Positions 1-64,000 of a DNA stretch of 64,000 bases are shown in pieces. The notes under the pieces were generated by a model. That model was not told where the DNA came from. It was given only the letters and a program-made list of their open reading frames with translations, and searched no databases. A program made the translations under genes and the position numbers. Source of the DNA: Capsulimonadaceae bacterium (lineage in GTDB: Bacteria > Armatimonadota > Armatimonadia > Armatimonadales > Capsulimonadaceae). How positions within the stretch are numbered: position 1 is the stretch's first letter; the number at the start of each line of letters is the position of its first letter. The stretch covers positions 1,568,001-1,632,000 of the forward strand of contig OZ244065.1 in NCBI GenBank assembly GCA_965215505.1, given 5' to 3'.

Positions 1-54
1 CCTGATAATTTGATAATAAAACGCCCCCGGCACCTGCCGGGGGCCTGCAACGCC

Positions 55-549
55 TCACTCCGCGCCCTCTTTTCCCGCCGCTTCCTTCTCCTCCCGCTCC
101 TTCTCCTCCCGCTGCTCCTTCTCGGACATTTCTACCGCCTGCTCCGGCGAGAGGATCTGGCCGCCGAAGCGCAGCTCCAGCAGCCGGGCGTCGTCCAGCA
201 CCTTGGGATTGAGCGTGACGAACGAGGCTTTGGAGTAGATGCTAGTCAGGAAGTGGTGGAACGAGTCGCCATACTCATCGTGGTAATGCGCGCACAGACG
301 CTTGTACTCGGCCTCGTCGCGGACCTTCTTGCTGGTGATGGCCCACGTCTTGATCTTCTCGCGCTCCTTGCTGGCGGCGCTCTGAAGCTCGACCATCAGC
401 CCCCGGTGCTTGCGCTCGAACTCGGCCTGCGTGATGCGCCCCGACTCCAGGTTGTCGCCCAGCGCCTTCATCTTCTTGAACCACGGGTTGTCGTTCAGCG
501 GGTGCCCGACGGGTTCGTTATCGCTGTCTTGTTCGTTCTTTTGTGCCAT
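55..549 (-). CDS. hypothetical protein
   Basis: High-GC3 ORF; likely start MAQKNEQ at 549; charged helical protein, no family recognised. Confidence 0.6.
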   Translation of the reverse strand: MAQKNEQDSDNEPVGHPLNDNPWFKKMKALGDNLESGRITQAEFERKHRGLMVELQSAASKEREKIKTWAITSKKVRDEAEYKRLCAHYHDEYGDSFHHFLTSIYSKASFVTLNPKVLDDARLLELRFGGQILSPEQAVEMSEKEQREEKEREEKEAAGKEGAE

Positions 550-1048
550 GGGAGAAGTTCCATTCCGGTTCGAGTTCAGCCCCGCAGACCGTGCAGGTGA
601 ACTCACCCTCTTTTACGATGTTCGTCTGACCGCAGCCTTCACAAAGGCGACACAGGAAGGCCCGTGTGAAGCCATCAGGATGCGGAATGCCCACTTTATC
701 TAAAGCCGCCGCGACCACAGGCCAGGACTCAGGTTCCGGGCAGTACCCGGTGGACTGGTTGGTAACATCAGTGACCAGAACGTCCCCGCCACCAACTTCA
801 AACGTCATCTCTCCGGCAGAAAGTACGTCCCCACCACGGGCGCAGGCCACATGCTCGGAGTGCCGGTCTGCGATCCACAGTGAGATGTTGACATCTACAA
901 CGAAGGTAGCAACGAAAATAAAGGCTTTTCGGGTCGGCTGTGTGCTGTTTCCCCAAGCCAAAACATCGGCTTTCTTGTTGACACGCGTTCTCCGTGTAGT
1001 GTCCCAACCAAACGCCTTCAGATCGCATGGGCCTATGTATTGGTACAC
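518..1048 (-). CDS. conserved hypothetical protein with C-terminal zinc ribbon
   Basis: RHSEHVACA and NQSTGYCPEP motifs, CxxC...CxxC at the C-terminus; follows mazF closely. Confidence 0.7.
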   Translation of the reverse strand: MYQYIGPCDLKAFGWDTTRRTRVNKKADVLAWGNSTQPTRKAFIFVATFVVDVNISLWIADRHSEHVACARGGDVLSAGEMTFEVGGGDVLVTDVTNQSTGYCPEPESWPVVAAALDKVGIPHPDGFTRAFLCRLCEGCGQTNIVKEGEFTCTVCGAELEPEWNFSHGTKERTRQR

Positions 1049-1052
1049 GGCA

Positions 1053-1397
1053 TCAGACCCTTATCAGTGCGTTTATTTTGGCGACTACTTCTTTCAATAC
1101 GGAGATAGGGAGGCCGCAAATGTACGTCGTGTCCCTTGTCGTCCAATCCAGACACTTGACTTGATCCGCCAGTATCACGCCATATACGGCGTATCCAAGA
1201 GGCACAGGCACCTCGAAGTTGTAGCCTTTTGCCCGCTTTGTGATTGGGCACATGACCGCAAGCCCTGTGGAGTCGTTGTACACTGAATTTGACAAAACGA
1301 GTGCAGGCCGCCGCCCGGCCTGCTCATGGCCTGATTGCGGGTCGAAATCTATCGAGATCACGTCGCCGCGCGCTGGAATGAAGGCCATCAGCTTCAC
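1053..1397 (-). CDS. mazF: MazF/PemK endoribonuclease toxin
   Basis: RGD..IDFDPQSGHEQAGRRPALVLS...PIT and ILADQVKCLDW signature. Confidence 0.95.
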   Translation of the reverse strand: MKLMAFIPARGDVISIDFDPQSGHEQAGRRPALVLSNSVYNDSTGLAVMCPITKRAKGYNFEVPVPLGYAVYGVILADQVKCLDWTTRDTTYICGLPISVLKEVVAKINALIRV

Positions 1398-1636
1398 CAG
1401 ACCTCATTGCCGACGGGTCGCCCTGTGCTGATCTCCGGATGCCTGTTCTCCTCAGTGATGCCTTCCAGCAGCTCCTCAATAGTATAGTACGGTTCCTCTG
1501 GATCGGTCACGATGATCTTGCCGTTTTCCAGGGCGATATTCACAACGCTGTTTTCTTTCAGATCTGAAGCGGACGCCAGCATCTCAGGAACGGGGATCAT
1601 CAGTCCCTCATCCGTTTTGCGAATTTGTACTTGCAT
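1394..1636 (-). CDS. mazE: MazE/AbrB-fold antitoxin
   Basis: 80 aa ending YTIEELLEGITEEN.HPEISTGRPVGNEVW; 4-nt overlap with mazF. Confidence 0.9.
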   Translation of the reverse strand: MQVQIRKTDEGLMIPVPEMLASASDLKENSVVNIALENGKIIVTDPEEPYYTIEELLEGITEENRHPEISTGRPVGNEVW

Positions 1637-1734
1637 GGGTCATTCTCCTCACGTTCATTATACACATGCTTCATCGCCTTTCGGTTTAACAATAGGCTTG
1701 CCAGAGCAAGGGCATTGCCGGACCAGCACCCAAT

Positions 1735-1770
1735 AACGAAACGCCCGCTCCAATGGAGCGGGCGTCTTCG
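1735..1770 (-). terminator. intrinsic terminator after csrA
   Basis: Hairpin GACGCCCGCTCCA/TGGAGCGGGCGT followed by TTT on the minus strand. Confidence 0.75.
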
Positions 1771-1781
1771 TGGGCCGGTCG

Positions 1782-2027
1782 CTATTTGATCTTGCCTTGC
1801 TTCGTGATCGCGTCCCCCAAGGCGTCCAGGTCGGAGGCGTCGGGCGCGGCGGAGGCGGCCCGGTTCTCCTGCTGGATTTGCAGGTAGACTTCCTTGCGGT
1901 GGACGGAAACGTCGCGCGGGGCGGTGACGCCCAGACGGACCTGATCCCCACGGACCTCGATGACCGTGATCTCGATCTCGTCGCCGATCTTGATGCTCTG
2001 GTTTAATCTTCGTGTCAGAACTAACAT
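1782..2027 (-). CDS. csrA: carbon storage regulator CsrA
   Basis: [20 protein letters not shown]...[20 protein letters not shown]. Confidence 0.97.
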
Positions 2028-2087
2028 TTGGCCCTCCCTGGCACGACGCGGCGGAACGATTACCGTGGCGCATGCAAGTGATACGCC

Positions 2088-2117
2088 ATTTTACTGTTTA
2101 TTCTTTCCCATTGTCAA
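2088..2117 (-). promoter_or_regulatory. sigma70-type promoter for csrA
   Basis: TTGACA-N18-TAAAAT on the minus strand; a GCCGATAA (sigma28 -10-like) also lies at 2133-2140. Confidence 0.55.
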
Positions 2118-2144
2118 GGGGAAGTCTAAAGTTTATCGGCAGAC

Positions 2145-2615
2145 CTACTCGCCCGGCAGCAGGCGGTGGCGCAGGCCGTACTGGTCCGTGTTCAGGACCA
2201 CCTGCTTCGCCACGCGCGCGCGGGTGTTCACCACGACCGGGGCCATCAGGTTCGCCGTGATGCCGGCGGGGTCCCCCGAGGGGATGGTCAGCAGCGAATA
2301 CAGGCGGGGCCGGGCGGCCTCCTCGCCCTCCTCCTTACCGATCAGGGCCAGCGCCTCCATCTCGGCGCGCGGGACGCGCGGGGCATAATCGGGGAAGGCT
2401 TGGTGCGGCTCCATCGCGAGGAACGCCAGGCCGCCGTCTTCCAGGGACTGGAGCCAGACGAACGGGCTGCCCTTGCCGCCCTCCGCCGTGTGGTGCGGGA
2501 CGAGGGTGAACCGCCGGTGGTCCTCGAAGCCGGGCAGCCCGTCCGGGAAGGTGAGGACCTTGCGCTCCTCCACGTCGAGGGCGCCGAAGCGGGTGGTTTC
2601 GATATGCATGAACAT
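2145..2615 (-). CDS. fliW: flagellar assembly factor FliW
   Basis: TTRFG, FPDGLPGFE, WLQS, TANLMAPVVVN motifs; adjacent to csrA. Confidence 0.95.
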   Translation of the reverse strand: MFMHIETTRFGALDVEERKVLTFPDGLPGFEDHRRFTLVPHHTAEGGKGSPFVWLQSLEDGGLAFLAMEPHQAFPDYAPRVPRAEMEALALIGKEEGEEAARPRLYSLLTIPSGDPAGITANLMAPVVVNTRARVAKQVVLNTDQYGLRHRLLPGE

Positions 2616-2662
2616 GATTACTCCTGGGTGGGTCCGATGCCGATTCTGGTCCGATGCCGATT

Positions 2663-3547
2663 CTAGTGCAGATAGTCCGCGAGGCTGTACTGGGTCGCCT
2701 TGGCGGTGGTCGCGAGCGAGGCCTGATAAACATTCTGGGCGCCCTGGAGCTGCACATAGGCCGTGGCCAGGTCTACGTCCTCGATGTTCGAGATCGCGGC
2801 CTGATATCCGGTCTGCGCCTGCGTCAACTGCCGTTTGACGGAATCGGCCTCGGTACTCTTGGCCCCCACGGTCGCCTGGGCGGTGCTGATCGAAGTCAGC
2901 CCCGAGTCCACCTGCGCGATGTCGCCGGAGAGGCTGGTGAAGGCACCCGCCGTCCCTGCGGCGGCGGCCGTGAGGTGCTGCTTCAGCGACTGGAGCGCGG
3001 CGAAAGTGGGGCCGAAGACGGCGCTCCCGACAGCGCTCGTCTGGATAGAATAGCCCGGCCCGATGGTCGCCGAGAGCGGCTGGGCGTCGCCCTGGTAGTT
3101 CTGGGACGAGTCGTAAGGGGGGGTCTTCGTCTGCGTTCCCCCGAAGACATAGGTCCCGTGCAGGTCGGTGTTGGCGAGCTGCGTGACCTGCTGGATGATG
3201 CCGTCCACCTGGCTGCTCAGGGCGCTGAGGCTGGCCGGGGACTGGCTGGAGTTTGCGGCCTGGACGGCGATCTGACGCGCCGACTGGACGACCGTGGTGA
3301 CGTTCGTTAGGGCGGCGTCGGCGGCGGACAGGTAGGACTTGGCCGAGTCGGCGTCGCGCTGGTACTGCGTGTTGTCCGCCGCCGCGCTGCGGAGCGAGAG
3401 CGACTGGGAAGCTCCGGCCGGGTCGTCCGCGAAGCTCGTGAGCTTTTTGCCGCTCGAGATCTGCCCCTGAACTGCGGTGAAGTTCTCCAGGCTGGTCTCG
3501 ATATTCTGCTGGAGGTCGCCGTACTGAAGACTGTTGGTGATCCGCAT
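2663..3547 (-). CDS. flgL: hook-associated protein 3 FlgL
   Basis: MRIT...SSGKK..DDPA, YVFGGT, EDVDLA, YQASL...SLADYL. Confidence 0.93.
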   Translation of the reverse strand: MRITNSLQYGDLQQNIETSLENFTAVQGQISSGKKLTSFADDPAGASQSLSLRSAAADNTQYQRDADSAKSYLSAADAALTNVTTVVQSARQIAVQAANSSQSPASLSALSSQVDGIIQQVTQLANTDLHGTYVFGGTQTKTPPYDSSQNYQGDAQPLSATIGPGYSIQTSAVGSAVFGPTFAALQSLKQHLTAAAAGTAGAFTSLSGDIAQVDSGLTSISTAQATVGAKSTEADSVKRQLTQAQTGYQAAISNIEDVDLATAYVQLQGAQNVYQASLATTAKATQYSLADYLH

Positions 3548-3584
3548 CGTGTCCTGCCTTCTCTCTTTATTCCCGATCCTCGCG

Positions 3585-3634
3585 GATTAGTTCGATGATT
3601 AGTTCGATGATTAGTTCGATGATTAGTTCGATGA
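3585..3634. repeat. 12-bp tandem repeat x4 (GATTAGTTCGAT) copying the last codons and stop of flgK
   Basis: Seen directly; minus strand reads TCATCGAACTAA four times. Confidence 0.9.
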
Positions 3635-5026
3635 GAACAAGTTGTTAATCAGCGTCCCCACCATATCGTCCATCGTCTGCACGACGCGGGCGGAGGCCTG
3701 ATAGGCGCGCTGATATTTCAGCATGTTGACCATCTCCGAGTCGGTGGAGACGCCCGTCACCGACTCGCGCTGCTGGGTGAGCTGCGTGAGCGTCGCCCCT
3801 GCGCTGGCCGAGGCGGACGTGGCGCTCGCGGCCCGCCCGCCGGCGTCGGAGACGGTCTGCTGGTAGAAACCCTGGAGCGTCGTGTTGTAGAGCGCATCAC
3901 CCGGCGTCGTGTCCGTCTTGCTCCCCAAAGCGGCGAGCAGGGTGGCGTTGGCGGCGTCCCCCTGAGGCGGGAGCGGTGGGGCCGGGGGGACGGGCAGGGC
4001 CGCCGCCGCCAGCTTCTCCGGGTGGCCCTCCAGGGCCGGGTTGACGGCGATGGTGGAGGCCTCCTTGCCCGCCGTGACGGTGAAGAAGGCCAGACCCGTC
4101 GTCCCGTCCAGCCCCGCCCCGCCCTGGTGTACGGCGTTGACCTGGGACGCCAGCGAGGCGGCCAGCGTGTCGAGCTTCCCCTGGTAGCCGGCGACCTCGC
4201 CCTGGCCCTGGATCAGGCCGGCCAGCTCGCCCTGCTTCAAGTCGCCCTGGGCGGTCAGGCTGCCCTGTGTGACGGCGTAGGGGTTCGTCCCGACCACGAG
4301 CGCCTGATTCCCGACGGAGACGTTGACCGTGCCGTCTGAGTTGGCCGTCGTGGAGACGTTCGCCAGGGCCGAGGCCTTGTCCAGAAGCAGGTCCCGCTGG
4401 TCCAGCAGCCCGTTGACCGGGTGCCCGCCCGCGCTCTGCTGCCGGATGGTGACGTTCAGCGCGGCGATCTGGCTGCCGTAGTCGTTCAGGTTCTGCACGT
4501 CGGTGGCGATGTGCTGGGTCAGGGTGGTGCCGGCCGCCGTGAGCTGCTGCTGGACTCCTTGGAACCGCTGCGCCAGCGCATCCCCCTTTTGGACGGTCGT
4601 CGCGCGGATGCCCAGGTCGTCCGGGTTGTTGGCGAGGTCGTGGAAGCCGTTGAAGAACGCGCTCAGGGCCGAGTTCAGCCCCGTGTCCGAAGGCTCGCCG
4701 AAGGCGGCATCCACCTGGGTCAGCGCGCTCTGGAGTGTGGACTGGTAATTCTTCGCCCCGGTCGCCCCGCGCACCTGGGTGTCCAGGAACTGGTCGCGGG
4801 CGCGCTGGATGCTGCCGATCGCGACGCCCGTGCCCAGCCCTTCCCCGATTGGGACCGCGCTGTGATCGTCCGAGGCGATCGAGTCGGTCGCCACCTGATC
4901 CACCGACTGCACCGAGTAGCCCGCCGTGCCGGCGTTTGCGATGTTGTTGCCCGTGACGTCCTGGCCGACCTGTGCGGCGGCGAGGCCGGTGCGTCCGATC
5001 TCTATCCCGAAAAATGTACCCGGCAT
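3623..5026 (-). CDS. flgK: hook-associated protein 1 FlgK
   Basis: GNNIANAGTAGYS, LLDQRD, RESVTGVSTDSEMVNMLKYQRAYQASARV. Confidence 0.95.
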   Translation of the reverse strand: MPGTFFGIEIGRTGLAAAQVGQDVTGNNIANAGTAGYSVQSVDQVATDSIASDDHSAVPIGEGLGTGVAIGSIQRARDQFLDTQVRGATGAKNYQSTLQSALTQVDAAFGEPSDTGLNSALSAFFNGFHDLANNPDDLGIRATTVQKGDALAQRFQGVQQQLTAAGTTLTQHIATDVQNLNDYGSQIAALNVTIRQQSAGGHPVNGLLDQRDLLLDKASALANVSTTANSDGTVNVSVGNQALVVGTNPYAVTQGSLTAQGDLKQGELAGLIQGQGEVAGYQGKLDTLAASLASQVNAVHQGGAGLDGTTGLAFFTVTAGKEASTIAVNPALEGHPEKLAAAALPVPPAPPLPPQGDAANATLLAALGSKTDTTPGDALYNTTLQGFYQQTVSDAGGRAASATSASASAGATLTQLTQQRESVTGVSTDSEMVNMLKYQRAYQASARVVQTMDDMVGTLINNLFSSN

Positions 5027-5054
5027 GATGAGTCCTCCCTATGGCGGGTCTGTG

Positions 5055-5525
5055 CTAGGCCCGGCGGTCGAGCATCAGGCGGCCCGTCATCCGGCCCCGC
5101 CCGCCGTAGCCGTTGTCGGCCGTGCGCCCCGCCTCCACAAAGAGGTCCAGCGTGAACGCAAGGTAATTCAATTCGTTCTGGATAAGGCCCCGGTTTGAGC
5201 GGGTCAGCGCCTGCACCCGGTCCAGAGTCCGTCGCAGGTTGTTTTCCAGTGTCGGCAAGCCGCGCAGGCTCGCCGCCGGCAGCATCTCCTTCAGGGCTGA
5301 GAGCGTGAGCGGTGCCCCCGCCTCGTCCACCAATGCGGCACGGCGCGCGTCGTCCTGCCTCTCCAGGGCGGCCAGCATCGCGCAGTGCTGCTCCTGAAGG
5401 GCCGCGAAGCGCGCCCGGTCGCAGGACAGGAGGGCCTGCTCCTGGGCCTCCAGCAGCTTGCAGTGGCGCGTTTGCAGCGCCAGCTCATCGCGCAGGACCT
5501 GCAAGATGTGTTTCACGTCGGTCAT
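5055..5525 (-). CDS. flgN: flagellar export chaperone FlgN
   Basis: Helical ~155 aa directly upstream of flgK, N..LIQ..L pattern, ends LDRRA. Confidence 0.8.
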   Translation of the reverse strand: MTDVKHILQVLRDELALQTRHCKLLEAQEQALLSCDRARFAALQEQHCAMLAALERQDDARRAALVDEAGAPLTLSALKEMLPAASLRGLPTLENNLRRTLDRVQALTRSNRGLIQNELNYLAFTLDLFVEAGRTADNGYGGRGRMTGRLMLDRRA

Positions 5526-5530
5526 TGTCT

Positions 5531-5854
5531 TTAGGCCTTCTTGTCGGTCTGCACCCCGGCGGGCGGGACGCTGCCCCCGAGCGACGGCGCGAGCTGGTCG
5601 TACATCATCTTCGCGATGCCGACGTCGCCCCGCTTGGACATCGAATCGGTCAGGCTCTGGTCCATCATGTCCCGGAACGTCGCCTGGCCGTTGCCCTGGT
5701 CGCCGAGCAGCTTATCGTCGGGGACGGTCTTCCGCATCTCCTTGAGAAGCTCATGCAGGAAGTATCCTTCGAACTGTTGCGTTGCCTTCTGGAGGTCCAG
5801 GTGCTTCTTGTCCAGCGCGGGCGGGGCATTCGTTTCAATGCGGAGCATGGTCAC
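5531..5854 (-). CDS. flgJ: rod-binding protein, FlgJ N-terminal domain only
   Basis: ATQQFEGYFL..LLKEMRKTV...FRDMMD...GIAKMMYDQL; no muramidase domain. Confidence 0.85.
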   Translation of the reverse strand: MTMLRIETNAPPALDKKHLDLQKATQQFEGYFLHELLKEMRKTVPDDKLLGDQGNGQATFRDMMDQSLTDSMSKRGDVGIAKMMYDQLAPSLGGSVPPAGVQTDKKA

Positions 5855-6960
5855 TGCACCTCGATCTCGGCATGGAGCGCGCCGGCTTCCTTCATGGCCT
5901 GCAAGATGGCGATGAGGTCGCGCGGCGTCACGCCCAAGGCGTTCAGGGAGTGGACGACCTTGTCCAGTGTCGTGCTTTTCGGGATGGGGATCAATCGCTC
6001 GTCGCCCTCATGGACGGTGACGGCCTTGCCCGGCGCGGTCACGGTGACGCCCTTGGACAGTGGGGCGGGCTGCGAGATGATCGGGTCGTTAGCGATGGAG
6101 ACGGTGAGGCTTCCGTGCGCCACGGCACAGGCCGTGACCTCCACGTCCCCGCCCATGACCACGGTGCCCGTGCGCTCGTTGATGACGACCTTGGCGACCT
6201 CATCCGTCTCGACCGGCACGGACTCCAGGGCGGCGATCAGCGAGACGGGCGGCGTGCCAGGCGCGAAGGACACGCGGACCGTCGCCGCGTCTTCCGCATC
6301 GGCCCCAGTCGCGCCGGCAGGCCGGTGGGCGTTGATGGCGGCGGCCAGCCGGGCCGCCGTGGTGAAATCGGGGTGGTTCAGGGTCACTTCCAGCGCCCCG
6401 GACGCGCCGCCAAGCAGCGTCGTCGGCACGTCCTGTTCCACTAGGGCACCGCCGGGGATACGGCCCACCGTGACGAAGTTCTTGGTGACGCCGCCGCCCG
6501 CCCCGCCGCCGGCCAGGAACCCGCCCACCGAGAGCGGCCCCTGGGCGACCGCATAGACGCGGTTGTTGGCCGCCTGCAAGGGCGTCTGGAGCAGCGTCCC
6601 GCCTTGCAGCGAGGAGGCGTCGCCGAGGCTGCTGACCGTGACATCAATGGCGCTGCCGTTCTTGACATAGGCGGGCAGGGTGGCCGTGACCATGACGGCG
6701 GCCACGTTCTTGAGCTTCAGGGCACCCGGCGGGACGGTGACGCCAAACTTCTGGAGCAGCGAAGCGACCGACTGCGGCGTGAACGTCGCCCCGGTCCCGT
6801 CGCCCGTCCCGCTCAGGCCGACGATCAGGCCGTACCCGACGAGCTGATTGCCCCGAACGCCTTGCACGGCGGCGATGTCTTTCAGCCGCGTCTGCGCCTG
6901 CGCGGCGGGTGCCAGAGCGGCGAGGGCGAGGGCCAACGAAATGATCTGAGGTGTCTTCAT
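5851..6960 (-). CDS. flgI: flagellar P-ring protein FlgI
   Basis: RLKDIA..GVRGNQLVGYGLIVGL, SLQGGTLL.TPL, INERTGTVV; signal peptide from ATG 6960. Confidence 0.96.
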   Translation of the reverse strand: MKTPQIISLALALAALAPAAQAQTRLKDIAAVQGVRGNQLVGYGLIVGLSGTGDGTGATFTPQSVASLLQKFGVTVPPGALKLKNVAAVMVTATLPAYVKNGSAIDVTVSSLGDASSLQGGTLLQTPLQAANNRVYAVAQGPLSVGGFLAGGGAGGGVTKNFVTVGRIPGGALVEQDVPTTLLGGASGALEVTLNHPDFTTAARLAAAINAHRPAGATGADAEDAATVRVSFAPGTPPVSLIAALESVPVETDEVAKVVINERTGTVVMGGDVEVTACAVAHGSLTVSIANDPIISQPAPLSKGVTVTAPGKAVTVHEGDERLIPIPKSTTLDKVVHSLNALGVTPRDLIAILQAMKEAGALHAEIEVQ

Positions 6961-7010
6961 AGATGAGCCTGGTATATTTATCGGCTGCCTCGCACTCAAA
7001 CAAGAGGCAT

Positions 7011-7634
7011 TCAGAACAGGAACTTGAAGACGCGGCTGATGAGGCCGTCGTGCTGCTTGTCGCCGACCGGGCCGCGCCCGCCGTATTTGATCTGGGCGTC
7101 GGCGATCAGCGGCGACTGGATCGTGTTGTCATAGGCGATGTCCTGGGGGCGGACGACGCCGGTGAGGGTGATCTCCTGCGTCTCGGCGTTCATGCCCACC
7201 TTGCGCTTGCCCTCGATGGCGAGGTTGCCGTTCGGCAGCACCTGCGTGACGGTGACGGCGATGCTGGCCGTCAGGTTATCAGTCCGGTTCGTGCTGCCGG
7301 TGGCGTTGCTGCCGATGCTGCCGTTCAGCCCAAACGCCGGGATGTTGTGCAGGATCGGCCCCAGCCCCGGCCCGTAGCTCAGGTTCTCGGTCTTGGAGTT
7401 CTTGGTCGCGGCCTGGGACGTGGCGGAGGCGTTCTCGTTGATCACGATGGTCAGGGTGTCGCCGACGTGCCGGGCCTTGTTGTCCGAGAACAGCGAGACG
7501 GAAGCCGCGCTGGCCTTGGCGACATCCGTGCTGCTGCCGGGGAAGAGCGAGTCGGCCTGGACGGACGCGGCCAGCGTCGCGGCGATGGCGAGCAGGGCCA
7601 GCGATTTCAGCAGGGTATTGGGAAAGGATTGCAT
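7011..7634 (-). CDS. flgH: flagellar L-ring protein FlgH
   Basis: LFSDNKA..VGD.LTI, VLPNGNL.IEG, GVVRPQDI..DNTI.S..IADA. Confidence 0.95.
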   Translation of the reverse strand: MQSFPNTLLKSLALLAIAATLAASVQADSLFPGSSTDVAKASAASVSLFSDNKARHVGDTLTIVINENASATSQAATKNSKTENLSYGPGLGPILHNIPAFGLNGSIGSNATGSTNRTDNLTASIAVTVTQVLPNGNLAIEGKRKVGMNAETQEITLTGVVRPQDIAYDNTIQSPLIADAQIKYGGRGPVGDKQHDGLISRVFKFLF

Positions 7635-7638
7635 GGGT

Positions 7639-8298
7639 TCAGATCTCCAGATGCACAGTCTGTGCATCCATAACTCGGACGGAAAGGTCGGTCATCACGC
7701 CCTCGCGGTGGACACGGATCGTCTGCCCCGCGCCACCGCCCTCGCGGGCCACGCCCGGCGCGGTGATGGTGAGCGGGCCGGTTTGGATGACGATGGTGAC
7801 GGGGTCACCCCGGCGGATAAGAAGGCTTGGGGGTGGCAACGGGGTCTGCGTAGGGGCGCGATTCATCGCGCCCTCTGTTCTTATCGCGCCCTCTGTTCTG
7901 CCTCCCTGTGTGGCAGGGGCAGAGGGCGCGGCAAGAGGCACCCCTACGGGAACGGCATCCTCCACCCTCGTCACCTCCGCCGCGTCCGCGCCTTCCAGCA
8001 CGGCGGCCTTGTCAGGGTCGCACCCGGCCTGCCGCAGTTTCAGGGCCAGGTCGCCGCGCGTCACGCGGCGGCTCTCGCCGGACAGGGGGGCGCGGCCGAT
8101 GGGGATGGCGGCGAGGCGCGTTCGCAGGGCCGCGCCGCCGCCGGAAACGTCGGCCACGGCCCCCAGCGTGAAGAAGCCGTCGGCATCGGCCGACACGGCG
8201 GCGGCCGGTTTCAGGGCGACGTGGACGGGACTCGAGGCGGCGGGGCAGGCCAGCGCAGCCAGCAGGAAGCCGGCGCATCGGAGGGAAGCGGTCTTCAT
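7639..8298 (-). CDS. flgA: P-ring formation chaperone FlgA-like protein
   Basis: Signal peptide; C-terminal IRRGDPVTI..G.L.I...G.A...G..GQTIRV; located between flgG and flgH. Confidence 0.8.
   Translation of the reverse strand: MKTASLRCAGFLLAALACPAASSPVHVALKPAAAVSADADGFFTLGAVADVSGGGAALRTRLAAIPIGRAPLSGESRRVTRGDLALKLRQAGCDPDKAAVLEGADAAEVTRVEDAVPVGVPLAAPSAPATQGGRTEGAIRTEGAMNRAPTQTPLPPPSLLIRRGDPVTIVIQTGPLTITAPGVAREGGGAGQTIRVHREGVMTDLSVRVMDAQTVHLEI
7850..7899. repeat. GTAG-type REP with duplicated arm, inside flgA
   Basis: GTAGGGGCGCGATTCATCGCGCCC plus an 18-bp-period duplication; near-identical intergenic copy at 9214-9237. Confidence 0.75.
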
Positions 8299-8315
8299 GG
8301 CGCGTCTCCCCTGCC

Positions 8316-9104
8316 CTAGCGCTTGAGCTGGTTGGCGGTCTGGAGCATCTCGTCGGACGTCTGGATGGCTTTGGAGTTGACCTCGTAAGCGCGCTGGGCG
8401 GTGATCATGTTGACCATCTCCTGCACGATCTGGACGTTGGACATTTCCAGAGTGCCCTGCGCGAGCTGGCCGAAGCCGGCCTGGCCGGGCGTGCCGTCGG
8501 TCGGGGAACCGGAGGCGGGTGTCTCCTGGAAATTGTTGCCGCCGAGGTGCTTGAGGCCCGCAGGGTTGGAAAACCGCGTCAGGGTGATCTTGCCGACCGC
8601 CTCCGGGGTGTTGCTGCTGCCGCGCGTGATGTTGACCGTGCCGTCCTTGCCGATGGCGATGGAGGTGGCGTCGGCAGGGATGGTGATCTCCGGCTGGATG
8701 GCGAGGCCGTCCGAGTTGACCAGCTTGCCCTGGACGTCGCGCTTGAACGCGCCGTCGCGGGTGTAGCCATTGGTGCCGTCGGGCAGGAGGACTTTGTAGA
8801 AGCCGTCGCCCTCGATAGCGACGTCCAGGTTGTTGCCGGTCTCCTGGAGCGTCCCCTGGTCGAACATCGTCTCGGTCGAGCCGGGCTTGACGCCCAGGCC
8901 GACTTCCAGCCCGGTGGGCGTGGTCGCGCCCTGGGCGACGGTCGCGCCGGCGGGGCGCATCTCCTGGTACAGAAGATCCTGGAAGTCCGCCCGGCTCTTC
9001 TTGAAGCCGACCGTGTTGACGTTGGCGAGGTTGTTGGCGATGACGTCCATGTTGAGCTGCTGGGCCTGCATCCCGGTCGCCGCCGTGTAGAGTGAGCGCA
9101 TCAT
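8316..9104 (-). CDS. flgG: distal rod protein FlgG
   Basis: [47 protein letters not shown]. Confidence 0.97.
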
Positions 9105-9213
9105 AGTGCGTGTTTCTCCTGATGCCCCCTCGGTCGGAGGGGGCGGGTCGTCGGCTTCCGTCAGCGGCCCGTTGAGGCGTTAGACAGTCCAGCCGTATTG
9201 TCTTATTGTCTTC

Positions 9214-9237
9214 GTAGGGGTGCGATCCATCGCGCCC
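9214..9237. repeat. GTAG-type REP
   Basis: GTAGGGGTGCGATCCATCGCGCCC palindrome between flgF and flgG. Confidence 0.75.
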
Positions 9238-9260
9238 TTTTATCTATCGCGCCTGTCGCG

Positions 9261-10010
9261 TCAGACCTTGCTGACTTCGTTGGCCGCCTTGCCGGTCGCG
9301 TCGTCCTCGGACTGCATCATCTTCTGATTGGTCTCGTAGGCACGCATGATCGCGATCATCGAGACCATCTCTTTGACGACGTTCACGTTGGACGCCTCCA
9401 AATACCCCTGCTTGACCGAGGCCGCCGCCGAAGCGGGCCGCAGGGCGGCGACGCGGAACTGGTTGTCGCCCATCTTGACCGGGTTGTCCGAGGCCGCAAG
9501 CCCCGCCAGCCGCAGGCGGCCCACCTTGACTCCGTCCGCCGTGACCTCGCCGCGCGGGCCGATCAGGATGGCCTTCGTCTTGGCTGGGATACGGATGGGT
9601 TGGTTGGTGTCGCCCAGGACCGGCAGGCTGCCGTTCGTCTGGACCAGTGTCCCCGCCGCGCCCATGCTGAGTGAGCCGTCGCGGGTCAGGCGCAGCCCCT
9701 GCGGAGTCTGCACCACTAGGGCGGCGTCGCCGGTCAGGGCGACGTCCAGCGGGTTGCCGGACCGTTCCAGGCCGCCGTCGGCGAAGTTTGTCGTCGTATC
9801 CTTCAGCCCCGCCCCGCCGCCCAGCGAGCCGATGGAAGCCCGGTCTTCCGGGGAGAGACGCGTGGCGAGCGCCTCCTGGAACGACTCGAAGCGGGGGATG
9901 TCTTCCTTGTAGCCGGTCGTGCCGGCATTCGCGAGGTTCTGCGCGATCGCGTCCTGGGCCGCCTGGTTCGCCAGCATCCCGGCGGCGGCGGTGTAGACTC
10001 CACGGGTCAT
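9261..10010 (-). CDS. flgF: rod protein FlgF (hook-basal body protein)
   Basis: AQNLANAGTTGYK, LTRDG, QGYLEASNVNVVKEMV. Confidence 0.9.
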   Translation of the reverse strand: MTRGVYTAAAGMLANQAAQDAIAQNLANAGTTGYKEDIPRFESFQEALATRLSPEDRASIGSLGGGAGLKDTTTNFADGGLERSGNPLDVALTGDAALVVQTPQGLRLTRDGSLSMGAAGTLVQTNGSLPVLGDTNQPIRIPAKTKAILIGPRGEVTADGVKVGRLRLAGLAASDNPVKMGDNQFRVAALRPASAAASVKQGYLEASNVNVVKEMVSMIAIMRAYETNQKMMQSEDDATGKAANEVSKV

Positions 10011-10068
10011 AAAGTTTCTTCTGCCTTTGCTCCGATGTAAAATCCGCTTTGAAGTCCGTCTGAGACTA

Positions 10069-10095
10069 TTATCGGCAGGGGCATGAGGTTTTTGC
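10069..10095 (-). promoter_or_regulatory. putative sigma28 (FliA) promoter of the flg operon
   Basis: GCCGATAA -10 at 10069-10076 with a CAAA-like -35 about 14-15 nt upstream. Confidence 0.55.
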
Positions 10096-10145
10096 AGGGG
10101 AGAGAAATACGGGGGTTTTCGCCCGAATCCGGGTACGATTCAGGC

Positions 10146-10442
10146 ATGGCACACACGGACACCGACCAGATCGTGGAAGAGTTTTTGGGAGATGCGCCGC
10201 GCGCCGCCGAGTGGCGGGAGCTGCGGCAGGCGCTCCTGGACCGGCGGCGCGGTTTGCGCGGGCAGCGGACGGTCGAGGCAGACCCGGCGGCACTGGCCGT
10301 CCTCGACACGCAGATCGCCGGCCTGAGCCGTCAGATCGCGACCCTGGAGACGGAGGAAGTGGTGGCGCGCTTCGTCGAAGACTCGGTGCGGGCCAGCCTC
10401 GCACGGGCGCCGCGCCTGGGGGAAGAGGATTTCGAGGAGTAA
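10146..10442 (+). CDS. hypothetical coiled-coil protein
   Basis: ATG 6 nt after TACGAT; host-like codon usage. Confidence 0.65.
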   Translation: MAHTDTDQIVEEFLGDAPRAAEWRELRQALLDRRRGLRGQRTVEADPAALAVLDTQIAGLSRQIATLETEEVVARFVEDSVRASLARAPRLGEEDFEE

Positions 10443-10632
10443 GCTAGACACAAAATCGCCGCCCGGTGCGGGGATACACCGGGCGGCGATCTCTACGGGT
10501 GCGGGGGAGCGCACCGTTGTGGGTTGCATTGCTCGCCGGTCTTTGGCCCGGCGCTGAGTCAACTATAACACAGGTTCGCCGCCCTGTCAAGAGACTTTTC
10601 GGACTATTTTTGGGGACGTAAGGATTACTACC

Positions 10633-11340
10633 ATGTGCGGACGATTCACACTGCACCACTCGCTGGAAGAGCTGGAAGAGCGGTTCGACGCCCGGCCCGA
10701 AGCGCCGACGACTGCCGAGGCCGCGCCGCGCTACAACATCGCGCCGACGCAGGATATTTTGGTCGTGACGCAGAACGGCGCACGGCACCTGCAAGGCTAC
10801 CACTGGGGCCTGATCCCCTCGTGGGCCAAGGACCCGGCTATTGGGAACAAGATGATCAACGCCCGTGCCGAGACATTGGCCGAAAAGCCGTCCTTCCGGA
10901 CGGCCCTGTCGCGCCGCCGCTGCCTCATCCCCGCCGACGGCTTCTACGAGTGGCGGGACGCGACCGCCGATCTGCCCTCCGGCAAGAAGGCCCCACGGAC
11001 GCCCATGCACATCCGGCTTCAGGACGGCGGCCTGTTCGCCTTCGCGGGTTTGTGGGACGAGTGGCACGCGCCGGACGGCTCGCCCCTGCGCTCCTGCACC
11101 ATCATTACGATCGCGCCGAACGCCGTCACCGCCCCCATCCACGACCGGATGCCGGTCATCCTTCGCCCCGAAGACGAGGCGCTGTGGCTCGACCGCTCCG
11201 TCTCCGACACCTCCGCCCTACTGCCCCTGCTGGTCCCCTACCCCGCCGAAGTCATGGAAGCCTACGCCGTCTCTCGCTCGGTCAATGCGCCGACCGTAGA
11301 CGACCCCGGATTGATCACACCCGCCGACCCGGTTCAGTAA
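10633..11340 (+). CDS. yedK: SOS response-associated peptidase (SRAP/YedK family)
   Basis: N-terminal MCGRF, RYNIAPTQ, NARAET, GFYEW, IHDRMPVIL. Confidence 0.95.
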   Translation: MCGRFTLHHSLEELEERFDARPEAPTTAEAAPRYNIAPTQDILVVTQNGARHLQGYHWGLIPSWAKDPAIGNKMINARAETLAEKPSFRTALSRRRCLIPADGFYEWRDATADLPSGKKAPRTPMHIRLQDGGLFAFAGLWDEWHAPDGSPLRSCTIITIAPNAVTAPIHDRMPVILRPEDEALWLDRSVSDTSALLPLLVPYPAEVMEAYAVSRSVNAPTVDDPGLITPADPVQ

Positions 11341-12116
11341 ACCAGCCGTACCCCCGTGATGACCGGGTGGTCCGTGTTGGCCGCCGACAGGTTCGTATCG
11401 TGAATCTGGCCGTAGCCGACGAAGAAGACGGTCTGCGGCGACAGGAAGATGCCCGGCTCGATCCAATAGTCCGCGTAGCCACCCTTGCCCCCGCTGCCCG
11501 TGGCGGCGTGGAAGTCCGTCCGCAACTGAAGGCGGTGGCGGCGGAACGCGCCCAATGCCGTCTCGCCCTGCACGTCAACGTCGTGGTGGTAGGAGGACGC
11601 GAGCTGATGCACATGGACATACTCGCCCAAGGTCGCCGACAGTAGGGTCGCCCCGAGCGGCTTCTGGTAGCGCAGGGCCGCCATGTCCCAGCTCCCTTGG
11701 AACAAGTCATCCCGGTCTATGTAGTGCGCGGATTCATGCCGCACCAGCACGGAAAGCGGCTGGACCCCGAACAGGCTTCGCGCGCCCAGCTCGAACGTCC
11801 CGACCAGGCGGTCCGGCTGGAACTTGCCGTGGGCGCTATCTTCCAGCGCCTCCACGTCCACGTCGGCGAACCCGTACAGCGGCGAGCCGGCCACGCGGGC
11901 GAAGTTGGTGGCGACGTCATACTCCCCGTGGTAGCGGTAGGTATGAGTGGAAGCATAATAGCCCAGCCGGACCTGCCCGTGGACCGTGCCGATCTGCGTA
12001 TCCGGGGGCGGGAGCTGCGGCCCTTCGGGCGTCTGCGCCCGCGCCGCGCCGGGGAGCAGCACGGCGGCGAAGCCAAAGACGAATGCGGCCAGGGGGAAGC
12101 GAGGAAGGAAAGGCAT
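11334..12116 (-). CDS. exported protein, probable outer-membrane beta-barrel
   Basis: Signal peptide (ARA|Q), amphipathic strands, C-terminal aromatic VRLVY. Confidence 0.65.
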   Translation of the reverse strand: MPFLPRFPLAAFVFGFAAVLLPGAARAQTPEGPQLPPPDTQIGTVHGQVRLGYYASTHTYRYHGEYDVATNFARVAGSPLYGFADVDVEALEDSAHGKFQPDRLVGTFELGARSLFGVQPLSVLVRHESAHYIDRDDLFQGSWDMAALRYQKPLGATLLSATLGEYVHVHQLASSYHHDVDVQGETALGAFRRHRLQLRTDFHAATGSGGKGGYADYWIEPGIFLSPQTVFFVGYGQIHDTNLSAANTDHPVITGVRLVY

Positions 12117-12164
12117 GGAGGCTCCTAGAGTGTTAAACTGCCTGTGATGAGGCCGGGCCGGGGT

Positions 12165-13565
12165 TCATTTCCCCGCCTCGAACCGCGCGACCAGATCGCG
12201 CGTCGCCGCCTCCATGTCCGGCGCGGCGACCACGGCGGACACCACGGCGGCGGCGTCCGCCCCCGCCTGGGCGACGAGAGCGATGTTCTCGGCATTGATG
12301 CCCCCGATGGCGACGATGGGGATGTCCGGGAAGGCCGCCTTGATCTCCCATATCCGCTCGACGCCGATGGCCGCTCCCGCGTCCAGCTTCGTCTTGGAGC
12401 CGAAGATCGCCCCGACGCCGAAGTAGGAGGCATACGGCGCGGCGGCGCGGGCCTCCTCCACCGAGGCGACCGAGACGCCGACCAGCTTATCCGGGCCGAG
12501 CAGCCGCCGGGCGTCGGCAGGCGTCATGTCGTCCGGGCCAAGGTGAACGCCATCAGCGTCCGAGGCGAGGGCGACATCAACGCGGTCATTAACGATAAAC
12601 AATGTTTGGGCATCACGGGCGGCAAGGCGGAATCGCTTTGACAGTTCGAGCAACCGAGATGTGGATAAATGCTTCTCCCGCAACTGGATTGCACAGGCAC
12701 TACCCGCGATAGCCTCCTCCACGATCTGAGGCAGCAGACGGTCAGGCTTGATCTGGGTGTCAGTCACCACATACACGCCTCGCAACATCCCCTTCCGCTC
12801 GACATGCCTGCGCCCCACGAATTGTATTCGCTCGGAAACGGATAACCGTACTTGCGGATAGCCCCGTCCCCGACCTATCACCGTCGGCTCACGCAGAGAC
12901 GCAGTCAGCATGTTCTTGGACTCAGCAATGGCATCGAAGAGGGAAGAACCTCGTGCAAGCAGGACCGCGATCAAAGAAGAAAGTAAGCAGCCTGTCCCAT
13001 GAGTGTGTTCCGTTCCAATACGGTAGCCCCCGAACTCCCGGATGCTGCCCCCTGGAAGGGTCAGCCGGTCTACAGGCTCGCCGGACAGATGACCACCCTT
13101 CACCAGCACGGCACGAGCGTTCATCACTCCAAGCGCCTTCGCCTCGTCCATATTCGGCGTCACCAGATCGCACAGCGGCATCAGCTCCGTCAGCAGGGTG
13201 GCGCGGCCTTCTTCGTCCAGCAAGGGAACACCGCCGGTGGAGGCGAGGACGGGGTCGAGGACGACGTTCGGCGGGGCATGCTTGCGGAGGGCGGCGGCGA
13301 CGGCGCGGACCTGGTCGGCCCCGCCGAGCATTCCGATCTTGACGGCCTGGACCTTCGTATCGCTCAGGATGGCCTCAAGCTGGGCCGCCAGCACGTCGGC
13401 GGGGACCGGGTGAACGCCTTGAACGCCAAGGCTGTTCTGCACCGTCAGGGCCGTGATGACCGAGACGCCGATGACGCCCAGGGCGGCGAAGGTCCGCAGG
13501 TCCGCTTGGATCCCGGCCCCGCCGCTTGGGTCCGAGCCGGCGATGGTCAGTGCAACGACGGTCAT
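12165..13565 (-). CDS. thiDE: fused HMP/HMP-P kinase and thiamine-phosphate synthase (ThiD-ThiE)
   Basis: [22 protein letters not shown]; then QLREK, NDRVDVA, GVHLG, AIGGIN. Confidence 0.93.
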
Positions 13566-14674
13566 AGGGCCTCCGAGAAGCGGGCGGGGTCGAAGGCGGC
13601 GGGGAGCGGCGCGTCGTGCAGGAGGTGGTCGGCCATCAGTGCGCCCGTGATCGGTGTCAGCAGGATGCCGTTGCGCCCATGCCCGGTCGCGAGGTGGACG
13701 TTGTCCCAGCCCGGTACACGCCCCAGCAGGGGCAGGCCGTCCGCGCTGACGGGCCGCAGGCCCGCCCAGGCGCTTTGCAGGGGCCAGTCAGCCAGCGCGG
13801 GGACCAGGGCGGACGCCTCGGCACGCAGGCCCGCAATCGCCGCGTCGTCCGTTGTGATGGCAAACCCGGCCCATTCCTCGGTCGCCCCGGCCACGATGCG
13901 GCCGTCGGCGCGCGGCACGAGGTAAGCGCCGTGCGTGTAGAGCGTATGGGAGAACGGCGCGGGCGACTGCGGGCCGAGGGCGAGGATCTGGCCCCGAAGC
14001 GGCGCGACGGGGATGTCGAAGGCGAGTTGCTGGCCGAGGGCGCGGCTCCACGCCCCGGCGGCGAGGACCAGCGTCCCGAACGTGTGCCGAGTTGGGCCGG
14101 ACAAGACGGCATGGGCGCGGCTCGCCGTCGCTTCCAGGCCAGTTGCCGGGCTGTGCGCGATGAGTTCGACGCCCTGAGCGCGGCAGGCAGTCGTCAATGC
14201 CGCCAGCAGAGGGCGCGGCTCGACGTGTTTCTCGGCGGGAGACAGCACGGCGGCTTGGACGTTCCCACCCAGGCCCGGCTCCAGGCGGCGCGCGTCGGCC
14301 CCCGTCAGCCGGTGTAGCGGCAGGCCTAGAGGCGGCTGCCAGGACAATGCGCGGCAGAGGGCCGCGTCTTCGGCTTCCGTCCGGGCGACGCGCAGCATCC
14401 CCGGTCCTTGCAGGCTTACGTCAGCCCCGCCCGCGTCGCGCAGGGCGGCGGCGAAGGCCGGGTAATGGCGCAGGCTGTCCAGGGCCAGGTCAAGGAACGG
14501 CCCCGGCTCGCTCGCCTCGGCCAGCGGTGCCAGCATCCCGGCGGCAGCCGACGACGCCTGCCCCGGCTCCCCCGCGTCCAGCACAGTCACCGACGCCCCC
14601 TGAAGGCTCAGGTGGTAGGCGACCGAAAGGCCGATGACGCCGCCGCCGAGGATAAGAAAATCGGACGCCGCCAA
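13562..14674 (-). CDS. thiO: glycine oxidase ThiO
   Basis: [32 protein letters not shown]. Confidence 0.93.
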
Positions 14675-14678
14675 GCCC

Positions 14679-14879
14679 CTACCCTCCGGCCATCATCTGG
14701 ACGATTTCCAGCACGTCGCCGGTCGCAAGCGGCGTCTCGTCGTACAACCCGCGCGGGACGATCTCGCCGTTCCGCTCCACGACCACCATCTTGGCGTTCA
14801 GGTTGCGCGAGGCCAGAAGCGCGCCGACCGTCGGCGTGTCCTCCACGTCGCGCACGTCCCCGTTCACGATGATCTGCAT
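14679..14879 (-). CDS. thiS: sulfur carrier ThiS
   Basis: 66 aa, VERNGEIV, C-terminal GG. Confidence 0.95.
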   Translation of the reverse strand: MQIIVNGDVRDVEDTPTVGALLASRNLNAKMVVVERNGEIVPRGLYDETPLATGDVLEIVQMMAGG

Positions 14880-15505
14880 TCCCGTTCCTCCCAGGCGGCA
14901 TCTAAGGCCGCCCGATACTCCTGCGCGGCGGCCTTCGGGTCGGCGGACCGCATGATGGGCGACAGCACGGCCACGCCCGCCGCGCCCGCTTCAACACACG
15001 CGCCCAGGTTCTCCGGCGTCACCCCGCCGATGGCGAGTACGGGGACGGAGACGGCGGCGCAGACGTCCCGCAGGAAGTCCAGCCCCGCCGGCTCGACGTC
15101 CGGGTGGCTGGGCGAGGCGAAGATGGTCCCGGCGATGATATAGTCCGCGCCCTGCGAGGCGGCTTTCAGGGCGGCCTCGACGGAGTGGGCGGACTTGCCG
15201 ACCAGCGCCCCCGACCCCAGGTGGTGGCGGATGACTCCCACCGGCGCGGACTGCTCGGGCAGGTGGATGTGGCGCGCGCCGAAGCCGACAGCCCGCTGCC
15301 AGTCCGCGTTGACGGTGACGATGGTTCCCGAACGCAGAGCCTGCCCCAACGCTTTGAACGTCAGCCTCAGCCCGTGGGCGGCGGCCCGCTTGTCCCGGAG
15401 CTGCACCACGTTGACCCCGCCCCCGACCGCCTCGCCCGCGATCTGCGGCAGGCGCGGCGACGGCTCGGTGACCAGCATCAGGCAGGGCGTCGGCAGGTTC
15501 GTCAA
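14864..15505 (-). CDS. ThiE/TenI family protein (second copy)
   Basis: TTG start overlapping the thiG stop; QLRDK, HIHLPE, SAHS, AIGGVT. Confidence 0.85.
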
Positions 15506-16332
15506 CGCACGACGCCTTCCAGCGGGCTGCTGGCGCTGGCATAGGGCAGGACCGGCATCCTGCCCGCGAGGAACGCCCTGCGGCCCGCCTCGACGCCCAT
15601 CCGCATGGCCTCGCCCATCAGGGCGGGGTCGGCGGCGCGGGCGATGGCCGTGTTGACCAGGCAGGCCGACGCGCCCATCTCCATCGCCGCCGAGGCTTCG
15701 GAGGGGACGCCGATGCCCGCATCCACGACGACCGGGGCGGTGGCCTGCTCCAAGATGATCCGTATCTGCTCGCGCGTCTTCATCCCCTGGCCGCTGCCGA
15801 TGGGCGAGGCCAGCGGCATGACCGTGTGCGTCCCGATTTCTTGAAGGCGCAAGGCAAGGGCGGGGTCGGCGTTGATGTACGGCAGGACGACAAATCCCTC
15901 GGCCACGAGTATCTTGCACGCCTCAAAGGTGCCGATGGGGTCCGGCAGCAGGTACTTGGGGTCGGGGATGACCTCGACCTTGATCCAGTCCGACAGCCCC
16001 ATCGCCCGCGCCAGCCGCGCCGTCCGCACCGCCTCGTCGGCGGTCCGCGCCCCGGCCGTGTTGGGCAGGATGTGGTAGCGCTTCCAGTCTATCTCGTCCA
16101 GGATGCTGCGCGTCGGCGCGTCCAGGTCAATGCGTCGCAGGGCGACAGTGACGATCTCGCAGCCCGAGGACTCCAGGGCCGCGTTCATCTCCTCGGCGTT
16201 GCGGTACTTGCCCGTGCCGAGCATCAGCCGCGACCGGAAGGTCTTCCCGCCGATTGTCAGCAAGTCGTCCGGGTTCGTTTTGACAATTTCGTGTGCCTGC
16301 GCGGCAGGCGCCAGCGCCTCCATGAGTGCCAT
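15502..16332 (-). CDS. thiG: thiazole synthase ThiG
   Basis: [39 protein letters not shown]. Confidence 0.97.
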
Positions 16333-16335
16333 TTC

Positions 16336-16917
16336 CTACTCCTCGATACGAAAAATGTCATCCAGGGCTGGGGTCAGGTCGGGGAACGTCAGCGACTGCA
16401 CTGCTTGGCCCATCCCATACAGTGCAACCCGCTCCGGGCCGTCCGGCGTAAGACGCAGCACCTCGACGGTTTGCGCGTCTGTGTTCACGACCCAACACTC
16501 GGCAACGCCAACGGCGCAATAGTCGGTGATTTTGCCTTCGCGGATACTGCGAGTTTCGCTCGGAGATAGCACCTCCACGGCAAGTTCCGGCGCTGGGGAC
16601 AGCGGTTCTGCGCTCCGCGAGTTCCGCCCCCCATAACGTTCCCAGCCGATGAACAACACGTCAGGCTGGCGCGTCCGCAACGGCCTTCGTCCCACTAGAA
16701 CATCGCAGGGAGCAAGCATTGCTTTCCCCGCTCTGGTCCGGCGCTGATAAGCCCGGAGCAGTTCATAGATGTTGCCGACGGTGTCTTGATGCCCGTCCGT
16801 AGGCGATGCCATATAAATGCGCTCCCCATCAATGATGTCATAACGGCGGTTGATCTCACCCTCCGCCATGTAGTCCTCGTAGGTCAGCAGCCCGGTCGGG
16901 GCTTCCGCAAGAGCCAT
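16336..16917 (-). CDS. Uma2 family endonuclease
   Basis: IIDG..YMASP..HQ, QPDVLF, PELAVEVLSPS, Y...GV.E.WVV. Confidence 0.9.
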   Translation of the reverse strand: MALAEAPTGLLTYEDYMAEGEINRRYDIIDGERIYMASPTDGHQDTVGNIYELLRAYQRRTRAGKAMLAPCDVLVGRRPLRTRQPDVLFIGWERYGGRNSRSAEPLSPAPELAVEVLSPSETRSIREGKITDYCAVGVAECWVVNTDAQTVEVLRLTPDGPERVALYGMGQAVQSLTFPDLTPALDDIFRIEE

Positions 16918-16945
16918 CGTCAGCCTCCACTTTGCTGTCGTCTCA

Positions 16946-17173
16946 TCAGGTAACTTCCGCCGTCAGCCAAACGCCATTCTTGAGCGAGCGGGCGGCGTAT
17001 TGAAACGCCGCCTCCACATCCTCCCGCGTCAGACGCGGGTACGCTTGAACGATTTCATCTCGCGAAGCGCCCGAGGCGGCAAGCTCCAGCAGGAACTCCA
17101 CGCTGAGGCGTGTGCCTTTGATGCAGGGCCAGCCGCCAAGGATGGCGGGGTCGGACACGATCCGCTTGAACAT
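16946..17173 (-). CDS. DUF433 antitoxin-like protein
   Basis: RIVSDP.ILGG.PCIKGTRLSV...YP.LT.EDV.AA..YA. Confidence 0.9.
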   Translation of the reverse strand: MFKRIVSDPAILGGWPCIKGTRLSVEFLLELAASGASRDEIVQAYPRLTREDVEAAFQYAARSLKNGVWLTAEVT

Positions 17174-17236
17174 CGCGGCCTCCCCCACTTGTAAATCTCT
17201 CCGCCCTGTTCGCGGAACTCCTTCGCCAGCCCAGCA

Positions 17237-18154
17237 TCAAGCGGAGGCGCCGACGGTCGGGCGGTGTTCGCGCCGGAAATCTTCGCGCCGCCGCGCGATC
17301 TCTTGCTCGGACTCGCCGCCGGGCCAGGGACCGGTCCACGCTTTCGCGAAGACCCAGATCGGCGGCTCCTTCTGTTCTTCTTCTGTTTCCAGTTCCCGGC
17401 AGAACGCCTCTATCTGTGGATACTGGTCAAGATTCGTGACGTACACCCACAACTCGGTGTGGCCTGGATCGGTGCGTGTGGAGAACTGCACGACCGCGCC
17501 GGGGAATCGCGTGTTGATGGCCTGGGCAAGTGCCTCGGCCCTCTGTTTCGCGTCTGAAGTAGCCATTGTCGCCTCCAACAGAAATACCACTTTTTCTGCC
17601 GCCGTCAACAGCCTTTCGGCAAGCCCGATGTTGGAATCGGCGGCGATTCGCCAGTCCAGGCCGGTGATCGGAAAGATGCCGATGCCGCCGGTTCTTCGCG
17701 AAAGATCATAGGGCGAATAGTCGGCGACTTCGCGGTTGTCGCGCGCTTCGCTGATTTCCTTGACGATTTCCGGCATCAGCCCGGAGACGCGCTGGAAGCC
17801 AGCGTCACCCAGCAGTTTCCTGAACTGTTCGATGCTTTCCCCATGCCCATCCGGGTCCCACTGGTTGCGGCGGAGGCACATGGCACGGACGGAGTGATGC
17901 ACGGAGTAGTAGCCACGGCTGATCGCTGCCCGCAGCGCCTCGTTGCCGATCGCAGCGGCCGCAAGCGATTTGGCGACTTCCAGACAGCCTTGCGCTCGAA
18001 TCAGCCTGTCCAGACAGACGTCCTCGACCGCTTGGCGCAGCCGAGTCCGCAAATCGGCTCCGGGCCAAATCTCGGCAAGAGAATAGATCTCCCCTTTCTC
18101 CGACTGCGACAGCCGCGACACATGGATCAAGTGCCGTTTCACATCGTCCGCCAT
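17237..18154 (-). CDS. HEPN-domain protein with in-frame C-terminal second domain
   Basis: AAISRGYYSVHH and R..READY-like (ARDNREVADY) HEPN motifs; internal GGAGG-N5-ATG at 17566. Confidence 0.75.
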   Translation of the reverse strand: MADDVKRHLIHVSRLSQSEKGEIYSLAEIWPGADLRTRLRQAVEDVCLDRLIRAQGCLEVAKSLAAAAIGNEALRAAISRGYYSVHHSVRAMCLRRNQWDPDGHGESIEQFRKLLGDAGFQRVSGLMPEIVKEISEARDNREVADYSPYDLSRRTGGIGIFPITGLDWRIAADSNIGLAERLLTAAEKVVFLLEATMATSDAKQRAEALAQAINTRFPGAVVQFSTRTDPGHTELWVYVTNLDQYPQIEAFCRELETEEEQKEPPIWVFAKAWTGPWPGGESEQEIARRREDFRREHRPTVGASA

Positions 18155-18175
18155 CCCTAGCCTCCTTCACGCCGA

Positions 18176-20098
<1,923 letters not shown>

Positions 20099-20134
20099 CT
20101 ACCACCAAAGCCTGTGCCTGCCGAACACGAACAT

Positions 20135-20180
20135 AAACACGAAAAGGCCGCCGCTCCATGGAAACACGGAACGGCGGCCT
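20135..20180 (-). terminator. riboswitch expression-platform terminator
   Basis: AGGCCGCCG...CGGCGGCCT followed by TTT between the aptamer and the thiC start. Confidence 0.7.
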
Positions 20181-20217
20181 GTGCAGGGTTTTCGAATTAA
20201 ACCGCCCACGCCTCGCG

Positions 20218-20315
20218 CCCGCTTCCCTCCGCCGGCATGACCCGGATCAGGTTGATTGGGGTTGGCGCGCGACACGCGCCTCTCAGCCGGGACACAGCCC
20301 GGCACCCCCAGCGGC
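20218..20315 (-). ncRNA. TPP riboswitch
   Basis: Minus strand GGGGTGC...GCTGAGA...ACCC...ACCTGATCCGGGTCATGCCGGCGGAGGGAAG upstream of thiC. Confidence 0.95.
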
Positions 20316-20336
20316 CTCACAAAGTTGTCTGGTCGT

Positions 20337-20365
20337 ATTATAGTCGGTCCGCGCGGACCTGTCAA
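20337..20365 (-). promoter_or_regulatory. consensus sigma70 promoter of the thi operon
   Basis: TTGACA-N17-TATAAT just upstream of the riboswitch. Confidence 0.85.
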
Positions 20366-20400
20366 GTCAGGCGCAAAAAAGCGCCCCCATCGCTTGAAGA

Positions 20401-20898
20401 TCAGGCAGCTTCGGCTCCCCCCGTCCACCGGTGAACGAGCAGGGCCGTGACAGGGCCCCAGATGAAGTGGGCGGCAATCATGACCGCGTTCCGGCGCGGG
20501 GGGTGCTGGGTCGCTGGGGTCAGGATGCCCAGGAGCGGCAGCCAGCCCAGGTAGCTGGCCGCCCAGAGCGCCAGGCCGAAAGCAAGGCCCCGCAGTGCCG
20601 GCCGCGCGGCACCCGGCGGGGTCAGCGCTGCGTAAGCCGCGCCGGACGCCGCGCCGTAGCCGAAGTGGGCCAGCACGGCGACGGTATCCAGCGGCTTCCC
20701 CGGCTCCGGCGGCGATGCCGCGTCTCGGTCATCGTGGCCGCCCGCCTGGTCCGCGACCGCGTCTATGATCTCCACCTGCGGCAAGGCGTACTGCTCGCTT
20801 TTCGGCAAGCCTCGGTAAAGCGCAAGCATCACCAGGGTCATGGGGACCGTGGCTGTCAACCCGGCAAGGCCGCCCACGAGGAGGCGAGGGAGCGTCAT
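20401..20898 (-). CDS. membrane protein
   Basis: Four hydrophobic segments, HFGYGA motif. Confidence 0.7.
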   Translation of the reverse strand: MTLPRLLVGGLAGLTATVPMTLVMLALYRGLPKSEQYALPQVEIIDAVADQAGGHDDRDAASPPEPGKPLDTVAVLAHFGYGAASGAAYAALTPPGAARPALRGLAFGLALWAASYLGWLPLLGILTPATQHPPRRNAVMIAAHFIWGPVTALLVHRWTGGAEAA

Positions 20899-20928
20899 TT
20901 CGGCACCTCAAAGGCCCGGCAGCCGGCG

Positions 20929-21468
20929 TCAGTCCTGCGCCGGAGCGGCGTCCCTTCCCCGTCGCAGGTAGGCGACGGCGGCGGACGCGAGGAGTGTGCC
21001 GACGAGGACTCGCGTTACAAAACCTTTCCGGTTGTATCTCCACTCCGCCTTCCAGCCGAGTTCCGCCACGATGTTGGGGATGTGGCCGTGCGCGAGGTCG
21101 CCCAGGATGCCTTCCGCCACGCCCACACGGTCTGCCGCCATCAGGGGCAGCCAGTGTCCGTAGCTGGACTCGCTGAACGTGAAGGCGAAACGGCGCAGCA
21201 TGCCGCTCAGGCCGGAGGGCGGCGTCGAGGTCCCGAACACGGCCGAAACATTAGGCCGCTCGTTGGAGTGCAGGACCTCTACAGTAAGCGGCTGCTGGGG
21301 CGGGCGCTCCCAACTGTAGCCCGTGTGTTCGTCCCCGACGTGCTTTTTCATCGGATAGGTGGGGTCGTTCTTCGGGTCGGCGTCCACGCCCCAACCCTTG
21401 ATCTGCGCGGTGTTCAGCACCGCCTGCTTCGGCGCGCTCTCCGCCGCCTTTTCTTCTCTGTTGTTCAT
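20929..21468 (-). CDS. conserved hypothetical protein
   Basis: GWGVDADP, VFGTSTPPSGLSG.LRR.AF, HWL.L.AADRV; follows the dehydrogenase. Confidence 0.75.
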   Translation of the reverse strand: MNNREEKAAESAPKQAVLNTAQIKGWGVDADPKNDPTYPMKKHVGDEHTGYSWERPPQQPLTVEVLHSNERPNVSAVFGTSTPPSGLSGMLRRFAFTFSESSYGHWLPLMAADRVGVAEGILGDLAHGHIPNIVAELGWKAEWRYNRKGFVTRVLVGTLLASAAVAYLRRGRDAAPAQD

Positions 21469-21478
21469 GAGGGTTTTC

Positions 21479-22633
21479 CTAGCTCCGGACTGAAGGTGGG
21501 AGCAGCACCGGCTTGATGCAGTTGTCGAGTTTCGCGGAGAAGATCCGGTATCCGTCCGACACATACTCCAAAGGGATGCGGTGAGTAATCAGCGCCTTCG
21601 GGTCGAGGACGCCGCTCTGGACGTGCGCGATCAGGCGCGGGAGCAGCCGCTTCACCGAGGCCTGGTTGGCCCGGATGGTCAAGCCCTTGTTCACCACGTT
21701 CCCGATGGGGACGAGGGCGTCTATGGGGCCGTACACGCCGACGATGGAGACGACCCCGCCCTTCCGCACGGAGTTGATCGCCCAGTGGAGCGATGTGGCC
21801 GCTCCGCCCACCAGCTTCATCCCCCGGCCGAGGACCGCCTGTGCCACGCTGCCGTTTGCCTCCGCCCCCACCGCGTCGATGCAGACGTCCGCGCCAAGCC
21901 CGTCGGTCGCCTTCTTCATGAACAGCACGGGGTCGCCGATCTCCTTGAAGTTGTAGGCCTCACAGGGCGCGTAGTTCCGCACGAAGTCCAGCCGGTAATC
22001 CACCTGGTCTATCACGATGACCCGGCCCGCCCCGAAGAGCCAGGCGGACCGGGCCGCCATGATGCCCACCGGCCCGGCCCCGAAGACCGCGACCGTGTCG
22101 CCGGGCTGGATGCCGCCCATCTCGGCGGCCTGATAGCCGGTCGGCACCACGTCGGCGAGCATCACCGCGTCGTCCGGGTCCATGCCGTGGGGGATGACCG
22201 TGGGGCCGACATCCGCATAGGGGACACGGACGTACTCCGCCTGCCCGCCGTCGTAGCCGCCCGCCGTGTGCGAGTAGCCGAAGATGCCGCCGACCGCCGT
22301 GGCCTGGGGGTTGGACTCGTGGCAGTTCCCGTACAGCTCCTGCCGGCAGAAGACGCACTTCCCGCAGGCGATGTTGAACGGCACGATGACGTGGTCGCCG
22401 ACCTTCAGCTTTTGCACGTCGGGGCCGATCTGCTCCACCACGCCGGTGACCTCGTGCCCGAACGTCATCCCCACCCGCGTGTCCGGCACGGACCCGTTGT
22501 ACAGGTGCAGGTCGGACCCGCAGATGCAGGCGCGCGTCACCCGGACGATGGCGTCCTCCGGGTGCAGTATCTCCGGCATGGGTTTGTGGTCGATGCGGAC
22601 CCGCTGAGGCCCCCGGAAGTTCATCGCAAGCAT
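21479..22633 (-). CDS. zinc-dependent alcohol/formaldehyde dehydrogenase (MDR family)
   Basis: ICGSDLH, GHE, CGKC.FC, GGQAEYVRVP, GAGPVG; start MLAMNFRG. Confidence 0.92.
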   Translation of the reverse strand: MLAMNFRGPQRVRIDHKPMPEILHPEDAIVRVTRACICGSDLHLYNGSVPDTRVGMTFGHEVTGVVEQIGPDVQKLKVGDHVIVPFNIACGKCVFCRQELYGNCHESNPQATAVGGIFGYSHTAGGYDGGQAEYVRVPYADVGPTVIPHGMDPDDAVMLADVVPTGYQAAEMGGIQPGDTVAVFGAGPVGIMAARSAWLFGAGRVIVIDQVDYRLDFVRNYAPCEAYNFKEIGDPVLFMKKATDGLGADVCIDAVGAEANGSVAQAVLGRGMKLVGGAATSLHWAINSVRKGGVVSIVGVYGPIDALVPIGNVVNKGLTIRANQASVKRLLPRLIAHVQSGVLDPKALITHRIPLEYVSDGYRIFSAKLDNCIKPVLLPPSVRS

Positions 22634-22695
22634 GGTGGCTCCTTCTCTCATGTCCCGCCGCCCGCCGCCTTCATTGTCGCCGCGCGCCGCTGTCC

Positions 22696-22788
22696 TGCAA
22701 ATACCCACCCCACCCTGCCGCAAAACGGAGGCGGCACACAGTAACGGCATCAGCCGCCTTGCATCAGCCGCCGCAGCGCGGAGCCGGG
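22696..22788. repeat. diverged direct-repeat copy of the mtlD 3' end and 3' flank (partner 27220-27312)
   Basis: 93-bp ungapped alignment, about 19 mismatches by hand count; encodes PGSALRRLMQGG* versus PGSALWRLMQSH*. Confidence 0.85.
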
Positions 22789-22793
22789 GGCCC

Positions 22794-22835
22794 GTCAAGT
22801 CAGGGCGCAAAAAAGCGCCCCGATGGGGCGCTTTC
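22794..22835 (-). terminator. terminator hairpin within a repeat also present at 20361-20387
   Basis: GTCAAGTCAG(G)GCGCAAAAAAGCGCCCC at both sites; full hairpin only here. Confidence 0.75.
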
Positions 22836-22909
22836 GCTGTTAGAAGTGCCTAGGCTGTAGGGGCGGGATCCCCGCGCCCTCTTTCCCTGCCCCGCCCTCC
22901 TTCCCTGCC

Positions 22910-23229
22910 TGGCCCCGTCGCTCACCAGCGCGAACTGCCCCGTGCTGTCGGTCTTGGCGACGCGCTGGCCCAAGCCATTGTAGAGGAAGGTGTCGTTCTG
23001 GCCGACGGAGTTGGTCACCGCCGTCAGCCGGTCCGCGTCGTCGAAGGTGAAGGTGTAGAAGGTGCCGTAGTAGTTCAGCCCGGTCTGGTTGCCGTTGGCG
23101 TCGTAGCCGTAAACTTCGCCCCCTGCGTTCCCGCTCGCCAGCTTGTCGTGCGCGTCGTAGACGAACGACTGGGACGGCTGGCCCCCGCTGGTCTGCGTCA
23201 GCCGGTTGCCGTTGTGGTCAAGGCTGAAC
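22910..23229 (-). pseudogene. orphan Rhs/YD-repeat fragment
   Basis: DHNGNRLTQT..YDAHDKL..YDANGN..DDADRL..YNGLGQR, homologous to 26330-26630; no start, truncated near a REP at 22857. Confidence 0.85.
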
Positions 23230-23284
23230 TCCGAGCTGGGTGCTACTAATTCGTCAAGGAATGCTGTAGTACTAGGCGTAGGTT

Positions 23285-24004
23285 TTAAGCGGATTCCTCT
23301 TGACCATCGAGCGCATCCTGCAAGTTGAGCTGTAACTCGGCGTCACCCGGAACAAAATCCAGCCCATGACGACAGGCGGACGCAGCTTCCTCATGGCGGC
23401 CCAGATCATTCAAGGTCAGGCCAAGATTATTGTATGCGTCTGCATAATCTGGCTTGATTCTGATAGCAGTTTGGTATTCGCCAACGGCTTCTTCCAACCG
23501 ATCTAGCTGCCTTAGAGCGTTTCCTAAGCTGTAATGTATGTCAGGCTCATTCGGGGCGAGGCGTAGGGCTTTGCGATAGGTCGCAACCGCCTCATGAAAC
23601 CGACCAGCCTCTTTCAACCTGACGGCCAGATTGTAGTGGTTATCAACATCCGGGTCAAGGCGAAGAGCTTCCTGGTAACAAGGGATGGCCTGGTTGAAAT
23701 CCCCCTTGGCTGCGAAGATATTTCCCATCATTTCATGCGCGAAGGCATCCTCCGGAGTCAGCCTAAGAAGCTCATGCCCTATAAGAAGCGCCTCATCCAG
23801 CTCACCATTGTCTTCCAGAGCCATGATTAACTTAGACAGAGTTAGGCTGAAATCAGGGTCTTGACGATTGGGGTCCTGATGTTCAGTGGCTTGATGTAGT
23901 GCCTCTTTGTACTCCAGGACGGCCTCCCTTATGTTGCCTTGCTCTCTGAAGTAGTCCCCTCGGTCAAAATGGTGCTGAAAGCGATTGCTGGCGTCGCTAA
24001 TCAT
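23285..24004 (-). CDS. TPR-repeat protein, possible immunity protein
   Basis: Repeated A...LG.AL...G...EA...Y..A....P; lower GC; downstream of a toxin-tip remnant. Confidence 0.85.
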   Translation of the reverse strand: MISDASNRFQHHFDRGDYFREQGNIREAVLEYKEALHQATEHQDPNRQDPDFSLTLSKLIMALEDNGELDEALLIGHELLRLTPEDAFAHEMMGNIFAAKGDFNQAIPCYQEALRLDPDVDNHYNLAVRLKEAGRFHEAVATYRKALRLAPNEPDIHYSLGNALRQLDRLEEAVGEYQTAIRIKPDYADAYNNLGLTLNDLGRHEEAASACRHGLDFVPGDAELQLNLQDALDGQEESA

Positions 24005-24045
24005 TACATCTTTGCCTTTCACACGAACTGCCCTCACGGGGAAGC

Positions 24046-24228
24046 TTAAAACCATCCGAAGGGGTCAAACTCAGGCTCGACCGTCCCCTCGCCTTCACCC
24101 TCATACACCTCACCCTCACCCAAAGGTTGCCGATAGCCCCTCATCTTGAGCAATTCCTCCTCCCCCTCGTTCCTTTCTTGAGCCTCCCTCATACGCTTTA
24201 TGGACCCGTCAGGATCGCGAGTTGATTT
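24046..24228 (-). pseudogene. C-terminal remnant of a probable Rhs toxin tip cut by IS3
   Basis: Open 60-codon frame (KSTRDPDG...FDPFGWF*) from the IS end to just before the TPR gene. Confidence 0.45.
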
Positions 24229-24294
24229 TGACCTTTCCCCCAAAAACTGTACCATTCGCAAGGTGAGTATTGACCCGAAAGGTAGAATACTCGA

Positions 24295-24561
24295 ATGCAG
24301 AAGAGCCAGTTCACCGACGCGCAGATCGTCGCCATCTTGCAGCAGGCCGAGAAGGGCGAACAGACTATCGCCGAAGTCTGCCGCCAGCACAACGTCTCCG
24401 AGAACAGCTTCTACCGCTGGCGCTCGCGCTTCGGCAGTGCGACCGTCAATGAAGCCGCCCGCCTGCGCGAGCTGGAAAAAGAGAACGCCCGCCTCAAGCG
24501 CCTGCTCGCCGAGCGCGACCTGGAGGTCGACATCATCAAGGAGATCCTGCAAAAAAAGTAG
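24295..24561 (+). CDS. IS3 transposase OrfA
   Basis: SQFTDAQIVAIL, HTH, RLRELEKENARLKRLLAE; ends in the A AAA AAG -1 frameshift motif. Confidence 0.93.
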   Translation: MQKSQFTDAQIVAILQQAEKGEQTIAEVCRQHNVSENSFYRWRSRFGSATVNEAARLRELEKENARLKRLLAERDLEVDIIKEILQKK

Positions 24562-24596
24562 CCGAGGCCGCCGACCCGCTGGCCGAGGGGCGCGCG

Positions 24597-25418
24597 GTGG
24601 TCTCGCAGGCGGTGGAGCGCGGCCTCTCACAGCGCCAAGCCTGCCGCCTGGCGAAAATCTCGCGTTCCAGCGCCCGCTACCAGGCGCACCCGCGTGACGA
24701 CCAGCCGCTCCGGGAGCAGCTTGAGCGGATCAAGCGGAAGCACCCGCGCTTCGGCATCCCGCGCGCCCACGCGCTCTTGCGGGCGGGCGGCCACCTCGTC
24801 AACCGCAAGCGCGTGGAGCGCGTCTGGCGAAAGAGCGGCCTGCAAGTGCCGCAGTGCCCGAAGAAGCGCAAGGTCAGGGCGGGGCGGCGCGTGCCCTGCC
24901 AGGCGGAGCACCCCGACCACGTCTGGAGCTACGACTTCCAGGAGGACGGGCTGCTCTCTGGTCGCAAGATCCGCCTGCTGAACATCCTGGACGAGTTCAC
25001 GCGCGAGTGGCTGTCCGTGACGGTGGGCGTGTCCCTGACCAGCGGGGCAGTGCTTGCCGCCTTGAAGCCGTTGTTCGCTGTGCGCGGCGTCCCGCGCTTC
25101 GTCCGCAGCGACAACGGTCCCGAGTTCATCGCGGGCGAGGTCCAGAGCCTGCTTTCGAGCAGCGGCTCCGCGCCGCACTACATCGACCCTGGCTGCCCGT
25201 GGCAGAACGGGTTCCAGGAGAGCTTCCACGGCAAACTGCGCGACGAGTTGCTTGACCGCGAGGTCTTCGCCTCGGTTCAGGACGCCCAGGTGCGGCTGGG
25301 AGCGCATCGGCTCTGGTACAATGAGGAGCGTCCGCACAGCAGCCTGAAGTATGTGCCGCCCGCCGCGTATGCGCGGGCCTGGCAACGGGAGCAGGCGGAA
25401 AAGAAGCCGCCCGGCTAG
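24597..25418 (+). CDS. IS3 transposase OrfB (DDE), -1 frame relative to OrfA
   Basis: WSYDF, DEFTRE, SDNGPEF, PWQNGFQESF, YNEERPHSSL. Confidence 0.95.
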   Translation: MVSQAVERGLSQRQACRLAKISRSSARYQAHPRDDQPLREQLERIKRKHPRFGIPRAHALLRAGGHLVNRKRVERVWRKSGLQVPQCPKKRKVRAGRRVPCQAEHPDHVWSYDFQEDGLLSGRKIRLLNILDEFTREWLSVTVGVSLTSGAVLAALKPLFAVRGVPRFVRSDNGPEFIAGEVQSLLSSSGSAPHYIDPGCPWQNGFQESFHGKLRDELLDREVFASVQDAQVRLGAHRLWYNEERPHSSLKYVPPAAYARAWQREQAEKKPPG

Positions 25419-25466
25419 ACAACAGAAGCGCTCACTCTGCCCGTGGTGCATAAAACGGGGGAAACG

Positions 25467-27200
25467 TCACATTCCTGCCGCGATCTCACCAAACTTGAGA
25501 TTGAGACGTAGCCCGGCTAGCATGGCCCCAAATCCATAATCGCCTAAAACATCGTAAGCATGATACAAGGGGTTTTTCCCTAAGCCGACCAGCCTGTTTT
25601 TCGGATCGCCACTTGATGTCGGATGAAAATGGGTGTAGGCATACCGCACTTTGTCAGCAAAAGTGGGCATTATCTTGAAGGACGCAGAGCCAATGTGGAA
25701 TGAGAATAGAGGGGTGTTTGCGAAATTCCGCGCCGCATTGAAGCTGTTAGTCACATTGTAGCCAGTGATGTTGTGACTCATGCTAACTTGTGAGCCGACC
25801 GTGAACTGGAAGAGGACATTCCCGTTTTTGTCGGTCTCTTTGTAGACATCACCAACCTCGGTGTTCGGGTCTGACATCACACGGTTGACTATGTCCGTCT
25901 CCGACATGCCACTTGAGTTGAAGGGCGCGCATACTAAGCCACTGGGATCAGACCGATTCAAGGGACTGTTGCCGCAGTAGGCGTACCAGTTGTTCCCCGC
26001 CTCCACCGGGTCCTGAGAGATGAACCGCCCCGTCCGGCTGTCATAGTACCGATGCCCCAGCAGCTTCAAGCCGCTGTCCCCGTCCGACTGATACCCCGCC
26101 TCCCCGTTCCACGCAAAAGCCGTCGGGTTGTTCCCGAACCGGCTCACGCTGTTGCCGAAGGCGTCCCAGTTATACCCGTCCGTCGCACTCTGCCCGCCGT
26201 CCAGCAGGCCCCGGCTGTTGCCCTGCGCGTCCGCGACGTAGAACCGGCTCCCCAGGGCGTTGTACTCGCTGATGCCCGGCGTGAACGTCGTGTGCGCGTC
26301 CGAAAGCACGTCCGAGGCGGGGGAAACGCCGTCGGCCAGGTACGAGTAGCTGCCCGTCGGGTCGCTCTTGGACAGACGCATCCCCACACCCGTGTACCCG
26401 TAGCTGTCGCCGTGGCCGTCGGGGAACTGCTGGCTGACCAGCCGGTCCTCGTCGTCCCACACGAAGGTCGTCGTCTGCCCGTTCACCGTCTGCGAGATCA
26501 GGTTCCCGTTCGGGTCGTAGCCCTCGCTCTCGTTCAGGCCCCCCGTCAGCTTGTCGTGCGCGTCGTAGCTGAACTGCTGCACCAAGGCCCCGTTCACCGT
26601 CTGCGTCAGCCGGTTGCCGTTGTGGTCGTAGCTGTACTCGTGGTCGAAGGCCACCGGACCCGTCCGCACCTCCGAAAGAAGCTGGTTCATCCCGTCATAC
26701 AGGAACGTGTTCACGCCCCCGTCGCTCTCCGAGCGCGACGCCAGGCTGCCGGCGGGCGTGTAGGTGTAGTGGTGGCTGTACGAGCCGCCCACAGCCGGGT
26801 AGCCGAACTGGAGGTCCTTCAGCAGCCCGCTCAGGGGGTCGTATCCGTAGCTGATCGTCGCGCTGTTCCCCAGCGTCTTCTGCCGCACCGTCCCGTCGTC
26901 GTTGTAGGCGAACGTGGTCGTCTCCCCGAACGGGTTCTGGAGGGTATACAGCCGGTCGCCCGCGTCATAGACGTAGGTGTAGGCAGCCATCGAGTTGGAC
27001 GGGTTGAGGCCCGGTGCCCTCATGGTCTTGCGCTCCCCGCCCGCGTAGTAGGAGTAGTACACATCCCCCCGGCCGCTGTTGAGGTGCGTCAGGTGCAGCC
27101 CGTCGTCATAGTACCAGGTCGTCGTCCCGTTCCCGTTCGCGTCGTAGCCGTTCGTCGGGGTCGTGCCGATGCTCTCGCTCGTGCCGTCCTGGTAGGCGGC
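25467..27200 (-). pseudogene. Rhs repeat protein with core and toxin tip; 5'-truncated and 3'-cut by IS3
   Basis: YD repeats, RYYD..TGRFISQDP, YAYCGNSPLNRSDPSGL, then a low-GC tip; the stop codon is supplied by the IS end. Confidence 0.88.
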
Positions 27201-27273
27201 TCGTTGCGGGCCATCGTCTTGCAAGTACCCAGCCTACCGCGCCGCAAAACGGGGACGGCACCTACCGCCGGCA

Positions 27274-28422
27274 TCAGTGGCTTTGCATCAGCCGCCACAA
27301 TGCGGAGCCGGGCGCGATGCCGGTCACGGCTTCCAGGGCGGCGTCATCCCCCTCTTTCTGCCTTCGGGCCTGTAGCTCCTGCGCGCTCGGGTCATCGGGG
27401 GCATCGTAGTGGAACGCGGCTTGGATGACCTGTGCCAGCGCGTCCGGGGCGATGGAGTGTTTGAGGCAAAGGGCGGCAGCCCCGACGAGCCGGTCGTCGG
27501 GCCGGAGTTTGCGGAGCGGGTCGGCGGCGACGCGGGCGACGGTGTCGCCGAGGGCGCGGCAAGCGAAGCGGCGCAGGAGGTCGTCGGCGAAAGCCGTGAG
27601 GTCGGCCCGCGACAGCCCGTACTCGGCGATCAGGGCCGATACGGCTTCGGCCAGGGCGGCGCGGCAGACGGCGGAGACGGCCGGGTCGGCGGCGCACTGC
27701 CAGATGAACTCGTGGCCGCGCGCATGGCCCAGGTAGGCCAGGGCGGCGTGGCTCATGTTGTGGACGTAGAGCTTGCGCGCCTCATACGCTTCAAAGTCGG
27801 CGGCCAGAATCAGGCCGGGCAGGGCGGGCGGGTCCGAGCGGAGCATGGCCCGCGCGATGGGCAGTTCTTTGTACGGCTCGGCGACGACCAGCAGCGGGTC
27901 CTCGGCGCGCTGCTGGTCGGTGGCCATCGGGACCATGCGCCCGATGACGGTCTCGACCAGGCCGACCCGCGTGTCGAAATACGCCCGCGCCTCGGGGGCG
28001 ATGTGTGGGAGGAGCAGGCCGCGCACCGTGGCGGCGGCGTGCCACTGGTTCTCGCACAGCAGGATGTCAAGGGGGCCACTGTTGGCTGCCGCGCGGGCGT
28101 TGATGCCGGCGGCCAGGGCGGGCGCGACGCGGGGCAGGATGCTGACGCCGACGGCGACGCTGACGAGGTCCGCCCCGGTGACCGCCCGCGTGACTGCGTC
28201 GGCGTCCCGCCGGGCGTCCAAAGCGCGCAGGCGGCCCATAGACAAATCCCGCGTCCCGGCATCAGACACCAGGCGCAGCGGGTACGCACCGCGCGCGCTC
28301 AGGGCGTCCACCAGGGCCGTGTCGGTGTCCACGAACGTCGTATGGTAGCCGGCCTCGAACAGCAGTTGGCCGAGGAAGCCGCGCCCGATCTTGCCCGCAC
28401 CGAACTGGACGGCCTCTCTCAT
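27274..28422 (-). CDS. mtlD: mannitol-1-phosphate 5-dehydrogenase family protein
   Basis: AVQFGAGKIGRGF, CEN, IGRMVP, RKLYVHNMSHA, DP.RKL...DRL. Confidence 0.85.
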   Translation of the reverse strand: MREAVQFGAGKIGRGFLGQLLFEAGYHTTFVDTDTALVDALSARGAYPLRLVSDAGTRDLSMGRLRALDARRDADAVTRAVTGADLVSVAVGVSILPRVAPALAAGINARAAANSGPLDILLCENQWHAAATVRGLLLPHIAPEARAYFDTRVGLVETVIGRMVPMATDQQRAEDPLLVVAEPYKELPIARAMLRSDPPALPGLILAADFEAYEARKLYVHNMSHAALAYLGHARGHEFIWQCAADPAVSAVCRAALAEAVSALIAEYGLSRADLTAFADDLLRRFACRALGDTVARVAADPLRKLRPDDRLVGAAALCLKHSIAPDALAQVIQAAFHYDAPDDPSAQELQARRQKEGDDAALEAVTGIAPGSALWRLMQSH

Positions 28423-28433
28423 GGTGGTTTCCC

Positions 28434-28463
28434 TTGACATTCGGCCTACGCGCGGCCTATAAT
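28434..28463 (+). promoter_or_regulatory. sigma70 promoter, probably leaderless
   Basis: TTGACA-N18-TATAAT, ATG 7 nt downstream. Confidence 0.7.
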
Positions 28464-28470
28464 GTCTGAA

Positions 28471-29238
28471 ATGTCCGTCTCCGTGATTATACCCGCCTTC
28501 AACGAGGCGGAACGCCTGCCGCTGACCCTGAGCGCGACCGTGGACTACTTCGCGGCCCGCCCCGAGCCGTTCGAGCTGCTTGTCGTGGATGACGGCAGCA
28601 CGGACGCCACGGCCCAGGTCGTCGAGGACTTCGCCCGGCAGCACCCCGCCTTCTCGATCCAGTGCCTCGGCTACGGCGGCAACCGGGGCAAGGGGTACGC
28701 GGTGCGCTATGGGATGCTGCGCGCGGGTGGCGACACGCGCCTGTTCTGCGACGCGGACCTTGCGACCCCCGCCGAGGAGTACGAGGTCGTGCGGGCGGCG
28801 ATGGAGCGGGACGGGACCCCCATCGGGATCGGCTCGCGCCCCCTGCGGGCCTCCAGCCTCCTGGTGCATCAGCCCTGGTATCGGGAGTGGCTGGGGCGCG
28901 GCTTCAACAAGGCCGTGCAGATTTTGGCCGTGCCGGGCATCGCCGACACGCAGTGCGGGTTCAAAGTGTTCACGGCGGAGGCCGCGACGGACGTCTTCTC
29001 GCGCTGCCGGCTGGACGGGTTCGCCTTCGACAGCGAGGCGCTTTACATCGCCCGGCGGCTCGGTTACGGCATCTCCGAGGTGCCGATCCGCTGGTCGCAC
29101 AAGGACGGCTCCAAGGTCAGCATGGTCCGCGACGGCCTGCGTATGCTCCGCGACCTGTCCCTCATCCGCTGGACACACCGCCGACTACAGAAAGAGACGA
29201 AGCCCCGGACCGCCCCCACCGCCCACCCCAAAGCATGA
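28471..29238 (+). CDS. GT2 glycosyltransferase (dolichyl-phosphate glucosyltransferase-like)
   Basis: SVIIPAFNE, VDDGSTD, NRGKGYAV, DADL, DTQCGFK. Confidence 0.92.
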   Translation: MSVSVIIPAFNEAERLPLTLSATVDYFAARPEPFELLVVDDGSTDATAQVVEDFARQHPAFSIQCLGYGGNRGKGYAVRYGMLRAGGDTRLFCDADLATPAEEYEVVRAAMERDGTPIGIGSRPLRASSLLVHQPWYREWLGRGFNKAVQILAVPGIADTQCGFKVFTAEAATDVFSRCRLDGFAFDSEALYIARRLGYGISEVPIRWSHKDGSKVSMVRDGLRMLRDLSLIRWTHRRLQKETKPRTAPTAHPKA

Positions 29239-30017
29239 AACACGAAGAATACGAGCGGATGTACCGCTTCGAGGACCGCTACTGGTGGTTCGTCGCCCGC
29301 CGCCACCTGATCACCAGCCTGCTCCGGTCGCACTACCCCCAGGACGGACGCTTGCAGATCCTGGACATCGGCTGCGGGACCGGCGCGATGCTGGACGAAT
29401 TGGCCCACTTCGGCCACGTCGTCGGCGCGGACTATGCGCCCGAGGCCTTGCAGTTCTGCATCACCCGCAATGTCGGCGCGGACCTCGCCCGCGCCGACGT
29501 CCGCCGGCTGCCCTTCGCGGACGCCTCGTTTGACGTGGTGACCGCCATGGACATCGTCGAACACATTGACGACGACAAGGCCGCCTCCTGCGAGGTCTTC
29601 CGCGTCCTGAAGCCCGGCGGCCGGCTGCTCGTGACCGTCCCCGCCTTCCCCTCCCTGTGGAGCGAACACGACGAGGCCCTGCACCACTTCCGCCGCTACA
29701 CCGCGCCGCACCTGCGGGACTTGTTCCAGCGCGTCGGACTGGCCGTGGACAAGGTCTCCTACACCGTCACCACCCTGTTCCCGCTGATCTGGGTGTTCCG
29801 CCAGGTCAGCAACCTGCTCCCCAAGCGGCGCGGCGAGGGCGAGAAGCAGGCGAACCTGATCAACTTCGCCGGCCCGGTCAACGCCGCCCTGCTGGCCCTC
29901 TCGCGCTGGGAGACGGGCCTCGTCGCCCGTCAGGACCTCCCCTTCGGCGTCACCGTCGTCTGCGTCGCCCGCAAGCCCGAGGGCGCGGCGGGCGGCGTCC
30001 GGAAGGCGCTGCCATGA
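29235..30017 (+). CDS. class I SAM-dependent methyltransferase
   Basis: LDIGCGTG, LPFADASFD, DIVEH, LKPGG. Confidence 0.9.
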   Translation: MKHEEYERMYRFEDRYWWFVARRHLITSLLRSHYPQDGRLQILDIGCGTGAMLDELAHFGHVVGADYAPEALQFCITRNVGADLARADVRRLPFADASFDVVTAMDIVEHIDDDKAASCEVFRVLKPGGRLLVTVPAFPSLWSEHDEALHHFRRYTAPHLRDLFQRVGLAVDKVSYTVTTLFPLIWVFRQVSNLLPKRRGEGEKQANLINFAGPVNAALLALSRWETGLVARQDLPFGVTVVCVARKPEGAAGGVRKALP

Positions 30018-30892
30018 GCCGCCCGCCGCTGCCGGTCCTGGGCGCGCTGGCCGGGGCCTCCGCCCTGCTGGCCTACGCGGTCGGCGTCGAGCCGTACCTC
30101 ATCGAGACGGTCCATTTGGACCTCTACGCCCCGCGCCTGCCCGAAGCCTTCGAGGGCTATACCATCGTCCAGGTTTCGGACCTGCACATGAGTCAGATCG
30201 GCCGCCGCGAGCGCCTTCTGGAGCGCCTCGCCGCCGCCCTGCCGCCCGCCGACCTTCTGGCCTTCACCGGCGACATGATCCACACCTCGGCGGGGGCCGA
30301 GCCGTTCTTCCGGCTCGCCCGGTCCTTCCCCGCCCGCGACGGCGCGCATGCCATCTTCGGCAATTCGGAACACAAAAACGGCGTCCGCCCCTACGCCTTC
30401 TCCCGCGCCCTGGCCGAACACGACATCACGCCCCTCCTGAACCGCCACGTCGTCCTGGAGCGCGCCGGGGCGCGGATCGCTCTGGCCGGCGTGGACGACC
30501 CCGTGAACGACCTGGACCGCCTGGACGAAGCTTTGGCGGGCGTCCCCGATGACCTCTTCACCCTCCTGCTGATGCACTCCCCCGACGGCATCGCCGAGGC
30601 CGTCGTGCGCGGCGTGGACGTCGTGCTGGCCGGCCACACCCACGGCGGCCAGGTGCGCCTGCCCTACTTCGGCGCCCCCTACACCCACTCCCTGCTGGGC
30701 CGACGCATGAGCGACGGCTACTACAGCCGGGGCCGCCTGCGCCGCGCCATCGGCATCCGCCCCGGCCGCACCCAGCTCTACGTCACCCGCGGCATCGGCG
30801 TCAGCGGCCTGGCCCTGCGATTCCTGACCCGCCCCGAGTTGACCGTCCTCACCCTGCGGCGCGGCGCCCCGCACATGAAGCGCGTCTCCTGA
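30014..30892 (+). CDS. metallophosphoesterase
   Basis: SDLH, TGD, GNSE, LMHSPD, AGHTHGGQ. Confidence 0.9.
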   Translation: MSRPPLPVLGALAGASALLAYAVGVEPYLIETVHLDLYAPRLPEAFEGYTIVQVSDLHMSQIGRRERLLERLAAALPPADLLAFTGDMIHTSAGAEPFFRLARSFPARDGAHAIFGNSEHKNGVRPYAFSRALAEHDITPLLNRHVVLERAGARIALAGVDDPVNDLDRLDEALAGVPDDLFTLLLMHSPDGIAEAVVRGVDVVLAGHTHGGQVRLPYFGAPYTHSLLGRRMSDGYYSRGRLRRAIGIRPGRTQLYVTRGIGVSGLALRFLTRPELTVLTLRRGAPHMKRVS

Positions 30893-30938
30893 AAAGTGCC
30901 GAGCGAACCCTTTCGCCTCCGTTCCGCGTTAGGACCGC

Positions 30939-32123
30939 ATGAAGAAACGCTGGATCGCGTTAGCGTTCGTTGCTTTTGCGGTGGGTACAGGGCTGTATGC
31001 GGGCAGACGCCCGCCGGACCTTCCGCCACCGCTTACCATCCACAGCGGGGGCAGAGTGGCGGACCTGGCCCTATCGCCGGATGGACGGCTTCTGGCCGAC
31101 TCCGCCATCGTCTCGGGCCGGGTGATCCTCTACGACACGGCAACAGGGCAGCAGTCTTACGCCCTCCCCGTCCGCACGAGACTTCTGCTCTTCTCCCCGG
31201 ACGGCCGCCGCTTGCTGACCGAGAACACGTGCGCTGCGCCCACCAACCCGAACGGAAGCATACAGATTTGGGACACGGCGACGGGCGCGCAGCTCTCGCG
31301 GTTCGTCGCCCCGATGAGTAAGGCGAGTCAGGTCCGGGGCTGGGGGCCGGGCATCGCCGCGATTTCCCGCGACCTAAGCTGGACAGTCATGGACGATGGG
31401 GCAGGCGATACCGTCTACGACACGGCAACAGGGAACATCGTCAAGACTCTGCCCCTGCCGCCGGGGAGGTCCCAGGCCATGTTCTCGCCCGACCGGGGCC
31501 TGCTCGCGATCAGCAGCGGCACGGCGGAAAACCTCAAGGTCTGGGACACGAAGACGTGGCAGCCCGTCCGCGTACTGGGCGGTCCGATCTCCGGCGTCAC
31601 CGGCATCCACTTTTCGCCGGACGGGACGCGGCTGGTCGTGGGGAGTAAAGCCGGGCTGGCCTGGTTGGACACCCGCACTTGGAAGCCAGGGGGCAGGTTC
31701 GCCTTCCCGAATCCGTATGGCCTTACCGGCGACTACTTCCACTTCTCCTCCGATGGCCGCTCGCTGCTGGTGAGCGAGGTAGAGCCGGCTTCCGGGATGC
31801 ACCAGGTGGACTGCGGCACCAGCCATGAGACGCGCAGGGTGCCGAGACAGAAACTCCAGCACGTCAGCACGGTGGGAAACCGGGCCGAGGCCGAGGTCCT
31901 GCCGACGAGCTGGGGTTTCTTTTCTCTTGACAAGAGGAACACTTACTGCATCTGGGACACGACCAACGAAAAACCGCTCTACCAGATTGCAGTCCCGCTT
32001 ACCGCGAACTCGCCCCGGATGGGTGATTTCCAGCCTCGTTCCACCGACCTCTCCGCCGACGGCCATGTGTTCGCCGTCGGCGGGTTCGCTGACGGGATCA
32101 TCCGGGTCTGGCGTCTCCCCTAG
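30939..32123 (+). CDS. WD40 beta-propeller protein with N-terminal signal/anchor
   Basis: Repeated FSPDG..L and WDT.T motifs. Confidence 0.85.
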   Translation: MKKRWIALAFVAFAVGTGLYAGRRPPDLPPPLTIHSGGRVADLALSPDGRLLADSAIVSGRVILYDTATGQQSYALPVRTRLLLFSPDGRRLLTENTCAAPTNPNGSIQIWDTATGAQLSRFVAPMSKASQVRGWGPGIAAISRDLSWTVMDDGAGDTVYDTATGNIVKTLPLPPGRSQAMFSPDRGLLAISSGTAENLKVWDTKTWQPVRVLGGPISGVTGIHFSPDGTRLVVGSKAGLAWLDTRTWKPGGRFAFPNPYGLTGDYFHFSSDGRSLLVSEVEPASGMHQVDCGTSHETRRVPRQKLQHVSTVGNRAEAEVLPTSWGFFSLDKRNTYCIWDTTNEKPLYQIAVPLTANSPRMGDFQPRSTDLSADGHVFAVGGFADGIIRVWRLP

Positions 32124-32141
32124 CGGCAGAAGGCGATCCCC

Positions 32142-32741
32142 ATGGAAGAAGAGACAAAACCACTCAGGCGCAACACCAGCCCCGACTTCGTCGGCATCGC
32201 GCGGGTGAAGGCCGAGCAAAAACGGCAACTGGCTGATTTCGAGCGGTGGGCCGCACACGGACAGTGGAGGCAGATACACGGCGCGCACTACGACTGGTGG
32301 ATGTTCCCCATCCCCGCACCCAGCAGCGACGGCCTGAAGTGGACCGTTTATGCGGGCGACATCGCCGAACTCAAAGCGGATGAGGCGTACCAACGCGACT
32401 ACCTGCGGGGCGTCGAGCTGCTGATGGCCTCCTGGGGATGGGACCTGGGGGCGCAGGATTTTCTGCCCGATCCACACCCGGACCAGCGGTGGCAGGACTG
32501 GCCCGTCCGGCTGTACAAAGCCGCCGTTTCGTTGCAGGCGTTCGGCTTTGACGCCCACTTCGCCTCCGTCAAGAAATACGCGCTCCTCTTGATCGAGCGG
32601 GGCGTCGGCATGGAGTGGAACCGCCGAAACCTCGCTGTGTTCTTCACCGAGGGCAAGGACCCATACAAGCAGACTAGAGGAGCGATCTCGACGGCCTGGG
32701 CTGCCGGGCCGGGATGGGTTGGAAGTGACTTAATGCACTGA
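32142..32741 (+). CDS. hypothetical protein
   Basis: Clean ORF with HYDWWMFP motif; family not certain. Confidence 0.65.
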   Translation: MEEETKPLRRNTSPDFVGIARVKAEQKRQLADFERWAAHGQWRQIHGAHYDWWMFPIPAPSSDGLKWTVYAGDIAELKADEAYQRDYLRGVELLMASWGWDLGAQDFLPDPHPDQRWQDWPVRLYKAAVSLQAFGFDAHFASVKKYALLLIERGVGMEWNRRNLAVFFTEGKDPYKQTRGAISTAWAAGPGWVGSDLMH

Positions 32742-32776
32742 CGTTACGCATGGCCCGCTAGAGTGCCCCTGCCAGT

Positions 32777-33062
32777 CAGGACGAGGATGAGAATCAGGAC
32801 GAGTGATTGAAATCACTCGCTCCGTTCGGATTTGTCCAAGGGACAAGGGAGCAGGTTTCCAGGGACTGGTCGCTGAAGGCGGGGGCTTCGGAGGGCGGGG
32901 GCTTTGGCCGGTCTTCTGTCCCCTGGACAGGTCCGGCGGCAGCGAGTGATTTCAATCACTCGTCCTGATTCTCATCCTCGTCCTGGCTCTCGTCCTCGTC
33001 CTGGCTCTCGTCCTCGTCCTGGCTCTCGTCCTCGTCCTGGCTCTCGTCCTCGTCCTGGCTCG
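32777..33062. repeat. REPIN/MITE-like element: 45-bp perfect inverted repeat plus 18-bp tandem array
   Basis: 32777-32821 is the reverse complement of 32941-32985; CCTGGCTCTCGTCCTCGT repeated from 32982. Confidence 0.85.
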
Positions 33063-33120
33063 TGGCAGCCGGTGCGTAACATCAGTTAATGCAGTGATTT
33101 AGCGCCATTTGGAGGGTGCC

Positions 33121-34353
33121 ATGATGAAACGCCTGACGGTCCTGCTGCTTCTGCCGAGTTTGCTGCTGCTTCCGGGTCCTGCCCGCGCCTGCCTCAATGA
33201 CCGGGACACGCTGGCCGAGGAGGTCAAAGGGCTGCCCGATGTCGTTCAGGTCGTCACGGGCCGTTTCGAGCGCGATCCGCCGCTGTATTATCAGATGCGC
33301 GTGGCCCGTGTCACCGCCGAACTCAAATCCGCTCCCGGCCTGCTCCCCGAGTATGACGACGCCGGTGTCGCGTGCGACCGCCTGGGGCTTGATGACGAGG
33401 CGATTGCGTGGATGGACAAGAAGCGGGCGCGGCTGGTGGGATCGAACGCGGCTGACCCGGCAGTTAAGGAACAGTGGTATCGCTACAACGCCAACGTCGG
33501 CACCTTCTGGGTGCATCGCTGGATACGCGCGGGGGCGGACCGCAAGCGCATCGAGGAAGTACGGAAGGCGCGGGGTTACATCGCCGAGGCCATCAAGATC
33601 AAACCGGACGCGCATTTCGGGCGCGAGAAGTATCAGCTCCGGGTGATGGACTGGATCATCAAGGGTCGGCCTTACGTCTCCGTAGCGGCGCGGGACAAGG
33701 CGGAGATGAGTGGGCGAGAAACTGCCGACCCCGCCCTTGCCTCCGCCCTCGGCACGGAGCCGGTCGAAACGTCCGGCGAGACGAAGGCGCTCTGCGGCTT
33801 GATCACGCTCGGCAATACCTGGGAGAGCGTGGACGTTTTCCAGGCCCTCGGCTCCTCCCTCCCCTACGAGGGCGGCAGCAAGCTTTATCCGCTGGTCAAG
33901 ATGCGTTGCGACGAGCTGATCGACTCGGGCCACCGCTCGCTCATCCCCGGCTCGCCGTCCGGCGGCCCCCTCAAAGACCTGATCACCGTCGGCGAGACGG
34001 GGATGCCCCCGACAGACGATGACCGGCGGCTCTACCACCGACTGCGAGCGGACGCGGACGACTGGCAGAAGAAGCGGACCGATTACATGACGGCGCGGCT
34101 GACGGCGGGCCGCCACCCGGACACCGACCCCACCTTCTGGAACGAGTACCGCGACGCCGGCCCGCCGACGGTCGCCGACTCCTGGCAGCACCGGTATTAC
34201 CGGAGACATGCAGTGCGAGGCGAGTCCGAAAACGGCTTCTTCTTTAACCTGATCTTCGAGGCTACCTTCTGCGGCTCCATCCTGCTCCTCGGCGGCCTCA
34301 TCACCTGGCGGGTGCGCGTGCATCGCAAGCGGCGGCCGGCAAAGAGCGTCTGA
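33121..34353 (+). CDS. exported protein with C-terminal membrane anchor
   Basis: GGAGG RBS, signal peptide ARA|CLNDRDT, C-terminal TM followed by basic tail. Confidence 0.75.
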   Translation: MMKRLTVLLLLPSLLLLPGPARACLNDRDTLAEEVKGLPDVVQVVTGRFERDPPLYYQMRVARVTAELKSAPGLLPEYDDAGVACDRLGLDDEAIAWMDKKRARLVGSNAADPAVKEQWYRYNANVGTFWVHRWIRAGADRKRIEEVRKARGYIAEAIKIKPDAHFGREKYQLRVMDWIIKGRPYVSVAARDKAEMSGRETADPALASALGTEPVETSGETKALCGLITLGNTWESVDVFQALGSSLPYEGGSKLYPLVKMRCDELIDSGHRSLIPGSPSGGPLKDLITVGETGMPPTDDDRRLYHRLRADADDWQKKRTDYMTARLTAGRHPDTDPTFWNEYRDAGPPTVADSWQHRYYRRHAVRGESENGFFFNLIFEATFCGSILLLGGLITWRVRVHRKRRPAKSV

Positions 34354-34379
34354 TGTCCGCGCGGGCCAGACAATGGCCG

Positions 34380-35291
34380 TCAGCCCGGCAGGCGCTTGAC
34401 GCAGGCGACTTCCGGGACGCCGAAGACGAAGCCGAGTTTGCGGTTGACGGCCAGCATGGCGGCGTTGTCCTCGTGGTTCTCGGTTTCCATGCGCGCGAGG
34501 CCCCGCCGCTTGGCTTCCGCGAGGCAGCGCACCTTCAAGGCCGTCGCGATGCCGCGCCCCCGCCAGTCCGGGTGTACGCCGGTGAAGTACCATTCCAGCC
34601 CGGTGACGACGCCGACCATGGCATCACCCGGCCCGGCGACGGCCACAAAGACCGTCTCCGGGTCCCACCCCTCAAACTCCCCCTCCCACGTCTCGAACGG
34701 CGCGGGGAAATACGGCCCGACCTCACGGAACGGCTGGGACGCCCGCGCGGCCTGTTCCAGCGCATGGAGGGCGAGCCGGTTCCGGGGGCTGTCCCCTAGC
34801 TCCGCGTAGGTCAGCAGCCGCACCCCTTGCGCCTCGGCGCGGCGCAAGGCCTCGGCAAACCGGGCGAGGTCAAACGCCGCAAGGTCGAGCGAGGAGGGCA
34901 GGAACCGTTCCAGCGGCTCGAAGCCGCGCGCCCGGAGGAACGGCCCCGCCGGGGCGTCGGGCGTTTCCAGATAGCTCGCATAAAGCAGGCGAGCCTGGCG
35001 CTCAGACGCGAACTGCTCCATGCACCCATACAGCGCGCCGCCGATGCCCCGGCGGCGGTGGGCCGGGGCGACGGCCAGCGTGAAGTGGCACTGCCCGGCC
35101 CGGCGCGACGGCGCGGGCAGGCTCCGGTCGGTCGCCTGCAAGTGCCCGACCACCGCGCCGCCGTCCGTCACCGCCAGATGCAGGGACGTTCCCGGCCCGT
35201 TGCCGTGCCACCAGTCAATGACGGGCATCCCCAGCCCGCTCAGTGCGGCGCAGTCCTCGTGCTGGAATGGGCGTACAAGGGGTGAGGACAT
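34380..35291 (-). CDS. tandem GNAT acetyltransferase
   Basis: V.P.HRRRGIG and TGVHPDWRGRGIA; N..ML.VN.KLGF. Confidence 0.88.
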   Translation of the reverse strand: MSSPLVRPFQHEDCAALSGLGMPVIDWWHGNGPGTSLHLAVTDGGAVVGHLQATDRSLPAPSRRAGQCHFTLAVAPAHRRRGIGGALYGCMEQFASERQARLLYASYLETPDAPAGPFLRARGFEPLERFLPSSLDLAAFDLARFAEALRRAEAQGVRLLTYAELGDSPRNRLALHALEQAARASQPFREVGPYFPAPFETWEGEFEGWDPETVFVAVAGPGDAMVGVVTGLEWYFTGVHPDWRGRGIATALKVRCLAEAKRRGLARMETENHEDNAAMLAVNRKLGFVFGVPEVACVKRLPG

Positions 35292-35359
35292 GCTGAACTT
35301 TTCCCCGACGCCTGCGTCAGACGATTGATTGTCCCGATTAACCCTTTAAGGACACCCTG

Positions 35360-36979
35360 ATGATTGACCAATACACCAAAGACACTGCCCACCTGCTGCG
35401 ACGCGCGACCTTCGGCGTGGACGCGGCGGCCATCCGCGCCGCCTCCCAGGCCGGCCTGGCCGCCACCACCGACGCCCTGCTCCACCCGGAGCGGACGCCG
35501 GACACGCTGGACGACGACGGGCTGCTGAACCGGCTCGCCTCCCTGCTGCCGCTCCCCAAGAACGCGGGCATCCCGACCCAGGCCGTCCGGATGTGGTGGG
35601 CGCACCGCATGGTCGCCACGCGCAACCCGCTCGTCGAGAAGATGACCCTGTTCTGGCACGGGCATTTTACCTCCAACGACGGCGGGGCGCAAGGCGAGTT
35701 CCTGTACAAGCAGAACCAGATGCTCCGCCGGAACGCCCTGGGCAGCTTCCGGACGCTCACCCTCGCCGTCGCCCGTGACCCCGAGATGATGCGCTACCTC
35801 AACGGCAACCAGAACTACAAGGCGCATCCCAACGAGAACTTCGCCCGTGAGCTGATGGAGCTGTTCACCTGTGGCATCGGCCACTACACCGAGGACGACG
35901 TCAAGGCCGCCGCCCGCGCCTTCTCGGGCTGGAACCTGCGCGCCGGGGAGTTCGCCTTCAACGTCAACCAGCACGACAACGACCCCAAAACATTCATGGG
36001 AAAGACCGGCAACTGGAACGGGGATGACATCGTGGACATCCTCGTCGCCCACCCCGCCACCGCCAACCGGCTCTGCACCCAGCTCTGGGCCTACTTCGCC
36101 TACCCGGACCCGGAGCCGGAAGTATTGGCCGCCCTGGTCAAAACCTACTACGCCAGCGGCTACGACATCCGCGCCATCCTGGACCAGCTCTTCCGGTCGC
36201 GCGCCTTCTACTCGGACCGCGCACGCTTCGCGGTCATCAAGTCGCCCGCACAGTACGTCATCGGCACGGTCAAGATGCTGGGGCTGGACAAGGCCGTCGA
36301 GCTGGCCCTGCCCGACATCACGCCCGCAAACGATATGGCCGCCACGCGCGCCGCACAGGCCGCGCCAACCGGGTCCGGCCAGCCCGCGCCGCTGCTCACG
36401 ACGCCCGCCGCCACCCCGCAGCTCGCGGCGGGCCGGCGGATCGCCATCCTGGCCGGTCTGCCGACCGCCATGCGCTCCATGGGGCAGAACCTGTTCGCCC
36501 CGCCGAGCGTCAAGGGCTGGGACGGCGGCACGGCCTGGATCAATACCTCCACGCTGATGTCCCGCGTCTCGTTCGCCAACACCATCTCGTTCTCGCGCGT
36601 CCTGTTCGGCGGCCAGACCGCCCGGCTGACCGACTACGTCCAGCAAAACAACCTGACTCCCGAAGGCTGGGTGGACTTCCTGGCCGACGCCCTCGGCCCG
36701 CTCCCCCTGTCGCCCGCCACGCGGCAGACGATGATCGAGTACGTCCAGGGCACCGACGCCCCCGCCCCGGCTGCTCGGAACGTGGACTTTGTGCCCGGCC
36801 AGTTCGTCGCGCCGCCCCCGGCCGCCGCCCCCGGCGTCCCCGGCCCCTACCGGCGCGGGATGCGGGCCAATGGCCGCGGCTACAACCGGCTCCAGGGCAT
36901 GGCCTACCCCGGACTCGAAGGACGCCTGCGCGGCGTCATCCCGCTCCTCATGGCGACGCCCGAATTCCAGGTCTGCTGA
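35360..36979 (+). CDS. DUF1800 family protein
   Basis: HLLRRATFG, EKMTLFWHGHF, PNENFARELMELFT.G, PPSVKGW. Confidence 0.92.
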   Translation: MIDQYTKDTAHLLRRATFGVDAAAIRAASQAGLAATTDALLHPERTPDTLDDDGLLNRLASLLPLPKNAGIPTQAVRMWWAHRMVATRNPLVEKMTLFWHGHFTSNDGGAQGEFLYKQNQMLRRNALGSFRTLTLAVARDPEMMRYLNGNQNYKAHPNENFARELMELFTCGIGHYTEDDVKAAARAFSGWNLRAGEFAFNVNQHDNDPKTFMGKTGNWNGDDIVDILVAHPATANRLCTQLWAYFAYPDPEPEVLAALVKTYYASGYDIRAILDQLFRSRAFYSDRARFAVIKSPAQYVIGTVKMLGLDKAVELALPDITPANDMAATRAAQAAPTGSGQPAPLLTTPAATPQLAAGRRIAILAGLPTAMRSMGQNLFAPPSVKGWDGGTAWINTSTLMSRVSFANTISFSRVLFGGQTARLTDYVQQNNLTPEGWVDFLADALGPLPLSPATRQTMIEYVQGTDAPAPAARNVDFVPGQFVAPPPAAAPGVPGPYRRGMRANGRGYNRLQGMAYPGLEGRLRGVIPLLMATPEFQVC

Positions 36980-37027
36980 GTCCTCAGCCCTGCCGCACTG
37001 TCTCCCGTTTTCCGAAAGGCAAAGAAC

Positions 37028-38266
37028 ATGAACGTCACACGCAGAGATTTCCTGAAGAAGAGCGCGACCACCGTCGCCGTCGGGCTGGCCGTCCCGCCCT
37101 GGCTCGCCAAAATGGTCTGGGCCGACTCGGTCACCGACAATGCCCTGGGTGCCGGCGGCAATACCGCCAAGCGCTCCCTCGTCGTCATCCAGCTCACCGG
37201 CGGCAATGACGGCCTGAACACCGTCGTGCCCTATGCCGATGCCGCCTACCACAAGGCCCGGCCCGTCCTCGCCCATGCCGACGGCAAGGTGCTGCACCTC
37301 AACGACCACGTCGGCCTCAGCCCCGTCATGACCGGCATGAAGGCCCTCTACGACCAGGGCCGACTCGCCATCATCCAGGGCGTCGGCTACCCGAACCCCA
37401 ACCATAGCCACTTCCGCTCCATGGAGATCTGGCAGACCGCCGAACCCGAGAAGATTGCCCAGGAAGGCTGGGTCGGACGCTACCTCGACGCCATCCGGTC
37501 GGGCCGCACCTCGCCTCTCACCGGCATCAACATCGGCAACGAGGCCAGCGAAGCCTTCACCAGCGCCCACGCCGCCGTGCCCAGCATCCAGGGCCTGGCG
37601 AACTTCGGCTTCGTCTTCCCGCACAACGCCGACGGCGACGCCCACACCGCCGCCTTGAAGAAGGTCCAGATGGGCGACTCCAATACCCCGTATGGCCGCT
37701 TCTTCCAGGAGACCGCCCAGGAGACCTACGACAGCGCCGACCAGATCTCGGCGGGCATCAAGAAGTACCATTCCACCGTCCAGTACCCCGCCACCCCCTT
37801 CGGGCGCGGGATGCAGGAGATCGCCCAGCTCATCGCGGCGGGGCTGGGGACGCGCGTCTTCTACATCTCGACCGGCAGCTTCGACACCCACGCCCAGCAG
37901 ATCCGCCGCCACGACACGCTCTGGAAGGACGTTTCGGACACGCTGGCTGCCTTCCAGTCCGACCTGGAGCAGATGAACGCGGGCGACGACGTCCTCACCC
38001 TCGCCTTCTCCGAGTTCGGCCGCCGCGTCCACGAGAACGCGAACGGCGGCACCGATCACGGCACCGCCTCGGAGATGTTCCTGCTCGGCAAGCCCGTCAA
38101 GGGCGGCCTCTACGGCTCCTACCCCAGCCTGAGCGACCTCGACGCCGGTGACCTGAAGTACACCACCGACTTCCGCTCCGTCTACGCCACCGTGCTCGAC
38201 CGCTGGCTCGGCACCAACAGCGAGATCGTCCTGGGCAAACGCTACGAAGACCTGAAGTTCATCTAG
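37028..38266 (+). CDS. DUF1501 family protein with Tat signal
   Basis: TRRDFLK, GGNDGLN, SHFRS, FDTH, SEFGRR, GTDHG. Confidence 0.92.
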   Translation: MNVTRRDFLKKSATTVAVGLAVPPWLAKMVWADSVTDNALGAGGNTAKRSLVVIQLTGGNDGLNTVVPYADAAYHKARPVLAHADGKVLHLNDHVGLSPVMTGMKALYDQGRLAIIQGVGYPNPNHSHFRSMEIWQTAEPEKIAQEGWVGRYLDAIRSGRTSPLTGINIGNEASEAFTSAHAAVPSIQGLANFGFVFPHNADGDAHTAALKKVQMGDSNTPYGRFFQETAQETYDSADQISAGIKKYHSTVQYPATPFGRGMQEIAQLIAAGLGTRVFYISTGSFDTHAQQIRRHDTLWKDVSDTLAAFQSDLEQMNAGDDVLTLAFSEFGRRVHENANGGTDHGTASEMFLLGKPVKGGLYGSYPSLSDLDAGDLKYTTDFRSVYATVLDRWLGTNSEIVLGKRYEDLKFI

Positions 38267-38286
38267 CCTCTCGGACGGCACACGCC

Positions 38287-38326
38287 GAACGCCCGCCGCG
38301 AATGCGGCGGGCGTTCTTGTTGTCAA
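38287..38326 (+). terminator. terminator hairpin, repeated at 41827-41865
   Basis: GAACGCCCG.CGC...TGCGGCGGGCGTTCT..TGTCAA at both ends of the low-GC island. Confidence 0.75.
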
Positions 38327-38627
38327 CGATGGTTTGCTATACTATAGCCGCTCACGTTCGCCCGCACATGGAAACCGTTCCGGGCTTCTTCCGTGGCTTT
38401 TGTGTTTTCGCGGTTTCTTTGGTATAATGTCTCCGAAGGCAGCAAGCGGCTAATCATAGCGCAGACATTCATCACTACAGCAGTACTGTTGCTAGAAACT
38501 TCTGTTGCTAAGATGCGGCAATAGCCGCTGTTATCTCGTAGTACATCGTAGTCACGCGCGGTACAGTAACAAGTTGGGCCGCTCGGCGGAAGCGTTGGCA
38601 GCGTCAGGTGTCATAAGAAAAACAAAA

Positions 38628-39227
38628 ATGTTGAACCCTGTTTGTATCCAATGCAAGAAGCCACTAACTCCAGGAAGCAACTTTTGTCCTCATTGTGGCT
38701 TGGCTTTTAATCAGCCTGTGCCGATTGTTGATGAAAAAAACGGGATCAGGAAAAAGTGGCATCCAAGAATCAAAGTGTTTGTCACGCTTGCCTCTGTGTT
38801 CCTAATTCTTTTTCTTTTCTTGCTACCCTATGGTCTAAACGCCAAAAATAAAGCGGATAAGTTGGCCGCGATTATGAATCCGATAGTTGAGCAAATTAAC
38901 TCCAACAAAATGCAAGGCGAGATCGCCGACGGCCAACGTATTGATGCTGATTCTGTTGAATGGCCTTATCATGGTCATGTGACTGAAATAAGAGTTGTAT
39001 TAGAGCCACTTTGGGATAAGCCCGTTGAATATGGGGGCGAGTCTAAGGAATGGCTTGAAAGGCGATGGTCAGGCTGCTTCGTATCTTGGTGTCTTCAAGC
39101 TGGCTATTCTGATGCTGAGGCTAATACGGTCACTATCCACTTTGAGGATAAAGCAGGAAACAATCTTGGAGACATTAGCCCCGTAGATTTTATGAGAAGG
39201 GATGGCATTGCTGGGCCTGGAAGTTAA
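38628..39227 (+). CDS. zinc-ribbon single-TM protein (cassette 1)
   Basis: CIQC...FCPHCG followed by one TM helix. Confidence 0.75.
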   Translation: MLNPVCIQCKKPLTPGSNFCPHCGLAFNQPVPIVDEKNGIRKKWHPRIKVFVTLASVFLILFLFLLPYGLNAKNKADKLAAIMNPIVEQINSNKMQGEIADGQRIDADSVEWPYHGHVTEIRVVLEPLWDKPVEYGGESKEWLERRWSGCFVSWCLQAGYSDAEANTVTIHFEDKAGNNLGDISPVDFMRRDGIAGPGS

Positions 39228-39289
39228 CCTCACGCTCTCCACTGATGTGGAACATCGTCGGTAAGTGGTCGTTCAGAAAGAGGTGCTTT

Positions 39290-39715
39290 ATGATTGATGA
39301 AACTGAAAAAGAATTATTGGTAGCCGCGTATGAGGGGAAAAGTAGTAGCTACCAAGTAGTCTACTCTGTAGGGTTTGATAGCCCTGCCGTTGAGAAGAGG
39401 TATTCTGAAGCGATCAACGACTTACAAGCAAAAGATTTGATGGACGTGCAGCATGTCTATTCATCTAACACCACGGCTCGGCCTCAGCAAAGTATTTGTT
39501 GCTTAACTCGTCAAGGGGTGAGTTATGTCGAAGAGAACAATCTTGTAGCTGATAGTGTCGCCTCAGAACACCAGAAAGCTAGACTGTTGATACAAGAAAT
39601 GGAAGATGCGGAAAAGGTAGGAGACACCAGCCGAAAAACCAACTTGAATACATCGTTTCAGCAACTTAGTCCTGCAATCCAAGCAGATGCAAAACAATAT
39701 CAACATCTAAAATAA
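39290..39715 (+). CDS. hypothetical protein, possible winged-helix (cassette 1)
   Basis: GAGG RBS; AINDLQAKDLM...LTRQGVSYVE pattern. Confidence 0.6.
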   Translation: MIDETEKELLVAAYEGKSSSYQVVYSVGFDSPAVEKRYSEAINDLQAKDLMDVQHVYSSNTTARPQQSICCLTRQGVSYVEENNLVADSVASEHQKARLLIQEMEDAEKVGDTSRKTNLNTSFQQLSPAIQADAKQYQHLK

Positions 39716-39744
39716 AGACAGCAACGAACGGCTTTGCGCGAGCG

Positions 39745-39839
39745 GCCCAACAATGCGCTGCACCTGATGCCGCCGCCAGTGCCTATTCTATATCGGCTGC
39801 TTGTGCAGGCGGTGCCGCAGGTGAGCGTTGCCATTAGGC
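39745..39839 (+). other. attC site
   Basis: R'' GCCCAAC, L'' GCTGCACCTG pairing with L' CAGGTGAGC leaving one extrahelical G, R' ATTAGGC. Confidence 0.8.
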
Positions 39840-39903
39840 CGCTGGGTCGGCGCATTCCTATCTAATCCACCATTTAGAGCAACTTCGTATAAGGAGGCTA
39901 AAT

Positions 39904-40362
39904 TTGCAAAAAGATTTTATAGTCAAACTGTTGACAAGTTTCGGCAACGGGCTTGAGAAGATTACAGTGAAACAGGGCACATCTCTCCGACAAGTGTTGG
40001 AAACGTTTGAATTAGTGACATTTGAAGAGTATTTGATGAAGGTTAGTGGTGAAGTAGTAGATCAAGACTACTTGCTACAGCCAGACGATTATGTTGTTAT
40101 AACCCCCCGTAAGGTTGAGGGTGCAGCTCCAACCTGCGAACTTCGCAAACTGAAGAAATACTTGAAAGACTTAGGATGGGTTCAAGAAGCTGGAACAGTT
40201 GGCGACCATGAAAACTGGCGAAGCCCAGAGGGCTTACTGTTGCAATTAAATCCTGCTAAACTGGATAGCAAGGTTGCTGATTTAGCATCCCATAAAAAGT
40301 GTGCGACGATTTTAGGCATAAACTTCCAAACTTTATACGAAACTGTAGCAAGTCACAGGTAA
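39904..40362 (+). CDS. ubiquitin-like (beta-grasp) domain fused to a HicA-like domain (cassette 2)
   Basis: AAGGAGG RBS, TTG start; N-half ends YLLQPDDYVVITPRKVEGA; C-half LKKYLKDLGW....GDHENWRSPEG. Confidence 0.6.
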   Translation: MQKDFIVKLLTSFGNGLEKITVKQGTSLRQVLETFELVTFEEYLMKVSGEVVDQDYLLQPDDYVVITPRKVEGAAPTCELRKLKKYLKDLGWVQEAGTVGDHENWRSPEGLLLQLNPAKLDSKVADLASHKKCATILGINFQTLYETVASHR

Positions 40363-40385
40363 AGCCGAAGCCTTTTCAGCCAGTA

Positions 40386-40482
40386 GCCCAGTAATGTGCT
40401 GCACCTGACGCCGCCGATGCCTTGTGCTTTGCGAGGCCAGGTGCTTTGCGTGCGGTATCGCCGGTGAGTGCCGCCGTCGGGC
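40386..40482 (+). other. degenerate attC site
   Basis: GCCCAGT-AATGTGCTGCACCTGACGCCGCC...CCGGTGAGT...GTCGGGC, homologous to the 39745 site. Confidence 0.7.
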
Positions 40483-40542
40483 TGCTTGCATGCACAGATT
40501 GTTGCTCGTGTAATTCTCACCCTCTCTACAGTCTGGGTCAAA

Positions 40543-41556
40543 ATGGCATATTCAGGTCATGATGAAATTGAATTAGGTTCCTTACAAGAACAACTAAAAC
40601 AATTAGTAGCAGAGCGTAGAGATAATCTAAATGGCAACATGGCATTTAGCTTTGGATATGATCCCACTGTTGCGGCTATTGAACAACAAATAAATGTAGT
40701 TCAAGCAAGAATTAACAGCATTTTTGACAGAGTAACTTCCCAATCTGAAGGAAGCAAGAATTCACATAAGGTTGTAATATATGATGAGGAGTGCGAAGAG
40801 TACACGCATTTTGAGGTTGGGGATATTGTCAGTAGTAATTCTGGTAACTATTACGCTGTAAACCGCGAGGCAGCACTTGGACCTATTCTAGAGAAGTGTC
40901 AAGTAGGCCAAACGATAAGTCTTGGCTTGGTCGTTTCCGTCGATGATAGTCCTTTGTTGCCAAAACATGAGCATGAAGCAGCCAAACTAAAATATGCAGA
41001 GGCCAAAGAATTAGTCAGATTGGCAGCGGAAAGACATGCGAGACAACTTATTCTTGCAGAAGAATTAGAGCGACAACAACGCCAAAAGTTACACGCTGAG
41101 AATGAGGCGAAGGCGAGGCGTCAGCGGCATATAGAGCAGGAACAAAGGCGACAGAAAGAGAAAAAGCATCAGCAAGAGATAGAAAGGCAACTGTCTGAAG
41201 CTAGAGAGGTGCCTTACATTACGATAGATGAAGCAAAATCACGTCTGCAAGAAATCAGAACCAAATACCACACAGGTAATGCGGATAAGTCAGCTACTAT
41301 ACATGATCTATCGGTTTTACAAATAAGGTGCCAGAAAAGCTTCGCGGCAGCTTCTTCTCATCAGAGTGATTCATCAGGTGCAGGAGCAATCATAGGGGGA
41401 CTGATTGGCTTCATTGGCGGCCCGATAGGAGCCATGATTGGGGCAGGCATCGGAGCTGCCCTTGGCAGTACCGGTAAGGAAGCCTCAGAGAAAGACAGTT
41501 GGGGTCGCCCGATGCGGAATTTAGAAGCGTTCTTGGAGAAGCTATCCAATCGATGA
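40543..41556 (+). CDS. GreA/B-like N-terminus, coiled coil and glycine zipper (cassette 3)
   Basis: N-terminal coiled hairpin plus AALGPILEKCQVGQTI; C-terminal GAIIGGLIGFIGGPIGAMIGAGIGAALG. Confidence 0.6.
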   Translation: MAYSGHDEIELGSLQEQLKQLVAERRDNLNGNMAFSFGYDPTVAAIEQQINVVQARINSIFDRVTSQSEGSKNSHKVVIYDEECEEYTHFEVGDIVSSNSGNYYAVNREAALGPILEKCQVGQTISLGLVVSVDDSPLLPKHEHEAAKLKYAEAKELVRLAAERHARQLILAEELERQQRQKLHAENEAKARRQRHIEQEQRRQKEKKHQQEIERQLSEAREVPYITIDEAKSRLQEIRTKYHTGNADKSATIHDLSVLQIRCQKSFAAASSHQSDSSGAGAIIGGLIGFIGGPIGAMIGAGIGAALGSTGKEASEKDSWGRPMRNLEAFLEKLSNR

Positions 41557-42086
41557 GCTGACGCACTTGATGTACAACAACTGGTCCAGCAAAGCGTTGC
41601 ACCCGACGCCATCCGCGTCTTTATCTCTACTGGAACAATGCTCAAGAAGCCTACCTTAAGACAACGCGCCAGCCGAACATCATCCGGTGACAGCGATGAC
41701 ACGAACTTACGAGCCGGAGGAGTCCGAGGCAGACACGGACGAGGAGCGCCCCATTGCTGTTCTCGCGGAGAGGCGGCGGCAGTTCCTCTCGATGTTGAAC
41801 GCGCGGGAGCCTCAGTCAGATCAATAGAACGCCCGACGCATCTGCGGCGGGCGTTCTGCTGTCAAAGGCAGTGCATATCGGGTATAATGGTAGACAAGTA
41901 AGTCATCCCAGGCAGGTACGGGCAGGGAGACGCTAACGCAGCAAACACAAAAAATGCGAGAACGAACTGGCGGCGGAGAGCGCAAGGGGACGCGGAAAAT
42001 CGTTGTTATGCAAATTTGTCGAAACGAACTCCCCGCGCACTCTGCTCCACCACCTTTCGCAGCACCCAGGGCGAGGGCTTATGGAG

Positions 42087-42290
42087 GGGAGGCACAGGGG
42101 CCTCCCCCTACGCGCCCCTGGAGTTCCCGCCAGGCATTCTGTCACGGGTAGGGGCAACCCCCTGTGGTTGCCCTCCGTTGTGGTTGCCCTCCGTTGTGGT
42201 TGCCCTCCGTTGTGGTTGCCCTCCGTTGTGGTTGCCCTCCGTTGTGGTTGCCCTCCGTTGTGGTTGCCCTCCGTTGTGGTTGCCCTCCGT
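42087..42290. repeat. REP doublet with 8 x 16-bp tandem expansion (TGTGGTTGCCCTCCGT)
   Basis: Inverted REP 42087-42111, GTAGGGGCAACCCCCTGTGGTTGCCC at 42148, exact units 42163-42290 without spacers. Confidence 0.9.
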
Positions 42291-42385
42291 AGGCAGTCGC
42301 ACCGCAGCACCCCCTATGTCTACGGCGGGCGTTCTCGTTGTGGTACAATGCCACCATCAAGTCTCGGCATCGCAGGAGGTGTGGA

Positions 42386-42700
42386 ATGTCTGTCACTGCT
42401 ACAGCGGCCCCGACTTATCAGGCGGAAGAAACCGACGAAAAGATGCAAAGGGCGAAAGCCCTCTACGAGAGCAAGCTGAAGGCGAAGCTAGAACCGGAGT
42501 TCAACAACAAGTTCATCGCCATCGAGCCGGACACGGAGGCTTACGCCATCGCCGACTCAAGCGGGAATGCGATGCGGGCGATGTACAAGACGCATCCCTC
42601 GAAGCCTGTTCTTCTGATGAAGATCGGCCCGGAGCCGGAAACCGAACTGGCGATTCGTATCCTGGGGGCGGAGGCGCTGGCAAAGATGCGGCAGAAATGA
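42386..42700 (+). CDS. small protein (DUF5678-like) paired with aspartic protease
   Basis: GGAGG RBS; LEPEFNNKFIAIEP.T..Y; ATGA overlap with the next gene. Confidence 0.65.
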   Translation: MSVTATAAPTYQAEETDEKMQRAKALYESKLKAKLEPEFNNKFIAIEPDTEAYAIADSSGNAMRAMYKTHPSKPVLLMKIGPEPETELAIRILGAEALAKMRQK

Positions 42701-43059
42701 TCCTCGGTTACACTCGGGACAGGTTCCCCCGCATCAGCCTCAGTTTGCCGGGTTTAGACGGCCCTCTCCGTGTCGAGTTCATCGTGGACACGGCCTTCGA
42801 CGGTGACTTGGCCCTGCCCACTCATCTAGTCTCGCGCCTGGAAACCGTTTATTCCGCTTCCCGCCGGGTCCGTTTGGCCGACGGCTATGAGAGCAGCCAG
42901 GCATACCGCCAGATCGAATTGACATGGGATGAGGATGTCATCCCCATCGAGGTCCTGGTCATGGAAACCACGCCGCTCATCGGCGTCCTGCTGATGAAGG
43001 ACTATTTGCTTCAAGCGGAAATGCAGGACGGCGGCGAGGTGTCGCTGGAACCGCTGTAA
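42697..43059 (+). CDS. clan AA (retropepsin-like) aspartic protease
   Basis: IVDTAFDG.L, VRLADG, PLIGV.LM. Confidence 0.8.
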   Translation: MILGYTRDRFPRISLSLPGLDGPLRVEFIVDTAFDGDLALPTHLVSRLETVYSASRRVRLADGYESSQAYRQIELTWDEDVIPIEVLVMETTPLIGVLLMKDYLLQAEMQDGGEVSLEPL

Positions 43060-43081
43060 CAGCCCAGACTGTCCCGTCGCC

Positions 43082-43110
43082 TTGACACCCGCCGGGTTTA
43101 GTGTTATCAT
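43082..43110 (+). promoter_or_regulatory. sigma70 promoter, leaderless
   Basis: TTGACA-N17-TATCAT, ATG 6 nt downstream, no RBS. Confidence 0.7.
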
Positions 43111-43116
43111 CAGGGC

Positions 43117-45699
43117 ATGCAACTTCCTAAACCCTTCCTCCGCGCTCTGCTGCCGCTGACCGCCCTCTGCGCCGTCGCGGCGTCTGCGGGCGCTCAGGCC
43201 GTATCCTCCCTCCGCCCGCCCGCCGTGCCGCTGGTGACGGACGACCCGTACCTGAGCATCTGGTCTGAGGCCGACCGCCTCACCGACAAGGCCACCGTCC
43301 ACTGGACCGGACGGCCGCACTCGCTGACGAGCATGATCCGCGTGGACGGGCAGGCCTTCCGGCTGATGGGGGCGAAGCCCGCGACTGTCCCGGCCCTGCC
43401 GCAGACGGCCCTGCGGGTGCTGCCAACGCGGACGGTCTACGACTTCGAGAACCCCGCCGTCCATGTCACGCTGACCTTCATGACGCCCAAGCTGCCCTCC
43501 GACCTGGACGTGTATGGCCGCCCCGTGACCTACCTCACCTGGGACGTGCGCGCTTTAGACGGCCGGAAGCACGCGACTTCGGTCTACTTCGACAACAGCG
43601 CCGAACTCGCCGTCAACTCGCCCGACGAGGCCGTCGTCTGGCAGCGTCAGGCGATGGGGCCGCTGACCGCCCTGCGGATCGGCACCCAGGCCCAGCCCGT
43701 GCTTGGGAGCAGGGGCGATGACATCCGCATCAACTACGGCTACGCCTACGCCGCCGCGCCTTCAGCGGGGACGCAGGCCGCGCAGGGGGCGGCAGACGTC
43801 GTGCAGGGGGCATTCGTGTCCGGCGGCAGGCTGCCGGGCCGCGAGGACACCCGGCAGCCGCGCGCCGTCAAGGACGCCATGCCCGTCTCGGCCCTGGCTT
43901 TGGATTTCGGGAAGGTCGGGGCGGCCCCGGTCTCGCACTACGTCCTGCTGGCCTATGACGAGATTTACGAGGTCCGGTTCTTCCGGCAGAATCTACACCC
44001 GTACTGGCGTCGGAACGGCGCAGGCCCTTCCGACCTGCTCCAGACGGCGGCGCGGGACTACCCGGCCTTGTCGGCGCGGTGCGCCGCCTTCGACGACTCC
44101 TTGATGGCCGACCTGACCAAGCAGGGCGGCGCGCGCTACGCCCAGATCGCCGCCCTGGCCTACCGGGAGGCCATCGCGGGCACGGGCCTTGCCGCCGACG
44201 CCGACGGGAAGCCGCTGCTGTTCACCAAGGAGAACACCTCCAACGGCGACATCGCGACCGTGGACGTCATCTTCCCCGCCGACCCGATCTTCGTGCTGTT
44301 CTCCCCCGCCCTGGCGAAAGCCTCGCTCGTCCCCGTCCTGCTCTATGCGGACTCGCCGCACTGGAAGTTCCCCAATGCGCCGCACGACCTGGGGACGTAC
44401 CCCGTCGCCAGCGGGACCGATGACGGCGGCGAGGGCATGCCGGTCGAGGAGAGCGGCAACATGCTGATCCTCCTGGACGCCATCGCCAAGGAGGACGGCA
44501 ACGCGGGCTTCGCCTCCCGGTGGTGGCCCAAGGTAACGCAGTGGGCCGAGTACCTCCAGTCTTACGGCCTGGACCCCGAGGACCAGCTCTGCACCGACGA
44601 CTTCATGGGGCACCTGGCGCACAACTCCAACCTGTCCGTCAAGGCAATCATCGGCCTGGCCGCCTACGGGGACATGTGCCGGATGCGCGGCGACAACGCG
44701 GCGGCGGAGAAGTACTCCGCCATGGCGAACGGCTTCGCGAAACACTGGGTCCAGGCGGCGGGCGACGGCAACCACTCCCGGTTGGCCTTCGACAAGCCGA
44801 ACACCTGGAGCCAGAAGTACAACCTGGTCTGGGACCAGATCCTGAACCTGCACGTCTTCCCTCCTGCGGTCGCGTCGTCCGAGGTCGCCTACTACAAGAC
44901 GGTCATGCAGCCTTACGGCGTCCCGCTCGACTCGCGGACGCACGGGACCAAGACGGACTGGTCCATCTGGAGCGCCACGATGGCGGACGACCGGGCCGAT
45001 TTCGAGACTCTGGTTTCGCCGATCTACGATTATCTGAACACGACCACCGCACGTCAGCCATTAGCAGACCAGTATGCGACCGACGACATCAAAAGCGTCG
45101 GCATGCACGCCCGCCCGGTCGTCGGCGGCCTGTTCATCAAGATGCTGTCCGACCCCGCCCTGTGGTTCAAGTGGTCCGCGCGCGGCGCGGACGTGCGCGG
45201 GGCGTGGGCACCCTTCCCCGCCCAGCCGACCCTGGAAACCGTCGTGCCCACGTCGCAGGTCACGCCCATCGTCTGGCGCTACACGACCACGGCCGGCAAG
45301 CCCGCCGCCGACTGGTACAAGGCCGGCTTTGACGACTCGGCCTGGAAGGAGGGGCCGGCGGGCTTCGGCACCGACCCGCCCGGCGTCAAACCTAACACGG
45401 TCTGGTCGGACTCGCCCGGCGACCTCTGGATACGGAGGAAGTTCGACATGCCCGCCGGCAGGTTCGGCGACCTGGAGTTCCTGTGCTACCACGACGAGGA
45501 CGTCGAGATCTACATCAACGGCGTCCTCGCCGCCGGCGCGAACGGCTTCACGTCCTCCTACGACACCCTCCCCCTGTCGGCGGCGGGCCGCGCCGCGTTG
45601 CACACCGGCACGAACGTCATCGCCGCCCACTGCCACCAGACGACGGGCGGCCAGTTCCTAGACATTGGCCTGGTCAACGTCACAACCCCCGCGCACTAG
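43117..45699 (+). CDS. exported glutaminase A-like protein (DUF5127/DUF4965) with C-terminal sugar-binding-like domain
   Basis: RPPAVPLV..DPY.SIWS, KENTSNG...TVDV.FP, MPVEESGNM, QLCTDDF, WSQKYN. Confidence 0.85.
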   Translation: MQLPKPFLRALLPLTALCAVAASAGAQAVSSLRPPAVPLVTDDPYLSIWSEADRLTDKATVHWTGRPHSLTSMIRVDGQAFRLMGAKPATVPALPQTALRVLPTRTVYDFENPAVHVTLTFMTPKLPSDLDVYGRPVTYLTWDVRALDGRKHATSVYFDNSAELAVNSPDEAVVWQRQAMGPLTALRIGTQAQPVLGSRGDDIRINYGYAYAAAPSAGTQAAQGAADVVQGAFVSGGRLPGREDTRQPRAVKDAMPVSALALDFGKVGAAPVSHYVLLAYDEIYEVRFFRQNLHPYWRRNGAGPSDLLQTAARDYPALSARCAAFDDSLMADLTKQGGARYAQIAALAYREAIAGTGLAADADGKPLLFTKENTSNGDIATVDVIFPADPIFVLFSPALAKASLVPVLLYADSPHWKFPNAPHDLGTYPVASGTDDGGEGMPVEESGNMLILLDAIAKEDGNAGFASRWWPKVTQWAEYLQSYGLDPEDQLCTDDFMGHLAHNSNLSVKAIIGLAAYGDMCRMRGDNAAAEKYSAMANGFAKHWVQAAGDGNHSRLAFDKPNTWSQKYNLVWDQILNLHVFPPAVASSEVAYYKTVMQPYGVPLDSRTHGTKTDWSIWSATMADDRADFETLVSPIYDYLNTTTARQPLADQYATDDIKSVGMHARPVVGGLFIKMLSDPALWFKWSARGADVRGAWAPFPAQPTLETVVPTSQVTPIVWRYTTTAGKPAADWYKAGFDDSAWKEGPAGFGTDPPGVKPNTVWSDSPGDLWIRRKFDMPAGRFGDLEFLCYHDEDVEIYINGVLAAGANGFTSSYDTLPLSAAGRAALHTGTNVIAAHCHQTTGGQFLDIGLVNVTTPAH

Positions 45700-45716
45700 G
45701 CGCAGCGGGAGGCAGC

Positions 45717-45757
45717 AAAACGCCGGGGCGCGAATGATCGCGCCCCGGCGTTTCTTT
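45717..45757. terminator. bidirectional terminator
   Basis: AAAACGCCGGGGCGCGA...TCGCGCCCCGGCGTTT between convergent genes. Confidence 0.8.
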
Positions 45758-45763
45758 GTTCGG

Positions 45764-46621
45764 TCACATATACCCCGCCGCGCCCAGCAGTTCGCGGGTT
45801 TCGTCGTCCGCCTCGCCGGATTCTAGGAGCCGCTTGGTCAAGGCATCAGAGGGCTTCTGTCCGTAGATGGCGGACTTCATCCAGGCGGGGCCGTAGCCGA
45901 ACAGCAGCAGGCGGCGGAGGGTGCCGCCGGGGCGGGTAGGCAGGGCGCGGTGCCACAGATTGCCATGGGCGAAGACGCAGCTCCCCGCCGGGAGCGAGAG
46001 AACGACCTGACCGGGCTTGTCGGCGAAGTCGCCGGCCGCCAGCGCATCGGCCTGACGGGCGTGTGAGCCGGGGACTACGCAGAGCGGGCCGTTCAGCTCG
46101 TTCGTGTCGTCTAGGTACAAAAGAATGTCCAGCGTGTTCGGGGGCGAGTACCAGGCGGGAAGCGGGTCCGGGACGACGCGCTGGTGGAAGTGCCACTCCG
46201 TCTCCTGGTGCGGGTCGTCGGGGTAACAGATGCGGCCCGTGAAGCCGCGCACGGAGACGGCGGGGCCGAGCAGTGCGCGGGCGATGGAGAGGGTCGGCGC
46301 GAACTTCAAGAAGTCCAGGAAGGCAGTGTGCTTATCCATCAGGTGCCGGATGAAGACGCCGCCGAAGCTCTTGCCGCCGCCCTTCTCCAGCGTCTCGTCC
46401 TGCGCGACCGTCTCATCCAAGGCCGCCCGCAGGCGCTCCACCTCGGCCATCGGCAGCAGGCGCTCGCGGACGAGGTAGCCCTGCATAGCAAGATGGGCAA
46501 GTTCTTCCGAGGTCGCCAGTGCCTCCACCTGCCGCTTTGGAAAAGCCCGGTGGGCGTCGTTCGTCTGGTAGTCAATCACGGTGCGGCCTGGGATACTGCC
46601 TTCGTTGTAGGCGATGCTCAT
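45764..46621 (-). CDS. phytanoyl-CoA dioxygenase family protein
   Basis: GYLV..L, WHFH, LYLDD...NGPL.VVPGSH, LWHRA. Confidence 0.85.
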   Translation of the reverse strand: MSIAYNEGSIPGRTVIDYQTNDAHRAFPKRQVEALATSEELAHLAMQGYLVRERLLPMAEVERLRAALDETVAQDETLEKGGGKSFGGVFIRHLMDKHTAFLDFLKFAPTLSIARALLGPAVSVRGFTGRICYPDDPHQETEWHFHQRVVPDPLPAWYSPPNTLDILLYLDDTNELNGPLCVVPGSHARQADALAAGDFADKPGQVVLSLPAGSCVFAHGNLWHRALPTRPGGTLRRLLLFGYGPAWMKSAIYGQKPSDALTKRLLESGEADDETRELLGAAGYM

Positions 46622-49620
46622 GCGTGTTTTCCTTCCAATAGCTTTAGCAGACTATCCAGCGGATAGGTCTTGCCGGCCTGGGTTTCCAATCTCGTCGTCC
46701 GGTCGCCAAGGCGCACGGCGCACGGGCCGCCGACGTGGGAAAGAATCGCGACTCGCGTCAGCCTGCCCTCGTGCCAGGTCATATTTACCTCAAAGCCGCC
46801 CCGCGCCCGCAGGCCGCCCACCGAGCCGGAAGGCCAGGCGGAGGGCAGGGACGGGAGCAGGTGCAGGTCGCCCTCGTGGCTTTGCAGAAGCATCTCGCAG
46901 ACCCCGGAGACCGCGCCGAAGTTGCCGTCTATTTGGAACGGCGGGTGCAGGTCGAACAGGTTGGGGGCGGTCCGGTCCGGCGTCAGCAGCATCCGGACCA
47001 GCTTGTGGGCGTGGTCGCCGTCCCCGAGACGCGCCCAGAGGTTGATCTTCCAGGCCAGCGACCAGCCGGTCGCCTCGTCCCCGCGCGTCTCCAGCGACTT
47101 GCGGGCGGCGTCAAACAGGGCGGGGGTCCCGCGCCGGGTGATCTGGTGGCTGGGGAACAGGCCGTACAGGTGCGAGACGTGCCGGTGGTGCTGCTCCGGT
47201 GCCCCCGCGTCCCAGTCCTCCAGCCACTCCTGGAGCTGACCCGCCTGCCCGATCTGCATGGGGGCGAGACGGACGCGGGCGGCCCGCACCTGGGCGCGGA
47301 AGTCGGCGTCCGTGCCTAGAACCTCGGACGCCTGGGCGCAGGCGTCGAAGAGGTCGCGCAAAATCTGCATGTCCATCGTCGGCCCCGCGCAGACGTTCGC
47401 TCCGGGGTGGTGCGGGTTTTCGGGCGACACGGAGGGGTTCGTGACCAGCCACTTGTGCGTCGGCTCCTCGACCAGCGTGTCTAAAAAGAACTCCCCCGCA
47501 CCCTTCATCATGGGGTAATGGGTCTTCAAAGCCTCTTTGTCGCGCGTGAACTCGTAGTGGTCCCAGAACGATTTACACAACCATGCGCCGCCGGTCGGCC
47601 ACATCCCCGGCTCGGCGTAGTCCACGGGGGCAGTCCCGCGCCAGCCGTCGGTGTTGTGGTGGCAGACCCAGCCGCCCGCGCCGTACTGCACTCTGGCCGT
47701 GTTCCTCCCTGCGTCCGCCAGCTCGCCGATCATGCTGAACAGGGGCGCGTAGCACTCCAACAGGTTGGCCGGTGCCGCAGGCCAGTAGTTCATCTCCGTG
47801 TTGATGTTGACCGTGTACTTGCTGCCCCACGGCGGGGAGAGGCTGTCGTTCCACAGCCCTTGCAGTGTGGCGGGCTGGCCGCCGGGCCGTGAGCAGGACA
47901 GGAGCAAATAGCGGCCATACTGGAAGTGCAGGGCGGCGAGCGCGGGGTCGCGTCCATCAGCAAACGCCTTGACGCGCTCGTCGGTCGGCCTGCTTGCGGC
48001 CTCCGTCGCGCCGAGATCGAGGGCGACGCGGCGGAAGGGACGCTGGTGGTTGGCGACATGAGCATCACGCAGCTTAGCGTATGGGCTGCGGGTGGCCTGT
48101 TCCAAGAAGCCCGCAGCCAACCGAGAGGGATCTCCGCTGGCATCGCGGTAGCTCTTGTAGCCGGTGCCGACGGACACCAGCACGGTCACGGTATCGGCAC
48201 CCGTCACAGTCAATCGCCCGTCCCCCGCATGAACCGTCCCACCTTCGGCCTTAGCCCATGCCAGCGCCTGGAAGTGGACGGCTCCCTTGACGCCGTTCGC
48301 GTCACCGCTAATACCGTGCAGAGCGAGTGTGTTTACGTCGGGTACAGTCACCTCGGATTTCTGCGGGCTGTCGAGGGCAGCGGTAAACGAGATACTGCCT
48401 GGCCTGTCCGCCGTCAGGCGCATGACCAGCACTTGGTGAACGGCGCTGATGAAGCACTCGCGGGTGTAGTGGACGCCGCCCGTCGTATAAGACACGCGGG
48501 CGATAGCCGTGTCCAGGTCTAGTTCGCGGCGGTAGTCGGACACCATGCCGGGCGCGGGGAAGTCGAGCGTCAGATGGCCGACGGTCTGGTAAGGCAGCTC
48601 GGGCGCGGGGATGCCCATGAACTTGGCATTGATGAGCGCCTGGGCCTCGTGCCACTCGCCGTCAACGATCAAGCGGCGTATCTCCGGCAGGACCGCCAGA
48701 CCCTCGGGATTGGCGGGAGTGTAAGGGCCGCCCGCCCAGATGGTCCCTTCGTTAAGCTGAAGCCGCTCGGTCTCGACGCCGCCGTAGACCATCGCGGCCA
48801 GGCGGCCGTTACCGAGCGGCAAGGCTTCCAGCCATTTTTTGGCCGGGCGGCGATACCAGAGCGCGAGCGGCTGCGTCGGCGGTGAGGCTTCCCCGGTGAA
48901 TATCACGTTCCTGTCTCCTGTCTCGGCCCCCAGCCTCAGAGTCACCGTCCCGGCAAGGGGCGCGATAACGCGGCCCGGCGCACTTGTGAACCGCCAGTCA
49001 CCCAACACGACGGGCAGCACAGCCGCCGACTGCGGTCCGGACGCGGCGCGGCGGGCGATCTCCGCCGCCGCCAATGCTCGCCCGTATACGGCGGCCCGCA
49101 GGATGCGGCCATGGAAGCGGTTCTCCCCGTTCGGGTCCATCCCGACCCGCAGCGGAACCGGTGCCGGAGCCAGTGGCGGGAACGCGCTGTCCGTGACGCG
49201 GGCGACCTCCTTGCCGTCAACATAAAGCGCCATGACCTTCCGCGAGGCACTGTAGACGCCGGCAACGTGGGTCCAATGGTCACTAGACAAGTGGGCATTG
49301 TAGGAACACTGGCCTTTGGCCGTGATGAGGCGGAGGGAGTTGCCGGGGTAGGTGTCCAGCAAAAAGCCGGCGTTAGTCCCCGGCGGCGACTTGTCGAGGA
49401 TGCGCCCTCCCCCCTGCGGCATGAGGTCCGCCTTCACCCAGGCTTCCAGCGTGACGGCATCAGCACGATCGAGGGCGCGTTCCCCGGCGGCCTGATAGAT
49501 CGGCCCGTTCTCAGACAGCGCCAGCCCTCCGGGCGCGGGCGTGTCCGCCCGGCTTGAGCGTTGGAGGGATGCAGCGGCTAGGGCGGCGAGACCCGCTTGA
49601 AGGAACTGACGACGTTTCAT
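46618..49620 (-). CDS. GH95 alpha-L-fucosidase with Tat signal and LamG domain
   Basis: RRQFL, LWY.RPA..W.EALPLGNG, FQYGRYLL, NINTEMNYW, HRHVSHL, FQIDGNFG. Confidence 0.92.
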   Translation of the reverse strand: MKRRQFLQAGLAALAAASLQRSSRADTPAPGGLALSENGPIYQAAGERALDRADAVTLEAWVKADLMPQGGGRILDKSPPGTNAGFLLDTYPGNSLRLITAKGQCSYNAHLSSDHWTHVAGVYSASRKVMALYVDGKEVARVTDSAFPPLAPAPVPLRVGMDPNGENRFHGRILRAAVYGRALAAAEIARRAASGPQSAAVLPVVLGDWRFTSAPGRVIAPLAGTVTLRLGAETGDRNVIFTGEASPPTQPLALWYRRPAKKWLEALPLGNGRLAAMVYGGVETERLQLNEGTIWAGGPYTPANPEGLAVLPEIRRLIVDGEWHEAQALINAKFMGIPAPELPYQTVGHLTLDFPAPGMVSDYRRELDLDTAIARVSYTTGGVHYTRECFISAVHQVLVMRLTADRPGSISFTAALDSPQKSEVTVPDVNTLALHGISGDANGVKGAVHFQALAWAKAEGGTVHAGDGRLTVTGADTVTVLVSVGTGYKSYRDASGDPSRLAAGFLEQATRSPYAKLRDAHVANHQRPFRRVALDLGATEAASRPTDERVKAFADGRDPALAALHFQYGRYLLLSCSRPGGQPATLQGLWNDSLSPPWGSKYTVNINTEMNYWPAAPANLLECYAPLFSMIGELADAGRNTARVQYGAGGWVCHHNTDGWRGTAPVDYAEPGMWPTGGAWLCKSFWDHYEFTRDKEALKTHYPMMKGAGEFFLDTLVEEPTHKWLVTNPSVSPENPHHPGANVCAGPTMDMQILRDLFDACAQASEVLGTDADFRAQVRAARVRLAPMQIGQAGQLQEWLEDWDAGAPEQHHRHVSHLYGLFPSHQITRRGTPALFDAARKSLETRGDEATGWSLAWKINLWARLGDGDHAHKLVRMLLTPDRTAPNLFDLHPPFQIDGNFGAVSGVCEMLLQSHEGDLHLLPSLPSAWPSGSVGGLRARGGFEVNMTWHEGRLTRVAILSHVGGPCAVRLGDRTTRLETQAGKTYPLDSLLKLLEGKHA

Positions 49621-49643
49621 GGCATGACCTTTGGGACGAGGTT

Positions 49644-50471
49644 TTAGCCATTGTAAGGCCGCCAGGCGGTTTTGTCAAGGCTAGATTTGAGGTGTGGAAC
49701 CGCCACCGGCTTAGGCTGCACGGTCAGGGTACTGCTGTCGTCCCGCTGCATCTCACAGATGCTGCAAATCATCAGATTTGTGCGCGGCGATCTCAGCCGG
49801 GAAGCAGGTTTGCGGAATGAGTGGCCGCACTCCAGCATGAATTGAACAGCAGACCCAGATCGGTTCAGCGTTGCTACCTGCCCCGTAGATGTGATCCCAC
49901 GCCAAAGCGAATCGGCGGCGACAATGGACTGCCATTCATAGGCCAAAGCCGGCACCGGACAAGGGCCGACATAGTCCAGAAACTTTTGCACACGACCGCC
50001 CCTCAGGTAGAGCGCGTTGTTTGTCTTGAGGCGGAAGTCCAACCCATGCTGTGACAGTTTTGGCAGCAGATCGAGCAGCGCTCGCTGTTCAAAACCATAG
50101 GTGCCTAACTCGATCTGCTGAAGTCTTTTCTTCGCATCAGCCATCAGAAACCCGTCACCGAGACACTCCGTCAGCAGCAGCGAAGGCGTCACTACTAGAC
50201 CCGGCAATAATTGCTTCTTCCTATTCGGATACCATCGGGCGTAGGCTGAAGCGTAAACAGGGTCGGTTCGGGTATCCAACAACCAATACTGGTAATTACC
50301 GGAAGGAGGGAGGCCACTAATGCGGGACGTGGTAGGGAGCTAAGAGCTGACACGCTCTAGAAACGTCGGCTCTTTGCAGGTCTGCTGGTAACGGGATTAA
50401 CGGCACTGGCTGGGGATCGTCAGGTTCCCGTCGGACATCAGAATACCATTGAGCAGCTCAATCCATGACAT
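49644..50471 (-). pseudogene. free-standing double-motif LAGLIDADG homing endonuclease with two in-frame stops
   Basis: One frame from ATG 50471: ELLNGILMSDG ... WYPNRKK..P.L.VTP..L....LGDG...IELGTYGF...FLDYVGPCPVPALAY; TAA 50397-50399, TAG 50340-50342. Confidence 0.75.
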
Positions 50472-50500
50472 CTGAAGACCTAACCGTGAGAGATGACACG

Positions 50501-50530
50501 AAGGGCCAGAAGCTAATGCTTCTGGCCCTC
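50501..50530 (-). terminator. hairpin after nrdJ
   Basis: AGGGCCAGAAGC-TAAT-GCTTCTGGCCCT. Confidence 0.65.
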
Positions 50531-50542
50531 CCTTTGTTTAGC

Positions 50543-53500
50543 CTATGAACAGCCCAGGCTCGTGCCGCAGGAAATGCAGCGGTAGCAGGCGCCGTTGCGG
50601 ATCGTGATGGCCCCGCACTCGGGGCAGGGCGGGGCGTCGGACTGCATCCGGTAGATCTCGCGCTCGTGGTCGGCGATGGCCGCCGTGTTGGTGTCTGCGA
50701 GGTGGAACAGGTCGCTGGCCTTGGAGCCGCTGCTGTTGCCGTTCTTGCCATTGCCGCTCCCGTTGCTCAGGCTGCCGCTCTTGGCGTCGTGGGCGGCGGG
50801 GGGCGGCGGGGCCGGGAGCTTCGCGGGGGCGGCGGCGTAGGCCGGGTCGTCCTGGTCGGCGATCAGGCCGACGTTGTGGCGGTCCTCCTTCTGCAAGAAG
50901 CGCAGGGCGAGATACCGGAAGATGTAGTCCATGACGGACTTCGCCATGGGGATCTCTTTGTTGCCGGTGAAGCCGGACGGCTCGAAGCGGGAGTGGATGA
51001 ACTTGTCTACGAGCGTCGAGAGCGGGACCCCATACTGCAAGGCCAGCGAGATGGCGGTGGCGAAGCTGTCCATCAGGCCGGAGATGCTGGAGCCTTCCTT
51101 AGACATGCGGATGAAGATCTCGCCGGGCTGGTTGGTGTCCGGGTACAGGCCGACGGTCAGGTAGCCCTCGTGGCCGCCGATGCTGAACTTGTGGGTGAGG
51201 CCCGCGCGCTCGTCAGGCAGGCGGCGGCGGACGGCCTTCGGCGTGGCGAGGGGCGCGGCCTCCGCTGTCTGCATGGCCTTCTTCTCGGCGGGCGCTTCCT
51301 TGCTGGTGTTCAGCGGCTGGGTGCGCTTGGAGCCGTCCCGGTAGATGGCGACGGCCTTGATGCCCAGCTTCCAGGCCTCCATGTAGGTTTCGGCGATGTC
51401 GTCGGGCGTGGCGTCGTTGGGGACATTGACGGTCTTCGAGATCGCGCCCGAGATGAAGGGCTGGGCGGCGGCCATCATCTTGATGTGGCCCCGGTAATGG
51501 ATCGAGCGCGTCCCGTTCATCGGGCGGAAGGCGCAGTCGAAGATCGGCAGGTGTTCCGGGTCAAGGTCTGGGGCGCCCTCGATGGTGTCGTGTTCGTCAA
51601 TGAATTTGATGATGCCTTCCACCTGCGCCTCGTCGTAGCCGAGCCGCTGCAAGGCCTCGGGGACGGTCTGGTTGACGATCTTCATCATGCCGCCGCCGAC
51701 GAGAGACTTGTACTTGACGATGGCGATGTCCGGCTCGATGCCGGTCGTATCGCAGTCCATCAAAAATCCAATGGTCCCTGTGGGCGCGAGGACGGTGGAC
51801 TGCGCGTTGCGGTAGCCCGAGGCCTCGCCCTCCTCCAGTGCCTCGTCCCAGGCGGTGCGGGCGGCATCGAGCAGGGTGTCGGGGATCAGGGCGGCGTTGA
51901 TCTGGTCCACATGGTCGCGGTGCTTGTGCATGACGCGCAGCATCGGCTCGCGGTTCTCGGCGAAGCCGGCGAACGGCCCGCCGCAGTCGCGGGCGACGAG
52001 GGCGGACTGGTGGTAGGCCCGGCCCGTCATCAGTGCGGTGACGGCCCCGGCGTAGGCGCGGCCCGCGTCGCTGTCGTAGGGCAGGCCCGCCGCCATGAGC
52101 AGCGCGCCGAGGTTGGCGTAGCCCAGGCCCAGGGGCCGGAACTCGTGCGAGCGCCGCTCGATCTTGTCCGTCGGGTAGGAGGCGAACCCGACGACGATCT
52201 CCTGGGCCGTGATCATGATCCTGACTGCGTGGTCGAACGAGTCGGTGTCGAAGGCCGCCGTGCCCTCCTGCCGGAACTTCATGAGATTAAGCGACGATAA
52301 ATTACAGGCAGTGCTATTAAGGAAGAAAAACTCCGAACATGGATTAGATGCGTGGATGCGATCCGTGTTCGCGCAGGTGTGCCAGTCGTTTGCGGTGGTG
52401 TCGTACTGCATGCCGGGATCGCCGCAGACCCAGGTGCCTTCGGCGATGCTGTGCAGCAGGTCCTTCGCGCGGAAGGTTTCGGCGGTCTTGCCGGACATGC
52501 GGAACTTGGTGTCCCAGGTGGCATCGGCCTCGACCGCCTGCATGAACTCGTCGGTAACGCGGACGCTGTGGTTGGCGTTCTGGAAGGGGACGGTGTCGTA
52601 GGCACCGCCCGCGACATTGAACGCGCCCGAGTAGCCGGCGTCAATGAGGGCGTGGGCCTTCAGCTCGGCGTCCTTTTTGCAGTCGATGAACTCTTTGACG
52701 TCCGGATGGTCAATGTTCAGGACGCGCATGCAGGCCGCGCGGCGGGTGCTGCCGCCGCTCTTGATGCTGCCCGCCGAGGCGTCCAGGCCCTTCATGAAGG
52801 AGATCGGCCCGCTGGACCGGCCCCCGGCCTCCAGCGGCTCCTTGGAGGAGCGGAGGGTGGACAAGTTTAGGCCCGACCCGGAGCCGTCTTTGAAGAGCAT
52901 GCCCTCGGTCTTGTAGAGGTCTAAAATGCTCTCCATTGTGTCATCAACTTCATTTATATAGCAGGCACTCACAGCTTGACGTCTGCTTGCCCACCCCAGG
53001 TTGAACCAGACGGGGCTGTTGAAGGCGGCGTACTGGTGCAGGAGGATGAAGCGCAGCTCGTCGTGGAAGGCCTCGGCGTCGGCCTCGGTGGCGAAGTAGC
53101 TGCCCTGCTTGCCCCACTCCAGGATGCGGTCTGCGACGCGGCCGATGAGCTGCTTGACGCTGTACTCGCGCTCCAGGGTGCCGATCTGGCCCCGGAAGTA
53201 CTTGGAGACGACGACATTGGTGGCGAGCTGCGACCACTCCTTGGGGATTTCGACGCCGTTCTGCTCGAAGACGACGGCGCCGTCGCTGCCGACGATGCTG
53301 GCGTTGCGGAGTTCCCACTGGACGCTGGCCCACACGTCCTGGCCGGCCTGGGTGTAGCGGCGCGGGATGGAGAGGCCGGGGGAGTTCGTTTTGGCAGTTT
53401 TTGCGGTGCCGTTCTTCGGCGCGGCGGGTGCCTTGGGGGCCGTCTTGGCGGCGGGGGCGGGCGAAACGGGGGGCATGGGTTCTTGTTCTGTTTCTAATCT

Positions 53501-54100
53501 CTGTTCGACTTCGGGCGCGGCCACGGGGTCCGCGAATGCTTCCAGGTCGGGGCCGGCGACGGCCTCGATGACAGGCTCGGCAATGGGTTCAGCAGCAGCC
53601 TCTACGATGACGGGTTCAGCCTCGGCTTCCATGACAGGCTGGTCCGCTCCTACGGTCATAGGCTCGACGGCCACCATGAGAGGGGCCTCTTCCTCGTACA
53701 CTTCTTCTGCCGGGGCTTCCTCGTCGGTACGGAGGTTGAAATCCTCCCGTGCGGCGCGCAGGGGGCTGGCGAGCGGGGCCGGCTCGTCGGCCAGCATCCG
53801 GGCCATCACGGTGTCTTCAAACGGGTCGTCCTCGGCGAACGGGTCGGAGGCGTCGTCCAGTTGGGCGATCTGGGACGGGGCGGGGAAGTTGCCGACGGGG
53901 ACATCGGCGGGGTGGCGGGCGTCCAGGTCCACCTCATCGCCGCCGAAGAGGGCACCGCCGATGTCGGCGGGTGCGGCCTGTGCCGCCGGGGCCGGCGCGG
54001 CGGCCTTGCGCGCGGCGCGCGGCGGGGCCGGCTCCTCATCACCCATCAGGTCCAGGGTCGTCCCGGACGTACTCTTTTTCCCGTTGCTTCGCTCTGCCAT
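50543..54100 (-). CDS. nrdJ: class II adenosylcobalamin-dependent ribonucleotide reductase
   Basis: FNSPVWFN, SACY, NPCSE, ACNL, APTGT, GAISKT, YRDG, TSCPD-like domain, terminal CxxC..CxxC..GCS; AGGAG RBS before ATG 54100. Confidence 0.96.
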   Translation of the reverse strand: MAERSNGKKSTSGTTLDLMGDEEPAPPRAARKAAAPAPAAQAAPADIGGALFGGDEVDLDARHPADVPVGNFPAPSQIAQLDDASDPFAEDDPFEDTVMARMLADEPAPLASPLRAAREDFNLRTDEEAPAEEVYEEEAPLMVAVEPMTVGADQPVMEAEAEPVIVEAAAEPIAEPVIEAVAGPDLEAFADPVAAPEVEQRLETEQEPMPPVSPAPAAKTAPKAPAAPKNGTAKTAKTNSPGLSIPRRYTQAGQDVWASVQWELRNASIVGSDGAVVFEQNGVEIPKEWSQLATNVVVSKYFRGQIGTLEREYSVKQLIGRVADRILEWGKQGSYFATEADAEAFHDELRFILLHQYAAFNSPVWFNLGWASRRQAVSACYINEVDDTMESILDLYKTEGMLFKDGSGSGLNLSTLRSSKEPLEAGGRSSGPISFMKGLDASAGSIKSGGSTRRAACMRVLNIDHPDVKEFIDCKKDAELKAHALIDAGYSGAFNVAGGAYDTVPFQNANHSVRVTDEFMQAVEADATWDTKFRMSGKTAETFRAKDLLHSIAEGTWVCGDPGMQYDTTANDWHTCANTDRIHASNPCSEFFFLNSTACNLSSLNLMKFRQEGTAAFDTDSFDHAVRIMITAQEIVVGFASYPTDKIERRSHEFRPLGLGYANLGALLMAAGLPYDSDAGRAYAGAVTALMTGRAYHQSALVARDCGGPFAGFAENREPMLRVMHKHRDHVDQINAALIPDTLLDAARTAWDEALEEGEASGYRNAQSTVLAPTGTIGFLMDCDTTGIEPDIAIVKYKSLVGGGMMKIVNQTVPEALQRLGYDEAQVEGIIKFIDEHDTIEGAPDLDPEHLPIFDCAFRPMNGTRSIHYRGHIKMMAAAQPFISGAISKTVNVPNDATPDDIAETYMEAWKLGIKAVAIYRDGSKRTQPLNTSKEAPAEKKAMQTAEAAPLATPKAVRRRLPDERAGLTHKFSIGGHEGYLTVGLYPDTNQPGEIFIRMSKEGSSISGLMDSFATAISLALQYGVPLSTLVDKFIHSRFEPSGFTGNKEIPMAKSVMDYIFRYLALRFLQKEDRHNVGLIADQDDPAYAAAPAKLPAPPPPAAHDAKSGSLSNGSGNGKNGNSSGSKASDLFHLADTNTAAIADHEREIYRMQSDAPPCPECGAITIRNGACYRCISCGTSLGCS

Positions 54101-54237
54101 ACTGTCTCCTTCTAATTTTTCTGTCCTTGCTGTACCGTTGCATCTTCCGCTGAAGCATTTGTGGTACGTCATGCCGCATAGACACGCACGACGCCCAGAA
54201 TACCTTAACCGAAAATGTCTCGGCGAACAGGAAAAGA

Positions 54238-54435
54238 CTATCGCTTTTTGTTGCCAGTTTCCACTGTAGCCTGTGAGTTGCTTATTTCCACTCTCTTCCC
54301 ATCTGGTGTCGGCTTCGGCAGATTGGGCGGATGAGGCGGCACCCAATTTCTGCCTGCATCTGCATCAGTCATGCTGTAAAATTCGCCGTTCAAGGTTTCA
54401 TCTGCTACAATGGCGGCTTCATCCTTAGATGCCAT
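54238..54435 (-). CDS. small peptide 4 (65 aa, ADAGRNWVPPHPP motif)
   Basis: AAGGAAG RBS; shared motif with the three upstream peptides. Confidence 0.75.
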   Translation of the reverse strand: MASKDEAAIVADETLNGEFYSMTDADAGRNWVPPHPPNLPKPTPDGKRVEISNSQATVETGNKKR

Positions 54436-54442
54436 GAGGCTT

Positions 54443-54601
54443 TCACTTCCTTTTATCCTTGCCATCTTCCGGTGACTTCACTGTGGACGGTTTAGGTGGC
54501 GATGGTGGGGTCCATGCTCGACCAGGATCGCCTTGTGTGTCATCGTGTTCACCTGGCGGAACGTCGTTTGTTAGGATAATGCTCTCGGTATCATCAGGCA
54601 T
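54443..54601 (-). CDS. small peptide 3 (52 aa, GDPGRAWTPPSPP motif)
   Basis: Hand translation MPDDTESIILTNDVPPGEHDDTQGDPGRAWTPPSPPKPSTVKSPEDGKDKRK; absent from the ORF track. Confidence 0.75.
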   Translation of the reverse strand: MPDDTESIILTNDVPPGEHDDTQGDPGRAWTPPSPPKPSTVKSPEDGKDKRK

Positions 54602-54607
54602 GATATA

Positions 54608-54787
54608 CTACTTTCGGCCGCCGCCGTGGTCTTTAGATGGCGGCGGGGGAATAGGTTTCTGAGGTGCTGGAGGTGCATTCCAGTTCCGGCCTGGATCTCC
54701 TGAGTATCTATCCAATACTGGATCAGGCTGAGGCTGTGGCATCGGCAAGTTGCGCGGTTCTGGAATGTCATTGCTCACGCTGGTCAT
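54608..54787 (-). CDS. small peptide 2 (59 aa, GDPGRNWNAPPAP motif)
   Basis: ATGA overlap with peptide 1; MTSVSNDIPEPRNLPMPQPQPDPVLDRYSGDPGRNWNAPPAPQKPIPPPPSKDHGGGRK; absent from the ORF track. Confidence 0.75.
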   Translation of the reverse strand: MTSVSNDIPEPRNLPMPQPQPDPVLDRYSGDPGRNWNAPPAPQKPIPPPPSKDHGGGRK

Positions 54788-54984
54788 GATTTACTATCTG
54801 GTGTGCTGTTGCTACCACCGCTGTTTGTGCTTCCACTTGACTGAGAGGCAGTCGTGTCTGCTTGGGGGGCAGATGGCGTGGGTTTGGAAGGAGCTTTCCA
54901 GCCCCGGCCCGGATCACCTTTGATGGAATCACGCTTATCCGGGCTAACCATCTTTTCCATCGTCATGTTTTTGTCTGATGCCAT
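54784..54984 (-). CDS. small peptide 1 (66 aa, GDPGRGWKAPSKP motif)
   Basis: AGGAG RBS overlapping the upstream stop; shared motif. Confidence 0.8.
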   Translation of the reverse strand: MASDKNMTMEKMVSPDKRDSIKGDPGRGWKAPSKPTPSAPQADTTASQSSGSTNSGGSNSTPDSKS

Positions 54985-54996
54985 TCGTGTTTGCTC

Positions 54997-55743
54997 CTAT
55001 CGTATGTTCATAACCGCGAAGGTGACGATTAATCCCAAGCCAACGATGAATGCTATGGTTGCCGTGAGGTTGAGGGCTTCTGTCAATTTACGGAATGTTT
55101 CCCGCTTTCTAGTGTAGCACTCCGACTTCTTAGTAAAATTTTCTTGTTCACCGTCATCTTTGGACAAAGAACTGTCTTTGTTCGATCTCGCGGCTTCTAC
55201 TGAGTAGGATAAGCTCTTCCGGGAAGCGAAGTATGATACGAGGACGAACACAACTGTCAGGCCTAATGAACCCCAACCTCCACGAAGATACCATAAGTCT
55301 TTAAGTGAGTGCTTGTTGCTGAGAAGCGTACCGATGAACGTCGCGGATAATGCCAAGATGCCACTACTTATGGTCAACAGCAAATTGTCAGCTTTTTCGT
55401 AACTAGCTGCAATCAGTTTCTCTTGCTGTTCCTCATACTTGTCGAAGGAGGCGGATGTGTTCTCCCTAAACTTTTCCCACTCCTTCTCTGCACTATCTTC
55501 TACGCTTCCGGAGGTTGCAGAAGGCGTGATAATTATGGAGGGGACAGTTATACTTATTGTCGCACTGCCAAATGAGAACTGCACATCGCTTGGAAGCCCG
55601 GCAGGGGCAACTTGTGCAGTTGGTGCCGCAAGACCTGAATGTACCTTTCCTTGTGTCGCCTCTACTTTTCGAGGTACAACATTCTGCGGATGATGATTGG
55701 CCGCGCCTGACTCCACCTTTTCACTCTGAAGATCAGTTTTCAA
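54997..55743 (-). CDS. three-TM membrane protein of unknown function
   Basis: DNLLLTISSGILALSATF plus two more hydrophobic helices; low GC. Confidence 0.75.
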   Translation of the reverse strand: MKTDLQSEKVESGAANHHPQNVVPRKVEATQGKVHSGLAAPTAQVAPAGLPSDVQFSFGSATISITVPSIIITPSATSGSVEDSAEKEWEKFRENTSASFDKYEEQQEKLIAASYEKADNLLLTISSGILALSATFIGTLLSNKHSLKDLWYLRGGWGSLGLTVVFVLVSYFASRKSLSYSVEAARSNKDSSLSKDDGEQENFTKKSECYTRKRETFRKLTEALNLTATIAFIVGLGLIVTFAVMNIR

Positions 55744-55771
55744 TCTACTGCCCTCTGTCAGACAAACCCGG

Positions 55772-56260
55772 TCACTCTTTTCGCAGGCGACCGCCCTGCT
55801 TCTTCAGCAGGTTCACGATGTCGCGGAACTGGGTGGCGTCCTCGAACTGGCGGTACACGGACGCGAAGCGCACATAGGCGACCTGGTCGATGCGGCGCAG
55901 GTTCTCCATGACCATCTCGCCGATCTCGGACGACGGGACCTCTTTGTCCAAGCGGTTGGTCAGGGTCCGCTCGATGTCGTCGGAGATGGTCTGCAAAGTT
56001 TCCTCGGAGATCGGGCGCTTCTGGCAGGCCACGCGCAGGGAGCGCAGCAGCTTGTTCCGGTCGAACGGCTCGCGGCGCTGGTGGCCGTCGCGGTCGGGCT
56101 TCTTGACGACGGTGAGCTGCATCTCCTCGATGGTTTCAAACGTGGTGAAGCGCCGCTCGCAGTGCTTGCACTCGCGTCGCCTCTTGATGGCCTCGCCGTC
56201 GCGCATCGGGCGCGAGTCCAGCACGGCGTCGTTGTCATGGCCGCAGTACGGGCACTTCAC
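55772..56260 (-). CDS. nrdR: transcriptional repressor NrdR
   Basis: MKCPYC..VLDSR..IKRRREC..C..RFTTFE, ATP cone, DQVAYVRFASVY. Confidence 0.98.
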   Translation of the reverse strand: MKCPYCGHDNDAVLDSRPMRDGEAIKRRRECKHCERRFTTFETIEEMQLTVVKKPDRDGHQRREPFDRNKLLRSLRVACQKRPISEETLQTISDDIERTLTNRLDKEVPSSEIGEMVMENLRRIDQVAYVRFASVYRQFEDATQFRDIVNLLKKQGGRLRKE

Positions 56261-56340
56261 GAAGATGTTATCCTATGCACCCCATCTTATCCCATGCACC
56301 CCACCGGAGCGAAATCCTCCGCGCTGCCTCTCGTCGGTCT

Positions 56341-56393
56341 TTCCTACATATTGTGTAGGTTTTTAGTATATCACACTAAATATGGCCTGTCAA
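56341..56393 (-). promoter_or_regulatory. nrdR promoter with tandem NrdR boxes
   Basis: TTGACA-N17-TATACT; boxes TTCCTACATATTGTGT (56341) and ACACTAAATATGGCC (56373), 32 bp apart. Confidence 0.85.
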
Positions 56394-56487
56394 GGGTTGC
56401 GCGATTCTTTTTCTTCGGTACGCCGTCCTTCAGTTAGCGGGCTGATTAGCCATAATCCTCTATAAGACTTAACAGCAGCGAGGCGGC

Positions 56488-56694
56488 ATGATGACTCCTA
56501 ATCCCATCGGCATTCTGAACGGGCAGGGCGGCGAGATCCTCATCGAGATCATCCAGGACCAGGGGGGCGTCAAAGCCTTCCCTAAGGACGGCAATAAATC
56601 GATGCTGGAGACTTTGGAACGGCTTGCGGAGGACGGCTACCTGGAGATGCTCAGGGAGACGCCGGACACGATCATCTACACGCTCGCCGTCTGA
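56488..56694 (+). CDS. small hypothetical protein
   Basis: GAGG RBS, host-like codons. Confidence 0.6.
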   Translation: MMTPNPIGILNGQGGEILIEIIQDQGGVKAFPKDGNKSMLETLERLAEDGYLEMLRETPDTIIYTLAV

Positions 56695-56824
56695 GATCCT
56701 GTGAGCGCCTAAATCCTTTGAGCGGAGGGAGGCCCCGCGCGGCCCCGAAATCGGGTACAACAACGGCATTAAGAACGGCTAAGAGTCCCGTCATGGCTGA
56801 CGGGCGGAGCCGGAGGGGAATGCC

Positions 56825-57835
56825 ATGCATGTACTGTTTATCGGCGGGACCGGGCTGATCTCGACGGCCATCGCTCGCCAGCTTTTGGAGGCGGGGCACC
56901 AGGTCACGCTGTTCAACCGGGGCAAGTCCGAGAGCCGCCTGCCGGGCGGCGCGTCGGAAATACGCGGCGACCGCAAGGACTATGCGGCCTTCGAGCAGGG
57001 ATTCGGGGATAAGACCTATGACGTCGTCGTGGACATGGTGGCCTTCCATCCCGATGATACGGCTTCGGCCATCCGGGCGTTTACGGGCCGGTGTGGTCAG
57101 TTCATTCACTGCTCCACCGTCTGCGTCTACTCCGGCCCCGTCACCCAAATCCCGACAACCGAAACTGAGCCGTACCATAGCATCGGCGGTTACGGCAAGA
57201 ACAAGGCGGCCTGCGAGGAGCTGCTGTTTCGTGCTTTCGCAGACGGTCAGTTCCCTGCGACGGTCATGCGGCCCTCGCACTCCTACGGCGAGGGCGGCGG
57301 CATCATACGCTCGGTCGGGCCGGGCGACACGTTCCCCGACCGGCTCCGCAAGGGCAAGCCGGTCATCGTGCAGGGTGACGGCAACTCGCTCTGGGCCTCC
57401 TGCCATGTGGACGATGTGGCGCGCGGGTTCATCGCCGTCATGGGCAACGCCAAGTGCCTGGGGCAAGCCTACAACATCACCGGCGACGAGTGGTTTACCT
57501 GGAACACCTATCACGAGCAGGTGGCAGAGGTCTGCGGCGGCACCTTCAAGCCGGTTTACATCCCTACCGAAACCTTGCGCGAAGTCGCGCCCGGCATGGC
57601 GGGCGGGACCTATGAGATCTTCGAGTGGCCCTCCGTCTTCGACAACGCCAAGCTGAAGCGGGACACGGATTACGCGGGCCAGACGATCAACTTCAGGGAA
57701 GGCACGCGCCGGACCCTGGCCTGGCTGGAGTCGAACGGCAAGCTGAAGGACAGCGACGCGGACGACTACGAGGACCGGCTCGCTGCGGCCTGGGCGGCGA
57801 AGACGGCGGAACTGCCGAAGCAGTCGGGAAGCTGA
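56825..57835 (+). CDS. NAD-dependent epimerase/dehydratase family protein
   Basis: IGGTGLIS, FNRG, YGKNK, RPSHSYG. Confidence 0.9.
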   Translation: MHVLFIGGTGLISTAIARQLLEAGHQVTLFNRGKSESRLPGGASEIRGDRKDYAAFEQGFGDKTYDVVVDMVAFHPDDTASAIRAFTGRCGQFIHCSTVCVYSGPVTQIPTTETEPYHSIGGYGKNKAACEELLFRAFADGQFPATVMRPSHSYGEGGGIIRSVGPGDTFPDRLRKGKPVIVQGDGNSLWASCHVDDVARGFIAVMGNAKCLGQAYNITGDEWFTWNTYHEQVAEVCGGTFKPVYIPTETLREVAPGMAGGTYEIFEWPSVFDNAKLKRDTDYAGQTINFREGTRRTLAWLESNGKLKDSDADDYEDRLAAAWAAKTAELPKQSGS

Positions 57836-57840
57836 CCCCC

Positions 57841-58869
57841 ATGGACGCAGAACAGGTTCGGAAGCGGCTCCGGTCGCGGCAGACGCAGGACCGCATTGGG
57901 GCGGTCAAACAGGCGCTGGGCCTGGACCGGCCGGAGCGGCAGGCGCTTCTTTTGGAGGCGCTGGCCGACAAGTCCCCCTACGTCGGTGCCCTGGCGGCGG
58001 AAGCCTTGGGCGAGAGCGCCGACGACGCGGCGGCAGTGGTGATGACGGAGCGGTTCGCCCACCTGAGCGAAGACGGCCCCGCACGCGACCCCGGCTGCCA
58101 CATCCGGGGCAACCTGGCGTTTGCGCTGGGCCGCCTGCAATGCTATGCCGCCTCGGATGTGCTGCGGGTCGGCATCCGCACGGTGCAGATCGAGGCGGTC
58201 GGGGGCGTCCCGTTCGACACGGCGGCCCACCTGCGTGCGAACTGCGCCCTGGCCCTGGCCCAGATCCGCGACCTGGACAGCGTCCGCGACATCGCCCTGC
58301 TGCTGTTCGACCGGAGCGGCTTCGCGCACGGCCTCCCCGACCCCAGGGTCAAGATGGAGCCGCGCAAGGCGGCGGCGCGGGCGCTCTCCCTGACGGGAAG
58401 CCCCCAGTCGCGCCTGCCGCTGACCCTGCGGCTGGTCCACCCCGAGAACGAGGAGCCGGAGGTCCTGCAAGAGTGCATGCAGGCGCTTGTAGAGCTGGAA
58501 GACCCCCACGCCCTGGAAGTCCTGGAACCCTACCTGAGTCACCGCGACATGCGCCTGGCCGCTTACGCCGCCCTGATGATTGCCCAGACGCAGGCCCCCG
58601 AAGCGGCAGCCCTGCTGGCCGGGGCCATCGAGCGCCTGTCCGGCGATCCCCTGCGCGCGACTGTCTTGGCCCTGATGACTCTGCACACCCCCGAAGCCCA
58701 GGAACTCCTCTACTCCCTGACCCGCTCCAACCGCGAGGCCGTCCGCCTAGCGGCGGTCGAGGCCCTGCCCCGCAGCTCGGCGGGCCGGACCGTTTTGGAA
58801 GCCCTCGCCGCCCACGACCCCTCGGCGCGCGTCCGCGCCGCCGCGAAGGCCGTTATCGCTCAGGAGTAG
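57841..58869 (+). CDS. HEAT-repeat protein
   Basis: L.D.SPYV..LAAEALG, VRLAAVEAL, DPSARVRAAA. Confidence 0.8.
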   Translation: MDAEQVRKRLRSRQTQDRIGAVKQALGLDRPERQALLLEALADKSPYVGALAAEALGESADDAAAVVMTERFAHLSEDGPARDPGCHIRGNLAFALGRLQCYAASDVLRVGIRTVQIEAVGGVPFDTAAHLRANCALALAQIRDLDSVRDIALLLFDRSGFAHGLPDPRVKMEPRKAAARALSLTGSPQSRLPLTLRLVHPENEEPEVLQECMQALVELEDPHALEVLEPYLSHRDMRLAAYAALMIAQTQAPEAAALLAGAIERLSGDPLRATVLALMTLHTPEAQELLYSLTRSNREAVRLAAVEALPRSSAGRTVLEALAAHDPSARVRAAAKAVIAQE

Positions 58870-58966
58870 ATTTTTGATGCCCGCGATTGTGAACGCAGTG
58901 CGTTCAGAATCACAGAAGTCTCAGCGTGTGGCGAATTACCTGCCAAGTGTTCCAATCTGGAACGTA

Positions 58967-59017
58967 CTGCGTTCCAAATCATGAAACCAACTGCGTTCCA
59001 AATCATGAAACCAACTG
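58967..59017. repeat. 24-bp tandem duplication
   Basis: CTGCGTTCCAAATCATGAAACCAA twice in an intergenic region. Confidence 0.8.
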
Positions 59018-59155
59018 AACGGGGTCGAAGAACGCTGAGGTCTGCCCTTCGACGGCACCAAAACATTCGGGAACATTTTTCATTTACCTTTCATCTAAAA
59101 GGGGAATACTAGAATAGCAAGCGAACCACGGTCCGCTGCCTAGAAGCAAGGAGAG

Positions 59156-60499
59156 ATGAAAATGACAACCGCTCTCAACCCGAACAACACAGACAAGAAC
59201 CAACTTGACCTTAAATCCTGCCGCCGGTGGATCGGGGGCGCGGTCGCGGCCCTCGGGCTGCTCTGCCTGACGACGGGCGTCCGCGCCCAGGACCCGGTGA
59301 CGATGGCGCCGCCGGTTTCGGAGCAGTCGGCCCCCGACGCGCAGTACCCGCAGCAGTCGACGGAGGGAACGCCCGTCAACGCGAGCCAGTCCAGTGTTTT
59401 TAACTGGGCCGAGATCCCGCAGGACCAGCGGGTGCCTGTGACGCGCGTCGCCTTTGACCAGGGCGGCTACCAGATCTATGATACGGTGGGGGAGACCATC
59501 GTGGTGCCGTTCGCCAACAAGAACCTGTATGTGATGAAGTTCGCCGTGTCCCCGGACGACACAATGTTCTTCGAGAACACGGGCGGGGCACCGGTCCTGT
59601 ATGTGCCGCAGAACGGCTATTTGGAGAACGCCACGGTGCCTGGGGCCAAGTGGTATCCGTTCTCGGAGAAGTTCCACCCGGCCGAGCCGGTCTTCCTGGG
59701 GATCGCGCCGAGTTACCCGGTCTTCGTCGGCCTGGGCTGGTATCCGCACACGGCCCTGTACGGCGGCTACTACTGCCACACATCCTTCGTGGAGGGGGGG
59801 GTCTTCCTGCCGAGCATCGGCCTGAGCTTCTTCATCGGCGGGCACCCCTACTACGGCTACTCGGGCTACCGCGACTACGTTTTCGCACACCCCGCGCCAT
59901 ACCACATCGGGTACTTTAACCGGGACGTCTACCACTTCGCAGGGCGGCCTATTGGCCCCGACCACGCATTCTATGGCGGCGGCCATGGGGGCTACGACGG
60001 CCACAGCTTCGGCGGCTACCGTGGCGGCGACCGCGGCCCCGTCGGCGGCTTCCATGGGGATCATCAAGCCTTCGGAAGCGGCTCCCGCTCCTTCGGCGAC
60101 GGCGCTCACACCTTCCGGGGGGCGGGCACGTTCAACGGCGGCAGCCATTCTTATAGCGGCGACCGTTCCTATAGCAGTGGGCATTCGTTCAGCGGGGGCG
60201 GGGACCCGACCAGGTACGCGCATCGCACGTTCCAGGGCGCGGGTCATTCCTACAGTGGTGGGGATACGGGCGGGCGCTCCTATAGCAGCGGAAACGTGGG
60301 CGGGCGCTCTTATGGCGGAGGGAACGCGGGCGGTCACTCCGATGGCGGCAGCCGCTCCTATAGCAGTGGTCGTTCCAGCGGCAATGACCGTTCCGGTGGT
60401 GGCAGCCGCTCCTACAGCGGCGGAGGTCACTCCGATAACGGGGGCAGCCATTCCGACGGGGGCGGGCGTTCCTATGGGGGTGGCGGTCGCGGTCGGTAG
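59156..60499 (+). CDS. exported protein with Gly/Ser-rich low-complexity tail
   Basis: AGGAG RBS, signal peptide (VRA|Q), GGRSYS/G repeats. Confidence 0.75.
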   Translation: MKMTTALNPNNTDKNQLDLKSCRRWIGGAVAALGLLCLTTGVRAQDPVTMAPPVSEQSAPDAQYPQQSTEGTPVNASQSSVFNWAEIPQDQRVPVTRVAFDQGGYQIYDTVGETIVVPFANKNLYVMKFAVSPDDTMFFENTGGAPVLYVPQNGYLENATVPGAKWYPFSEKFHPAEPVFLGIAPSYPVFVGLGWYPHTALYGGYYCHTSFVEGGVFLPSIGLSFFIGGHPYYGYSGYRDYVFAHPAPYHIGYFNRDVYHFAGRPIGPDHAFYGGGHGGYDGHSFGGYRGGDRGPVGGFHGDHQAFGSGSRSFGDGAHTFRGAGTFNGGSHSYSGDRSYSSGHSFSGGGDPTRYAHRTFQGAGHSYSGGDTGGRSYSSGNVGGRSYGGGNAGGHSDGGSRSYSSGRSSGNDRSGGGSRSYSGGGHSDNGGSHSDGGGRSYGGGGRGR

Positions 60500-60514
60500 G
60501 GCAGAGCAGCACAG

Positions 60515-60552
60515 AGGCCGCCGGTGTGACAAACACCGGCGGCCTTTGTTGT
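60515..60552. terminator. terminator between convergent genes
   Basis: AGGCCGCCGGTGT...ACACCGGCGGCCT followed by TTGTTGTT. Confidence 0.75.
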
Positions 60553-60583
60553 TCTGATCGGTGATGTGGTAAGAATCCCAGTG

Positions 60584-61894
60584 TCAGGCTGGGGACCTAC
60601 GGCGCAGTCCCATCGGGCTACCGTCCTGGTACTCTGCCAGCGCCGAAGGGTTCTTCATCCTCTGCAAATGCTGACGTATCTGGTCGATCTGCGCCAGCAC
60701 GGCGGTCCCGAACTGCTCATCGAGTACCGTCGCCCCGTCCTGCGCGCGCTGCAATGCTGCGGAGACGAGGACCTCCTTTAGATAGGCGGGGGTGAAGCCG
60801 TCGCTGCGTTCCGCGACCTGCGCGGTCAATGCCTCGCGGTCCAGTGAGGGAGTCAGCAGATCGGACAGGGAGGGGCGGGCGAGTATCCGGCGGCAGTAAC
60901 GGCGGCGTTCTTCTGCTGCCGGCAGTCCGAGATGGAAGACGCGGTCGAATCGGGAGGGACGCTTGAGCAGGGCTTCGTCTATCTTGCCGGGATGGTTTGA
61001 GGAGGCGACGATGAGGAGGCCATCGTTGTTCTCAAAGCCGTCGAGTTCGTTGAGGAAGACCGTCCGGTTGCCTTCATCCACGAACCCGTCTAAGTCCTCG
61101 AAGGCCAGGATGCAGGGGGACAGCTTCCGCGCCCGCTCGAAGATGGCCCTGATCGGGTCCTGACCGCCGTTCTTACGCAGGTCCCGCACATAGAGGAAGG
61201 GCAGATCGGGCAGTGAGGCCGCGATGGCTTTGCACACCATCGTCTTGCCCGTGCCGGGCGGCCCCACGAGCAGGATGCCCCGACGCCAGGCAAAGCCCAG
61301 CCGCGCGAACATGGCGCGGTTGGCAAAGAAGCCCTCGACGGCCCCCCTCAGTTCCTCGGAGAGTTCAACCGGCAGCACGATGTCCTGCCACGTCACGTCG
61401 CCTATCTCCGCGTCCAGGTCAGGCTCGCTCCTCCAGCCGCCGCTGTACTGGAGGCACTGCTTGGCCGGGCGCAGTGCGTAATCCGTCATCGCTTCGACGA
61501 AGGAGGAGACGACGCTCCGGTCGGGCGCGAAGCAGACGACGGGCGAAACAGGGGGGCCGGACCCCATAGCCACTTCAACCCTCTGCCCCCGCCACTCCGC
61601 CTCGAACCAGGCGACGTAGGGGTAGCTCTGGTTTGACGCCGTGACGCTTCTCCCGTAGGAATCGACGCTACCGGCGATCAAGCTTTGGAAGCGGTCCGCC
61701 TCGTTCTCCAGGAAGCGGAGCAGGCCCAGACGGTCAATGCCGGCGATCACCGCCGCGCAGCCGGGCACGTTCGCGCGAATCTCCCGGAGCAGTATGCCGG
61801 TGCTGTCTCCCTCCTCGGAGTGCTGCGTCAGCACCTTCCGGATCGCGCCGTCCCGCCAGTCCGGGGCAGGGTGTTGTTCGGGCTGTGTTGTCAT
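60584..61894 (-). CDS. AAA+ ATPase
   Basis: GILLVGPPGTGKT, LAFEDLD, FLNELDG, D.ALLKRPSRFD. Confidence 0.9.
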   Translation of the reverse strand: MTTQPEQHPAPDWRDGAIRKVLTQHSEEGDSTGILLREIRANVPGCAAVIAGIDRLGLLRFLENEADRFQSLIAGSVDSYGRSVTASNQSYPYVAWFEAEWRGQRVEVAMGSGPPVSPVVCFAPDRSVVSSFVEAMTDYALRPAKQCLQYSGGWRSEPDLDAEIGDVTWQDIVLPVELSEELRGAVEGFFANRAMFARLGFAWRRGILLVGPPGTGKTMVCKAIAASLPDLPFLYVRDLRKNGGQDPIRAIFERARKLSPCILAFEDLDGFVDEGNRTVFLNELDGFENNDGLLIVASSNHPGKIDEALLKRPSRFDRVFHLGLPAAEERRRYCRRILARPSLSDLLTPSLDREALTAQVAERSDGFTPAYLKEVLVSAALQRAQDGATVLDEQFGTAVLAQIDQIRQHLQRMKNPSALAEYQDGSPMGLRRRSPA

Positions 61895-61907
61895 AGGCTG
61901 GGCCGTG

Positions 61908-63890
61908 TCAGTGTCCCCCACCCCCGGCGGGCGGGTTGAGGGCGTTGAAGTACTTGCGGACGTCGCTGCGGTAGGCGGGCGGGATGTCCTCCTTGTCCAT
62001 CGTAGACTCGGCGCTCTTGCGGGCGGGGGCGACGTAGTCGTAGTAGGGCACTTTGCTGGTCGTCTGGCCAGGCACGGCATTAGGGTTGGAGCCGACCTTA
62101 CGGACGGGGCCGCTCTTGCTGGGGCCGGGGTTCAGGGGCTTGCCGAAGTAGAGCTTGTTGTTCTTGGACATCTTGGACGGGTCCATCTTGCCCAGGTGCT
62201 TCAGGGGGCTGCTGCCCTCGCCCGTGTCGCCGGGCTTGCCGCCGGCCTTGCCCCCGCCCCCGCTGCCGCCGTTGCCCTTGCCGCTGCCGTGCTGGCCATT
62301 CGCGCCGTCGAGGCCGTCGCCGTCACCCTGTCCATCGCCTTCACCCTCGCCCTGGCCTTTCCCCTTGCCTTTACCCTTCCCTTTGCCCTGGCCCTGACCA
62401 GGCTGCCCCGAATCGTCCTGGACATCGCCCGCGCTGTTCGCGCCGGCCATTTCGCTCTCCGCGCCCTCGGTGGCGTCCTGGGCGTCCTGCATGGCTTGCT
62501 GGTCGGCCTGATCGCGGGCCTCGCGCTCGGCGGCGTCGGCGGCCTTCCGCATCTCGGAGGCGGCGGCCGACTTGTCCCCGCGTTTCAGGGCGTCGGCGGC
62601 GGCCTGGGTGTGCTTCTGCGTCTCGGGCATCGGCGTGTTCTTGAGGGCGTCGGCCAGCTTCTGGAGGTCCTGGGCGCCCTGGCCCTGCTCGGCGGGGGAC
62701 ATCTTGCCGGACTCGGCGTGGTCCGCCATCTGCCGGAGCTGCTCGCTGAGGCCCTTGGAGTCGTTCTGCTGCATCGCCTGGGCGGCCTTGCGGAGTTCCG
62801 GAGTCACCGGCTGGCCGGTCGGGGAGGGGCTGGACGCGCCGGCCTTGTTCTTGCCCACGCCCGGCACGTTGAAGCCATGTGAGGGGTCCTCGCCAGCCTT
62901 CTTGCCCGCGCCGGCACCGTTCTCGCCGGGCTTCTGGCCGGCCTTGTTGCCGCCGCCGCCCGCCTTCTGGCCCGCACCGCCTGCCTTGCTGGCGCTGGCC
63001 GAGGCGGACGCGCCGGCCATCGCCTGGGCGAGCTGCTGGCCGGCCTGGGCCATGCTCTTGCTGCCCGCACCGGCCCCGCTGTTCGCTTGGGCGCGTTTCT
63101 GCTGCTCCGCCTTCATCTGGCTGGTGAGCCTCGCGATCTGGACCATCGCCTGTTTCTTGTCCATCTTGCCGGATGCCAGCCGCTTGCCGAGACGCTGCAT
63201 GGCGGCGGCGGCGCGGCGGGTGCCGTCCAGGTGCTGCCCCTCGGCCTGCTTCTGGATCAGGCGGGCCGTCTTCTGCATCTTGTCGCCGGTCTTGTGGACG
63301 ATCGCACGCTCGGTGAGGACGCCGGGCGGGAGGAAGACGGGGAGAGTCGGGAGGAACAAGACCAGCGCGAGGAGGACCAGCCCGCCCAGCGCGGCCCCAG
63401 CCTCCCAGGGCCAGCGCAGCGGGACCGCCTCGACAACCTTGAGGCTGCGGGCGTGGACGGCGGCGTCCTCCTGCTGCAAGCGCATGAGCAGCACGGCGTC
63501 GGGGGCAGCGACCCCCGACGGGGCGCGCTCGAACTCCAGGGCGGACGACAGGCGTTCCTTCAGGCCCAGACGCGCCTCGGCCAGCCGGGCGGCATCCATC
63601 AGCGAGATGGGGCGCAGGAACGTGGTGGTCGTGCCCACGGCGATGCCGAGCAGGATCACACCCGGCAGGGCCGCTTCCAGAGGCAGCCATTCGGGCAGGA
63701 CGTCGAAGTGGGCGCAGACGGCGGCGATCAGGGCGGCAACGACCCCGGCCAGCGCGCCGCGCGATGCGTGCCGGACCCAGCGCGCCATTCGCAGCCGCGC
63801 CGTCACCGAGGCCAGCACCTCAGAAATGGCGTTCGGGCCGGGAAGCGGGGCGGGGCCGGGCTGTGGCCTGGGTGTGCTGATTGTCGCCAT
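61908..63890 (-). CDS. membrane protein with coiled-coil and Gly-rich tail
   Basis: Three TM segments, LKERLSSALE, C-terminal IPPAYRSDVRKYF. Confidence 0.75.
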   Translation of the reverse strand: MATISTPRPQPGPAPLPGPNAISEVLASVTARLRMARWVRHASRGALAGVVAALIAAVCAHFDVLPEWLPLEAALPGVILLGIAVGTTTTFLRPISLMDAARLAEARLGLKERLSSALEFERAPSGVAAPDAVLLMRLQQEDAAVHARSLKVVEAVPLRWPWEAGAALGGLVLLALVLFLPTLPVFLPPGVLTERAIVHKTGDKMQKTARLIQKQAEGQHLDGTRRAAAAMQRLGKRLASGKMDKKQAMVQIARLTSQMKAEQQKRAQANSGAGAGSKSMAQAGQQLAQAMAGASASASASKAGGAGQKAGGGGNKAGQKPGENGAGAGKKAGEDPSHGFNVPGVGKNKAGASSPSPTGQPVTPELRKAAQAMQQNDSKGLSEQLRQMADHAESGKMSPAEQGQGAQDLQKLADALKNTPMPETQKHTQAAADALKRGDKSAAASEMRKAADAAEREARDQADQQAMQDAQDATEGAESEMAGANSAGDVQDDSGQPGQGQGKGKGKGKGKGQGEGEGDGQGDGDGLDGANGQHGSGKGNGGSGGGGKAGGKPGDTGEGSSPLKHLGKMDPSKMSKNNKLYFGKPLNPGPSKSGPVRKVGSNPNAVPGQTTSKVPYYDYVAPARKSAESTMDKEDIPPAYRSDVRKYFNALNPPAGGGGH

Positions 63891-64000
63891 GATGTCGCCT
63901 CGTGTCGCCTTTCGGGACCCGCCGGGCGGCGGGTTCCTTATTATACGCGATTTCGTGCTAGAACGGTGCGCGCCCGGACGGTGCGAGGCTCTAGGGGTTC

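Follow-up and report, generated by a model that had tools for sequence, protein, structure and literature searches.

Introduction

About 89% of the codons in the genome of a member of the Capsulimonadaceae (Armatimonadota; a single contig of 6.18 Mb with 66% GC) end in G or C, the share of A/T-ending codons being 0.112 genome-wide, and the question raised by the ribonucleotide reductase gene nrdJ is why its catalytic motifs carry short tracts of A/T-ending synonymous codons. The initial annotation had interpreted three such tracts as scars of a conflict with homing endonucleases. Positions refer to the window, i.e. the whole stretch of 64,000 nucleotides that was analysed; a slash within a peptide marks an intein junction. 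The gene and its tracts are as follows.

50543 to 54100, minus strand: nrdJ, class II (B12-dependent) ribonucleotide reductase, intein-free (open reading frame, translation, Pfam and solved-structure matches)
52922 to 52990, minus strand: patch A, 23 codons (453-475), 15 of 22 scored codons A/T-ending, over ASRRQAVSA/CYINEVDDTMESIL; score 19.1
Between 52964 and 52963, minus strand: empty intein site A, before Cys462 (SA/CY)
52286 to 52351, minus strand: patch B, 22 codons (666-687), 14 of them A/T-ending, over ASNP/C/SEFFFLNSTACNLSSLN; score 18.6
Between 52340 and 52339, minus strand: empty intein site B (NP/CSE), before the Cys of NPCSE
Between 52337 and 52336, minus strand: empty intein site B' (NPC/SE), after the Cys of NPCSE
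51761 to 51781, minus strand: patch C, 7 codons, 5 of them A/T-ending, over TG/TIGFL; score 4.4, weak
Between 51776 and 51775, minus strand: empty intein site C (PTG/TIGF)

Gene features and codon patches

The nrdJ reading frame is open to 54346 (50543-54346, minus strand); translation is likely to begin with the ATG at 54100, and the first 82 codons of the frame are probably a 5' leader. N-terminally the product is extended by a long low-complexity stretch, and it ends in a zinc-ribbon tail; it contains the domains of a class II enzyme, Ribonuc_red_lgC (2.1e-138), Ribonuc_red_2_N (1.8e-22) and TSCPD; its best solved relatives are the B12-dependent reductases 7b9q (3.6e-177) and 1xje (1.6e-53). 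The motifs NPCSE, SACY and ACNL are conserved in all relatives and align with 7b9q; we take the cysteine of NPCSE to be the finger-loop cysteine and those of SACY and ACNL to be the redox pair, as in the enzymes of L. leichmannii and T. maritima. As the initial annotation had stated, nrdJ is free of inteins: it gives one unbroken match to intein-free relatives, and an Intein_splicing search of the whole genome yielded matches in four other reading frames and none in the nrdJ region. No RNA family was found by Rfam within or upstream of nrdJ (positions 49000-56000 and the whole window), for which reason a riboswitch or other structured RNA was dropped as cause of the AT-rich stretches.

GC3 of the whole nrdJ reading frame is 0.857, and 9.4% of the codons of the catalytic core (the last 935 codons) are A/T-ending; the A/T-ending share is 0.68 in patch A and 0.64 in patch B. 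The scores of these two patches were each reached by 0 of 20,000 synonymous-codon shuffles within the core (maximum 13.5, 99.9th percentile 9.7), and both belong to the 32 internal segments of at most 40 codons that score at least 15 genome-wide (4159 crudely called reading frames). The codon strings and peptide motifs quoted in the initial annotation agree with the sequence, and two of the three rare-codon tracts that it had described, 52921-52990 (52922-52990 as the maximal segment obtained here) and 52286-52351, are upheld by the shuffles; the third, 51761-51781, is not significant alone, its score of 4.4 being matched somewhere in the gene by 61% of the shuffles. At site C, 4 of 11 codons within 6 codons on either side of the junction end in A or T, which is above all 41 conserved control windows (for comparison, the chance for a random window of the genome to reach 4 of 12 is P=0.067).

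Inteins in relatives and control sites

The initial annotation had expected related nrdJ genes to carry inteins at these positions, and inteins of congeners do sit exactly in all three patches. Among the 21-22 alleles scored per site in the genus (24 species genomes sampled; most relatives are metagenome-assembled), the occupied ones come from 4 genomes at site A, 10 at B/B' and 5 at C. Site A holds a LAGLIDADG intein of 360 aa in G012, G013, G015 and G019 and one of 364 aa in G037; site B a LAGLIDADG intein of 373 aa in 7 congeners; site B' a mini-intein of 168 aa in 3 congeners, in which no LAGLIDADG_3 domain was found, and an intein of 447 aa in G030; and site C a LAGLIDADG intein of 432 aa in G001, G008, G013, G018 and G021, as well as in G027 and G040 of the sister family. 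LAGLIDADG_3 domains were matched in the inteins at nrdJ A (9.4e-14), B (6.7e-19) and C (3.6e-21), and also in those at nrdJ X and E, gyrA G1 and the dnaA P-loop. Three further sites in nrdJ are relevant.

52424 to 52429, minus strand: site X (GTWV/CGDPG), junction between 52427 and 52426, empty here; a 333-aa LAGLIDADG intein in one congener (G008)
51431 to 51436, minus strand: site E (AISK/TVN), junction between 51434 and 51433, empty here; a 431-aa intein in one congener (G013)
52745 to 52750, minus strand: site D (SGGS/TRRA), junction between 52748 and 52747, internal control; occupied only in G037 of the sister family

Sites X and E are not recoded in this genome, with 2 of 10 and 1 of 12 codons A/T-ending, respectively. 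The ACNL region, in the 3' part of patch B, showed no additional intein sites in 74 nrdJ loci from other phyla; 56 of these loci gave one unbroken match, and in the others, with the exception of an overlapping match in L208, every break of at least 98 aa coincided with A, B/B' or C.

A cause unrelated to inteins, i.e. rare codons that slow translation for folding, or else chance or an assembly artefact, would have in its favour that no motifs of NrdJ are more conserved than those under the patches. The A/T patches are, however, not a conserved-motif effect. Other equally conserved motifs of the same genes are G/C-ending: in conserved windows at least 14 codons away from any intein site the mean A/T share was 0.045 and the maximum 0.17 (41 overlapping windows), and in 35 non-overlapping conserved windows the mean was 0.068, with two windows at 0.33 or above. 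Nor are the same motifs recoded in lineages lacking an intein at that site. Site D, which holds no intein in the genus, has 0 of 12 A/T-ending codons here and a share of 0.14 against a background of 0.21 in the genus, and G035 and G036, sister-family genomes free of inteins, show shares of 0-0.09 at sites A and B. Moreover, the codons change fast between close relatives, where a pause signal should be conserved, and the absence of any shuffle reaching the scores of patches A and B, the single-contig assembly of this genome and the related patches in independent assemblies of relatives speak against chance and artefact. Such a cause is accordingly very improbable and largely refuted; unusual local codon use at a conserved motif does not have to be a matter of translation.

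Genome-wide A/T signal at empty sites

Sites that are empty in this genome and occupied in at least one congener number 15: five in nrdJ, two each in gyrA, dnaB and gyrB, and one each in dnaA, a DegT-family aminotransferase gene, radA and purL. The Intein_splicing search of the genus lists none of the dnaA inteins; since several inteins escape that profile, the 15 sites are not a complete set. Within 6 codons on either side of the junctions, 68 of 172 codons were A/T-ending, against 0.112 genome-wide, and at least five A/T-ending codons were present at 8 of the 15 sites (P=0.027 for a random window; binomial 1.4e-9). Four of the 15 sites had been ascertained via the patch scan itself; among the 11 found independently of it, four had at least five A/T-ending codons (P=1.4e-4). 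Not clearly recoded, with 1-4 A/T-ending codons, were seven sites, namely nrdJ X, C and E, gyrA G1, gyrB 2, the aminotransferase and radA. The meta-profile of the 15 sites reached an A/T share of 0.55 at codons -3 to -1 and 0.44 at codons 0 to +2 and decayed with distance from the junction to 0.02-0.12 beyond -7 and 0.05-0.14 beyond +18; the width of the peak matches the size of an endonuclease target.

The genome is a clean natural test bed, in which recoding is visible by eye against an extreme GC3 background, 15 empty and 4 occupied sites lie on one chromosome, and congeners supply the matching inteins and endonucleases. A pattern of this kind points to intein insertion sites, and to likely endonuclease footprints, without the need for more than one genome.

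Synonymous divergence

Locally raised synonymous divergence had been predicted by the initial annotation and was found. Relative to the three nearest relatives, 25/53, 38/51 and 31/54 synonymous codons differ in the patches versus 181/780, 158/751 and 163/783 in the rest of nrdJ, which is 2-3.5 times the divergence of the rest of the gene (randomised windows P<=0.0006), and in 202 of 210 genus pairs the patches diverge more than the rest. Among the four closest relatives, all six pairs show values of 0.47-0.75 in the patches vs 0.21-0.27 elsewhere; since these four genomes differ pairwise at 47-75% of the patch synonymous codons, the notion of patches that are ancestral and merely retained was rejected.

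Synonymous variation in nrdJ is thus raised beside the insertion sites relative to the rest of the gene, as in a homing-associated diversity hot spot. In the available text of a study of fungal mitochondrial group I and group II mobile introns, raised exon diversity is reported at the intron boundaries, and co-conversion with import and mutagenic repair after cutting are given as the two candidate causes (Repar and Warnecke 2017, Genetics, PMC5378118). As far as that text goes, the two systems share a concentration of conserved host gene variation beside the insertion sites of homing elements, and the same two candidate causes; the present one differs in that it concerns inteins, bacterial chromosomal genes and many genes at once, and in that a codon-composition anomaly is seen at empty sites of a single genome, with empty alleles exceeding occupied ones beside the junction.

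The second of these causes would amount to a mutational hot spot, in which repeated cutting and error-prone repair with a GC-to-AT bias, combined with purging of amino-acid changes, would leave A/T-ending synonymous changes. It agrees with the 2-3.5-fold elevation, which is centred on the junction, and mutagenic repair has been proposed for mobile-intron boundaries in the source cited above (PMC5378118). We nevertheless regard it as improbable: serine swaps between AGY and TCN would need two or three coordinated changes via non-synonymous intermediates, the lower A/T content of occupied alleles at only the innermost codons (see below) is left unexplained, and survivors of cutting would carry altered targets anyway, so that the explanation merges with the resistance reading.

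Proposed mechanism and known systems

On balance, the A/T-ending patches appear somewhat likely to mark empty sites at which LAGLIDADG inteins circulating in the genus home, and hence to be footprints of homing-endonuclease conflict; this interpretation, already offered in the initial annotation, is supported by the congener inteins at the tracts together with the raised synonymous divergence. An intein-less allele that matches the endonuclease target of approximately 30-40 bp would be cut and converted once intein-bearing DNA enters the cell. Because the targets encode invariant catalytic residues, only synonymous changes would be permitted, and alleles with several such changes around the junction would be cut less well and remain intein-free, until the endonucleases adapt and the cycle restarts. 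Co-conversion during homing, and intein loss via recombination with empty alleles, could in addition spread tracts between lineages. As about 89% of the codons are G/C-ending, nearly any synonymous departure is A/T-ending, and the footprint becomes visible as an AT-rich patch. According to homing-cycle theory, silent changes in the target are the sole escape of the host, and empty, occupied and resistant alleles coexist.

A further claim, which we hold tentatively and at rather less than an even chance, is that empty intein sites in essential genes are kept genome-wide in a recoded, cleavage-resistant form that would constitute a record of homing-endonuclease immunity, with changes at the innermost codons and family swaps of serine, arginine and leucine defeating wobble-tolerant enzymes. 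The recoded sites may be refractory to cleavage and may be kept by selection rather than by history. If this is true, codon anomalies could predict sites of intein attack, immune alleles and the bases that each endonuclease reads. The pattern has a natural parallel in engineered homing gene drives, which are limited by resistance alleles that preserve function.

Wobble recoding alone may not protect, since PI-SceI and PI-PspI, according to the available text of Barzel et al. (2011, NAR, PMC3159444), cut targets with all wobble positions changed at least as well as native ones. The same text gives the arms-race logic that the host can escape only via silent changes and endonucleases adapt by tolerance; it covers the tolerance of the enzyme, which argues against easy escape, and in the part available it is without recoded empty genomic sites, unlike the present case.

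Torulaspora WHO elements provide an experimental counterpart: in the available text, resistant and sensitive FBA1 alleles differ at the core site of the endonuclease, and repeated homing leads to fast chimeric evolution beside the cut site, with asymmetric conversion tracts (Coughlan et al. 2020, eLife, PMC7282813). Common to both systems are an essential host gene and fast evolution beside a homing site. WHO elements, as described there, stand free as genes of their own and replace FBA1 at its 3' end, with resistance shown experimentally, whereas the present elements are intragenic inteins, the changes are purely synonymous and the resistance is inferred.

Invasion-resistant alleles have also been described for haloarchaeal mcm (PNAS Nexus 2023, PMC10643990, available text). 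There, as here, alleles with and without the element differ in a systematic way where it inserts, and in mcm the flanking codon is co-converted during invasion; resistance in mcm is due to an amino-acid difference, a proline after the site, that blocks splicing, whereas the synonymous changes considered here would affect cutting. Nothing on recoded empty sites was contained in the available parts of the PRP8 intein paper (PMC1508164) and the Haloferax polB paper (PMC3024317), and target-site resistance is still listed for exploration in the available text of a 2025 phage intein preprint (10.1101/2025.01.02.630785). Literature searches returned no report of recoded empty sites for bacterial inteins, and in the searched literature hardly any genomic evidence exists for escape through silent sites at the targets of inteins.

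Empty and occupied alleles

In this genome, the 68 of 172 A/T-ending codons at empty sites compare with 11 of 47 at the four occupied sites (uvrD, smc, epimerase and recD2; P=0.059); the occupied smc has 5 of 12 A/T-ending flank codons. For the five sites with at least four occupied alleles in the genus, the flanks of these alleles have A/T shares of 0.29-0.42 vs a background of 0.21, so that part of the signal, also at smc, is not specific to empty sites. A simple contrast over 6 codons on either side gave small differences, with the empty alleles higher at 7 of 8 sites, and is weak alone. At codons -2 to +1, an inner window picked after the per-offset table had been seen, 44/156 codons were A/T-ending in occupied vs 135/327 in empty alleles (P=0.006), the outer codons being about equal (98/238 and 210/504). 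In 41 matched pairs of nearest relatives, the empty allele was the more A/T-rich at codons -3 to 0 in 22 and the less in 7, with 12 ties (sign test P=0.008); the outer codons of the same pairs gave 13 vs 17, with 11 ties. These contrasts are modest, and the genomes are related and recur across several sites.

The equality of the outer flanks would be expected if the patches were neutral scars, i.e. co-conversion tracts from lower-GC intein donors, left after precise intein loss or spread by recombination and never selected for resistance. Inteins of congeners, with GC3 of 0.51-0.83 vs 0.65-0.88 in their exteins and lower values in most cases, fit lower-GC sources, as do two of the four inteins of this genome (0.62 vs 0.92 and 0.74 vs 0.92 in the extein). 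Serine family swaps at invariant residues, too, are easier by conversion than by point mutation. Reportedly, co-conversion tracts at the homing intron of the angiosperm mitochondrial cox1 gene have been used as footprints of past intron presence. Such tracts flank the insertion site of that intron in the available text of Sanchez-Puerta et al. (2011, PMC3192709), and co-conversion of extein or exon flanks is established, with at least the last N-extein codon being carried along as inferred in the available text of the mcm study (PMC10643990). The patches resemble the cox1 tracts as described there in being short flank tracts beside a homing site in element-free alleles; unlike those tracts, which match donor flanks, they match no sampled intein-bearing allele, extend for approximately 6 codons on either side and turn over fast.

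At site A, 40 of 42 bases are common to this genome and G018, although the two genes differ at 37% of synonymous codons; taken alone, this sharing is not significant (about P=0.06, calculated by hand), and recombination between the two genomes at site A is not claimed. Patch A differs from every sampled occupied allele by at least five synonymous changes in its central 10 codons, the haplotype of patch B differs from every one of them at both flanks, and the A/T-ending shares of the two patches (0.64-0.68) are higher than in all inteins and occupied flanks that were sampled. With a degenerate 24-base pattern for the site-A haplotype, a scan of metagenomes recovered no nrdJ allele, with or without an intein; the two matches obtained were due to chance and fell in unrelated DNA of low GC that contains stop codons. 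The footprint is a short one with sharp edges, and an excess in empty alleles that is limited to junction-proximal codons is not predicted by neutral tracts. We therefore consider neutral scars unlikely, though of appreciable weight. Recoding for resistance and co-conversion, between which the initial annotation had left the choice open, are not fully separated; we favour, without regarding the matter as settled, a junction-adjacent resistance component atop a flank signal that is common to occupied alleles. Nothing bearing on the intronless homing that the initial annotation had also named came to light.

Serine codon-family swaps between AGY and TCN require changes outside the wobble position, and they set occupied and empty alleles apart, in favour of the proposed conflict. 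At nrdJ B, Ser(-3) is encoded by AGY in 9 of 10 occupied and by TCN in 10 of 11 empty alleles (P=3e-4), and at gyrA G2, Ser(+1) is encoded by TCN in 5 of 5 occupied and by AGY in 10 of 16 empty alleles. Gly(-1) of nrdJ C has a G/C-ending codon in 5 of 5 occupied and an A/T-ending one in 10 of 16 empty alleles.

The AGY...TCG arrangement seen beside the site-B intein is present in the intein-free sister genomes G035, G036 and G033.

Host gene and codon tracts

The nrdJ gene lies in an ORF on the minus strand (50543-54346, 1267 codons), and Pfam matches (Ribonuc_red_lgC, 2.1e-138, with a class II N-terminal domain and TSCPD) identify the encoded protein as a class II, B12-dependent ribonucleotide reductase. 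The closest solved structures are vitamin B12-dependent reductases, and the named records with the closest nrdJ are Armatimonadota / Capsulimonadaceae genomes. Translation likely starts at the ATG at 54100, behind an AT-rich leader of 82 codons. The genome is a single contig of 6.18 Mb with 66.5% GC, and its nrdJ contains no intein.

A/T-ending codons make up 9.4% of the nrdJ catalytic core. Three tracts of such codons, read in the initial annotation as scars of conflict with homing endonucleases, were scored by the log-likelihood ratio of a 60% A/T-ending model to the genome's own per-amino-acid frequencies, and synonymous codons were permuted inside the core (n=20,000; highest shuffle score 13.5).

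Tracts of A/T-ending codons in the nrdJ core
52922-52990, tract 1 (patch A), codons 453-475, score 19.1, 0/20,000 shuffles as high
52286-52351, tract 2 (patch B), codons 666-687, score 18.6, 0/20,000 shuffles as high
51761-51781, tract 3 (patch C), codons 856-862, score 4.4, 61% of shuffles as high

Tracts 1 and 2 are real and rare, since no shuffle equalled them and only 32 internal segments of at most 40 codons score at least 15 genome-wide (4159 crudely called ORFs). Tract 3 is weak taken alone, so that the tracts as annotated hold for the first two and not for the third by itself. The N-terminal extension, which is of low complexity and rich in Ala, Glu and Pro, has two more A/T-ending segments, away from every known intein site:

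53573-53662, minus strand, codons 229-258, score 12.2
53480-53512, minus strand, codons 279-289, score 10.2

Inteins in nrdJ of related genomes

When 40 related genomes were searched at the protein level, nrdJ matches were broken at fixed query positions within stop-free frames of up to 2586 residues. The translated insertions are canonical inteins (C...HN, then C, S or T).

Intein sites in nrdJ (slash, junction)
Site A, QAVSA/CY, 360-aa intein, 4 congeners
Site B, ASNP/CSE, 373-aa intein, 7 congeners
Site B', ASNPC/SE, 168-aa mini-intein, 3 congeners
Site C, APTG/TIGF, 432-aa intein, 5 congeners and 2 sister-family genomes
Site X, GTWV/CGDPG, 333-aa intein, 1 congener
Site E, AISK/TVN, 431-aa intein, 1 congener
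Site D, SGGK/TRRA, 425-aa intein, 1 sister-family genome

LAGLIDADG domains are present in the inteins at A, X, B, C and E; none was found in the B' mini-intein. Junctions A, B/B' and C all fall inside the three tracts, as the proposed conflict had led one to expect. Frame breaks or in-frame stops occur in nrdJ of the related genome G015 (locus L033; query positions 303/304, 389-396 and 578-580), and several TGA/TAA stops in gyrA of G024 (L117 region); the probable cause is faulty long-read assembly of the metagenome-assembled genomes, not biology.

Synonymous turnover

Synonymous codon differences from the three nearest relatives are concentrated in the patches.

Synonymous codon differences from this genome (three patches; rest of gene)
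G011: 25/53; 181/780
G012: 38/51; 158/751
G022: 31/54; 163/783

At most 0.06% of random window sets (5000 draws) matched the observed patch divergence, and the excess recurs in all six pairs of the four closest genomes and in 202 of 210 genus pairs. The nrdJ patches are thus not conserved rare codons, and the locally raised dS foreseen in the initial annotation was found.

Recoded sites in other genes

The genome-wide patch list holds two further sharp patches amid very GC-rich flanks, one in gyrA, spanning NFGSIDADPPAAQRYT, and one at the dnaA P-loop, spanning PGLGKTHLA. Inteins of gyrA are inserted at GNFG/SID in congeners and at RY/TE in sister-family genomes; the dnaA intein of congeners has the junction GLGK/TH. 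A second site list, intended to remove ascertainment bias, was built from intein-splicing-domain matches in all 24 genomes of the genus (at least one match in 23); 40 regions around matches were fetched and mapped onto this genome, which added empty sites, i.e. intein-free here and occupied in a relative, in dnaB (two), gyrB (two), a DegT-family aminotransferase, radA and purL (gene names from Pfam).

Genes with short A/T-ending codon clusters at empty sites that congeners have filled with inteins, all outside the window (this genome, G000)
gyrA (L051), G000:C1:2913613-2916186, cluster from GNFG/SID to RY/TE
dnaA (L052), G000:C1:3629428-3631209, cluster at the P-loop
dnaB (L254), G000:C1:2973700-2975205, clusters at the P-loop and LRE/SGS
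gyrB (L255), G000:C1:5105211-5107370, cluster at SAGG/SAK
purL (L258), G000:C1:5329631-5331835, cluster at YGN/SVG

Fifteen sites lack an intein here and carry one in at least one congener; of the 172 codons lying no more than 6 from their junctions, 68 are A/T-ending, vs 11.2% genome-wide. Eight of the 15 have at least five such codons (P=0.027 for a random 12-codon window; binomial 1.4e-9), as do 4 of the 11 found independently of the patch scan (P=1.4e-4); seven of the 15 are not clearly recoded. The mean A/T share over the 15 sites peaks around the junction (0.55 at codons -3..-1, 0.44 at 0..+2), then falls to 0.30 over the next three codons on each side, about 0.2 in a shoulder out to +17, and 0.02-0.14 farther out.

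The intein of congeners at gyrA GNFG/SID (site G2) has 520 aa (L126:3664-5223 and L128:3714-5273, both minus strand) and no match to a Pfam endonuclease family; His/Asn-rich motifs mid-way along it may represent an HNH-type nuclease. Three other congeners carry a 157-aa mini form at the same site.

Three comparisons speak against a cause independent of inteins. Conserved stretches of nrdJ, gyrA and dnaA separated from every intein site by 14 codons or more have more GC-ending codons than average, with a mean A/T share of 0.045 in 41 overlapping windows (conservation at least 0.97) and 0.068 in 35 non-overlapping windows (at least 0.9), two of which reach 0.33. Site D of nrdJ, intein-free throughout the genus, has 0/12 A/T-ending codons here and a share of 0.14 in the genus (background 0.21); the sister family, one genome of which bears the intein, has a raised share there (0.31 vs 0.17). 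The sister-family genomes G035 and G036, which have no nrdJ intein, show shares of 0-0.09 at patches A and B.

Empty and occupied alleles

At the five sites with at least four occupied alleles, the A/T share of the flanks in the genus is 0.29-0.42 in occupied and 0.35-0.49 in empty alleles (background 0.21), and the GC3 of inteins is mostly below that of their exteins. Since occupied flanks are also A/T-rich, part of the signal travels with, or stems from, homing as such, and the patches might be remnants of past homing only; yet the patch haplotypes of this genome match none of the sampled occupied alleles and are more A/T-rich than every sampled flank or intein.

Three results point to an additional component particular to empty alleles. 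In this genome, the 68/172 at empty sites exceeds the 11/47 at the four occupied sites (P=0.059), the uvrD intein flanks having 0/12. Across the genus, codons -2..+1 are A/T-ending in 135/327 empty vs 44/156 occupied cases (P=0.006), and outer codons in 210/504 vs 98/238, so that the excess is limited to the codons adjoining the junction. Among 41 nearest-relative pairs, the empty allele is higher at codons -3..0 in 22, lower in 7 and tied in 12 (P=0.008), and at outer codons higher in 13, lower in 17 and tied in 11; both inner-codon P values are indicative only, the window having been picked after the per-offset table and the pairs having genomes in common.

Individual codons close to the junction also differ. 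For nrdJ B Ser(-3), 9/10 occupied alleles use AGY and 10/11 empty alleles TCN; for gyrA G2 Ser(+1), 5/5 occupied alleles use TCN and 10/16 empty alleles AGY; for nrdJ C Gly(-1), the codon ends in G/C in 5/5 occupied alleles and in A/T in 10/16 empty alleles. The serine swaps alter non-wobble bases. Because the AGY...TCG arrangement next to the site-B intein is shared by G035, G036 and G033, which are intein-free sister genomes, the empty alleles of the genus look derived. A point against an easy resistance reading is the finding of Barzel et al. 2011 (PMC3159444) that PI-SceI and PI-PspI still cut targets altered at every wobble position.

Interpretation

The patches are a real feature, and with inteins at the junctions and raised dS the homing-endonuclease explanation was correct in outline. 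They are read as footprints of ongoing conflict with LAGLIDADG homing endonucleases, in which synonymous changes to several codons at the core of the target may keep alleles intein-free; flank variation common to occupied alleles would come from co-conversion, as partly shown, and possibly also from mutagenic repair. By the codon table, departures from the default codon become A/T-ending because genome GC3 is extreme. Some causal role of intein or endonuclease activity is highly probable, and selection for reduced cleavage has a slightly better than even chance of being a main cause.

The closest published phenomena include elevated diversity where exons border mobile introns in fungal mitochondria (Repar and Warnecke 2017, PMC5378118), cox1 intron co-conversion tracts in plants (PMC3192709), FBA1 alleles resistant to WHO elements in yeasts (PMC7282813) and amino-acid-based resistance of haloarchaeal mcm alleles (PMC10643990). 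A limited full-text literature search returned no description of recoded empty intein sites in bacteria; a 2025 preprint (10.1101/2025.01.02.630785) treats target-site resistance as an open idea. The present analysis adds a partly unbiased genome-wide test, a junction-centred profile, raised synonymous turnover, and the contrast of inner with outer codons between empty and occupied alleles.

Resident inteins and other features

This genome has four inteins, all outside the window, with LAGLIDADG matches in three.

G000:C1:3448050-3451265, uvrD, 259-aa intein
G000:C1:3252637-3257874, smc, 559-aa intein
G000:C1:4305094-4307496, NAD-dependent epimerase/dehydratase, 478-aa intein
G000:C1:449860-453513, recD2, 442-aa intein

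Intein GC3 far under that of the extein (uvrD 0.62 vs 0.92; recD2 0.74 vs 0.92) suggests that these two are fairly recent arrivals.

Upstream of the likely nrdJ start, the leader (54101-54346) opens an AT-rich region reaching to about 56000 (GC 0.52 across 54001-56000). No Rfam family was found in this region, and hence no cobalamin riboswitch. Two ORFs lie upstream:

54997-55743, minus strand, 248-aa ORF without Pfam match
55772-56260, minus strand, nrdR (repressor gene)

A low-GC island at 38001-42000 (0.48-0.50 vs about 0.66), possibly foreign DNA, holds four plus-strand ORFs, one with a zinc-ribbon match, one with a glycine-zipper match and two without Pfam match. A TPP riboswitch was detected on the minus strand at 20207-20319 (63 bits vs a gathering score of 54.3).

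Follow-up and report, generated by a model that had tools for sequence, protein, structure and literature searches.

A horizontally acquired membrane protein gene followed by four small genes for tail-like peptides between nrdR and nrdJ of a Capsulimonadaceae bacterium: a possible conflict module

Between nrdR and nrdJ in the genome of a Capsulimonadaceae bacterium lies a gene for a small membrane protein trailed by a row of very short open reading frames, and the locus raises the question of what this combination is, how it came to be there, and what the short peptides have to do with the membrane protein. The window, which is the whole stretch of DNA analyzed, comprises 64,000 nucleotides; the features discussed here are collected in Table 1. 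A sequence-only reading of the window had described a membrane gene followed by four co-oriented ORFs of 52 to 66 aa, and all five were found on the minus strand where it had placed them. The gaps running from the membrane gene through pep1, pep2, and pep3 to pep4 are 12, -4 (an ATGA overlap), 6, and 7 nt, in agreement with that reading, and the four peptide cores that it quoted, with their conserved D, G, R, W, and three P, are present as given.

Table 1. Features of the cassette and its flanks (positions are those of the window)
Feature	Position	Strand	Basis or remark
Inserted low-GC cassette, ~1.66 kb	54112..55776	.	nrdR stop to nrdJ RBS
Transmembrane (TM) protein, 248 aa, TTG start, three TM	54997..55743	-	ORF call and five homologues
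pep1, 66 aa, core IKGDPGRGWKAPSKP	54784..54984	-	orthologues P0008, P0009, P0010
pep2, 59 aa, core YSGDPGRNWNAPPAP	54608..54787	-	start overlaps pep1 stop (ATGA)
pep3, 52 aa, core TQGDPGRAWTPPSPP	54443..54601	-	in frame with pep2, past TAG and two codons
pep4, 65 aa, core TDADAGRNWVPPHPP, divergent paralogue	54238..54435	-	orthologue P0007
nrdR, upstream flank	55772..56260	-	Pfam Zn_ribbon_NrdR 3.7e-21, ATP-cone 4.6e-22
nrdJ, downstream flank	50543..54100	-	start at 54100 (MAERSNGKK)
Sigma-70-like promoter upstream of nrdR	56365..56393	-	11/12 consensus matches; consensus scan only

The TM gene and its four small ORFs make up the cassette, with no enzyme gene between nrdR and nrdJ, which bears out the earlier remark that no modifying enzyme is adjacent. 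The TM gene starts 28 nt past the nrdR stop, and GC content is 0.45 to 0.55 over positions 54050 to 55700 versus 0.59 to 0.76 in the flanks. Among 11 same-genus relatives, nrdR is 93 to 98% identical and the nrdR-nrdJ spacing is 12 to 250 nt in 9 of them; the RBS and start of nrdJ line up with those of the relatives. Metagenome contigs from two runs (X1 and X4) contain the empty site, in which positions 54101 to 54113 are joined to positions 55774 to 55776 with 23 to 35 other bases between, and the TM gene occurs in none of the 23 same-genus genomes. Given the empty-site junctions, the absence of the TM gene from the genus, and the GC dip, the cassette was acquired horizontally and inserted in the nrdR-nrdJ spacer, so that the low-GC module proposed from the letters is confirmed by its composition, its flanking genes, and the empty sites of relatives. 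A consensus scan gave a single strong candidate promoter for nrdR and the cassette, upstream of nrdR, and no terminator-like site on the minus strand of the cassette. Rfam had no match over positions 53800 to 56600, and an NrdR-box consensus, allowed up to three mismatches, had none in the window. Among the sequencing runs listed as carrying the cassette, none was of RNA.

The four peptides share the motif [GA]D[PA]GRxWxxPxxP, all of them having the same D, G, R, W, and three P. The strict back-translated motif GGNGAYCCNGGNMGNNNNTGG has three matches in the window versus none in each of 100 shuffles, and a relaxed pattern, wide enough to include pep4, has four matches in the 6,177,771-base genome, all in the cassette, with none for its reversed control. 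As the sequence-only reading had claimed, synonymous codons vary in the matched cores (Gly GGT/GGA/GGC, Pro CCG/CCA/CCT, and Arg CGG/CGA/AGA). The motif is followed by a proline-rich stretch and, in pep2 to pep4, by a Lys/Arg-rich end, while pep1 ends DSKS. The peptides are hydrophilic and partly acidic (overall, pep1 to pep3 are acidic or close to neutral), with no signal peptide, hydrophobic segment, Cys, or lipobox, and an AGGAG lies 8 nt upstream of the pep1 ATG.

Orthologues of pep1 and pep4 are present among the 5.8 billion proteins searched. Those of pep1 have 52 to 60% identity to it (BLASTP), and a MASDK start is common to all. That of pep4 retains ADAGRNWVPPH and aligns from the internal Met of pep4, which supports a start at 54435, the second ATG, over one at 54465 that would yield a protein of 75 aa. 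P0009 and P0010 are on contigs of 9572 and 144490 bases, equal in size to the contigs of the TM protein homologues P0002 and P0003; the co-location of peptide orthologues with TM homologues is read from these equal sizes. Relative to a 92%-identical variant, 8 of the 14 differences listed are synonymous, including, among those listed, both of the changes within motif codons; between pep3 and the X4 variant (92% identical), 4 of the 7 listed differences are synonymous, one of them in the motif Arg codon. Because orthologues exist, because two are on contigs sized as those of TM homologues, and because synonymous changes prevail, the four peptides are best regarded as the products of real coding genes, and their proposed tie to the membrane protein stands on the same pep1 and pep4 orthologues and contig sizes. 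A reading of the peptides as the frameshifted remnant of one long tail was rejected, since the orthologues keep their Met starts and synonymous changes dominate in the motif.

The TM protein of the window is composed of a disordered N terminus, a conserved beta-hairpin (residues 53 to 66), and three long helices (residues 81 to 140, 150 to 193, and 200 to 247), whose hydrophobic stretches form the three TM segments in an AlphaFold2 model with a mean pLDDT of 78.8. Five homologues (P0002 to P0006; 49 to 69% BLASTP identity) have the same start and end positions. No Pfam family matches the protein at an E value of ≤1, NCBIfam likewise has no match, the best PHROGs hits are only at E ≥ 0.029 with none below 0.01, and a PDB sequence-profile search found nothing below 0.037. 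Foldseek against PDB and BFVD returned only generic helical bundles, none at an E value of ≤0.001, and no model in any library attains its curated threshold. Pattern scans built from the alignment of close homologues found no relative in genome contigs or JGI metagenome contigs, and tblastn searches of 50,697 phage records with the window's protein and two family representatives found nothing. PADLOC returned no more than weak hits to membrane effectors. The earlier statement that no described family could be recognized holds for Pfam, NCBIfam, PHROGs, and PADLOC.

A profile search did place the protein among relatives. It recovered 2589 cluster representatives at an E value of ≤0.001 and 213 at ≤1e-10, with all matches confined to a C-terminal domain of 150 aa, and the membrane domain is a member of a large, unnamed, sporadically distributed family with a layout of helix, TM hairpin, helical insert, and third TM segment. 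The family occurs in at least seven phylum-level groups (Acidobacteriota, Pseudomonadota, Desulfuromonadales-type, Nitrospirota, Bacteroidota, Planctomycetota, and Chloroflexota) in addition to its own phylum, where it is found in 11 of 401 genomes; in the class of a Dyella genome it is found in 9 of 400. Screening of 78 family members against Pfam and NCBIfam produced only weak, scattered matches (24 Pfam families at an E value of ≤0.01), and their PADLOC matches, to 12 families, are taken up below. Viral contigs contain almost no members of the family: a locus pattern search with a 21-sequence subfamily alignment found one locus there.

What the relatives reveal about the peptides lies at their C-terminal ends. 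The TM protein of the window is without a C-terminal tail, and the family profile reads through its TAG into pep1, which is in frame with the TM gene past the TAG and four codons. Many other members carry a proline-rich C-terminal tail made of a locus-specific short motif: at least 12% Pro was found in the last 80 residues of 41 of 148 representatives, and 50 of the 148 end in two or more Lys/Arg residues. Many members are also followed by one to three small ORFs with the same motif as the tail and a Lys/Arg end. When the 11 other loci of the same phylum were read by eye, proline-rich small ORFs were found downstream in 9, several of which copy the tail of their TM protein, with sets such as GAIPPPPPKKK / GAVPPPPPPKK / GATPPPPPPRR, TFGPRSTPVTAQKPS / TFGPPSTPVTPQKPS, and RPVTPPP repeated three times, and the tail is repeated in downstream small ORFs in other phyla too. 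At 25 of 64 loci the Pro content of the first ORF chained downstream is at least 12%, versus 7 in an upstream-antisense control, and the best shared 9-mer has a mean of 5.58 identities within a locus versus 4.38 between loci. Because the tails of relatives and their downstream ORFs repeat one locus-specific motif, the four peptides of the window are evidently free copies of a tail unit that is fused in most relatives. The homologue check suggested by the sequence-only reading was thereby answered in two ways, in that distant homologues do have downstream proline-rich peptides but the motif changes from locus to locus and GDPGRxW does not mark the family as a whole.

This paralogy bears directly on the suggestion that the peptides are RiPP precursors, in which a leader would be joined to a GDPGRxW core and distantly encoded enzymes would modify the product in trans. 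The four small ORFs do look like such precursors, being paralogues that keep a core in common while their N-terminal parts vary, and Trp and Arg, both present in the core, are cross-linked in some radical-SAM RiPPs. The cassette nevertheless contains no modifying enzyme, protease, or transporter, and only one radical-SAM match was found among the 123 nearest-neighbor proteins of 64 family loci. As relatives fuse such a sequence to the membrane protein as its tail and the motif differs per locus, the RiPP proposal is disfavored and now appears very improbable.

The same tails could make the peptides themselves the active agents, acting in the cytoplasm by binding the ribosome exit tunnel or DnaK while the membrane protein anchors or sequesters the fused copy. 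Proline-rich antimicrobial peptides of insects and mammals, which bind core machines, would be the model. The tail repeats do have a comparable build, in which Gly and a residue that is aromatic or aliphatic precede Pro-Pro, a basic residue, and Pro (KGFVPPKPP, EGYVPPKLP, and RGYAPAQLP), and the W-x-[AP]-P-x-x-P core of the window is of the same kind. On the other hand, pep1 to pep3 are not cationic, and a motif that is unconserved between loci is ill-suited to a conserved target such as the ribosome, which leaves this explanation with a low probability.

Topology provides a further point of view. Counts of Lys and Arg predict the helical bundle inside and the C terminus outside in 81 of 83 sequences, and it is possible that peptides and tails act outside the cytoplasm, as a leaderless proline-rich bacteriocin, a signal, or, in superinfection exclusion, a periplasmic block to phage DNA entry, with the membrane protein serving as exporter, anchor, or immunity factor. 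Multipeptide leaderless bacteriocins typically come as tandem arrays of paralogous peptides without leaders, next to small membrane proteins, and Lys/Arg ends are seen on tails and on most peptides, although not on pep1. The charge signal is ambiguous, however, as the C-terminal flank has a K/R density of 0.173 per residue, as high as that of the inside loops. The hydrophilic, partly acidic character of the peptides, which have no export signal or hydrophobic segment, and the lack of an adjacent transporter or protease gene also speak against export. Since the motif differs from locus to locus, a common external target is not likely, and this explanation as a whole is considered unlikely.

The neighborhoods of the family loci point in another direction. 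In one genome (G217) an HsdR-HsdM-HsdS operon overlaps at its end with the TM gene; in a second (G336) the TM gene and two peptides lie between HsdS and HsdR, with GmrSD and Schlafen/AlbA_2 genes alongside; and in a third (G030) the family gene adjoins HsdR. The neighbor clusters in 64 loci include HTH_3 plus Peptidase_M78 (12), N6_Mtase (5), N6_N4_Mtase (5), HsdR (3), HsdS (3), and ResIII (3), and PADLOC matches among the 123 nearest neighbors include RmrA and capP (8), type III MTase (3), AbiEii (2), and Schlafen (2). Restriction-modification or RmrA-type genes are found at only about one-fifth of the 64 loci, most neighbors being ordinary or unannotated, and the Desulfuromonadales loci with an M78 gene are close kin rather than independent cases, and there the M78 gene is divergent, at a distance of about 400 nt. 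These neighbors (type I restriction-modification, RmrA-like, AbiEii, and Schlafen) are in keeping with a membrane effector of a toxin-like or abortive-infection kind, which sustains one part of what had been guessed from the window. The window's own cassette has nrdR and nrdJ as its neighbors and no defense gene beside it.

The ordinary neighbors at many family loci would be expected if the protein were a common envelope protein of a structural or housekeeping type, TonB-like or RodZ-like, with a proline-rich spacer and with small ORFs that are by-products of tandem 3'-end duplication and have no role. Envelope proteins often have spacers rich in proline and Lys, and the duplications do resemble simple 3'-end copies. 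Against this, the family is sporadic (present in 2 to 3% of the genomes sampled and in none of the 23 from the genus), the cassette is a low-GC insertion, and some members are embedded in restriction-modification operons; moreover, the peptide orthologues keep start, motif, and end at 52 to 60% identity, and synonymous changes are in excess. A role as an ordinary envelope protein is accordingly quite improbable.

The explanation that we favor builds on the insertion, on the family and the defense-type neighborhoods of relatives, on the coding of the peptides, and on their paralogy with the tails; it takes the module to be an accessory conflict system, an anti-phage or toxin-like membrane effector with a tail-derived peptide partner; we give it about an even chance of being correct. 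The membrane protein would be the effector, damaging or depolarizing the membrane once triggered, and the tail units, fused or free, would be its recognition or regulatory part, on whichever side of the membrane they reside. The binding partner of the tail motif may be the effector itself or come from the host or a phage, and the free peptides may add or buffer copies of the tail ligand. The paralogy of tails and peptides is firm and can be reused for annotating such loci even if the defense reading fails.

A more specific and rather unlikely form of this explanation is a widespread two-part conflict system, of a kind not yet described, in which a pore-forming effector is controlled by free copies of its own tail. 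Fused tail and free peptides would be rivals for a single site, located either on the effector or on a protein of the host or phage, and a phage event that removes or titrates the peptides, if they are short-lived, or stops their supply would release the effector. The locus-specific motifs would then reflect fast coevolution of ligand and site. Prediction of a complex of the TM protein with pep1 gave a score of 0.18 (mark, 0.32) and counts neither way.

If the favored explanation is true, a family with thousands of sequence clusters would be a stand-alone membrane effector, and the small ORFs that annotation usually overlooks would join the working parts of defense islands. The device, in which one to four separate small genes encode the tail of the effector again and each locus reinvents the motif, was not found in the defense or toxin-antitoxin papers covered, and it would offer a simple, testable case of regulation by short linear motifs in bacteria.

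In literature on defense, toxin-antitoxin systems, and small prophage proteins, no such module was found to be described, in searches of limited coverage, and the closest comparisons are with known systems that share one or another of its parts. Class I holins are small proteins with three TM segments and a charged C-terminal tail, and o-spanins are small proline-rich proteins; the three TM segments and Lys/Arg-rich tails of the family recall these lysis proteins, but there is no endolysin or lysis-cassette context here and no match in PHROGs (E < 0.01) or BFVD (E ≤ 0.001). PADLOC's model for LeoBC of Eleos, a dynamin-like system with a GTPase domain and a LeoA partner, has a hit (E value of 4.5e-6) in which only profile positions 402 to 536 of 601 are aligned, to residues 78 to 211, the helical membrane part; among the 78 members a single one matches this model, and no GTPase gene is nearby here.

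A likeness in gene order is seen with RosmerTA, in which the toxin RmrT is paired with the antitoxin RmrA, an HTH and ImmA/M78-peptidase protein, and RmrT of Gordonia phage Kita is reported to depolarize the membrane (PMC10440598). RmrA-type ImmA-protease antitoxins reportedly have diverse toxin partners, of which one is membrane depolarizing (PMC10440598). An HTH_3 plus Peptidase_M78 gene is located ~0.3 to 0.9 kb away in 12 of the 64 family loci, with the membrane protein in the place of the toxin, whereas the cassette of the window is without an RmrA-like gene and the 12 PADLOC families that the 78 members matched do not include RmrT. The published accounts, in their accessible parts, mention neither peptides nor tails.

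SLATT-type and CBASS 2TM effectors are likewise small helical membrane proteins in conflict systems. PADLOC matches of the 78 members to these were weak (CBASS 2TM effector in 3 of 78, with a best E value of 7e-5, and RTasSLATT in 1 of 78, at 0.002), as were others to PycTM, CARF_TM, and LeoBC, and no SLATT family is among the 24 Pfam families matched at an E value of ≤0.01. No nucleotide-signaling enzyme was found beside the loci examined.

The nearest named Atlas cluster, at 0.80, is PycTM (PF18967), the membrane effector of Pycsar, the cyclic-pyrimidine defense systems. Its layout is like that of the window's protein: an N-terminal helix bearing a conserved Asp-Lys precedes a TM hairpin, and a helical insert leads on to the last TM segment. 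Alignment of the family to 19 PycTM proteins by hhalign gave a weak match (probability of 69.5, score of 38, over 65 columns covering the helix, TM1, and TM2), compared with 4.6 for a reversed control and 23.4 for the best of eight block shuffles. In a search of the whole genome, PF18967 matched another gene (G000, C1:5425556-5425840) and not the cassette, and where Pycsar has an adjacent pyrimidine cyclase (PycC), the neighbors here are nrdR and nrdJ. The family may be remotely PycTM-like, as this weak match suggests, but PycTM proteins have neither a proline-rich tail nor a peptide array.

The cassette outlined by the sequence-only reading, a three-TM gene followed by four co-oriented small ORFs (pep1 to pep4) in a low-GC module between nrdR and nrdJ, is present in the sequence in all its parts. 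Successive spacings from the TM gene through pep4 are 12, -4, 6, and 7 nt, and the GC content of the cassette is 0.45 to 0.55 versus 0.59 to 0.76 in its flanks. The TM gene and pep1 share one frame, a TAG plus four codons apart; pep2 and pep3 also share a frame, and a family profile runs through the TAG of the TM gene into pep1. When the four peptides are aligned, D, G, R, W, and three P residues are invariant. A strict back-translated core motif had three matches in the window and none in each of 100 shuffles, whereas a looser motif admitting pep4 had four matches in the entire 6.18-Mb genome, every one in the cassette; its reversed control had none in the same genome. The matched DNA strings differ in synonymous codon choice, as had been stated from the sequence.

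Features of the cassette, its surroundings, and the loci compared with it (positions without a prefix are those of the window)
Feature	Position	Strand	Remark
nrdR	55772-56260	minus	Upstream flank, 28 nt before TM gene
TM gene	54997-55743	minus	248-aa ORF, TTG start
pep1	54784-54984	minus	Small ORF
pep2	54608-54787	minus	Small ORF
pep3	54443-54601	minus	Small ORF
pep4	54238-54435	minus	Small ORF
ATAT-core palindromes	~56370-56385 and 56343-56359		Imperfect
nrdJ, N-terminal part with extension	53100-54100		Low complexity
Tandem repeat in nrdJ	53965-54028		27 nt, imperfect
Tandem repeat, intergenic	58966-59017		24 nt, perfect, 2.2 copies
SUKH-1/SMI1_KNR4 gene, G012 spacer	L008:1992-2534		E 4e-7, above cutoff
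SUKH-1/SMI1_KNR4 gene, G010 spacer	L012:1071-1403		E 4.6e-4, weak, below cutoff
Downstream ORF, G231	L030:2127-2396		Shared with G138
Downstream ORF, G138	L029:1914-2111		Shared with G231
Restriction-modification locus L039, G336	C1:861000-877000		One strand
PycTM (PF18967) gene, source genome	G000:C1:5425556-5425840		Locus L097, outside window; E 4.1e-16, above cutoff

The cassette is an insertion into the nrdR-nrdJ spacer. The TM gene is absent from all 23 same-genus genomes, and a search of 60 relatives returned a single distant homolog of its product. The spacer is 12 to 250 nt long in 9 of 11 same-genus relatives and about 570 and 720 nt long in the other two; both long spacers contain an immunity-type SUKH-1/SMI1_KNR4 gene, which makes the gap a likely small hot spot for cargo in the genus. 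The ribosome-binding site and start of nrdJ align between the window and the relatives. Contigs from public sequencing runs show the site both empty and occupied: several from runs X1 and X4 join 54101-54113 to 55774-55776 with 23 to 35 other bases between, and one from X4 carries a 92%-identical cassette in the same place (54056-55594). The latter contig jumps from 55594 to 55772, skipping 177 bases (55595-55771) at the 5' end of the TM gene, and this variant thus lacks or replaces roughly the first 59 codons. Short, near-identical pieces of the cassette occur in two further studies (X8 and X9).

Cotranscription of the cassette with nrdR is plausible, because nrdR is preceded by a strong promoter-like site and no terminator-like site was found on the minus strand within the cassette. 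Two palindromes that overlap and follow the promoter-like site may be operator sites; no match to the NrdR-box consensus was found within three mismatches. NrdJ has an Ala/Pro/Glu-rich extension of several hundred residues before its catalytic domain, which is far less conserved than nrdR among relatives, and a tandem repeat lies within the part of nrdJ encoding its N terminus. A second tandem repeat occupies a low-GC intergenic stretch (~58850-59100).

The TM protein has no match in Pfam or NCBIfam, which bears out the earlier remark that it belongs to no described family; PHROGs gave only E values of at least 0.27, and the single PADLOC match, to LeoBC, was weak (E 4.5e-6) and lay in the helical membrane part of that model. 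Close homologs are rare (5 in 5.8 billion proteins, 49 to 69% BLASTP identity), and all five begin and end at the same positions; none has a tail, although a fused form would have come within the length range of the search. In the AlphaFold2 model (mean pLDDT 78.8), a disordered N terminus is followed by a beta-hairpin (residues 53-66), the conservation of which is confined to this small subfamily, and by three long helices (residues 81-140, 150-193, and 200-247). The hydrophobic halves of the helices are predicted to form the three TM segments, and their polar halves would bundle together on one side of the membrane. When 1.84 billion cluster representatives were searched with a profile, 2589 proteins matched at E<=0.001, 213 of them at E<=1e-10, and every one aligned only to the last 150 residues of the TM protein. 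No convincing Pfam or NCBIfam family was found for 78 members, and their PADLOC matches were weak and to membrane effectors only (CBASS 2TM in 3 of the 78, plus PycTM, RTasSLATT, and CARF_TM). The distribution of this family is sporadic: it was found in 11/401 genomes of the same phylum and in 9/400 of a second sample, and viral contigs searched with a subfamily pattern almost lack it (1 locus). A scan of named genomes with the subfamily alignment yielded 54 loci, with record titles from the Acidobacteriota, Pseudomonadota, Desulfuromonadales-type bacteria, Nitrospirota, Bacteroidota, Planctomycetota, Chloroflexota, and a Eubacteriales MAG.

The key result of these comparisons is that pep1 to pep4 are, judged by sequence, free copies of the Pro-rich tail unit of the family. 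Many representatives carry such a tail after the third TM segment, ending in Lys/Arg (at least 12% Pro in the last 80 residues in 41 of 148; two or more terminal K/R in 50 of 148); a short unit, for example, KGFVPPKPP or EGYVPPKLP, often occurs two or three times in the tail. Read by eye, 9 of the 11 other loci in the phylum have between one and three small, Pro-rich, co-oriented ORFs immediately after the TM gene, and where the TM protein is tailed, these ORFs repeat its tail: GAIPPPPPKKK is followed by GAVPPPPPPKK and GATPPPPPPRR, and TFGPRSTPVTAQKPS by TFGPPSTPVTPQKPS, while a further locus has RPVTPPP three times. The pattern recurs in the 54-locus scan with a motif that differs per lineage (GRxPxxMTPVP, GAxIPxMQxxP, RGYAPAQLP/AGYTPPSLP), and a low-GC genome from the same class as a Dyella genome encodes a 131-aa TM protein and then a 48-aa ORF with EGAIPPKT, DGAVPPKT, and a poly-Lys end. 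The expectation that homologs of the membrane protein would be followed by peptides thus holds for Pro-rich ORFs but not for the GDPGRxW motif. Two genomes of one genus share a different, conserved downstream ORF (MPDEYFDKAIH..., with a Pro/Ala/Thr-rich end), so such a peptide can be conserved between species though not polyproline.

A crude automatic walk over 64 loci gave figures that are rough because it sometimes takes the wrong frame, in the window included: the first chained downstream ORF had at least 12% Pro at 25 of 64 loci, compared with 7 for the upstream-antisense control; the best 9-mer shared within a locus averaged 5.58 identities, against 4.38 between loci; and 22 of 45 peptides matched their own tail or a sibling peptide at 6 or more of 9 residues. 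In the general unit, Gly is followed by one or two residues, then by a residue that is aromatic or aliphatic, and then by Pro-Pro; the W-x-[AP]-P-x-x-P core of the window reads as another variant of it. The TM protein of the window itself lacks a tail, and its tail units are all encoded separately as free peptides. That the peptides are RiPP precursors, an option raised earlier, is very improbable and the weakest of four rivals, because relatives carry sequence of the same type as a fused tail and, as had been noted, no modifying enzyme gene is adjacent.

Comparison with orthologs indicates that pep1 to pep4 are genes. A search with a profile built from them matched 4 proteins among 5.8 billion, of which three are pep1 orthologs (all beginning with MASDK, containing IKGDPGRxW, and ending in a Ser/Asn-rich stretch whose last residue is S) and one is a pep4 ortholog that retains ADAGRNWVPPH. 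Two lie on contigs of 9572 and 144490 bases, the sizes of the contigs carrying the TM homologs P0002 and P0003; the other two lie on contigs under 2 kb, which are uninformative on linkage. The X4 variant has 124 differences from the window; among the 18 listed, 14 fall in pep2 to pep4, a partial sample with 8 synonymous and 6 nonsynonymous changes, and the two of these that affect motif codons are both synonymous.

A signal sequence is missing from the free peptides, a point in favor of a cytoplasmic location. Export of the peptides is unlikely for the same reason, although K+R counts place the C terminus outside, with the helical bundle inside, in 81 of 83 family sequences; the 15 residues after TM3 have 0.173 K/R per residue, equal to the inside loops.

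In one genome the TM gene overlaps the end of an HsdR-HsdM-HsdS operon, and in another a family gene adjoins HsdR. Locus L039 is a composite defense island inside one type I restriction-modification operon, with HsdM, GmrSD, an unknown 273-aa gene, HsdS, the TM gene plus two peptides, Schlafen/AlbA_2, and HsdR. Clustering of 682 crude ORFs from 64 loci, in which gene calls in relatives are crude and counts include related genomes, gave HTH_3 plus Peptidase_M78 at 12 loci, N6_Mtase, N6_N4_Mtase, and RadC at 5 each, and HsdR-like, HsdS, and ResIII at 3 each. PADLOC on the 123 nearest neighbors found RmrA and capP (8), type III methylases (3), AbiEii (2), and Schlafen (2). The M78 loci represent about three lineages, namely, two Nitrospirota, in which the gene is downstream on the same strand, a related Desulfuromonadales group, in which it is divergent and ~400 nt away, and one Cyclobacteriaceae. 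For RosmerTA, PMC10440598 describes ImmA-protease RmrA antitoxins that pair with varied RmrT toxins, and a Kita phage RmrT that has a membrane region, depolarizes cells, and confers protection from some coliphages.

The reading best supported by the evidence is an accessory conflict module with the membrane protein as its putative effector, a role suggested by the neighborhoods, a weak PycTM-type likeness, and the membrane-depolarizing RmrT precedent. That the peptides themselves are the toxin is improbable, and we likewise give little credence to an ordinary envelope protein. Within the conflict module, the tail units behave like short linear motifs, being disordered, repeated, locus specific, and evolving together within a locus. 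A tail unit would be a ligand that coevolves with its binding site, which would lie either on the effector or on a rapidly changing partner; the free copies could buffer the fused ligand, act as its competitors, or extend it. A limited literature search found no membrane protein with its tail re-encoded as downstream peptides.

In the Atlas, unnamed clusters rank first and PycTM is the closest named cluster (0.80). The PycTM Pfam model was found in 16 of 301 genomes of the phylum, among them a different, bona fide gene of the source genome, and did not match the cassette in that search. Alignment of the 83-sequence family alignment with 19 of the PycTM proteins so found by hhalign gave a probability of 69.5 and a score of 38 over 65 columns spanning the pre-TM helix, TM1, and TM2, versus 4.6 for the reversed alignment and 23.4 for the best of eight block shuffles. 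PycTM and the family have a common layout of a helix, a TM hairpin, a helical insert, and a last TM segment, and we take distant kinship with PycTM/SLATT-like effectors as a lead rather than as membership.
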